From NCBI GenBank assembly GCA_008369845.1, contig MRSU01010452.1, positions 62,001 through 94,907 of the forward strand: 32,907 nucleotides of DNA. Reading direction: 5' to 3'. This DNA comes from Trichomonas gallinae (Eukaryota). The notes under the pieces are model-generated. The model was not told where the DNA came from. It ran no database searches and worked only from the letters and a program-made list of their open reading frames with translations. This document shows, in pieces, positions 1 to 32,907 of the stretch. Positions within the stretch are counted from its first letter, which is position 1; each line of letters begins with the position of its first letter. Made by a program: the position numbers and the translations under genes.

Positions 1-522
1 CTTTATTAATTTATACTCACGTTCATTTTTACTTCATTGGGTTCATCATATTCTTAGAAACGCATTCATTTTGCTTTAATTGGGTTCATTTTATATTTTT
101 AATGATATTCATTATTTATCAATGAAATGAGTCCTCTTAGTATTGCAATCGAACAGCATAACCTTGATATTGTTACTTCCTTAGTTGAACACGGCGCTAA
201 TGTCAACATTGTTTTAATTTATTTTAATATTATCAAGTTCATACTTCATCTCATCACATTCATTATATTATCATAGCCAAATTCATTATTTCTATTTGGC
301 ATTCATTAATATTTAATTGCACAATTTATCAAAATATAACAAATGCCCGCTTTCAATTGCAATTGTTGAGAAATCTGCTGACATTGCTTCTTACTTGATT
401 AACCATGGCGCCGACGTAAACACAACAATCAGAGTCCACACAATTCATTTTATTCTTATAATGGAGTTTATCATTCATTCAATACGTTCTTCACTCTTTT
501 ATGAAGTTTTTTGTTTGTTTTT
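1..522 (+). repeat. Degenerate ~20-23-nt periodic spacers between the ankyrin blocks (approx. 1-120, 217-331, 443-522)
   Basis: RTTYAT-like cores start at 21, 41, 64, 84, 107; at 217, 237, 258, 281, 301, 324; and at 443, 466, 486, 506. Confidence 0.7.
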
Positions 523-636
523 GAGAAAAGCCTCTTCTCGCTCGCTAACGAAAACAGATTCGAAGATATCATTCCTGATCTTGTTGAACATGGCGCAAAT
601 CAAAACGGTGGACGCTCAAGCTGCCGCATATTCTAG
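121..636 (+). CDS. 3' end of an interrupted ankyrin-repeat protein gene with a C-terminal CaaX motif (three coding blocks, approx. 121-216, 332-442 and 520-636; 5' part outside the window)
   Basis: Frame +1 from 121 reads NEMSPLSIAIEQHNLDIVTSLVEHGANVN. Frame +2 from 335 reads YNKCPLSIAIVEKSADIASYLINHGADVN. Frame +1 from 523 reads EKSLFSLANENRFEDIIPDLVEHGANQNGGRSSCRIF-TAG (stop 634-636). Each block matches the ankyrin consensus. Exact junctions are inferred. Confidence 0.7.
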
Positions 637-1112
637 AAAAAAAACCTAAGCTGCGATTAAAATTATTTTATTTTAAATTATCATATTGATATGAAAATGC
701 AATATCTACGCACCATAGTCCTGAAATACAAAGCAGATGGTCCTAATATTGTATTTAATTTTAAGAAAAAAATTATCATGATTTAAGCCTCATAAAACAT
801 ATCAACAGCTCACATAAATCAATAATGTATAAGAAAATCAACTTTATATATTCTAATTTAATGAAAATTAATTTCAACAAATTTTTTTTGAAAAAAATCA
901 CTTTTGACTATAAAATACTCCATAACTCATCTATTTGCGTTTATGACATGTATGCTACAGCTCATTTTAAATTAAATTTGATTTATCAAATTAGAAAATA
1001 GAAAATAACTATTTTTAATTATAGAACATTCCATATAGTATAGAATTATATTAAATATTTGCGATGTGCAGCTTGGTATCAAATTTATCTAAATATTTTA
1101 TTAAATAATAGC

Positions 1113-2192
1113 TCAATTTCTAGGTACTTTAACCTTTGTCTTTCCAGACAATGGAACTGATGCCTTGGATGACTCAGGGCCAGGCTCTAAAGAAGCTTGT
1201 CCTGTTAAAAGTTTATAAGGAATTGTCATGAAAGCAATTCCAGCGCGTTTTAAGAGCGAGACTGTATACTTCTCGCCATATCTATCAGCACCGGAGATAA
1301 CATTGATCATTTTATCGCCGAAATCTCCGAGATTTACAATTTGACGGATATCTGGGTCCTCGAGGTTAATAAGAGCGAGGAGTTCACCCTTGAGAAGGAC
1401 CGTGATCCAATTATCATGGAAATCCCAATATCCGGACTTCCACTTAAGAAGACCGATTGTTTTAGAACCAACAACTGTCATGATGCATTTTTCGCCCGTA
1501 ACTGACACGACGACAACTCTGTCCTTGTCAACCTTAAAGTCAGCGATCGTTGGGCACATTTTTGATGTTGTTCTATAATATTCCTTGAATTCGCCATTTT
1601 CGAAGTAGAAAAGAGATTCCTGTTGCTGGATAAGGTATCCATTACCAAATGCAGCAATGTTTGATGCTGTAATCGGTAATTTATGCTCACCGATAACAAT
1701 TTCATCGTATCTGTTTAATTCTTCGTAAGCATTAAGCTTGATTTTGATTATACGTAACGAGCCCTTATGAAGTATGACTAATTCGTTTGGTTTTTCTGGA
1801 TTCATTGAACCAGCAAATGCAACAACTTCGTTCATGTTTGGATAACTGAACAGTGTGCAGCAGAATTGGTGTCCATTATCGTAAATACCGAATTTACCAG
1901 TTGAATCTTGGAAAATGACGCATGTTTCTGGGTGAGGATAGAATTCTGGTCTTTCTTCCTCAGGTAATGCTTGATGCTGAATAGAGCCATCGAGGCAGAT
2001 TCCGCTGAAATTCTTGATTTTGGCTGAGTGTGTGTATTTAAAGTGCTGTAAGCCACTCATCGTACGATTTACATTCTGAATGCTTGTTAAAACGAGCGTG
2101 TTTCCATGCGTGAACACTAAGGCATCCTCGATGCGCTTGGAAACATCTATTTCCCTGTCGAAATTAATGAGGTCACTGATTACCGGCCTCAT
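1113..2192 (-). CDS. Hypothetical protein, 359 aa, beta-strand-rich (possibly beta-propeller-like)
   Basis: Long ATG-initiated ORF with coding-like composition. No family recognised; the fold is a guess from short hydrophobic strand patterns. Confidence 0.8.
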   Translation of the reverse strand: MRPVISDLINFDREIDVSKRIEDALVFTHGNTLVLTSIQNVNRTMSGLQHFKYTHSAKIKNFSGICLDGSIQHQALPEEERPEFYPHPETCVIFQDSTGKFGIYDNGHQFCCTLFSYPNMNEVVAFAGSMNPEKPNELVILHKGSLRIIKIKLNAYEELNRYDEIVIGEHKLPITASNIAAFGNGYLIQQQESLFYFENGEFKEYYRTTSKMCPTIADFKVDKDRVVVVSVTGEKCIMTVVGSKTIGLLKWKSGYWDFHDNWITVLLKGELLALINLEDPDIRQIVNLGDFGDKMINVISGADRYGEKYTVSLLKRAGIAFMTIPYKLLTGQASLEPGPESSKASVPLSGKTKVKVPRN

Positions 2193-2848
2193 TTTACTTT
2201 TCTAAACGAATTTTTCTTGGTCTGAAGTTTTTTGGTTGATATGGGCTTATTATGATGAGAAAACCAGATTTTATGAACCATTTCTCCTTTAAACTCATTT
2301 TTTAAAACATGATTTTTTTTTTCAAAGACAATGCAGTTGGGTATATGTGGGATAAATAGAAAAATTTAATAAAAATTAGATGACAATAGAAAAATTACAA
2401 TCAGATCAACTTTAGTCATTGATATTTCCAATTTTTCCCTATATTTATTATTTGATTATTTTTATCACAGAATTATATTTATATTCCGATACCAAAAACA
2501 ATCTTTCATCACAAAAAGAGGTGCGACGTTACAATCATATTAACTCTTACAAACGAAGCCTTTATAGAGTACAAAATGTTTTCAGGCTGCAATTGTGTGG
2601 CAAATATATGTGTCACTCCACAATACATCAACTCATTATCAATCTAGGCGCAATAAGATATTAAAATTTTAATTTGATTCTTTTTTATTCATTGAGAGTT
2701 AGCATATTATGTCATATAAAAGACATTGTTTAATATGTATTTTCTGTAGTTCAGATGCGATACATCAAATATGGATGTCTAAGAAAAATTTAATGCTCAT
2801 CTTGAATCATTAAAGATCAGTACGAGAAGATCCTCGACGAAACGAAAA

Positions 2849-2878
2849 ACACCTATATATATATATATATATAGGTGT
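2849..2878. repeat. Perfect 30-nt palindrome ACACC-(TA)10-GGTGT
   Basis: Read directly from the sequence. Confidence 0.9.
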
Positions 2879-3143
2879 CTAAATCATCTCAAATGCCTGT
2901 TTCACAAGTGTTGTATAAACTATAGTTTTGATACACTTCATATTGAATTCTCATCGCTGTTTGTGCTTTCCGTACTGCTTTTCACATGCGTAGTGTAGAA
3001 TTAATATTAGTGCACAAACCAATACAGAGCAAATAAATACCGATATCAATGCAAATTCATAGTTGAGGGCTCTGTTTCCAAAAAATAAAATGTAAATATA
3101 AAAAGCAAATGTTTAGTTTCAAAAAAATAAAAATCAAAAAAAT

Positions 3144-4931
3144 TTATTGGGCAAATGAGAGGTAGTCGCGGATATTCAAGTATGTTGGCTTCTGGTCTGA
3201 GGAGTATCTCCTGAATATAGTGATAGCCTCGTGCACGTTGATACTAAGGCCGACGGCCTCGAAGATCGCCTGCAGTGCCTTAACATCTATCTTGTTGTTT
3301 GTCGCGTACTTCTTGAACAAATCAGTTGGATCCTTTCCTGACCTCTTCTCTGCTGCCCTGAAGTCTGTAACAATTCTGTTGAGGTCTGCCTGCGGGAAGC
3401 TGTCTGGGTCAGCTTCCATGAACGAGAGCGCGTATTCTGTTGCCTCGTCGAGCTGGAACTTGCTGCAGTTGATCGTCAAGACCTTGCCGATCTCGAAGTC
3501 GCTCGCCTGGAAAGGCTTGCCTGTGTCTGGGTTCGTCATCTTCGTCCTGTTCAGCCACTTGCCGGCGACGATGCCAGAGTTCCTTGCCGGTGGCTCGAAG
3601 ACCTGGATAGTGTCATCGGCCATGAAGTATGTAAGAATGAAGCTCCTCGACGCGTCGACTGAGTTGCGTGTCACCATATGGCACTTGAACCTCAAGATGT
3701 CGTTCGAGTGCTTCAAGAGCTTGACCTGGTCCTTCGGGGCTGGCTTAGGATGCAATGAGAGGCATGAGCGCATTGTGTCCTCGTCGCTGCCGATGAGTGA
3801 TGGCGGCGGGACTTCGAATTTGACCTGCGTTGGCTTGTCTTCGACGGTTTCGTGCTCGACCGGCTGCATCTCTTCCTCTGAGTAGCCCATGTTCTCGATA
3901 TACCAGCGGCGTGTGTATGGGTCGCAGTCGAAGATGTGCATCGTGCGGCCGTGGATCTGAATGTCGTCGCCGATGTGGAGATCTGTTGGTCTGAAGTAGT
4001 TTTCTGCTGGAAGGAAGCGTGGATCGTTCTCGCTGAGAGAGAGAAGGCGCTTAGGGATCTGTCCACGCTTAACAAATGAAGGAACAGGATCTCTTCCATC
4101 ATTTTGATGACGGACTTCGAGAACTTCCATTGTATCATCGCTCAAGTAGTAGTGGATGACGAACTGACGGAGGTCACCGAATGGGCGGTCTCTGTTATCC
4201 CATGTTGCGTAGAATCTCAAAACATGGCCATCGTTGGCAAGGAATTGGCGAAGTTTGAGCATTTCTGGCTTCGGAACACCACGATTGCGATGTGTTTCGT
4301 TGTATTCGACGAGTGTGCGCTTTGTAATATATGGATCGTCTGGAATTGTTTCGTCTGTTCTTCCGTCGCGATTGAGTTTGTCTAAGAATTCGTGTGTGAA
4401 CTTGTCTGCCTCTTGAATGAAGTACGTACGGCCGTAGAGCGAGAATTCCTCACCGATATGGAAATCTCCTACGTTAACGTAGCTGTCATCATCCTTCTTA
4501 GCACGGTGGCGGCGAAGGAATGTGCCCTGCGGGATGCCACTGTTCTTAACGCGTGGTTCGACAATTTCGATTGTATCATCTTCAAGGAAGAAGAGAATCT
4601 TGACTTTACGTACGCGATATGTCTCTTGCTGGCTGCTAAAAACTGGCTCCTTGAAGTAGCCATAGAAACGTAAAACTTGAGATCCGAATGCAACCCAAGC
4701 TGGGACTGTTTCGCCCTCTTGGTTGTTATCGCCCATGACTTGATTGTAAATAGTTGTGCTTGAAATAGCCTCTTTTGGAGGAAGTTGACCTGGAAGTAAT
4801 GTTCCACCAATTCCTGGCGCGTTTTCGTGAATGGCCATGCCTCCGTTCTCAAAAACGAGGGCCTGGCTCTTGTGGAAGTGTGTCTGTGTTGGGTCAGGGA
4901 ATGTATGGCCTGGAAGAAGAGGAAGAGTCAT
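3144..4931 (-). CDS. EFHC1: EFHC1/Rib72 family axonemal microtubule inner protein (three DM10 domains plus a degenerate C-terminal EF-hand-like region)
   Basis: N-terminal LPLLPGHTFPDPTQTHFHKSQ and three DM10-type repeats (VLRFYGYF..FFLEDDTIEIVEP..NSGIPQG; VLRFYATW..YYLSDDTMEV; ILRFKC..YFMADDTIQVFEPPARNSGIVAG). EFHC1 versus EFHC2 not resolved. Confidence 0.93.
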   Translation of the reverse strand: MTLPLLPGHTFPDPTQTHFHKSQALVFENGGMAIHENAPGIGGTLLPGQLPPKEAISSTTIYNQVMGDNNQEGETVPAWVAFGSQVLRFYGYFKEPVFSSQQETYRVRKVKILFFLEDDTIEIVEPRVKNSGIPQGTFLRRHRAKKDDDSYVNVGDFHIGEEFSLYGRTYFIQEADKFTHEFLDKLNRDGRTDETIPDDPYITKRTLVEYNETHRNRGVPKPEMLKLRQFLANDGHVLRFYATWDNRDRPFGDLRQFVIHYYLSDDTMEVLEVRHQNDGRDPVPSFVKRGQIPKRLLSLSENDPRFLPAENYFRPTDLHIGDDIQIHGRTMHIFDCDPYTRRWYIENMGYSEEEMQPVEHETVEDKPTQVKFEVPPPSLIGSDEDTMRSCLSLHPKPAPKDQVKLLKHSNDILRFKCHMVTRNSVDASRSFILTYFMADDTIQVFEPPARNSGIVAGKWLNRTKMTNPDTGKPFQASDFEIGKVLTINCSKFQLDEATEYALSFMEADPDSFPQADLNRIVTDFRAAEKRSGKDPTDLFKKYATNNKIDVKALQAIFEAVGLSINVHEAITIFRRYSSDQKPTYLNIRDYLSFAQ

Positions 4932-5134
4932 GTTTAATTAATTTTTTTTAGTAACGTATTTATAACCTCCAGCAAAATTTTCGTTAGTTTTATTTTGGAG
5001 GCTTCCTTGACTATTTATAATCTATGTATAAGGTGCACTATCTAAAAAGTTGATATTTCACACCAAATTCATATTTTTTCATTATTCTCGTAGTATATTT
5101 ATAGAGAATTAATATTTGTTATATGACAAAAATG

Positions 5135-5306
5135 ATACTATACTAAGGTAATTTATATATATGATCTGCAAATACAAAAATACAATTTTCATAATTCTCA
5201 AAATATATTTACAATAAATGAACTATTGATATCCGATAAAAAGTGAAACTATACTATGGCAATTTATATATATGATCTTTATATACATAAAATGCAAATT
5301 TCAAAT
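5135..5306. repeat. Two degenerate direct copies of ~60 nt
   Basis: ACTATACTA.GG.AATTTATATATATGATCT...ATAC..AAAT.CAA.TTTCA occurs near 5137 and near 5248. Confidence 0.7.
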
Positions 5307-5732
5307 ACTGGTGCCGTGCTGAGCTGATTATTTAGTTCTCCAAAGAAGCATTCTTATTATAATATCGATCAATAGAAGCCATTTCATTTCTTCAGTCAGC
5401 ATAAATATTATGTCAAAAGTAGAAAAAAATCTAGATTTTGAAGGGTTGTCTTTACCATTTGCTATATTCTGAAATTGAGTCCCAAAAGTCAATACGACGG
5501 TTTTATTCAATTTGTTTTTTACGGGCGAGAAAGTACACGAAAAGTGTATGCAAACTATTATTATCATGCATATGATTATTTTTACTTTAAATTTTAGATG
5601 CATACAGACAAAACTAACCCCTGCGTAATTTTGTCAACCCCATCTTAATATAAATGCATCCGAAATTTTATGATACAGCTTCTTTATATTCTAGAAAATC
5701 GATTACTCACAAAATATCGCATTTTTCTAAAA

Positions 5733-6578
5733 ATGGACGATTTCGATGGATATAAATTTTCATGGATGGGATTCATTGATTATGCTGCATGCTTTCCATA
5801 CAAAGAACCTATATGGATAGCAGTAGGAGCATGTCTCTTTCTAGGCACCTTAGCATCAGTTATTCCTCAAATTATTACATTAATCATTCGAAGATCGAAT
5901 TTCGGATTAAGTCCTTTCATGGTTTTCATGAATAACTTCTCGAGTACACTGTTAATTACAAATATTATCGCGCTTCGTTCATCTCAATTTCGTGCTCTAG
6001 GTCAATACAGCTTTTGGAAAGCTCTTCCAACATTATTTACGTTCTTTAATAATTTTCTACTATGGTTTTTCTATATTCCCGTCGTCTGCCTGACAATGAT
6101 ATTCTTTGATGTAGAAAATCGAGAAAAACGAAATGAATCAGCAAGAAAACGCGAAAGAATTGAAATTATAGTACTAAATGCGATCTTAATTTCAACATTT
6201 ATTTTAACATATTTAATTTTCACAATTATTGGAGTCTACGATGGGTTTTCAGGTGAAATAAATTTCAAATACGGAAAAACAATAGGTATTATAAATGCCT
6301 GTATCAACGTTTTGATTTGGATGCCACAAATTATTACAACATGCAGGCTGAAAGATCCTGGATCTCTTTCCATCGTAATGCTCATCCTCCAGGCCCCAGG
6401 AGGCCTAATTAGCACAGCTTTCATGGCTTTCGGTCAAAAAGAAAATTGGACAACGTGGCTTCCTATCTTTTGTTCATGCTGCCAACAAATTCTGCTTCTA
6501 TCGATATGCATCTTTTATGAGTGCAGGAAGAGACACAGAAAACAAAACATAGACCTAAGCGATGTAAAATATACATAA
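5733..6578 (+). CDS. PQ-loop repeat multi-pass membrane transporter
   Basis: Two PQ motifs (SVIPQIITL..R.N.GLS; WMPQIITT..KDPGSLS) and about seven hydrophobic helices. Start placed at AAAATG 5733 (MDDFDG); the ATG at 5670 is in frame but less likely. Confidence 0.88.
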   Translation: MDDFDGYKFSWMGFIDYAACFPYKEPIWIAVGACLFLGTLASVIPQIITLIIRRSNFGLSPFMVFMNNFSSTLLITNIIALRSSQFRALGQYSFWKALPTLFTFFNNFLLWFFYIPVVCLTMIFFDVENREKRNESARKRERIEIIVLNAILISTFILTYLIFTIIGVYDGFSGEINFKYGKTIGIINACINVLIWMPQIITTCRLKDPGSLSIVMLILQAPGGLISTAFMAFGQKENWTTWLPIFCSCCQQILLLSICIFYECRKRHRKQNIDLSDVKYT

Positions 6579-6589
6579 CTTTTTTTGTT

Positions 6590-7466
6590 ATGCAAAATAT
6601 ATTGTGTAAAAGCTGTTTTTATGACCTCAATTTTCACCTTGATGTCATTGAAGACATTATTGATGCATAGATCAGGCTTTCCAATGATTTGCATAATCAA
6701 GGATTCAAGATTCTTAATTGTTTTATAAATTCCTAATTAATCTTGGATGATGTTGAAATTGTCATCGCTCAGCTTCTTGAATTGTTCAACCCTAACTGAT
6801 TTGTTAAGATCATCATAGAGTTGGAACTTAATCTACTGATTACACTTGAGAAGCATGCTTCTAAAGTTTTCCATGCTACAGAAAACGACGAAAAGTTCCT
6901 GGAGTGGACGAGTTTCACAAAATTTCAAAAATTCTTCCATTCGTTTCGCAAGCGAGTTTTTTGCCCTGCATCGATGATATAGTGCCCCAATAGGATAACT
7001 TCGATGTCAAATTCAAGAAGATTCTCCTCAATGAAGTTGGAAATTTAGACACAATGTGATATGAGAATAGACGTCATTTGAAAAACATAATCATTTGATA
7101 AATTTATATGCATCATCAAGATAAGCAAGTATTGCCTAGTATCTCTCTAATGGAAATAGGTATGTTGTAGTGAATCTTCTTCATCTTCTTTGAAAATTCG
7201 CTGATTTGATTCTTAAATGACTTAATGGGATTTATCACGAAATTATTATCATTTTTGATCCCTTGTTCTTTGTTGTATTCAGGAAAAGATTATTTTCTAT
7301 ATTCTATATACATATTGTCAATTGATTCATTTCCTAGTTCAATTATAAAGCCATCATGCAACTAAATATTCAAAACTTTGAGCTGGAAAAATTTCATCAT
7401 ATTCATTAATAAGAACATCTCTAGGATTGAAATCATAACAGCTGTAGTTAGATTTGACTGATTCAT
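6590..7466 (-). pseudogene. Decayed protein-coding gene of unknown family
   Basis: One frame reads MEEFLKFCETRPLQELF..KCNQ*IKFQLYDDLNK..IIQD*LGIYKTIKNLESLIMQIIGKPDL from 6940, with in-frame stops at 6835-6833 and 6739-6737. Further coding-like segments (SNFIEENLLEFDIEVILL; YDFNPRDVLINEYDEIFP) lie upstream with frameshifts. Confidence 0.55.
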
Positions 7467-7821
7467 AAAAATTACCAATAAGATGAACAATTTTTTTGGA
7501 AAATATCCGAAAATATATTCAAGACATATGAAATAGTAGTGAAATTGTTCGCGGAATAATTGATTAATTCGAATATTTTCAGATTTTAATTACTCATCGC
7601 ATTGATTATTTAGCAATGCAAGATATCATATGCGCAATAGCCTGAAGCTGTCTCGGTATTCTCAACTCGCTGATGTTTTTCAATTTGAGCTCATCATAAG
7701 CCTTCATTTAAAATTATGTCACTTTTATAGTGATCATCCTTTGAATAGTTTACAATTTAACCAAAATCGGTAGTCAAGATTTTTCAATTTTGTCACTTTT
7801 ATAGTTCACATTTTAGTAAAG

Positions 7822-7878
7822 CAATGTAAAATAAAAATGACAATGTAAAATAAAAATGACAATGTAAAATAAAAATAA
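7822..7878 (+). repeat. 19-nt tandem repeat x3 (CAATGTAAAATAAAAATGA)
   Basis: Units at 7822, 7841 and 7860; the last has one mismatch. Confidence 0.92.
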
Positions 7879-7897
7879 ACATCATTAACGCGACAAG

Positions 7898-8167
7898 TTG
7901 GAAGAATTAGATCGAGTCACTTATGCAGTGCTTGATCGTTTTATTGATAATGACATTGCGAAAGATTACGCTGTTGCCGCATTTTCAGAACAGGTTGCGA
8001 GGGAAAATGTAGATATGACTCCTCGCTCTTGTTGTTGTATCATTGTACTTTTTAGGATGTTTTTACCTGAGAATGAAGTAAATCCATATAGTTTCACTTT
8101 TCCAAAAACATCTTCGGCGAAGTTCGAAGGTTTTATCAAAATCAAACTCGAACATCCTGATGGATGA
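7898..8167 (+). pseudogene. Short coding-like frame without an initiating ATG (gene fragment or small protein)
   Basis: 89 codons of protein-like composition starting at TTG, with an in-frame TAA at 7886-7888. Confidence 0.35.
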
Positions 8168-8368
8168 TAGATACGAAATAGCAAAAGTTGTATTTTTGTA
8201 TTTATATGGAGTCTACTATTATAATGACAATATTTTAAATACACATGTCTTTAACGCTAAAATTCTTGTTAAATATTTAAAAGTTTAATGTAATTTCATT
8301 ATTTTTGCTTTCTTTTGGTGATATAGTGCATATTTATAAGATCAAAATTATTATTGCATTGATTTCAC

Positions 8369-11300
8369 ATGTTCAATCGGATTTTTCTTGCAAGAAGTGA
8401 AGACGTTTTTGTATGTTTAGATACAACATATGAGTTTTCTTCTTGCAAGAATGATACATATACAACAATTTCAACGATTGATGAGCTTTATCAGATTTCA
8501 GAACAAAAATCTCAACATTTGAACATGATTGTCTATAATTATGACATAAACAAAGGTAATATAGACTTATCAAGACTGAACACCGATATTTTAAGAATAC
8601 GAGGCAATGATTCGAAATTACAATTCACAGATGTTAAACATTCAAGCATAAATCGTCTAGAATTACATTCATTAACAATAGATTGCGACAGTTGCACAAT
8701 TAAATTACCTCAAGGCGCAACAATTCGAAATGTTTCATTTTTATCTGATGTAGAAATTCAAGCTGACTATGATTTTGAAACCGATTATTACACAATGACA
8801 AGCATTAGAAATATCACTACAAGAACTATCGAAATTTTTGATGATTTTGAAATAATTCCTCAAAAACAATTAAAAAGGACAATTGTTGACATAAAATCAT
8901 CAGCATCTATACATGTCAGCAAATCCTCTATGAGGTCACAGATAAATAATACCGAATTCATAATTCAATCAATTAATAACAATTTCGAAGCTAATTTTCA
9001 TATAAGCAAACAAGCACAATTAATATATGATGTATATGGCCCAAACGCATACCTTGACATGCAAATAATCTCAAACTCATTGACAACGCAAGCAATAAAA
9101 GTTACCAAACATGCAACTTGTAAATTCGCTGAAAACTCACTGAAATTATCATCCATGCTCGATGTAGACGATGGAACTGTTATATTAGAATCACCTCGTT
9201 ATGGATCTAGGATTTATTTTGAAAGTTCTGTAAATGCCACACTTATCAACAGCAAAACAGATATTTATGTTCTTCAATTTATTAACACAAATGTTTTATT
9301 TAACTGTCCGAAAGATTTTGTTATTTCTCCACATATTACAAATTTCCACCAAAATGCAACTATATCCTCGCTAGAAGGATTGATGTTTCACACGTCTGAA
9401 GCCAATTTTAATGGAAAAAATATAAAAATATGCGAAAATATTGATTTCAAAGTTGGCACGAATATCAAATCATTTCAATCTAATCCAGTTTTATACAACA
9501 TAAAGACAATGCCTTACACGACATTTTCTCTATTATTAGATTTCGAGACTAATGACACTGCATTTCATTTTAAGAAGCCAATAGAAATATATCCGTGGGA
9601 TATAACAATGAAATATTTTGAAGATAGACTTCCCTCCGATGATATAATCAACAATAACATAAACAAGTCGTTCTTCGCTTTATGTGCGCCAAATAATATC
9701 TGCCAAGACCACAAATTCACTATTAACAGCGATAAAAATGGTCTGCAGTTTTCTGGCCTTTGCCAAATAGTTGATGATGAGTATTGCATTGGTGGATCTT
9801 ATTCACAAAACCAGAAATTAGTTGATTTAAGTATCTGTTACGGCTCGAATGAATCACTATGTCCGAAAAACAGCTATTCGTACTTTTTCACAGATTTAAA
9901 TTCATCAAAAATCGTAAATTATTTCACCGAAGCAACAAAGAATTTTACTATTTATTTGTTAGAAAAACTCAAGACAAATATGTACTTCATTAACAGTGGC
10001 TCAATACCAATCAATTTCAATGTTTATTCATGCACAAATAGTAATATAGAATTATTACTAAACGAATACACGCAAGATATACAAAAGTTTGAAAAAATAT
10101 ATCTTCAAAATATCAAGCTAACCATCAGACTCAATCATAATAAAGAGAATTATTCATTCACTGATGTTATATTACGACAAGGAGCTTCGATTGGCTTTGA
10201 TCACAGTGCTCATCCTGTGATTGTTAACTTTACCAAACTTAAATATTTTGACTGCGATTTTCAGTCATACTTGAAGCAAAATACTTTCAATGATTTAGTT
10301 TTGAGATGCCAATTATCTTCACCACATCCATATGTGTTTAAAGTTGAGTTGAAATCCCTTAAAATCAATCAAAGCTTTATATCATTAGACAAGATAGAAA
10401 AAACAGAATTTTATTACATTAATAGAATGGATCATCAGACTTTAAGCTTTTCTGTAGCTCTAGGTACAATGGAATCGCCTAGAATTAACTTTATTGGAAA
10501 TTATTCTATAGTGAAACTAGAATTTGATGATTCATTCGAGAATTATGCTGCTGTGAATCTATTTCATTTCAACAATTTTCAAAGAATCGATTTATGCTCA
10601 AAATCAACGAACATTCCTGCAGCTTTTATCAACATCAAAAGAATTTCGTTTGTTAACATTTTAAACGAAGCCCACTTGAATTCTATATATATCAGCGATA
10701 ACATATACTTAAATGCTAACAAGAATCCAACAAAAGAATCAAGAATATTTATCCATAATACAAAAATAGTAGGAATAGCAAACATTAAATCAGAAATCGA
10801 TCAAGTCACTCAAGTAGCATTCTGTAACATAGATACAAGCGAGCTTGATAAATTTATTGCAATTAACGTAAAAATGGAAGGATACATGGAACTGACGCCA
10901 AATGCTGCCGTTTCTTTCCATAAATGTGACATCACAGATCTTATCATTGGCACACAATCATTGGGCAGCAAAATTGCGTCTATTAATCTAAAGAGTGTCG
11001 AAGAAATGGAAACAAGGCCACCTGAAGCTATTTATATGTCAATAGATCCAACAAATATAGACAAAACCACAGAATGGGTTGTCGTCAACACTGTCACTAA
11101 AAGCCTCGCTGAAATGTGGGAAAAAGTAGTAATCATCGAACAAAAAGAGATTTTCATCGATGGACAAAAGTATTTCCCTAAAGTAGTCTCGACAACTGAT
11201 CTAGTGAAAGTAGTTTTAATTGCCGCAAGCAACATGAAAAACATGATTGGAATTATTGCTGGCAGCGTTGTTGGAGGAATTACAATTTTCTTAGGTGTTC

Positions 11301-11380
11301 TTCTTTTTATCATCAAATTCAAAGAGAGGAAATTGCTGAAAAATCACTTTGACACAAGTTTACTCTTTGAAGTTAATTAA
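8369..11380 (+). CDS. Large single-pass (type I) surface protein, 1003 aa
   Basis: Asn/Ile-rich beta-type ectodomain with spaced Cys (VCLD..C near the N-terminus, echoed by ICYG..LCP near residue 490). TM segment IGIIAGSVVGGITIFLGVLLFII, then a basic stretch and a short tail containing DTSLL. Confidence 0.85.
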   Translation: MFNRIFLARSEDVFVCLDTTYEFSSCKNDTYTTISTIDELYQISEQKSQHLNMIVYNYDINKGNIDLSRLNTDILRIRGNDSKLQFTDVKHSSINRLELHSLTIDCDSCTIKLPQGATIRNVSFLSDVEIQADYDFETDYYTMTSIRNITTRTIEIFDDFEIIPQKQLKRTIVDIKSSASIHVSKSSMRSQINNTEFIIQSINNNFEANFHISKQAQLIYDVYGPNAYLDMQIISNSLTTQAIKVTKHATCKFAENSLKLSSMLDVDDGTVILESPRYGSRIYFESSVNATLINSKTDIYVLQFINTNVLFNCPKDFVISPHITNFHQNATISSLEGLMFHTSEANFNGKNIKICENIDFKVGTNIKSFQSNPVLYNIKTMPYTTFSLLLDFETNDTAFHFKKPIEIYPWDITMKYFEDRLPSDDIINNNINKSFFALCAPNNICQDHKFTINSDKNGLQFSGLCQIVDDEYCIGGSYSQNQKLVDLSICYGSNESLCPKNSYSYFFTDLNSSKIVNYFTEATKNFTIYLLEKLKTNMYFINSGSIPINFNVYSCTNSNIELLLNEYTQDIQKFEKIYLQNIKLTIRLNHNKENYSFTDVILRQGASIGFDHSAHPVIVNFTKLKYFDCDFQSYLKQNTFNDLVLRCQLSSPHPYVFKVELKSLKINQSFISLDKIEKTEFYYINRMDHQTLSFSVALGTMESPRINFIGNYSIVKLEFDDSFENYAAVNLFHFNNFQRIDLCSKSTNIPAAFINIKRISFVNILNEAHLNSIYISDNIYLNANKNPTKESRIFIHNTKIVGIANIKSEIDQVTQVAFCNIDTSELDKFIAINVKMEGYMELTPNAAVSFHKCDITDLIIGTQSLGSKIASINLKSVEEMETRPPEAIYMSIDPTNIDKTTEWVVVNTVTKSLAEMWEKVVIIEQKEIFIDGQKYFPKVVSTTDLVKVVLIAASNMKNMIGIIAGSVVGGITIFLGVLLFIIKFKERKLLKNHFDTSLLFEVN

Positions 11381-11986
11381 TTATTTTTTATTTTTGTTAG
11401 TATAATAAATTGTAAGTAATATATGTATAATATAACACAATATCGTTATTTTTATCATATTACTGACAAAATACCATAGAGTACAAAAATTTGATTAATA
11501 TTTTCTTATCAATAGTGTTATATTATGCATGACACGAATTTTCTAATACAATACAAAATATTAACAATATTATTTCCATTAGATAGTTATCATACGCTTA
11601 AATATAATAAATTGTTCAAATAATATTCCTTATAATGACAATATATAACTGAGTTAAATAAGCATAAAAGAAATAAAATAATATTATTAGTTTATATAAC
11701 TAGAAATATTGATAATTTCATGAAAATCTAATTAGAAACCAAGATTAACAAAGAATGGCATAAAATGACAATTATATATACCAGTGATTGAAACAATGAG
11801 ATTTTATTATTGAAGAGATTGAATTTAATATTAAAATGTTATTTTTCTGTTTGCTTGATGAAAACAGTAATATAAGGGATAAAAAGGTAATAGATGAAGT
11901 ATAAACATAAAATGAAGCCGAGTGACAAAAAAATAGAAAATATTTGACAGTGTCAAAAAATTAAAAATTGACAAATAGAGATAAAA

Positions 11987-13186
11987 ATGACGACGAGTGT
12001 TTATTTAGATGGTGCGATTCTTTTGAAGGTTGCATCATCAATGTCAAGCATGCCTATTAAGTTCTACCCAGAAGAAATACACAATGATCCACAAATAGAA
12101 ACAATTTTAACAAATTCGCTCGCAAAATTTAATGACGAGATGATTTTTTGCTATACATTAGATCACAGGATTGCGTTTGCATACTCATTCTGCGTCAATG
12201 AAGAAAATTACTCTATTTCTCTAATAACGAAATTTAAATATCCGAAATTATTCATTACTTTTTTCGAAGAAATGTCATCACACTTTAAAGAATCAGAAAC
12301 ATCGATGTCTCCAGAGGATATGTTTGACATTATGATTAATACTTTTCCAAGTTGGTCAAACTTCCAATTTGAAAGACTTGATGAGATGGAATTTACTAGG
12401 AGATATGCACATCTTAAGACTCCTGACCAATATTTTGCAGATTTTGATCCCTATGACCATTTTACTAGTTTTGAATCTATAAATAAGGCTTGGAAAGCAT
12501 TATTCCTCGGAACCGGACTTCTTATTGTGGCAAATGGACCAGAACACCTTATTGATGCGGCTTTTTCAGCAATGTCAATCATTTCACCTTTTAATTTTGA
12601 AGGAGAGTTGTTTATTTCGGCGTGCGAATTCGACTGGAGACTTGATGATATGGCAAAATATGAACTCGTTGTTGTCCTTCCTGGCGCAATAAAGTATTTA
12701 AAACGAAAATTCAATGTAGCATTGAAACATTCGCCTGTTGGAGCTGATTTTAGCGGATCAAGGATGAGACTGCTAGAAAGGACAAAGAAAATGGATGATA
12801 TTCTCACATATTTAATGGATCGAGTTTTAAGCTTGAATCCATTCAACGACATGCTAGAAGGACCATATGTTAACGACTCACTTGAACAGGAAATGAATCC
12901 AAAACATCAAAAAACCGCTTTACAACCAGATCAATTTCGAATTGTCGAGCAAACGCTAACAATAAGAAAATGGCGCGAATCCATCCAGTTTAGGGATACT
13001 TTCCGCGACAATTTTCTGTCTTGCGTTCCAAAAAGAGTGATTGATGCTCTCAGCCTTGATCACGTTAAGAAACTACCTATTTTCTTAGACAAAATCGACG
13101 AAAGGTTCAAAGAGGACTCGCATATGCATGCAGTCGTTAAACAATATAGAAAAGAGATTCAATCAGTATTAGAAGCTTTTAATTAA
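11987..13186 (+). CDS. DENN-like (DENND6/FAM116-like) putative Rab GEF
   Basis: YSISLITKFKYPKLF and AWKALFLGTGLLIVANGP..AAFSAMSIISPFNFEG resemble the recalled DENND6 core (LWELVLLGEPLVV..ISPL.Y). The ORF is clear; the family call is tentative. Confidence 0.6.
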   Translation: MTTSVYLDGAILLKVASSMSSMPIKFYPEEIHNDPQIETILTNSLAKFNDEMIFCYTLDHRIAFAYSFCVNEENYSISLITKFKYPKLFITFFEEMSSHFKESETSMSPEDMFDIMINTFPSWSNFQFERLDEMEFTRRYAHLKTPDQYFADFDPYDHFTSFESINKAWKALFLGTGLLIVANGPEHLIDAAFSAMSIISPFNFEGELFISACEFDWRLDDMAKYELVVVLPGAIKYLKRKFNVALKHSPVGADFSGSRMRLLERTKKMDDILTYLMDRVLSLNPFNDMLEGPYVNDSLEQEMNPKHQKTALQPDQFRIVEQTLTIRKWRESIQFRDTFRDNFLSCVPKRVIDALSLDHVKKLPIFLDKIDERFKEDSHMHAVVKQYRKEIQSVLEAFN

Positions 13187-13253
13187 TATGTTCTTATTTA
13201 AAAAATTAGTTGTAAGTAATAATAAATATTAGTTTGTGTTTTTAAATGCATTT

Positions 13254-13898
13254 TTATTGATCCCATGTGCCTTCAACAATTTCCCAGCTTGGACTGATTT
13301 CTTCTGGCTCCAAACGATTGATGCCATCCTGGCTGATAGTAACAAATTCGACCTTTCCGTTGGCGATTGTAGTTCTAGCGTTAACAGCTCTAAAGACTTC
13401 TGTGATACCTTTCTTAACATCTTCGAAGCTTCCATTAGCAACTTCGGAGACCTGAAGACCCTGCAAATACTTACCCATGCCTGTTCCGAGATAATCTGTT
13501 TCCCAGGAGGCACCATATGGATCTGTGCAAGCTAAGAACTTACTACCGTCTGGATTAAGGCCAGCAACAACAACTCTGCAGCTGAATGGTTGCATTTTAG
13601 AGCGGCGCTGATACATTAAGCGTTTTATGTAAGTATGAACTTCTGATGGTGTTAAAAATTCGCCATTATGCTTGCATTGTTCTTGAAGAATAATATTCTT
13701 GATGATATCTATTAATTGCTGAAAGTCTGCAAACTCGCCTGTTGCTCCGATAATGATTTTTGGCGCAACTTCGACGAAGTGAGAGACATTGCTATATCTA
13801 AACATGGAGCCATATGTGATGGACATGTCTGAGGCAAGGAGAATGCCGCCGTCGTACTTCGAGGCGACAATAGCTCCGCTTGATGTGATTACTTGCAT
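13254..13898 (-). CDS. PSMB4: 20S proteasome subunit beta type 7 (PSMB4/Pre4)
   Basis: IVASKYDGGILLASD..YGSM.RY, GATGEFADFQ, MYQRRSKMQP and a terminal W-x-I motif. No catalytic N-terminal Thr. Confidence 0.93.
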   Translation of the reverse strand: MQVITSSGAIVASKYDGGILLASDMSITYGSMFRYSNVSHFVEVAPKIIIGATGEFADFQQLIDIIKNIILQEQCKHNGEFLTPSEVHTYIKRLMYQRRSKMQPFSCRVVVAGLNPDGSKFLACTDPYGASWETDYLGTGMGKYLQGLQVSEVANGSFEDVKKGITEVFRAVNARTTIANGKVEFVTISQDGINRLEPEEISPSWEIVEGTWDQ

Positions 13899-13940
13899 TT
13901 AGTTATAATTCTTCAAACAGACCTTCTCAATTTATTTTTT

Positions 13941-14720
13941 TGGCCTATTAGACCAACTATCAAAATTGGGCTGTTTTTGGCCTCTTTATTATGTGTATTA
14001 ATCATTTATTTCATCAAAATGCCATGAAGTCATATGATAGAATTTTTTTTTGATAAATTATTTAGTGTGATCATTTTCTAGTTGTAAAATAGCTTGATTT
14101 TCAATAATACTGATATTCTTTTGTTGTACATATGTTTTTCCACATGATCTATTTTTTGATTCGATATCATGCCTAATAGATCAATTAATTATCAAAATTG
14201 TGCTATTTTTGGCTACTTTATTGGGTGTATTCACCATTTATTTCATCAAAATGTCAATTGATAGAATTATTTTTTGATTATTCGCTAATTGAAACTATTT
14301 TCTAGTTGATACATAGTCTAGTTCTCAGTAACACTGATATTCTTTTGTTGTACTTATGTTTTTCCATATGATCTATTTTTTGATTCGATTTACTTTTACT
14401 AGTTCATTTTCTAGTTATTAAATTGCAAGTAATAGTTTATCATGCATATATTTGCTTTGCCAAACGAAAGCACAAATTATATATGAAATGTATGTTGAAT
14501 TGATTGTTATCATACTTCTCTAATTGTAAAATAACTCAATTTTCAGTGCTTCTTATAAATTTTTGCGTTGTATATGTTATTCCATATAATCTATTTTTCT
14601 TTTGATATTATTTAGGTCTAATAAATCAACTATCAAAATATGTGTAGTTTTTGGACTATTTATGTGTATTCATCATTTATTTTATTAAAAAACAATGAAG
14701 TAATTTGATAAAATTAATTT
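13941..14720. repeat. Degenerate ~230-nt tandem duplication (about 3-3.5 copies) in a divergent intergenic region
   Basis: YTATCAAAAT..G...TTTTTGG...TGTATT.A.CATTTATTT recurs near 13957, 14189 and 14630. CTGATATTCTTTTGTTGTAC.TATGTTTTTCCA.ATGATCTATTTTTTGATTCGAT recurs near 14110 and 14334, with a weaker copy near 14560. Confidence 0.85.
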
Positions 14721-14945
14721 TAATCATTTTGTTCATTAATATCATTTTGTAATTGTAAAATGACATGTGATAGTTGTTTACTATACATATACTTGCTTTG
14801 CAAAGTACATGATACAATATTAATTGAATCTCATGCATAAGAAGTTTTTTACGTGACAAAATATTAATTTTACGTGACAAAAATAAATGAAAGGTTTACA
14901 AATTTTGATGCATCATCTAATTAAAATAATTTATTGGGCCGAAAA

Positions 14946-16514
14946 ATGTCTGTTTATCCAGAATATGGCTTTCCAACTCTGATACTACCTCCAAAGACAC
15001 ATAACAAGAAGATCCTTCCACGTCTTGACTGCGAAGGACTCGATGACATCCCATTTGAAACAGTTATTCTCCCTCAGACAAATTTTGTTTCCATAGAAAC
15101 AATTTTTGATGAAGAAGACCTACTCGAACTTGAAGATGAAATCAAATACAATTTATTGCCAATTGGAAACAAATCATGTTCCTGGCTAGAGGTTCCTATC
15201 ATCGAATTTCATGAAATTTCAATTCTTGAACAAAATCAATCAATTGACCTTGCATTACTGGAATATGAGACATTTAAGACGCATGAGTACATTGGTAGCC
15301 ATCTTAGTTTACTGAAATCAAAGAAATTACAAGCTTTTCTAGATATCCCAATTGATTTTCAATATCTCGTAAATGATGATCATCCATTGAAACAAGATTC
15401 AGACAAGATGCTCAATATCTATGTATTTGATGATACGCCTCCAAATATTTCTCAAAATCGATCAAATATTTTGCTTAAGAACATTGAAACAAAGAACAGC
15501 AAGTATAATGCAACAAAAAAGAATACAACGAATTCATTATCACAAAAAGATGAGTTAGTATTAGCAAAACCAAAAATTACATTCTATAACTCGGTTGAGG
15601 ACGTCAAAAAAGACGATCAGAAGTATGCTACGACAGCAGAGACAGTTAATCAATATGATGATATTAAAATTTTATTATCAAAGGGTATTTCATCAAAAGA
15701 AGTTACTGTTAAGAGGAAAAATACAAATATGGAGGCATCCAAAGAACCAAAATTGACTCAAAAACGCAATGATGAATTCACTAATCAAATTGAAGCCCAA
15801 TCACAATCAAAATCATCTTTATTTCCAGAACCACAAGGAAAAGAGCAAGATTTTGATATTCAAGAATCGCAACCAGAAAAAAATCCTGAAATTATTCAAC
15901 AAGATACTAAAATATCTGATTTGACAGCACCATGCATTGTCTGTGATAAATCATTTGAACATGATGAAGTTTTCCTAGATATTTTCAAAGATTGTCGAAT
16001 ATTATTTAGATCTATCAATGATCATCAAATTGAGCTCTCCCCCAAAGAATGTGTCATATTCAGAGACATATCAGTCAAAACAGTATCAAACAGTTTAAGT
16101 GTTTTTGACAAGATTTATATATTTGCTGTTGGCAACTGCAAAGATGCAATGTCTTATGCAACCGTCCCAAGATTGTTTTTAAGACAAGTTCAAAATGAAA
16201 GGGATGCCTTTATGATCATCAGATCTATGGCAAAACCACTTGAAGTTACAAATGAAGGAGAGACTCTCTTTGAATACTGTTTGTCGTTATTTCCGTGTGT
16301 TCCAAGGACAGTTGCATTGGACTGGCTGCAGAAAGGCAATCCAATATCAGATCCAAACTGCATCTCAAAGTTCGATGTTTGTTCATACATGTTCCAGATC
16401 GTCCTCGATTCCAAGATATACTTGCAATCAGGCGAAAAAGCTAAAAATCCATCTGTAAAGAGAATAGAAGCAAATGTCGCCAAGAAGATGCGCAGAAAAA
16501 AGACAATCAAATGA
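14946..16514 (+). CDS. Protein with a C-terminal XPF/ERCC4-like plus HhH-like region; SHOC1/Zip2-like candidate
   Basis: First ATG at 14946 (AAAAATG), low-complexity middle, and C-terminal IELSPKECVIF and ETLFEYCLSLFPCVPRTVALDWLQKG resembling recalled SHOC1 motifs. The ORF is secure; the family call is tentative. Confidence 0.5.
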   Translation: MSVYPEYGFPTLILPPKTHNKKILPRLDCEGLDDIPFETVILPQTNFVSIETIFDEEDLLELEDEIKYNLLPIGNKSCSWLEVPIIEFHEISILEQNQSIDLALLEYETFKTHEYIGSHLSLLKSKKLQAFLDIPIDFQYLVNDDHPLKQDSDKMLNIYVFDDTPPNISQNRSNILLKNIETKNSKYNATKKNTTNSLSQKDELVLAKPKITFYNSVEDVKKDDQKYATTAETVNQYDDIKILLSKGISSKEVTVKRKNTNMEASKEPKLTQKRNDEFTNQIEAQSQSKSSLFPEPQGKEQDFDIQESQPEKNPEIIQQDTKISDLTAPCIVCDKSFEHDEVFLDIFKDCRILFRSINDHQIELSPKECVIFRDISVKTVSNSLSVFDKIYIFAVGNCKDAMSYATVPRLFLRQVQNERDAFMIIRSMAKPLEVTNEGETLFEYCLSLFPCVPRTVALDWLQKGNPISDPNCISKFDVCSYMFQIVLDSKIYLQSGEKAKNPSVKRIEANVAKKMRRKKTIK

Positions 16515-16688
16515 TTCTATAAAACCTCTTGAAAGCATCAATGCACAAGCCAATAATTTGGCACATATCAGTATTAACTCATAAACAAAAAATATATGAA
16601 TTGATTTTCTTGGAATCCAATAGTTTCATACTTATATATAAATGCCTATCTAATAAAATCTATCTTTTACTAAAACTTGTTGACAAAT

Positions 16689-17411
16689 TTAATTGTAAGA
16701 TGAAAAAATACAATTATTAATTTTGAGATTCTTAGCAACATATGTGGCGTTATTGAGATGTTCATCGGAGTCAATCTTATTCAATATAGGAATGAATCGG
16801 CATTTCACATTTTTCATTTGGCCATTTTCGCTTTCAAGTGTATATGCAATATCTTTGTCATCGATGATCTCTTCTTCAGTTTTATGAAGCACTTCCATGG
16901 CTGTTGGCGCTCTATGACAAACATCAATCAATCTTTTTCCAAAACAATCCATTCCAGCTACTCCAATCACTAAAGTGCTTCGGGTGTGAAGAACTGGTTC
17001 ATGGCTTTGCGGGAATTTGAGCGGAAGCTGTCTCGATCCATCGGCCTCAATCACTAAATAGTCGCAAACAGAATCCAGCAAGTCAAAAACTGCTGGATCT
17101 GGTGGACCCATCTTGTTCGGACCAATCCTTGATCCAACTATAACTAATGAACCGTTTAATAAATTCTTGATCTCTTCGATGTCTTTTCCTTCATAAACTG
17201 GTTGCTTTGGATACATCATCGCAGTGGTTGTGCATAGGATGACTTTCTTATTGAGTTTTAGTAACTCATTCGATATTTCGTAAACAGTATGTGTTTTTCC
17301 GCCTCCTCCAACTACCGAAATGACCTCATGAGGACCCAGGTTCAATAGAGGGACAAGTTCAGGTGATGTTGATATTTCTTGTGTTTGATGGTTGAAAAAC
17401 CAAAATCTCAT
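16689..17411 (-). CDS. yqeC: Selenium-cofactor (selenium-dependent molybdenum hydroxylase) accessory protein YqeC
   Basis: VISVVGGGGKT, VILCTTT.M..P, DYLVIEADGSRQLPLKFPQSHEPV, VIGVAGMDCFGK and ILNKID form the characteristic YqeC motif series. First ATG at 17411. Confidence 0.9.
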   Translation of the reverse strand: MRFWFFNHQTQEISTSPELVPLLNLGPHEVISVVGGGGKTHTVYEISNELLKLNKKVILCTTTAMMYPKQPVYEGKDIEEIKNLLNGSLVIVGSRIGPNKMGPPDPAVFDLLDSVCDYLVIEADGSRQLPLKFPQSHEPVLHTRSTLVIGVAGMDCFGKRLIDVCHRAPTAMEVLHKTEEEIIDDKDIAYTLESENGQMKNVKCRFIPILNKIDSDEHLNNATYVAKNLKINNCIFSSYN

Positions 17412-17483
17412 CGTTTTCAATCTGCTTTTTTACGAAAATTTTGCCACAATCAAAAATATAACCTTATTCATTCAAAAATTAAT

Positions 17484-17618
17484 TTTACGTGGCAAAATTT
17501 ACTATTTACATGATATAAATCTTTTTTTACATGCCAAAAATCATATTTACGTGGCATTTTATTTATTTACATGACATAATAAATTTTTACAGGACAAAAT
17601 AAATATTTACGTGGCAAA
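17484..17618 (+). promoter_or_regulatory. Array of seven TTTACRTGNCA-like motifs at 20-21-nt spacing upstream of yqeC
   Basis: Copies start at 17484, 17505, 17526, 17546, 17566, 17586 and 17606. The regulatory role is inferred. Confidence 0.65.
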
Positions 17619-18210
17619 ATTAAAAATTCAGAGGAAAAATGATCGCTGTTGGCATTTCTTATCTATGGTAATGCATAACCGATGTCAACCTCTTTTATGT
17701 CTTATAGAGCATTAACAACTGTACCATTATAATGCTGTTCTCCAACAATTGGTTGTGTTTTTCTAAACTTAATGTGAATTTTATATATATATATGAGGTA
17801 TCTGAAACTGAAAATCAAATATTAGGAAGTCTACATATAAGGGCAGCACGCAGTATAATATACATAATCATAATTTTATTTTTCATATTTCATCAAATTT
17901 CATATCTATTTTGTGATCAAAACAACATCCTAGATAAAATATACTGGTTATAAATAGGTCAAATGCATAGAAATAGAATATACTCATTGTTAATTTTGAT
18001 TTTGAATTTAATATTTGTTTCTTTTTAACATTATTTGTATTGAAACTTTTCATCTGATCAATTGTTATGATTAAATATTTAGTTAATGTAATTCCTTCGT
18101 GTTTGATAATTATATTTTATTTTATTATTTTTTATTAGAAGCTATTCGAACAAATTGAGGATATAACTATGTCAATAATCATATAAAAAACTGATTCCAA
18201 TCATTTTCTT

Positions 18211-19629
18211 TTGAAACGTGTTTCTTTATTTTGCGATGATATTGAATTCATCCGTAAAATACAGCAAATTAATGATAACATCACAAGATTTAGATCATTA
18301 AGAACAGATAATTTCAAGTTTATAAGCCAAAGTAAGCCGGAAATTGGATATGAATTAAATTTAGCTGATATAGAGGAGATTTTAAGACAATTGATCCAAT
18401 TCATAGATGGCAAAGATGGAAACAATGTTATGCAGATCCTTGGTAATTTGAAATTTCAACTTGATAAATTAGATATCTTGCAAACTGCAGCTATAAGTCT
18501 CATAATAGAAAGCAATATACTTACAAAGTTACAAGATTGCATCCAAATAGAAGATTTAAATGTTTTTGAATCAGCACTGCAATTTTACCAAGCGATTACT
18601 AGATTTTCTACGCAATTAACACACTTAATATTCATCAATGGAACAATAGAGAAGCTTTTTCAGATATTTAGTTCAATTAAATTGTCATATTCTAATTATT
18701 TATGCGTATTACACATATTCTCGAATGTATGCTTTGATGTTTCTGAAGCTCGAAGTTATTTATTTGGAAATAATATAATATCTTTACTTTGCAAAACATT
18801 AATCAGTATTGATGATAATTCAATCATTGAGTCGATTCTTTTGCTAGTAAACACGATTTTGATGGATGATGAAGTTGTTTCTAATGAAGATATATCTTCA
18901 ATCATCATACAGCATTTAATTTCAGCATCAATCAGATTTTGCGATTTAAACAGTCAAGATCCAATTTCCAGCGAATACATTTTATTCCTTGTACTGACAA
19001 TGATATCAAAACTAGCAATTAAACCATCAAACACTTCAATGATCATTTCATCAAACTTCTTAGCAATTCTATTCGAAATATTTCCTTCCATGTACGGAAG
19101 AACATACGACGAGTTCCTTTATATATTGGAGATGCTCATTAGATTAGATTCATCGCACATGATTATCAATCAAATGAGAGAGTCCTTTGATTTCGAAGTT
19201 TTAATTAAGTCTGAGTCTAAATCGATTTTCTCCCTTTTGAACGAAATTCTTGTATTTGATCAAGGACTTGCTGAGCATTTGCTGTCAATAGGAATACTGC
19301 CAATCCTTAGAAATGCAATCGAAGAAGGAGATTTTCACGAAAAACTTTCTTCCGCTCAAACTTTGTCTATAATTGTACAGAATGGCGATGAGAACCTTGT
19401 CGAATATGTTATAGAGAATGAGGAGGTGATTGAAACATTATTGGATTTCAGCAACTGCGAGCTCCCTGTTGGAAATTTGGAATACATAATGATGGCTTTG
19501 GAAAGAATCAAGCAGTCGCCGAATTTCAACGAAGGCTTGCAGTCATTATACGAAAACTACGACTTTGATGTAATTAGCACCGAAGTACATGAAAGAATAG
19601 CAAATTGCGAAGAAGAAGAGGTATCTTAA
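18211..19629 (+). CDS. ARM/HEAT-repeat (importin-alpha-like) protein; start uncertain
   Basis: 472-codon helical Leu/Ile-rich frame with IFSNVCFD..EARSYLF and EEGDFHEKLSSA. First ATG inside the open frame is at 18430; an upstream in-frame ATG at 18169 is cut off by TAA at 18184. Confidence 0.7.
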   Translation: MKRVSLFCDDIEFIRKIQQINDNITRFRSLRTDNFKFISQSKPEIGYELNLADIEEILRQLIQFIDGKDGNNVMQILGNLKFQLDKLDILQTAAISLIIESNILTKLQDCIQIEDLNVFESALQFYQAITRFSTQLTHLIFINGTIEKLFQIFSSIKLSYSNYLCVLHIFSNVCFDVSEARSYLFGNNIISLLCKTLISIDDNSIIESILLLVNTILMDDEVVSNEDISSIIIQHLISASIRFCDLNSQDPISSEYILFLVLTMISKLAIKPSNTSMIISSNFLAILFEIFPSMYGRTYDEFLYILEMLIRLDSSHMIINQMRESFDFEVLIKSESKSIFSLLNEILVFDQGLAEHLLSIGILPILRNAIEEGDFHEKLSSAQTLSIIVQNGDENLVEYVIENEEVIETLLDFSNCELPVGNLEYIMMALERIKQSPNFNEGLQSLYENYDFDVISTEVHERIANCEEEEVS

Positions 19630-20110
19630 ATTGTTTTTTATATTTTTAAATTAATTTTTCTTATTATTGTTATTGTCATCAGCAAATTATGTACAGAGAT
19701 TACAACAACAAATATCAAGCTTAAGATGCATATTATACATTTCTCAACTATTTTCTCCCTTTTCATTTTATGTATTTATTTGGAATATATAAGATTTTTC
19801 ATTATTTTTGTTGTTTCATTTAATAGCATGATGGTTGTGACATTGTCGAATATAAGATTGAATATAAAATTGCATTCAATATATCATAATTTTTCTCAAA
19901 AATTTTGATTGAACATCTTTAATTAATGCTGCAATTGTTTATCATAATAATTTTTGATTAGAGAACAATTTTGAGATCGGTGTATGGTGATTGATTTGTT
20001 GTTGATTTATGATGATTGATTTGTTGTGAGAACGAAAAATGATATGATTAATTTAAAATCACAAATTTAATCAAAAAAATAATAAAAAAGTAAAAAAATC
20101 TATTATCTAC

Positions 20111-22036
20111 TTAAAAGTCGTCGTCATCTTCGAAGTCATCATCATCATCCTTCTTCTCCTCTTGCTGTCCACTCTTCTCGAATGAGTCCTCAAAGGAATC
20201 TTTCTTCTTATCATCGTCTTTGTCATCTTCGAAGTCATCATCGTCTTTCTTATCATCATCCTTCTCGAAAGAGTCATCATCCTTCTTCTCTTCTTTGTCA
20301 TCCTCGAAAGAATCCTGCTGGCCACTCTTTTCGAATGAATCTTCAAACGAATCTTTCTTCTTTTCGCTTTCAAAGTAATCATCATCTTTCTTCTCTTCAT
20401 CTTTCTCAAATGAATCTTCGTCCTTCTTTTCTTCATCTTTTTCGAATGAATCCTCTTCCTTCTTATCATCATCATCATCTTTCTCGAATGAATCATCCTT
20501 CTTTTCGTCATCAGATTTTTCGAATGAGTCGTCTTTCTTTTCGTCATCTTCGAAGCTCTTATCGAAGGAATCTTCTGGTTTGTGATCTGACTTATCGAAT
20601 GAGTCTTCGAATGAGTTTTCTTCCTTCTTGTCATCATCGAAGTCGTCAAGCTTCGCCTTCATGACGTTGCCGAGAGAAAGGTCTTTCTCCTGATCTTTCT
20701 GCTTGAGCTTCTGGTCGATTTCGTTGTCCGAGTAACTCTCCATGTCATTATCATTATTCTTGTCAGGAGATTGCAATGAAGAGGTTCTTCCTGGGCTTTG
20801 TTGCTTGCTCTTCGTTCCGCTTGACCTTCTCGTTGAGCTCTTCGACGTCTTCGGGCGGACAACGACCGGTTCCTTCCTGCGAGTTGACTTCGGCTTCGAA
20901 GGAGTCTTCTCTTCACTCTTTTCTTCTTCTTTGTCTTTATTGTTGAATCTCATCAGCAAGTCTCTCCTCTGTTGCTCTGACTTCTGTTTTGTTCTTTCTG
21001 CGTCATTCCTTCTCTCTTCGTCTTGCTTCTTCTTCTCGTCAGCCATCTTTCGTTCCTTCAGTTGTTTGTCGCGGGCAAATTCGGCGTTAATTGAGCGCCT
21101 TCTGTTCTCTCTGCGTGCTTTGATAACTAGGAACTTCTCTTCACGCTGCTGCTTTTCGGCTTCTTCCTCTTCTTCTGACATCTGCGGATAAATCTTTTGA
21201 GAAAGTTCTTCAACATCAACCAAATCTTCCTCTGGCATGTCAAGAGCTCTCATGTGATCGTTTAACTCCTGTACAATCGAGAAAAGATGATCAACATAAT
21301 TTTGTTGCTTCATTGGATGTAATTTTTCCTTGAGACGTAAGTTTTTGATGTTAATTTTATCATCCATTTGGTCAACCATCATTGATCTTTGTTTCGAAAT
21401 ATCAGAATTTGAGCGAATCGGCGGCTCTGACTTTTCATGTATCATTTTTGAGTTGAGATCATCGAGAACAGCTTTAAGCTCCTTATTTTTCTGTTGTAAA
21501 TACTTTAGGTTATTTTCTTTGATTCTAATTTCTTGATATTGAGGGGAAACAGACATAACAGCCAGCTGCTTTATGACGTCATCATTCTTTTGGCTCGCAT
21601 TATGTGCCGTTTTCTCAGTTCTCTTTATCTCAATCATGAGATATGCTAATTCACTTTGCAATGAACCAGCAAATGCAGTATTTTGCGCTTGTTGAAGTTC
21701 CTGTAATTCATTATTAAGTTCTTGAATATCTGCTTCGAGATTTTGCAGTTCTTGCTTCTTTTCGTTTTCTTTTTTCAATTCATCTGGATTTCCGTCCAAA
21801 AATTGTGCCAAAGCATCGGTGTATCCTTCTCTATCGTTTAATGTCTTTGTTTCTCTGTCCAGTTGCTGTTTTACTTGATTATAATTGTCGAGTGATTGAT
21901 TATATTGCTGTAATGCGACTTTGAATTCGTCAATGAGATACTCCTGCTCATTCAGCGGGTTCCCGCCTCTCCAGTAGAACTCCTCTTTCTGGTATTGGCT
22001 GGGCGGACGGGTTGGAAAAGGATCCTTCCTCGTCAT
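20111..22036 (-). CDS. Coiled-coil protein with an acidic repetitive C-terminal tail, 641 aa
   Basis: Q/E/K/L-rich heptad region, a basic Ser-rich linker, then about 180 aa of DSFE(K/D)DD..KK repeats. Confidence 0.88.
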   Translation of the reverse strand: MTRKDPFPTRPPSQYQKEEFYWRGGNPLNEQEYLIDEFKVALQQYNQSLDNYNQVKQQLDRETKTLNDREGYTDALAQFLDGNPDELKKENEKKQELQNLEADIQELNNELQELQQAQNTAFAGSLQSELAYLMIEIKRTEKTAHNASQKNDDVIKQLAVMSVSPQYQEIRIKENNLKYLQQKNKELKAVLDDLNSKMIHEKSEPPIRSNSDISKQRSMMVDQMDDKINIKNLRLKEKLHPMKQQNYVDHLFSIVQELNDHMRALDMPEEDLVDVEELSQKIYPQMSEEEEEAEKQQREEKFLVIKARRENRRRSINAEFARDKQLKERKMADEKKKQDEERRNDAERTKQKSEQQRRDLLMRFNNKDKEEEKSEEKTPSKPKSTRRKEPVVVRPKTSKSSTRRSSGTKSKQQSPGRTSSLQSPDKNNDNDMESYSDNEIDQKLKQKDQEKDLSLGNVMKAKLDDFDDDKKEENSFEDSFDKSDHKPEDSFDKSFEDDEKKDDSFEKSDDEKKDDSFEKDDDDDKKEEDSFEKDEEKKDEDSFEKDEEKKDDDYFESEKKKDSFEDSFEKSGQQDSFEDDKEEKKDDDSFEKDDDKKDDDDFEDDKDDDKKKDSFEDSFEKSGQQEEKKDDDDDFEDDDDF

Positions 22037-22156
22037 AAAACGTATTTTTTGTCAGTTTTCTTTTTCTTTTTTCGCTATTTATTCGATTTTCATATCATAT
22101 ACATCATAACATTCACTTTTTGTAATATGATTATAACAAAATCCTCATTATTTGAA

Positions 22157-22560
22157 TGAAATTTATTTAAATTTGATTTTTTTAATTCATATTATGATTC
22201 TATTAATTATATATTTTACATTTTATTATATAATGATCTCAAAATTCTCTTTTTTTGAATAAAATTTTTAATTTTTGTGTTTTTAATTCATATTATGATT
22301 GTATTGATAATATCTATCACTTTTTACAATATAGAAATCTTAAAATTCTGTTTTTTTTTTTTTTTGATGAAATTTATTTAATTTTTGTGTTTTTAATTCA
22401 TATTCTTGTTCTGGTTATTATATATTTTACATTTTGTAATTTAATAACCTCAAGAATTCCATACTTTGAGTGAAAATCACACAAATATTTTATTTTAAAT
22501 TCATATTATGATTCTATTTATAATATATTGCTTTTTACAATATAATTGCAACAAAATTTT
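22157..22560. repeat. Degenerate ~105-110-nt AT-rich tandem repeat x4
   Basis: AATTCATATT(ATGATT) cores near 22184, 22285, 22395 and 22498, each followed by TTTTACA and AA(A/G)A(A)TT. Confidence 0.75.
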
Positions 22561-22910
22561 TGTTATATTGATTGAAATTTCAATATCAGTGTTTAAACTG
22601 AGACTACTATAAATGATAAACTATACTTCGCCAAATAAGTAAATCGTGTAGTGATATTTTATTGATTTTAATTGTATATTTTGAATGGTATATTTTATAG
22701 GTTTATGATCAAAGTTAGTATTTAAAATGTGGTTTTCAAGGATAAATTGTATTTGTTCTTATCAAATTTATATGTAAATCATATATGTTTTTAAATCTTA
22801 ATGACATTTAAAAATGATGTATGATCTTATTATTATTAAAAAAGAAGCAATGTTAATAAAACAGATACATCTTAGCATAAAACACATTTAAGAAAAAATA
22901 AAAAATAAAT

Positions 22911-24104
22911 TTATAACATACTTAACAAATCTTGCGCTTCCTTAACATTTTTTGTGGCAAGTTCTGTGCAGAACGCTTTGAGGTCAGAAACTAATTCGGG
23001 TGTAAAAGTATAATTTGAAGTCTTGAAAATATACATAACTTTTGTAAATATACGTGTTTTCCTTAACGCAGACTGTCCATCCTTCAAGCTCTGGATGAGT
23101 TTGATCGAATTTTTCGCATATCCTTGTAAGAAATCAGCCGGCGGCGAGCCGCTCAAAACAAAATGGCGAACAACATCGATTGAGTTTACTGTTACATCTA
23201 GAGACTGTAAGTTTTTGAGAATCTGTGGCTTTCTATTTCCTAAAGCAACAACAATTTCTTTGGCGACGTCAGGATTGTTTTCTATGAGCGAAGAAAATCT
23301 GTTTGGTGGAAATTTGGATTCATCGAAGATAGAGGTGTCCCTCTTGAATTCGGAGATTAATATATTTGTTTCGTTCGGTTTTAATTTTGTATCTGCTGCT
23401 TTTGCGATCAGTAGAAGTATCGATGATTTAGCTGATGTCGTAGATGCCGCATCAAATAGGAAAGAAGGCGTGTTATAAGAATAAATTGGAACAAGTTCTG
23501 GCATTTCGCCCTCAAAAATCGGTGCAATGTCTGGTATTGGACGTGTGAAAGGAGCTTCGAAGTTATTCCAGAAGATTTCGCTGGTCAGAAGCGCAAATAA
23601 AGCTTCATCGTGAGAAATTTGCTGACAATTCGTTTCTGCTGTATTTGAGACTACAACTGGCGAAATCCTCGGATTTGGTGTTGCTGCTTTGTCGAAAATC
23701 GGATCTTTCTGCGGTGGAAACTGAAAGTGTGGTGACAAAATATTATTCGCGGACTCTTTTGATGCAGAACCAAATCCATTTCCATTTAAAATCGATGATA
23801 AAATTTCATGTAGTTGCGGGGAAATGTAGTTTGCGTTTGATTGGTAGACATTTAACAAAGTTTGAATAAATGGATGAGATTTTAGTGGCTGCTGTTTTCC
23901 TTCGTTAAACAATATATATATTCCGACAATCTGCTGTGAATGGCTCAGTAATCCATCAGTTAAAAGGAGAGATATTCCTGTCAATGCTTGAACTTTATCT
24001 TCAAAATCGAAATCCGAGTTGAATTTCGTTCCAATGGACTCCAGGGAATCGTCAACATTGTTTAGTATCTCAAGAACTGATTTTGCTACTGATGGACGAA
24101 TCAT
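22911..24104 (-). CDS. CNOT11: CCR4-NOT complex subunit CNOT11-like protein
   Basis: C-terminal LIENNPDVA..LDVTVNSIDVV..PADFLQGY..IQSLKD..RKTRIF..DLKAFCTEL..KEAQDLL matches the CNOT11 C-terminal domain; upstream EAPFTRPIP also fits. Confidence 0.82.
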   Translation of the reverse strand: MIRPSVAKSVLEILNNVDDSLESIGTKFNSDFDFEDKVQALTGISLLLTDGLLSHSQQIVGIYILFNEGKQQPLKSHPFIQTLLNVYQSNANYISPQLHEILSSILNGNGFGSASKESANNILSPHFQFPPQKDPIFDKAATPNPRISPVVVSNTAETNCQQISHDEALFALLTSEIFWNNFEAPFTRPIPDIAPIFEGEMPELVPIYSYNTPSFLFDAASTTSAKSSILLLIAKAADTKLKPNETNILISEFKRDTSIFDESKFPPNRFSSLIENNPDVAKEIVVALGNRKPQILKNLQSLDVTVNSIDVVRHFVLSGSPPADFLQGYAKNSIKLIQSLKDGQSALRKTRIFTKVMYIFKTSNYTFTPELVSDLKAFCTELATKNVKEAQDLLSML

Positions 24105-25029
24105 TTAATTTTTTTTTCGGTTGGCCGATAAAATAAACTTTCTTTTCTAGTTTTTGCCAAATATTACATCTGTATCATGAGAAAATCACTTTTTCTATTA
24201 TAATTCAGGTGATTTTTACCATTTTTTTTTTTGCTTATTTGTTAAAATTCACTCTTTATGGTAATTTGTTTGCATCCAGCATCATAAATATCCATTAGCT
24301 AGTGTGCAGAAATATATATCTTCAAGCGAATCCAATGTAATGTTCGTGAAATATTATTTTTTTTGCATACCTTTATTATATTATTAGTTTTCGTTTAAAA
24401 AATGATAATATTGCAGCTGCATTCTCTATATTTTACTATTATACGTGATGATTATTAATTGAAAATTTTCATTGCAAATATTTTTACATGACGGATTGTC
24501 ATATTTAGTGAATTTTTGTAAAATTTACATGTCAAGCTTTGTCAAAACTTTTCAAAACTCGATTTTGTAAAAAATTGCCTTTTCTAGTCACCTTTGCCAT
24601 GAACATTGCTAGCAATAAGTGAAACTATTACAATGTTTAAAAAACTCGGCAAATGTCGAAAAGTAATCATTAATCATAATTTATAGTAAAGATAGCGCTG
24701 TTGCTTCATATAAAGTCTTGACAAAAACTATGAAACAGATGTATACATGAGCTCAAGGTTTTGCACATCGAATGGTTTGAAACTGTGATTTGAAATCTTA
24801 GCACGTAAGAAACTTCGCCACTACAATGAAAAGAATATTTACTTCGCTTTCCTTGAAGAAACAGGCATTTTGCTCCACAGCTACTCTAATCCAACAAAAA
24901 TCCTCCATGTTGCACTCCAGAAAGTAACTTTGAATGGAAAAAAGCACCTCAATATCTCAATTATTGGATTTTCAAATTACGCTCTTAACTTCTCAATCAT
25001 ATATAATAAAGGACATTGTTGATGTTGTG

Positions 25030-25101
25030 ACTTCAGGCCGGAAGCGATGATGACGCCGAAGGCACAGTAGTGCTATCATCGCCGGAGACCCGATTTTTTT
25101 T
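25030..25101. ncRNA. Unidentified GC-rich stem-loop element, candidate small RNA
   Basis: GCGATGATG (25044-52) pairs with TATCATCGC (25074-82), with an inner GCAC-AGTA-GTGC hairpin, flanking CCGG/CCGG, and a T8 run at 25094-25101. Confidence 0.35.
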
Positions 25102-25291
25102 AACCCCCAATAGCGAACCATATGATATATACACTATAAATAATTAATAAATTAAACAATTAACTGATTTACTGATATTTAAAAATCAATATATTTAAAA
25201 ATATCATAAAATAAACAAATTTATGGAGCAATGATTTATATATGGTATTAAACATACAATAAATGAAATGTAAAGGTGAACTCTGTTAAAT

Positions 25292-25792
25292 TTAAACAAC
25301 TTTTTCCATTGAAGAATCATCTTTCCACTTAGGATGTGCAAATAGACACTTTGGACCATCAGGGCAAAAACCTGCAAGGTAGTTAAGACAAATGGCTCCG
25401 CGTGGTGTGTGTTTCCTCTTGCATTTATCACCTTTATTGCAAAAGCCTCTAAGATACCACTCACAGTCTGTGCCGATCATAGCGGTATCATCGTGACGGA
25501 AAATGCATTCGAATTTGTTAGAACACTCGTGATGCTTCTCCCAAAAATGACATTTCTTCATTTTATCGATATCATATTCATGTAATGACTGGCATCTGTC
25601 TCCATGGATGCAATGAGTATTGACCCATTTATCGCAAACGACTTGGTGAAAACTGTTTCTATCTTTCTTTGATAATTTCGATATATAATCATTTAGCTCA
25701 CGCTCTTCATTCTCATCAACTTCGCGAAGAACGGATTCGAATTTAAATTCGAGATTCTGCTGCTGGTTCTGAAGATTATGAAAGTACCACAT
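25292..25792 (-). CDS. CPSF4: CPSF30/Yth1-like CCCH zinc-finger protein
   Basis: VVCDKW..CIHGDRCQSLHEYDIDKM..CHFW..CSNKFECIFRH..CEWYLRGFC.KG..C..KH..ICLNYLAGFCPDGPKCLFAHP gives four CCCH fingers. True ATG at 25792, preceded by AAAAGTGAC. Confidence 0.9.
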   Translation of the reverse strand: MWYFHNLQNQQQNLEFKFESVLREVDENEERELNDYISKLSKKDRNSFHQVVCDKWVNTHCIHGDRCQSLHEYDIDKMKKCHFWEKHHECSNKFECIFRHDDTAMIGTDCEWYLRGFCNKGDKCKRKHTPRGAICLNYLAGFCPDGPKCLFAHPKWKDDSSMEKVV

Positions 25793-25966
25793 TATAATTT
25801 TGTCACTTTTCAGTAATTGTTTTGCCAAAATTTAATTTACAAACATTCTCAAAATCAGAATTTTTGACATGTAATATTACATTTAAAATGACAGTTTACA
25901 TGTCATTTTGTCGAATTACATGTCATTTTTTATTTACAATAATCGATTTATTTTCAAAACAAAATT
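25793..25966. promoter_or_regulatory. Compact bidirectional promoter between CPSF30 and the HMG-box gene
   Basis: 174 nt between divergent ATGs. AAAAGTGACA on the minus strand at 25801-25810; TTACATGTCA copies at 25865 (reverse), 25896 and 25916. Confidence 0.6.
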
Positions 25967-26245
25967 ATGGAAAAACCATTGCAAAGACAATCGGCATATA
26001 ATGTTTTCTGTTCAGAGATGCGCGTTAAACTGCATAAGGAGTATCCCCATAAAAAATTTGGCGAGCTTGCTAAAGAAATAGGAATCTTATGGAAAAAAGT
26101 TACTCCAGAACAGAGAAAGGAGTACGAAGCTAAGGCCGCTGTGGTTAAAGAAGAAATTAAACAGGCGAAAATCCAAGAAGAGGAAGAGAAAAATAAGCCG
26201 GTCGAGGAAGATTCAGATTTTATCTCAGCTACATACAGTGACTAA
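25967..26245 (+). CDS. Single HMG-box protein (NHP6/HMGB-like)
   Basis: RQSAYNVFCSEMR..YPHKKFGELAKEIGILWKKVTPEQRKEYEAKA followed by an acidic tail. Confidence 0.92.
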   Translation: MEKPLQRQSAYNVFCSEMRVKLHKEYPHKKFGELAKEIGILWKKVTPEQRKEYEAKAAVVKEEIKQAKIQEEEEKNKPVEEDSDFISATYSD

Positions 26246-26380
26246 TACCATATACATAATATATGAACTTTTTATGAAAAAAGTCATAATTTAGAATGTT
26301 TATATAGAAATATGTAAAAAAAAGCTTAACTATATCAGAATAATATATTTATAAATAACATCTATGAAATAAAACATTAA

Positions 26381-28105
26381 CTAATAAATCATGTCGTCAC
26401 CTACATCAGGAACGTCAAAATTCAAAATACTATCAGGAAGCAAGAAAGATGCATCTGTTGCAAGCAGAGCCAAATCTTTCATAAGCTCATTATGCTGATA
26501 GTAATTGTTTCTTTCTAAATAATCCGCAATTTTGTCTCCGATTGCTGTCGATTTGTTTTGATTTTGGTCAGTATTAGGAATTGGTTGCTGCTGGTAATCT
26601 ATTTTTAGTAGAGAGAAGTTTCCTAGCAATGCATTCAAGATTGTATTCATTCCTGTTAAAGTAATAAAATTATTTGATATATCTAAGTACGACAGCGATG
26701 AATTATTAGAAATTCCTTCGGCTATATACTCACATCCTGGGTCTGATATATGGCAGTCGCTCATAGAAATTGATGTCAAAGTTGTATTAACCTTTAAGAG
26801 CTCGCAAAGCGACTTCATGGCGTCGGATGATAAGATATTCTTTGAAACAGATAGTTTTTGGAGTGTTTTGTTGCTTTTAAGTGCACGACATATTGATGCA
26901 AAACCTTTCTTTGTCATATCAACTTCATTGAGCTCAATACTCTTTATTGATTTATTGTTCTTGAGTTTAGAGGCCAAGAGATCGATTGAAGCATCTCCAA
27001 AACTGTTTCCACTCAATCTCAGAGTAATAATGCTTTCATTTTGCTCGAAAAGATCGCTGAACATTGCAGCACCTGAGTTATCTATTTGGTTGTGTCTTAA
27101 GTCGAGCATTTTCAATTCTTTGTTTCCAACTAATGCAGTAGCAAGCGGCCAAAGGCCGTTGCTTCCAATAAAGTTTCTTGAAATATCTAGGAACTGAAGA
27201 GTAGTATTTTTGTTAAGACAAACACCAAAATAACTGGAAGCTTTGGCTGAAAATTTATTTGCTCCGAGATGTAGCTTTTGAATGAATTTGTTCTCAGAGA
27301 TCATTCTTGAGATGTAGTACGCTGCTTTATCGTTAAGTCTGTTGTAGGAAAGCGCGAGTGTTGTTAAGCATCGATTGCTTTTCAAAGAATTGCAAAGAAT
27401 TTGCAAAAATTCTGGTGTAATTTCACAACTCCAAAGGTATAATGATTGTAAATGGCAATTTGCATCCGAAAGCATGCTTCCTAAAGAAAATATGATTTTT
27501 TCGTTGAATTTATCTTGGAGGAGAAGAGTTGTAAGCGTTGTGTTAGTTAAAAGTGCATCAGCAAGCTCTGCAGCACCTTCTTCTTTGCATCTGCAGTTGA
27601 TTAAATCTAACCCACTTAAAATTTTGTTTTTTGTAAGGGCAAAAGCTATTGCTTTCACACCAGAATCACCGATATTTGTATTTCCTCGAAGATCGAGCCA
27701 AAGTACCGGTGCATTCTTTTCAATTGCTCTTGCGAGGGCTCTGGCTCCTCTAATTTGGAATTTGCTCTTTCGAAGTATGAGCATGATGTTATCTCTATTT
27801 GGAGGAAGATCAATGAGGACTTGCGATAAATGTTCGATCGCATCATCATCAACGTTGTTATCTATGATCTCTAAGTTCGTAATCTTTGGATGATCCTTCA
27901 GCAAATCGAATATCCTCATGCAAACTTCCTTCGAAATAGAGTTACATTGAAGAGATATTTTGGAAATAAAACTGTTTGCCTTCAGGGCATCAATTAATTT
28001 AAATGCGACCTCATCTTTCATTTGCACGTTGACTAGATTGATCGAGTTAATGATCGGATCATTCCTGCGCAGCATAGGTATGATCTTCTCTAATCGCTCG
28101 CTCAT
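26381..28105 (-). CDS. Leucine-rich repeat protein, RNI-like (28-aa repeats, NLRC3-LRR-like)
   Basis: Repeated N.TL..L.LS.N.I...G...LA.AL units along the whole length; no NACHT P-loop seen. Confidence 0.92.
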   Translation of the reverse strand: MSERLEKIIPMLRRNDPIINSINLVNVQMKDEVAFKLIDALKANSFISKISLQCNSISKEVCMRIFDLLKDHPKITNLEIIDNNVDDDAIEHLSQVLIDLPPNRDNIMLILRKSKFQIRGARALARAIEKNAPVLWLDLRGNTNIGDSGVKAIAFALTKNKILSGLDLINCRCKEEGAAELADALLTNTTLTTLLLQDKFNEKIIFSLGSMLSDANCHLQSLYLWSCEITPEFLQILCNSLKSNRCLTTLALSYNRLNDKAAYYISRMISENKFIQKLHLGANKFSAKASSYFGVCLNKNTTLQFLDISRNFIGSNGLWPLATALVGNKELKMLDLRHNQIDNSGAAMFSDLFEQNESIITLRLSGNSFGDASIDLLASKLKNNKSIKSIELNEVDMTKKGFASICRALKSNKTLQKLSVSKNILSSDAMKSLCELLKVNTTLTSISMSDCHISDPGCEYIAEGISNNSSLSYLDISNNFITLTGMNTILNALLGNFSLLKIDYQQQPIPNTDQNQNKSTAIGDKIADYLERNNYYQHNELMKDLALLATDASFLLPDSILNFDVPDVGDDMIY

Positions 28106-28151
28106 TTTTAACGATTATTTTCCCCTCAATTTATGCGTCAGAAACAAAAAA

Positions 28152-28373
28152 TGCCACGTAAAGATCAGTATACGACATGTAAACTTTTATTTTGGCATGT
28201 AAATTTTCGGATTTGACGCGTAAAATATAATTTGTAAAGCAAAAAAAATATGACAAGTAAAATATTATTTTTGATATTTTGGCATGTAAATTTAATATGT
28301 AAATAAAAAAATATGCTAAGAAATATATGTTTGTCATGTAAAAAAAATATTTGTCAAATATTTGACATGTAAA
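28152..28373 (-). promoter_or_regulatory. Cluster of about eight TTTACRTGNCA-like motifs (reverse orientation) upstream of the LRR gene
   Basis: TGNCAYGTAAA-like copies at 28152, 28173, 28193, 28214, 28251, 28280, 28332 and 28363. Confidence 0.6.
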
Positions 28374-28656
28374 TTAATAAATATAAATACTTCGAAGAAT
28401 CAAAATTGCTATGATTAGCTGCTAAACTTTGTTTCGAGCTTTCGCAAAAATAATTATATTAAAGAGTTGTTTTATCAATTGCATATTTAATGATGCGATA
28501 AAATAACAATAAAACAAGTTTGTAGCGTATTTCTAGGTTTTCGGCGTACCTGCATAGCTAAAAATATGACAAGTAAAATATATTTATGTCATGGGATCTA
28601 ACTACATGTCAAAATCTTCATATCATATACATTTATTCACACAATTCAAACAAGGT

Positions 28657-29346
28657 TTAAAAAGAACTTACACGCAACTTCTGTTGAGCTGCATCGAGCT
28701 TAGTATATATAGTGGAAAGCTCTTGCATAAGCCTTATAGCATCGGAATCTTTCGTGTTTTGTGCTGATTTCAATTGATAAACTGATTCATCTAGCACACT
28801 TGATAGCTTTTCGTTATTTGATTTCCAAAATTCATATAAATCCTGATATTCTTGCTGTTCATGATCAAGAATATCTTTTTGCTGGAGTAACTCATCGCAT
28901 TGTTCTCTCAGTACAATAGATTCTTCAAATACAGCAGTTTGCTGAGCTGATGCCTTTTGATCTTGTATTACAAGTGTGGATCTCTCCTGGCTTAAGTCCA
29001 CAAGCTTTGACTCTATTTCTTCTATTTGTTTTGATAAAATTGTAGACTGTTCTGATATATCTGTATCGTTTATATGAATGTTATCTAATTTTAGAATATT
29101 TGGATCAATGTTTAATCCTTCAAAAAACTTTGGTAAGTCTTTTACTTTGTTGTATAATTCAACTGATATCTTACCTGTGTTACTTAAATATTCTGTTATT
29201 TGAATATGATTGTTAAATCGGTCAATGCTTGCTTGTAAATTTGATTTTTCGCTATTAAGTTGTTTCCTCAATGATCTTCCTTCATCTAGTAATGATTTCA
29301 TTGCAGTATAATTTAATCCAGTGACTGGATACTGCAAATTACTCAT
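28657..29346 (-). CDS. Hypothetical coiled-coil protein, 229 aa
   Basis: ATG in AAAATG context, L/Q/E/S-rich heptads, stop within TAAA. Confidence 0.8.
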   Translation of the reverse strand: MSNLQYPVTGLNYTAMKSLLDEGRSLRKQLNSEKSNLQASIDRFNNHIQITEYLSNTGKISVELYNKVKDLPKFFEGLNIDPNILKLDNIHINDTDISEQSTILSKQIEEIESKLVDLSQERSTLVIQDQKASAQQTAVFEESIVLREQCDELLQQKDILDHEQQEYQDLYEFWKSNNEKLSSVLDESVYQLKSAQNTKDSDAIRLMQELSTIYTKLDAAQQKLRVSSF

Positions 29347-29592
29347 TTTGTCTGTTTAAAATTACAAAAGTGACATTTAAAAAAAATATTTTATCCTCGT
29401 TGATTATAATAATGATTAAAAGTGCAAAAAATTTAAGCAAATGAATTATTTTACTTCTTATAGTAACTTTTTGGAATGATAGCATCATCACACTTAAATA
29501 TCCACTGAGTAAGCATAGCTAGAAATGTGTAAAAAATCAATGTTTTGTCATGAGACCAAATTTACTTAAAATAAATCAAAAAAAAAAAAACT

Positions 29593-31752
29593 TTAGTCCG
29601 TAACCTTGAATTCAAGCTTGTGCTTGATATCGATTGAAGATTTGCCGATGTTGGCAATGAAGTCACCATTCTCAACAATGCGATTGCAGTTGGCATCAAC
29701 AATGCTGCAGTCATTGACGTTGATTTCAATCTTAACGTCTTTCTTCTTTCCTGGGCCGAGTTCTACGACAGCGAAGCCCTTGAGTTCCTGGCATGCCCAT
29801 GTTGCTGATGTGACAACGTCGTGGATGTAAAGCTGGACAACTTCTGTGCCTTTCCTCTTGCCGATGTTCTTGACAGAGACTGTTGCGACAATTTTCTCGC
29901 CGCGCTTGTAAACCTTCTTGTCGAGTTTGGCTGAGGAATATTCGAATTCTGTGTATGTCAAACCATAGCCGAACTCGAATCTTGGTCTCTCTGTCATGTC
30001 AGCGTATGTTGTTCCGTGCTGGCCTCTGACCTGATTGTAGTAGATTGGGAGTTGTCCGACATGGTATGGAATGGAGATTGTCAACCTTCCTCTTGGCTCG
30101 ATTTCTCCGTAAACTGCCTGTGCGAAAGCCTCACCACCGAGCATACCTGGAGAGAACTGCTGGATGATTGCATTGGCCTTGAATGCCTTCTTTGGAAGAA
30201 CCATTGGCTTCGATGAGATGACTGAGACGATAAATGGTTTTCCGCTGTCAGCAACTTTGTTGATCAACTCGCGCTGATTGCCTTGGAGCTTGAGTGTGGC
30301 TGTGCACCTTGTCTCTCCCCATGCGCTCCTCCTGTCGCCGACGACAACGATGATGACATCGCTCTGGTCGATGATGCTCTGGACTTCGACGGCGTTGAAT
30401 GGCTCGTCCTCCTTCTCGATTGATGCGCCGATAGAGTACTGAAGGTTTTCGCATCTCTTTGACAATCCATCCTTGATTGTGACTGATAACTCCCGTGCAT
30501 GAAGATTGTCGTCGAACATTCTGATTGGATGAGAGCCGCGGACCCAGTCGCCGAACATCGCTCTGTCGTTGTCAGCGTTCGGACCGAGCAGGCCGACCTT
30601 TGGAGTCTTGTCGAGTGGCAAGATGCCATCGTTCTTGAGAAGGATCAAAGACTCTTGTGCAGCTGTGAGTGCGGCAGCTCTGTGCTCTGGCGTGTTCAAC
30701 AGAGGCTTGTTCTTCTCGACGTCTGGATACCTGTCGTTTTCGAACAAGCCGAGCTGGAACTTGATGCTCAAAACTCTTCTGACGGCATCGTCGACGTCCT
30801 TCATGTCGATCTTGCCGTTCTTGATTGCCTCGAGGCAGCCTGGGTAGAAGTTTGGCGTCGACATCATCATGTCGTTGCCGCACTTGACTGCGAGTGTAGC
30901 AGCCTCTTCGTATGTGGCGCAGACCTTCTGGTCTTCGACGAGCCACCCGACGTTGTTCCAGTCTGTGACTAAGAAGCCCTTGAAATTCCAGTCATCCTTG
31001 AGAATGTCTCTTAACAGCCATTTGTTGGCTGTTGAAGGGATGCCTTCTGTTGATTGGTAGCCAGTCATGAATGAGCCAGCACCAGCTTCGCATGCGACTT
31101 TGAATTGTGGCAAGAAATAGGACAAAAGCTTCCTGTGAGATAAATCTGCCTCACTGGCATCTCTTCCACCTTGTGTCTCTGAGTAACCTGCGTAGTGCTT
31201 GGCTGTGGCAAGTACGTGGTCTTCATCGCTTGTGATTTTGTCGCCTTGGTAGCCTTTGATCATTGCTGTCGCGAATTTTCCGATGAGATAAGGATCTTCA
31301 CCGAAAGTTTCGCCAACTCTGCCCCATCTCGTATCTCTTGCGATGCACAAAACTGGAGAAAATGTCCATGCATTGCCTGTATGTTTCATTTCATTAGCTG
31401 TAACCTCAGCCATCTTCTTAATGATCTCCTCATCCCAGCTAGGAGCAATACCAAGCTGTGTTGGGAAGATTGTGGAGCCTTGCCAGAACGAATAGCCGTG
31501 AATTGCATCAATTCCGAACAAAACTGGTATTTGAAGCCTTGTCTTGCGAGCTTCGTCAATGATAGGCTTAATTTCATCACCGTGAACGTTTAAAACTGAA
31601 CCAGCGTTTTGTGCTTTCAAATTCTCAATGCAATTATTCAATCCATCGATCTGGACAAGCTGTCCAACCTTCTCTTCCACAGTCATTTGCGAGAGGAGAT
31701 CTTCCACGCGTGCCTCGACCGGCTGCGATGCATCCTTGTAGAGAGATGACAT
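29593..31752 (-). CDS. Glycoside hydrolase family 3 beta-glucosidase/xylosidase (BglX-like) with a C-terminal Fn3-like domain
   Basis: RVEDLLSQMTVEEKVGQL, DAIHG, RDTRWGRVGETFGEDP, AKHY, nucleophile motif LVTDW, LLKNDG.LPL, FGYGLTYT.F and EVVQLY. No signal peptide. Confidence 0.96.
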   Translation of the reverse strand: MSSLYKDASQPVEARVEDLLSQMTVEEKVGQLVQIDGLNNCIENLKAQNAGSVLNVHGDEIKPIIDEARKTRLQIPVLFGIDAIHGYSFWQGSTIFPTQLGIAPSWDEEIIKKMAEVTANEMKHTGNAWTFSPVLCIARDTRWGRVGETFGEDPYLIGKFATAMIKGYQGDKITSDEDHVLATAKHYAGYSETQGGRDASEADLSHRKLLSYFLPQFKVACEAGAGSFMTGYQSTEGIPSTANKWLLRDILKDDWNFKGFLVTDWNNVGWLVEDQKVCATYEEAATLAVKCGNDMMMSTPNFYPGCLEAIKNGKIDMKDVDDAVRRVLSIKFQLGLFENDRYPDVEKNKPLLNTPEHRAAALTAAQESLILLKNDGILPLDKTPKVGLLGPNADNDRAMFGDWVRGSHPIRMFDDNLHARELSVTIKDGLSKRCENLQYSIGASIEKEDEPFNAVEVQSIIDQSDVIIVVVGDRRSAWGETRCTATLKLQGNQRELINKVADSGKPFIVSVISSKPMVLPKKAFKANAIIQQFSPGMLGGEAFAQAVYGEIEPRGRLTISIPYHVGQLPIYYNQVRGQHGTTYADMTERPRFEFGYGLTYTEFEYSSAKLDKKVYKRGEKIVATVSVKNIGKRKGTEVVQLYIHDVVTSATWACQELKGFAVVELGPGKKKDVKIEINVNDCSIVDANCNRIVENGDFIANIGKSSIDIKHKLEFKVTD

Positions 31753-32760
31753 GAAAAATAATGATTTGACGGTTTTTATCGGGATTCTATAAAAAATATA
31801 AAATTTAAAAAGTGATAAAATTTACCAAACAGCATATTTTTACATATAAATCAATTTTATAAATAATTCATTTCTTGGTTGTCACTTTTTGGGATAGATA
31901 AATAATTTTAACTCGATCATTTTTCTTGCTATTTTTCATATAATATACTGTAGTCTGCTTATTTTTACTTGAAATGAGCGAATTTGAATTATTTTGTGAA
32001 TTTCGTAGTTTTCTCTCACGAACCTCTCAGATTTAATGCTAATAAGACTAGTTATGGCTGTTGAAAGTAGCGATGATCCGAATTTCTCAACTTTTCTCCT
32101 CCGACTTTTTTTCATTCAAAAATTGAATATAAGACGATAACCATTGAATTTTGTCAAAATTCACGAATAGAATTAAAAATTGGTGATGTTTTTCGCTAAC
32201 ATACATAAATATATGAGTATGGAGCAATGTTTACAAAAAAATAATCTCAAATTTTGAAATATATAAGAAAGCCAATCCATTCTTATTATCATTAGCTTCA
32301 AAATGTTTGTTAAGATTAAAGGATATTTGCGGATATTTAGGTGTATTTCTATCTAGAAATTGATTGGTTTGGTAAATAATGTGATTTGTAACCATAATGG
32401 AGCAAAATCACTCATATTATAAAATATTTTCAATATATTCAAAATGATTTTTCATGTTAAAAAGTATTTGCGGATATATTTAAGTGTATTTTTAAATATT
32501 TATAGATGTTACCGCATTATATAATGCACAGCACACTATCCAGCACAACTTCTGCATGCAAAATGCTACATTAAGAGTTATTATCCTTTTTAGATAAGAA
32601 AGGGTTTTGACATGTAAAATTATTTTGCCATGTAAAATAATGTTGGATGATATTTTAAAAAATGAAAATTTTATCATATTTGAGTTCTTTATCATATGAA
32701 ATGTAGTAATTTAATGTTAAAATTTAATTTTGTTTTTTAGGGGTAAAATTGCCCTATTAA

Positions 32761-32780
32761 AACGGTTTGACAAGGCCTTT
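32761..32780 (+). promoter_or_regulatory. Trichomonad M3 (AACGGTT) plus M5 (CCTTT) core promoter
   Basis: AACGGTT at 32761-67 and CCTTT at 32776-80, ending 5 nt before the RPS30 ATG. This arrangement is known from Trichomonas ribosomal protein genes. Confidence 0.8.
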
Positions 32781-32785
32781 CTCGA

Positions 32786-32907
32786 ATGGGTAAAGTTCAC
32801 GGTTCCCTCGCTCAGGCAGGCAAAGTTCGCTCCAACACACCAAAGGTCCCAAAGCAGGACAAGCCAAAGGAAGTTCGCGGCCGCGCTCGCCTGAGAAAGA
32901 TCTACAA
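32786..32907 (+). CDS. RPS30: 40S ribosomal protein S30 (eS30), truncated by the window end; absent from the ORF track
   Basis: Own translation: [40 protein letters not shown]. No ubiquitin-like fusion. Confidence 0.96.

What the first reader, a model, noticed from the sequence alone, without database searches (positions are those of the whole stretch)
1..636. Ankyrin gene split into single repeats by periodic spacers lacking normal intron signals: candidate non-canonical intron or recoding system
Seen: three clean ankyrin repeats in frames +1, +2 and +1, each interrupted at the same structural position (after GAxVN, before the next TPL-equivalent motif). The last ends in an intact CaaX box (CRIF-TAG). 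Removing about 115 nt (approx. 217-331) restores an exact 33-aa repeat period. This spacer has no AG near its 3' end (nearest at 275-276 and 369-370). No spacer contains the ACTAAC..CAG branch/3' motif of known trichomonad introns. Spacer 2 admits an in-frame GT(434)..AG(525), but with non-consensus context. Inference: intact coding blocks with identical insertion position argue against random decay and suggest removal or skipping by non-canonical splicing, DNA rearrangement or ribosomal bypass. I know of no description of this but cannot check the literature.
Basis: partly seen in the sequence, partly recalled or inferred. Interest (0 to 1): 0.88.

Follow-up and report, generated by a model that had tools for sequence, protein, structure and literature searches.

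The report
Tiny 17-base introns lacking normal ends
An ankyrin-repeat gene of a trichomonad protist is interrupted by 15 pieces of 17-18 bases that nearly all lack the usual intron end signals, yet a public sequence set that is probably RNA has each piece cut out exactly and the one- and two-codon exons between them joined in frame, which likely reveals an undescribed kind of splicing that may vary the protein's binding loops.

Summary
The spacers are real, but they are not single blocks. A contig from run X2 (probably RNA) bridges both and carries 21 and 11 extra letters at the joints. Those letters parse, uniquely up to 1-2 base shifts, as 3- and 6-base exons inside the spacers. Across window 15-636, 15 segments are removed (14 of 17 nt, one of 18) and 13 one- or two-codon microexons are kept. 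In the motif register all junctions fall between codons and the frame is open to the CaaX stop. All segments start RTTYWT (7 GT, 8 AT); only 1 of 15 ends in AG. An independent DNA contig (X1) keeps the spacers without indels, shares X2's exonic variants, and shows 6 synonymous to 3 non-synonymous changes. Known Trichomonas introns are GT-AG, 23 nt or longer, one per transcript (PMC12316389). Ten literature searches found no such class. Best reading: spliceosomal removal with a 3' end set by distance; the machinery is untested. Limits: one locus, one RNA contig, no matched DNA, no alternative isoform seen.

The parts
1..14 (+). Probable tail of a 16th 17-nt intron that starts 3 nt before the window; alternative: 1-8 exon and 9-14 absent from RNA
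   Evidence: Fits profile positions 4-17 (score 10.4 vs mean 9.8), but X2's loose end also repeats letters 1-8; unresolved
15..20 (+). Microexon, 2 codons (T,H)
   Evidence: X2 loose-end letters
21..37 (+). 17-nt intron, GT..AT
38..40 (+). Microexon, 1 codon (W)
41..57 (+). 17-nt intron, GT..AG (the only canonical pair)
58..63 (+). Microexon, 2 codons (K,R); synonymous variant at 63 in X1
64..80 (+). 17-nt intron, AT..AT
81..83 (+). Microexon, 1 codon (W)
84..100 (+). 17-nt intron, GT..TT
101..106 (+). Microexon, 2 codons (N,D)
107..123 (+). 17-nt intron, AT..AT
124..216 (+). Exon: ankyrin repeat core A (31 codons)
   Evidence: Pfam Ank E 2e-05; covered by X2 contig
217..233 (+). 17-nt intron, AT..AT
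   Evidence: joint 216->341
234..236 (+). Microexon, 1 codon (Q)
237..254 (+). 18-nt intron, GT..AT (retaining it would keep the frame)
255..257 (+). Microexon, 1 codon (H)
258..274 (+). 17-nt intron, AT..AT
275..280 (+). Microexon, 2 codons (S,Q)
281..297 (+). 17-nt intron, AT..TT
298..300 (+). Microexon, 1 codon (G)
301..317 (+). 17-nt intron, AT..AT
318..323 (+). Microexon, 2 codons (C,T)
324..340 (+). 17-nt intron, AT..AC
341..442 (+). Exon: ankyrin repeat core B (34 codons)
   Evidence: Pfam ankyrin hits; X2 piece 341-443
443..459 (+). 17-nt intron, AT..AT
   Evidence: joint 443->523
460..465 (+). Microexon, 2 codons (N,G); X2 carries X1's synonymous letter at 462
466..482 (+). 17-nt intron, GT..AA
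483..485 (+). Microexon, 1 codon (Y)
486..502 (+). 17-nt intron, GT..AT
503..505 (+). Microexon, 1 codon (E)
506..522 (+). 17-nt intron, GT..TT
523..636 (+). Last exon: degenerate ankyrin repeat C, CaaX-type end (622-633) and TAG stop (634-636)
   Evidence: no Pfam hit at E<=0.01

Best explanation
Each spacer is a chain of 17-base segments and one- or two-codon exons, and a probable RNA contig has every segment removed exactly, likely by the trichomonad spliceosome, which would recognise the RTTYWT start and cut at a fixed distance instead of at an AG. Shown: positions, lengths and end letters of the 15 segments; their absence from the X2 contig and presence in two DNA assemblies; the open frame; constraint between strains. 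Inferred: (1) removal happens on RNA (about 0.88); (2) the spliceosome does it, using a relative of the type-B 5' motif with +1 relaxed to A or G, the conserved A at -2 as a possible branch or docking base, and a 17-nt ruler; (3) the product is a prenylated, membrane-anchored ankyrin protein with inter-repeat loops 4-6 residues longer than usual; (4) the codon-sized, phase-0 layout exists so that skipping of microexons can vary those binding loops without frameshift (about 0.4; no skipped form was seen).
For: X2 record 7 (1,404 nt, depth 75) joins 216->341 and 443->523 with 21 and 11 letters between. With gaps of 12-25 nt allowed, the only exact parses are 17/18/17/17/17/17 and 17/17/17/17, up to 1-nt shifts. 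Shuffled inserts or spacers parse in 0 of 2000 (joint 1) and 0-4 of 2000 (joint 2). The last 22 of 30 loose-end letters before 122 give five more 17-nt gaps. All 13 microexons are 3 or 6 nt (chance about 6e-7) and all junctions are phase 0 in the motif register. Joint 2 parses exactly only with X1's letter at 462. X2 shares 7 listed exonic variants with X1, and its 3' loose end matches X1's flank at 11 of 12 letters against 3 of 12 for the window; X1's DNA contig carries the spacers. Window vs X1: 6 synonymous, 3 non-synonymous, pN/pS 0.13, p 0.004; introns 8 changes in 256 nt and no indel, 3' flank 13 in 109 nt and 3 indels. For the spliceosome: all 7 GT-starting segments match the T. vaginalis type-B 5' motif GTWYWD and all 15 match with A allowed at +1; one is GT..AG; branch-to-3' spacing is strict in T. 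vaginalis (PMC6679479); 11 of 15 end pairs are pairs listed as U12-type or spliceable by the U12 spliceosome; 15-17-nt spliceosomal introns exist in Stentor and Mikrocytos.
Against: One locus and one contig from one run, whose RNA status is the tool's guess. No raw reads, no matched DNA of that isolate, no lariat or protein evidence. 14 of 15 segments lack AG, 8 of 15 lack GT, and none has the fused branch/3' motif that all 63 validated T. vaginalis introns have. An A two bases from the end leaves no room for normal 3' docking (Stentor's branch A is at 10 of 15), and 3 of 15 lack that A. U12 components appear absent in T. vaginalis. Only the all-included isoform was seen, so nothing shows variation. 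No second example was found in metagenome, viral or prokaryote contigs. The change counts use the 30 listed of X1's 35 differences in 1-772.
Confidence: 0.55

Rival explanations
1. The same RNA-level removal, but by a non-spliceosomal route: a protein endonuclease and ligase that binds RTTYWT and measures 17 nt, possibly coupled to the ribosome, which would explain why every junction lies between codons.
For: No conserved 3' dinucleotide (AT 9, TT 3, AG, AC, AA 1 each) and a near-fixed length; 15 of 15 phase 0; each 17-nt retention shifts the frame.
Against: No stem, bulge-helix-bulge or terminal repeat: 10 of 15 segments with flanks fold to 0 kcal/mol, the rest no lower than -2.1; no Rfam match in 1-1100. 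The 5' motif resembles the type-B splice site. Phase 0 with 3n exons is also expected from selection, as in Tuber nank genes; the three clusters give only three independent phases (p 0.04).
Confidence: 0.28
2. DNA-level difference: the X2 organism carries an intron-free allele or retrocopy, or excises the segments from DNA, and the window's copy is a separate interrupted form.
For: T. vaginalis has one intron-less paralog of an intron gene.
Against: X2 matches X1 at 7 listed exonic sites, at 462 and in the 3' flank, and X1's contig has the spacers; no joined contig appears in X1. The interrupted copies are under purifying selection with intron lengths fixed, which needs exact removal. A retrocopy would itself require prior splicing.
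Confidence: 0.1
3. Library or assembly artefact (reverse-transcriptase jumps or a chimeric contig).
For: Reverse transcriptase can skip AT-rich stretches (general knowledge); only contigs, not reads, could be laid.
Against: 15 skips of one length, starting at one motif, with 0-2 nt of boundary ambiguity and no hairpin, that restore a frame; contig depth 75.
Confidence: 0.03
4. Pseudogene with AT-rich insertions, or read through by ribosomal bypass of whole spacers.
For: Unspliced DNA has 14, 11 and 5 stops in the three frames; stop read-through and split genes are reported in Trichomonas.
Against: The segments are missing from the X2 contig itself, and the exons and intron lengths are constrained.
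Confidence: 0.04

Closest known systems
Codon-sized microexon arrays of Tuber melanosporum nank (NACHT-ankyrin) genes (Iotti et al. 2012; seen only second-hand in passages of PMC4986451 and PMC13449251; the paper is not held)
   Same: Codon-sized exons in ankyrin-repeat genes; a layout that allows residue-by-residue variation.
   Different: There, extensive alternative splicing is reported; here only the all-included form was seen. Here the host is an intron-poor trichomonad and the introns are 17 nt without AG. The ends of the Tuber introns were not in the passages I saw; I recall them as ordinary.
Type B short spliceosomal introns of Trichomonas vaginalis and T. stableri (PMC12316389; abstract, first parts of Results and Discussion, passages)
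   Same: 5' motif GTWYWD (7 of 15 exactly, 15 of 15 with A at +1), T-rich body, narrow length range.
   Different: Type B are 23-26 nt, GT-AG, end in the fused TCTAAC..AACAG motif, occur once per transcript and in all phases. These are 17-18 nt, lack that motif, come 4-6 in a row and are all phase 0.
Tiny spliceosomal introns of Stentor (15-16 nt; PMC9505925, passages) and Mikrocytos (16-17 nt; PMC10245619, passages)
   Same: Length at the lower limit, and a very narrow size range.
   Different: Stentor's are mostly GU-AG with branch A at 10-11; here 1 of 15 is GT-AG and the conserved A is second from last. Neither is described, in what I saw, as chains around codon exons.
U12-type introns with non-canonical ends (PMC1557818, passages)
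   Same: R-T start and tolerant 3' end: GT-AG, AT-AC, AT-AN and GT-AT cover 11 of the 15 pairs here.
   Different: The U12 5' and branch motifs (recalled) are absent; GT-TT, AT-TT and GT-AA are not in that paper's table; U12 genes appear absent from T. vaginalis.
Transposon-derived non-canonical introns of euglenids, Fritillaria and Amoebophrya (PMC11282704, passages)
   Same: Exact removal without GT-AG.
   Different: Those have terminal inverted repeats, target-site duplications or pairing ends, and the euglenid ones run from dozens to thousands of bases; these are 17 nt and unstructured.

Membership tests
Trichomonad type B spliceosomal intron | 5' GT within GTWYWD | tested here: not met
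   7 of 15 match; 8 start AT
Trichomonad type B spliceosomal intron | Fused branch and 3' motif ending in AG | tested here: not met
   0 of 15 have the motif; 1 of 15 ends in AG under any equivalent register
Trichomonad type B spliceosomal intron | Length 23-26 nt, one per transcript | tested here: not met
   17-18 nt, 15 in one transcript
Trichomonad type B spliceosomal intron | Removed by the U2 spliceosome through a lariat | not testable with these tools
   no raw reads, no genome for snRNA search
Tiny spliceosomal introns (Stentor, Mikrocytos) | Uniform length of 15-17 nt | tested here: met
   14 of 15 are 17 nt, one is 18
Tiny spliceosomal introns (Stentor, Mikrocytos) | GU-AG ends with internal branch A (as stated for Stentor) | tested here: not met
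   1 of 15 GT-AG; A at position 10 in 6 of 14, at 16 in 11 of 14
U12-type intron | R-T start with tolerated 3' pairs | tested here: inconclusive
   11 of 15 pairs are listed U12 pairs, 4 are not
U12-type intron | Extended U12 5' motif and branch motif (recalled) | tested here: not met
   position 3 is T in 14 of 14, not A; no room for a U12 branch box
Transposon-derived non-canonical intron (euglenid, Fritillaria, Amoebophrya) | Terminal inverted repeats, paired ends, target-site duplication | tested here: not met
   fold energies 0 to -2.1 kcal/mol; boundary ambiguity 0-2 nt
Protein-spliced intron (tRNA/BHB or IRE1 type) | Conserved stem-loop or bulge-helix-bulge at the cut sites | tested here: not met
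   no stable local fold; no Rfam hit at E<=1 in 1-1100
Tuber nank-type codon microexon array | Codon-sized exons in an ankyrin region | tested here: met
   13 exons of 3 or 6 nt between ankyrin cores
Tuber nank-type codon microexon array | Alternative splicing of the microexons | tested here: inconclusive
   one contig, all included; contigs drop rare forms
Tuber nank-type codon microexon array | NACHT domain upstream (NLR architecture) | not testable with these tools
   about 1,040 nt of the X2 contig lie 5' of position 122 and only 30 letters are shown; the window starts inside the gene

The most novel reading that the evidence does not exclude
Trichomonads run a second, hidden RNA-processing system, not the ordinary spliceosomal reaction, that excises 17-base units by a 5' motif and a ruler and assembles the binding loops of ankyrin proteins codon by codon. 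Used across the expanded ankyrin family with optional skipping (13 microexons here allow 8,192 in-frame forms), it would be a somatic receptor-diversification system that standard mapping discards as small deletions.
Probability: 0.25. Interest if true: 0.97.

Novelty: new variant of a known kind. Interest (0 to 1): 0.9.

Why it matters
The terminal AG is close to universal, and trichomonads are held to be intron-poor with strictly motif-bound, single introns. Exact removal of fifteen 17-18-nt segments with no fixed 3' dinucleotide would mean either a spliceosome that places the 3' cut by distance alone at the lower size limit, or a new excision enzyme. Both are directly testable with a minigene. 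The published T. vaginalis pipeline discards junctions without the known motifs, and STAR's default treats gaps under 21 nt as deletions (recalled), so such introns would have been missed. Some annotated split genes or pseudogenes (923 frameshift-split genes in T. vaginalis) and unsupported intron calls (7,715 in T. foetus) could be re-examined; that link is a lead, not a result.

Tried and rejected
No whole genome is held, so no genome-wide scan. No listed holder is on record as RNA; X2 is a guess. I checked it as the tool asks: no X2 contig lies on the intergenic bins 669-1002 and 2339-3006 or on several others that X1 covers, which fits RNA but is not proof. In 5001-25000 no 17-nt removal appears among the rows shown for X2 (12 gap rows shown, 42 hidden; 15 joints shown, 22 hidden). 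With gaps of 8-40 nt the parse is no longer unique (1,100 and 96 parses) and the joint-2 null rises to 70 and 28 of 2000; the loose-end parse had no null. Homolog searches with 317-646 and 511-633 found nothing. The representative search returned generic ankyrin proteins, and I saw no read-through of such clusters among the 150 listed; that script's output was cut. An ankyrin-anchored pattern gave 0 in prokaryote and viral contigs. These collections hold few trichomonads, so the blanks say little. No structure was predicted for the spliced protein. Rfam and tRNA scans were empty. Rejected: one-block removal with a 33-residue period, GT434..AG525 as the intron, trans-splicing or untemplated insertion as the source of the joint letters (all come from the spacers), structure-guided excision.

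Full report
Setting. The window is from a trichomonad: its proteasome beta subunit is 78% identical to that of Trichomonas vaginalis, the neighbouring ORFs are long and uninterrupted, and the best DNA holder is labelled bird metagenome. No whole genome is held. The gene starts before position 1.

Observation. Three ankyrin-type blocks lie in frames +1, +2, +1 and end in CRIF-TAG at 622-636. Blocks 1 and 2 hit Pfam ankyrin models; block 3 does not at E<=0.01 but shares a 36-nt repeat with them. The motif TTCAT occurs 13 times in 1-500 on the + strand and at most 5 times in any other 500-nt bin. The known trichomonad branch/3' motif is absent from the spacers. An independent DNA contig, X1 record 1, runs through 1-772 with the spacers intact, so they are not an assembly error.

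The decisive result. Run X2, which the tool guesses to be RNA, has one contig (1,404 nt, depth 75) that joins 216 to 341 and 443 to 523, with 21 and 11 letters between, and has a loose end before 122. X2's other contigs follow genes: 1082-2174 on the ORF at 1113-2201 and 22909-24110 on the ORF at 22911-24104. I asked whether the extra letters come from inside the spacers. Allowing gaps of 12-25 nt, the only exact parses remove 17, 18, 17, 17, 17, 17 nt from spacer 1 and 17, 17, 17, 17 nt from spacer 2, up to 1-nt shifts. The last 22 of the 30 loose-end letters give five more 17-nt gaps in 21-123. Shuffled inserts or spacers parse in 0 of 2000 trials for joint 1 at all three gap ranges, and in 0-4 of 2000 for joint 2 at 16-19 and 12-25; at 8-40 the joint-2 null rises to 70 and 28 of 2000 and the parse is no longer unique. 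Joint 2 has no exact parse with the window's letters and parses once X1's letter at 462 is used, which ties the X2 letters to a microexon in spacer-bearing DNA.

Anatomy. In the register where every removed segment starts RTTYWT there are 15 segments (14 of 17 nt, one of 18), 13 microexons of 3 or 6 nt and three large exons. All junctions are between codons and the frame is open for 121 residues to the stop. Starts: 8 AT, 7 GT. Ends: AT 9, TT 3, AG 1, AC 1, AA 1; A at -2 in 12 of 15 and T at -4 in 13 of 15. No equivalent register gives a second GT-AG. Segments are 57% T and 4% G; microexons are 14% T. They do not fold (10 of 15 at 0 kcal/mol, lowest -2.1). The 5' hexamer alone is not enough: 16 RTTYWT sites in 6,149 nt of gap-free, X2-covered coding sequence are not removed, and 0 of 16 reach the profile score that 12 of 14 introns reach in leave-one-out. 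Chains of 4 or more units occur only in 1-522 of the window; 0.04 chain starts are expected in shuffles. After splicing the repeat period is 37 and 39 residues, i.e. linkers of 11 and 13; among the stored ankyrin hits 623 of 818 linkers of 4-15 residues are 7 long, 12 are 11 and 5 are 13.

Selection. Using the 30 listed of X1's 35 differences in 1-772: exons have 6 synonymous and 3 non-synonymous changes (pN/pS 0.13, p 0.004), and both microexon changes are synonymous. Introns have 8 changes in 256 nt and no indel, the 3' flank 13 in 109 nt and 3 indels (p 0.002 and 0.027); 1 of the 8 intron changes falls in positions 1-7. X2 shares 7 listed exonic variants with X1 and its 3' loose end matches X1's flank at 11 of 12 letters, the window at 3 of 12. 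So the spliced contig comes from a close relative of a spacer-bearing allele.

Mechanism. Shown: what is removed and where. Inferred: removal on RNA (about 0.88). I favour the spliceosome (0.55 overall). All GT-starting segments match the T. vaginalis type-B 5' motif and the rest differ only at +1; one segment is GT-AG; T. vaginalis needs exact branch-to-3' spacing (PMC6679479, passages); spliceosomes remove 15-17-nt introns and U12-type ones tolerate AT-AT and GT-AT. The segments look like type-B introns that stop just after a branch-like A, without the AG tail. Against this, such geometry leaves no room for normal 3' docking, three segments end in TT, and U12 genes appear absent in T. vaginalis. 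A motif-and-ruler nuclease with a ligase, perhaps ribosome-coupled, is the main rival (0.28). An intron-free allele in X2 (0.10), an artefact (0.03) and pseudogene or bypass (0.04) are weaker. Purpose: the clusters sit in the loop between ankyrin repeats, a binding surface (established knowledge), and 3n phase-0 exons can be skipped in frame (8,192 combinations). Only the all-included form was seen, and contigs drop rare forms, so diversification is a hypothesis (about 0.4). The CaaX end predicts prenylation.

Breadth. Not established by my calls. Pattern scans returned satellites or nothing, and protein searches found no spliced homolog. Unchecked notes of this scan describe a second ankyrin gene in the same genome with arrays of about 21-nt units; one calls the one-codon exons untested, the other calls the gene truncated. 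I could not see that sequence. Other notes describe codon-exon arrays with ordinary introns in fungi and Pelomyxa, and length-set or AT-ending introns in other protists. They are leads, not support.

Known systems and literature. The layout resembles Tuber nank genes (second-hand passages; original not held). The segments fail defining tests for trichomonad type B, Stentor-type, U12-type, transposon-derived and structure-guided introns (membership table). All 63 validated T. vaginalis introns are GT-AG, at least 23 nt and single, and junctions without the known motifs were filtered out (PMC12316389: abstract, first parts of Results and Discussion, passages). Passages were also read in PMC10711314 (Giardia candidates, including non-canonical ones of 32 nt and longer in the rows shown), PMC11282704, PMC13735942, PMC8529796 and 10.64898/2026.08.31.748405 (abstract and passages). 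Ten full-text searches (listings of the top 2-30 hits each) showed no report of 17-nt non-GT-AG introns or microexon chains in parabasalids. The library lacks most subscription papers, and no supplements were opened; the junction tables of PMC12316389 could bear on this.

Verdict. Real, RNA-supported at one locus, and not matched to any described intron class. I rate it a new variant of splicing rather than a new category because the machinery is untested. Interest 0.9.

Noticed in passing
window 1-14: X2's loose end repeats window letters 1-8 and then jumps to 15. Either 1-14 is the tail of a 16th intron and the upstream exon ends in the same 8 letters, or six bases (9-14, themselves an RTTYAT) are absent from the RNA. 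X1 has no indel there.
   Followed up: partly
window 41-57: The only GT-AG segment is also the only one with a listed change in the 5' motif in X1 (position +6).
   Followed up: partly
window ~7300-8200 (pieces also near 17500 and 24170-24480): Multi-copy element: summed X1 depth 1,419-1,574 against about 25 elsewhere, with X2 contigs on it; probably a transposon-like repeat.
   Followed up: no
window 8363-11380 (+): 1,005-residue ORF with a hydrophobic stretch near its end and only a weak sub-threshold Pfam hit; X1 depth is 0.8-2.7 across it while neighbours are about 25, so it may be strain-variable or divergent.
   Followed up: no
window 3600-4716 (DM10/EFHC-type gene): Both X1 and X2 have two contig forms, one with 10-12 and one with 83-84 differences over about 800 nt: a close paralog or a second strain.
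   Followed up: no
window 16689-17429 (-) and 29593-31821 (-): YqeC-family gene and a GH3 glycosidase with raised GC (up to 52%); candidates for lateral transfer from bacteria (the transfer is my inference).
   Followed up: no
window 7209 (+), 10767 (-), 17627 (-): Three-unit RTTYWT chains; 3 starts against 0.68 expected in shuffles, no open-frame context checked.
   Followed up: no
window 32787-32907 (+): Start of a ribosomal protein S30-like ORF cut by the window end (name recalled from the sequence, no call).
   Followed up: no

Follow-up and report, generated by a model that had tools for sequence, protein, structure and literature searches.

The prokaryotic selenium-cofactor trait, which goes with selenium-dependent molybdenum (Mo) hydroxylases, is described by the genes for SelD, YqeB (TIGR03309) and YqeC (TIGR03172) (PMC2276186, PMC2432076, PMC11448449), and in the account of PMC9312934 it is marked only by the co-occurrence of all three. 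A reading frame resembling yqeC in a 32,907-nucleotide stretch of a Trichomonas gallinae contig (MRSU01010452.1; hereafter the window) raises the question of what a bacterial selenium marker is doing in a eukaryote. An earlier note on this DNA had proposed lateral transfer from bacteria and, possibly, a selenium-dependent Mo hydroxylase system. We evaluated the identity and setting of the gene, its origin, its partners and the function that its predicted fold suggests.

The coding sequence, defined by an open reading frame call and by family profiles, occupies 16689..17411 on the minus strand and runs from ATG to TAA over 240 residues plus stop, with no internal stops and no intron required, in agreement with the intronless gene described before. 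The protein scores 177.1 bits on TIGR03172 (cut-off 73.05), covering model positions 1-207 of 209, and 122.6 bits on PF19842 (cut-off 27.6). No family other than YqeC reached its cut-off for this frame among the Pfam and NCBIfam profiles. The profile search that the earlier note had called for thus confirms its assignment to YqeC with complete motifs and leaves no competing P-loop family. NCBIfam matches to MurE, DnaC and DnaA fell far under their cut-offs, and these identities were rejected. Each of the 10 columns that show no variation in an alignment of 150 YqeC sequences is retained, so that the window protein is a full member of the family. Its P-loop (Walker A), GGGGKT at residues 35-40 (17292..17309, minus strand), contains G35, G37, G38 and K39, each invariant in 150/150 aligned YqeC. 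The motif EADG at residues 122-125 (17037..17048, minus strand), which we infer to be the Walker B of YqeC, has E122 and D124 in 150/150 and G125 in 149/150, and is followed by the YqeC-specific motif KxPxxHEP at residues 132-139 (16995..17018, minus strand), with K132, E138 and P139 in 150/150. A putative guanine-specificity motif of the NKxD type known from GTPases, NKID at residues 211-214 (16770..16781, minus strand), is of a kind found in 97 of the 150 YqeC sequences and in all 7 trichomonad-type rows.

The composition of the gene is that of its host, as had been noted earlier. Its GC (0.383), GC3 (0.315) and codon choice lie inside the range of the 14 other window genes scored, and its codons fit a host model (-1.059 per codon) better than a Clostridium model (-1.303) and also better than a Blautia model; 13 of the 14 other genes are likewise closer to the host than to the Clostridium model. 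An A directly follows the stop codon, giving a TAAA context (16688..16691, minus strand) that may act as a trichomonad poly(A) signal. This context, which the earlier note had singled out, is present but not distinctive, since 7 of the 15 window genes scored share it, and it is ordinary for the host. Eukaryotic-type genes do occur elsewhere in the window (proteasome beta, CNOT11, DM10/EFHC, HMG box and CCCH zinc finger, by Pfam), as claimed, but the two immediate neighbours, a convergent gene at 14946..16514 (plus strand) and a divergent frame of 480 codons from stop to stop at 18187..19629 (plus strand), have no Pfam or NCBIfam match. The latter frame contains no in-frame ATG over its first ~80 codons.

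Both neighbours are collinear with yqeC on an independent contig. A contig of 7,921 bp from run X1, which is recorded as a bird metagenome, shows identical order and strand for the proteasome gene, the gene upstream of yqeC, yqeC itself and the frame downstream of it. Its long coding pieces differ from the window by ~2-8%, which indicates another strain rather than the source of the window; as an independent contig with matching gene order, it shows that the window yqeC is not a chimera. Nothing was found in favour of bacterial contamination or chimeric assembly, the intronless state of yqeC being shared with the adjoining frames, which are also intronless as read. Against this explanation stand the collinear X1 contig, an ortholog in the T. 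vaginalis assembly, host-like codon use and the low identity (at most 43%) of named bacterial proteins among the best 120 matches listed, and its probability is negligible. The yqeC gene is an intact nuclear gene of a trichomonad.

Among the matches listed, the best named relative is T. vaginalis TVAG_164520 (XP_001325565), which lies on a 40-Mb record and is 69% identical over its full length; it is an ortholog of the window gene, in one clade with it and, like it, a single-domain YqeC. The other matches listed were unnamed proteins at 98%, 84% and 50-54%, followed by bacterial-type proteins at 43% or less, the Clostridium YqeC proteins lying at ~40-43%. A second form of the gene, 84% identical to the window form, was found in run X1 at a lower likeness threshold, on a contig of 1,641 bp (depth 26.4 versus 25.7). 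This contig matches the window over the coding sequence only, with 143 differences in 724 nt, 0 gaps and unlike flanks. It is as long as the contig of the protein P0003, and its differences at 16719/16721 and 16732 give, by hand, F231 and M227 of P0003. Between P0003 and the window protein, 40 of 240 residues differ. Third-position changes account for 24 of the 40 differences listed (of ~135) between the two forms, and a rough dN/dS, taking 40-60 of the 143 as non-synonymous, amounts to 0.05-0.12. The second form is probably a paralog under purifying selection, the alternative being a gene of another trichomonad species present at equal depth. No related loci were found in the collections genome_contigs and viral_contigs with the single window protein as query, or in metagenome_contigs with the trichomonad alignment as query. 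Two small RNA runs yielded no matching sequence, a result that has no bearing on expression.

To place the gene among its bacterial relatives we used two sets of 86 rows. In the first tree the 8 trichomonad-type rows, 4 of them unnamed metagenome proteins, form a single clade (SH-aLRT 100) that falls among Clostridiaceae, Tissierellaceae and Lachnospiraceae with moderate support for its placement (87). In the second set, under a mixture model, 7 trichomonad-type rows, 3 of them unnamed, group at 100/100, with a sister group that lacks support. It is from the tree alone that the unnamed rows are taken to be trichomonad. The bacterial rows came from searches with the window query and are Bacillota-heavy, and the root was not inferred. 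The nesting of this clade among anaerobic Bacillota agrees with the lateral transfer proposed earlier, for which a phylogeny had been suggested as a check, and makes it likely that yqeC is an old acquisition from an anaerobe of the Bacillota. As a transfer the gene is not new: a supplementary table of 2013 gives XP_001325565 as transferred and names it YqeC (tree TN075; Alsmark et al. 2013, PMC4053834 supplement). Supplementary file 10 of that paper contains 'selen' three times, the XP_001325565 row alone concerning the selenium trait, and the supplement rows provide the name and the transfer call only, with nothing on orphan status, fold, second copy or wider spread.

The gene could instead have been inherited from an early metamonad that held the whole selenium kit, the remainder of which trichomonads lost. 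In the orthogroup table of PMC10703272, TVAG_164520 shares the YqeC orthogroup q2004869 with genes of Carpediemonas (3 genes), Chilomastix caulleryi, Ch. cuspidata and Ergobibamus, and among the eukaryotic sequences that we could place, Paratrimastix pyriformis PAPYR_3382 (P0350), a 1,486-aa model on a 769-kb contig, scores 151.7 bits on TIGR03172, above the cut-off. A clade joining the trichomonads to Paratrimastix is not rejected by the AU test (p = 0.06). The constrained tree is nevertheless worse by 49 log-likelihood units, and PAPYR_3382 groups with another bacterial set, two starred branches (100/96 and 95/92) separating it from the trichomonad clade; its identity over 177 columns is 33%, as against ~40-43% for the Clostridium proteins. 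A search with the Paratrimastix YqeC domain returned no named eukaryote among the best 120 of 377 matches. The trees were drawn without the fornicate sequences (Carpediemonas, Chilomastix and Ergobibamus). On this evidence, inheritance, which bears on the origin only, is unlikely, and acquisition from Bacillota remains our reading.

In bacteria, the company that yqeC keeps is plain. The nearest bacterial relatives of the window protein sit in gene clusters of the selenium-cofactor type: of 80 loci, 70 have yqeB nearby, 43 a Mo-hydroxylase and 25 selD; a selenium gene lies nearby in 71, partners are clustered with yqeC in 76, and mocA, xdhC or a Mo-hydroxylase is found near it in 67. Genome-wide, among the first 50 of these 80, selD is present in 48 and yqeB in 49. 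The window has no such operon; tblastn with seed sets for yqeB, selD, yedF, mocA, xdhC, Mo-hydroxylase and Sec-lyase gave no match in it for any of the 7, as the earlier note had stated. Clustering would be unexpected in a eukaryote, so that a window without partners weighs little against the trait. Carriers of yqeC that lack selD have been met with before: four prokaryotes with the HP2/EF2564 gene but without SelD were noted in 2008 (PMC2432076), the match of that gene to YqeC being taken from PMC2276186. Among our own loci, one Clostridium genome (G008; yqeC at L008:9992-10741) has moaA and no selD, yqeB or xanthine-oxidase (XO)-family domain, and may be a bacterial parallel of an orphan yqeC or an incomplete assembly.

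The question of partners is better put to T. vaginalis, the relative for which published tables are available and to which our statements on partner absence apply. According to PMC2874811 no SelD or SelB homologs were found in this species, which is said in PMC6759080 not to use selenium, and SPS2 is reported to track selenoproteins perfectly in eukaryotes in a survey that included it (PMC4561486). In single rows of the orthogroup table for 19 metamonads (PMC10703272, supplement file 3), no Trichomonas member is entered in the YqeB-type orthogroup q2004194, the SelD orthogroups q2009112 and q2009113 or the XdhC orthogroup q2003316, nor in q2002176, the other xanthine-dehydrogenase orthogroup, which is found together with the selenium kit. 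The rows do assign T. vaginalis 3 genes in the xanthine dehydrogenase/oxidase orthogroup q2001227 and 1 in the Moco sulfurase orthogroup q2001600. In a molybdenum survey the species is also scored positive for Moco, with three enzymes of the XO family and one of the sulfite-oxidase family (PMC6147048, Table S3). Elsewhere among trichomonads and their kin, xanthine dehydrogenase transcripts are reported as abundant in gut trichomonads (PMC10090643) and xanthine dehydrogenase proteins as detected in Histomonas (PMC6250841). By these tables, T. vaginalis possesses the client class of enzymes but neither the selenium donor nor YqeB. The earlier note had named an orphan gene, one without selD, yqeB and Mo-hydroxylase genes, as grounds for refuting its reading; in T. 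vaginalis this is partly so, since the first two are absent, but the species does have Mo-hydroxylases and a Moco sulfurase.

These data bear directly on the possibility that the window species runs a selenium-dependent Mo hydroxylase, served either by selD and yqeB genes lying outside the window or by a route free of selenophosphate. The near-constancy of both genes among the bacterial relatives, the XO-family enzymes of trichomonads and the apparent full marker set of other metamonads (below) argue for it, and the absence is read from T. vaginalis, not from the window species' own genome. Against it, T. vaginalis is entered without SelD, YqeB or XdhC and without the xanthine-dehydrogenase orthogroup tied to the kit, it has a Moco sulfurase, and the pair genetically required in Clostridioides difficile is YqeB and SelD. 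The selenium-dependent system envisaged earlier is therefore not supported in this lineage, and we consider it very unlikely in the window species.

The C. difficile genetics also bear on what YqeC does. Growth on urate and xanthine requires yqeB and selD, whereas deletion of yqeC has no phenotype (PMC11448449); the double mutant is only partly complemented by yqeB alone, so that some part for YqeC in the selenium route is possible. In C. sporogenes the enzymes are likewise SelD-dependent (bioRxiv 10.1101/2025.04.24.650524). In the literature that we consulted on the family, no biochemical function was found for any YqeC.

We therefore turned to the predicted structure of the window protein (pLDDT 97.2, pTM 0.93). 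The best structural matches were FtsY (Z 11.9, rmsd 3.0, 159 aligned), FlhF (Z 11.6) and SRP54, followed by Get3, MinD, GPN GTPases, CooC1, HypB and UreG, and Foldseek matched FleN and MeaB in addition. On this model the protein is predicted to be a SIMIBI-class NTPase with a P-loop, for which the NKxD motif would, by analogy, predict a preference for GTP. Fold, P-loop and NKxD are shared with SIMIBI NTPases (FtsY, Ffh and FlhF; MeaB, HypB, UreG and CooC1) at Z 8.8-11.9 and rmsd 3.0-3.8 Å over ~150-170 residues; the likeness is that of a predicted model and at the level of the family, not of function, with 11-18% identity and with KxPxxHEP specific to YqeC. A sequence search of the PDB returned weak P-loop matches only and no solved YqeC structure, and an Atlas search returned YqeC clusters only. 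The fusions of YqeC point to molybdenum cofactor (Moco): of 111 long YqeC proteins, 98 have a nucleotidyltransferase domain of the MobA/MocA type (Pfam), and the remaining 13 include 3 XdhC, 4 YqeB and 1 SelD fusions. Individual bacterial-type YqeC proteins (P0289, P0292, P0238, P0173 and P0351) are fused to SelD, YqeB, XdhC, a ModE-type DNA-binding domain and an amidase.

Together, the Moco-domain fusions, the SIMIBI fold with NKxD and the C. difficile genetics suggest that YqeC is a Moco chaperone rather than a selenium factor. These considerations allow us to propose a mechanism for the trichomonad protein. As an old acquisition from Bacillota, it would act free of selenium as a GTP-switched helper that hands Moco to XO-family enzymes, a reading that we favour at slightly less than even confidence. 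YqeC would bind and hydrolyse GTP and, so switched, would protect or deliver Moco rather than handle selenium; the Moco would come from the cell's own synthesis or from salvage from eaten bacteria, and the host Moco sulfurase would supply the terminal sulfur. Its clients would be sulfur-type XO-family enzymes, or its task cofactor salvage, and its role would be auxiliary and non-essential. The xanthine dehydrogenase orthogroup has 5 members in Tritrichomonas and 2 in Histomonas, both with Moco sulfurase, while neither is entered in the YqeC orthogroup (PMC10703272). YqeC is thus not needed for XO-family enzymes and is at most an auxiliary to them. Against a Moco helper stands the tight tie of bacterial YqeC to selenium (48/50 for selD, 49/50 for yqeB and 71/80 loci), and the Clostridium genome G008 does not fit an XO-family client, although it may be incomplete.

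These same observations lend weight to a different view, in which YqeC is what remains of a kit, whether transferred or inherited, and has taken up a job unrelated to XO-family enzymes, for example the maturation of another metalloenzyme. Parabasalids without YqeC retain xanthine dehydrogenase, G008 has yqeC with no XO-family domain, the SIMIBI class includes the metal chaperones HypB, UreG, CooC and MeaB, and the gene is apparently duplicated under purifying selection. The retention of every YqeC-invariant residue, which suggests an unchanged ligand, and fusion partners that are mostly Moco-handling domains tell against it. Such a change of job is possible though doubtful; a different client for YqeC is nearly as likely as XO-family enzymes.

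The distribution of the partners differs in other metamonads. There are six YqeC carriers, namely the five in the YqeC orthogroup of PMC10703272 and Paratrimastix from our own search. By the rows of that table, members of the SelD and XdhC groups occur in five of them and a YqeB-group member also in four, with none of the three groups in T. vaginalis. The Paratrimastix genome is listed there with YqeB-type, SelD and XdhC genes. Paratrimastix, Carpediemonas, Ch. cuspidata and Ergobibamus appear to carry SelD, YqeB, YqeC and XdhC; belonging to an orthogroup does not test family membership, and PAPYR_3382 is the one sequence that we inspected among these genes. Several of the data sets are presumably transcriptomes from cultures containing bacteria. 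Paratrimastix also makes selenocysteine (PMC10703272), so that its SelD is not diagnostic of the cofactor trait. Monocercomonoides and Streblomastix are entered in the same table with YqeB-type and SelD genes but not in the YqeC orthogroup. The selenium-dependent reading may hold in the free-living metamonads with the apparent full set. The full proposition, that YqeC is a GTP-driven Moco chaperone kept and duplicated alone in trichomonads, while free-living metamonads with the complete SelD, YqeB, YqeC and XdhC kit (Paratrimastix, Carpediemonas, Chilomastix and Ergobibamus) run the first eukaryotic selenium-dependent Mo hydroxylases, is somewhat unlikely as a whole.

A full-text literature search, with most subscription papers outside its scope, found no discussion of yqeC in a eukaryote, and 'yqeC' together with 'Trichomonas' gave 0 full-text matches. 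The orphan state of the gene, its probable duplication, a mechanism based on its fold and the way trichomonads differ here from free-living metamonads seem to be undescribed so far. YqeC is one of three marker genes of the selenium-cofactor trait and the one for which C. difficile offers no deletion phenotype. A eukaryote that keeps yqeC under selection without selD and yqeB would separate YqeC from selenium, and T. vaginalis would provide a culturable system in which to learn its role. Selenium use should accordingly not be called on yqeC alone. The full marker set in free-living metamonads, if true, would extend to eukaryotes a trait so far confined to prokaryotes.

Several minor features of the window accompany these results. 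Upstream of yqeC lies a degenerate tandem array of ~20-bp units (17475..17640, strand not assigned) that includes 6 copies of an intergenic motif of the host, TTTACRTGNCAWAA. With at most one mismatch this pattern, which was derived from the copies at yqeC, has 16 matches in the window against 0.44 expected, at 17484-17619, 2707, 14848-14882, 25862, 28190-28373 and 32605-32636. Six of the 16 stand just 5' of yqeC; the other 10 fall outside open reading frames, mostly 5' of a gene and oriented like it, and the motif may be a host promoter or a dispersed element. Many X1 contigs pile up at the array upstream of yqeC. Other degenerate intergenic arrays occur at 13955-14761 (period ~220-230), where the X1 contig differs, and at 22045-22578 (period 103 bases). 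No Rfam families or tRNAs were detected in the window. Finally, a bacterial-type GH3 beta-glucosidase is encoded at 29593-31752 on the minus strand (NF052331, 900 bits, under the cut-off of 1330; GC3 0.56), and is possibly another transferred, highly expressed gene.
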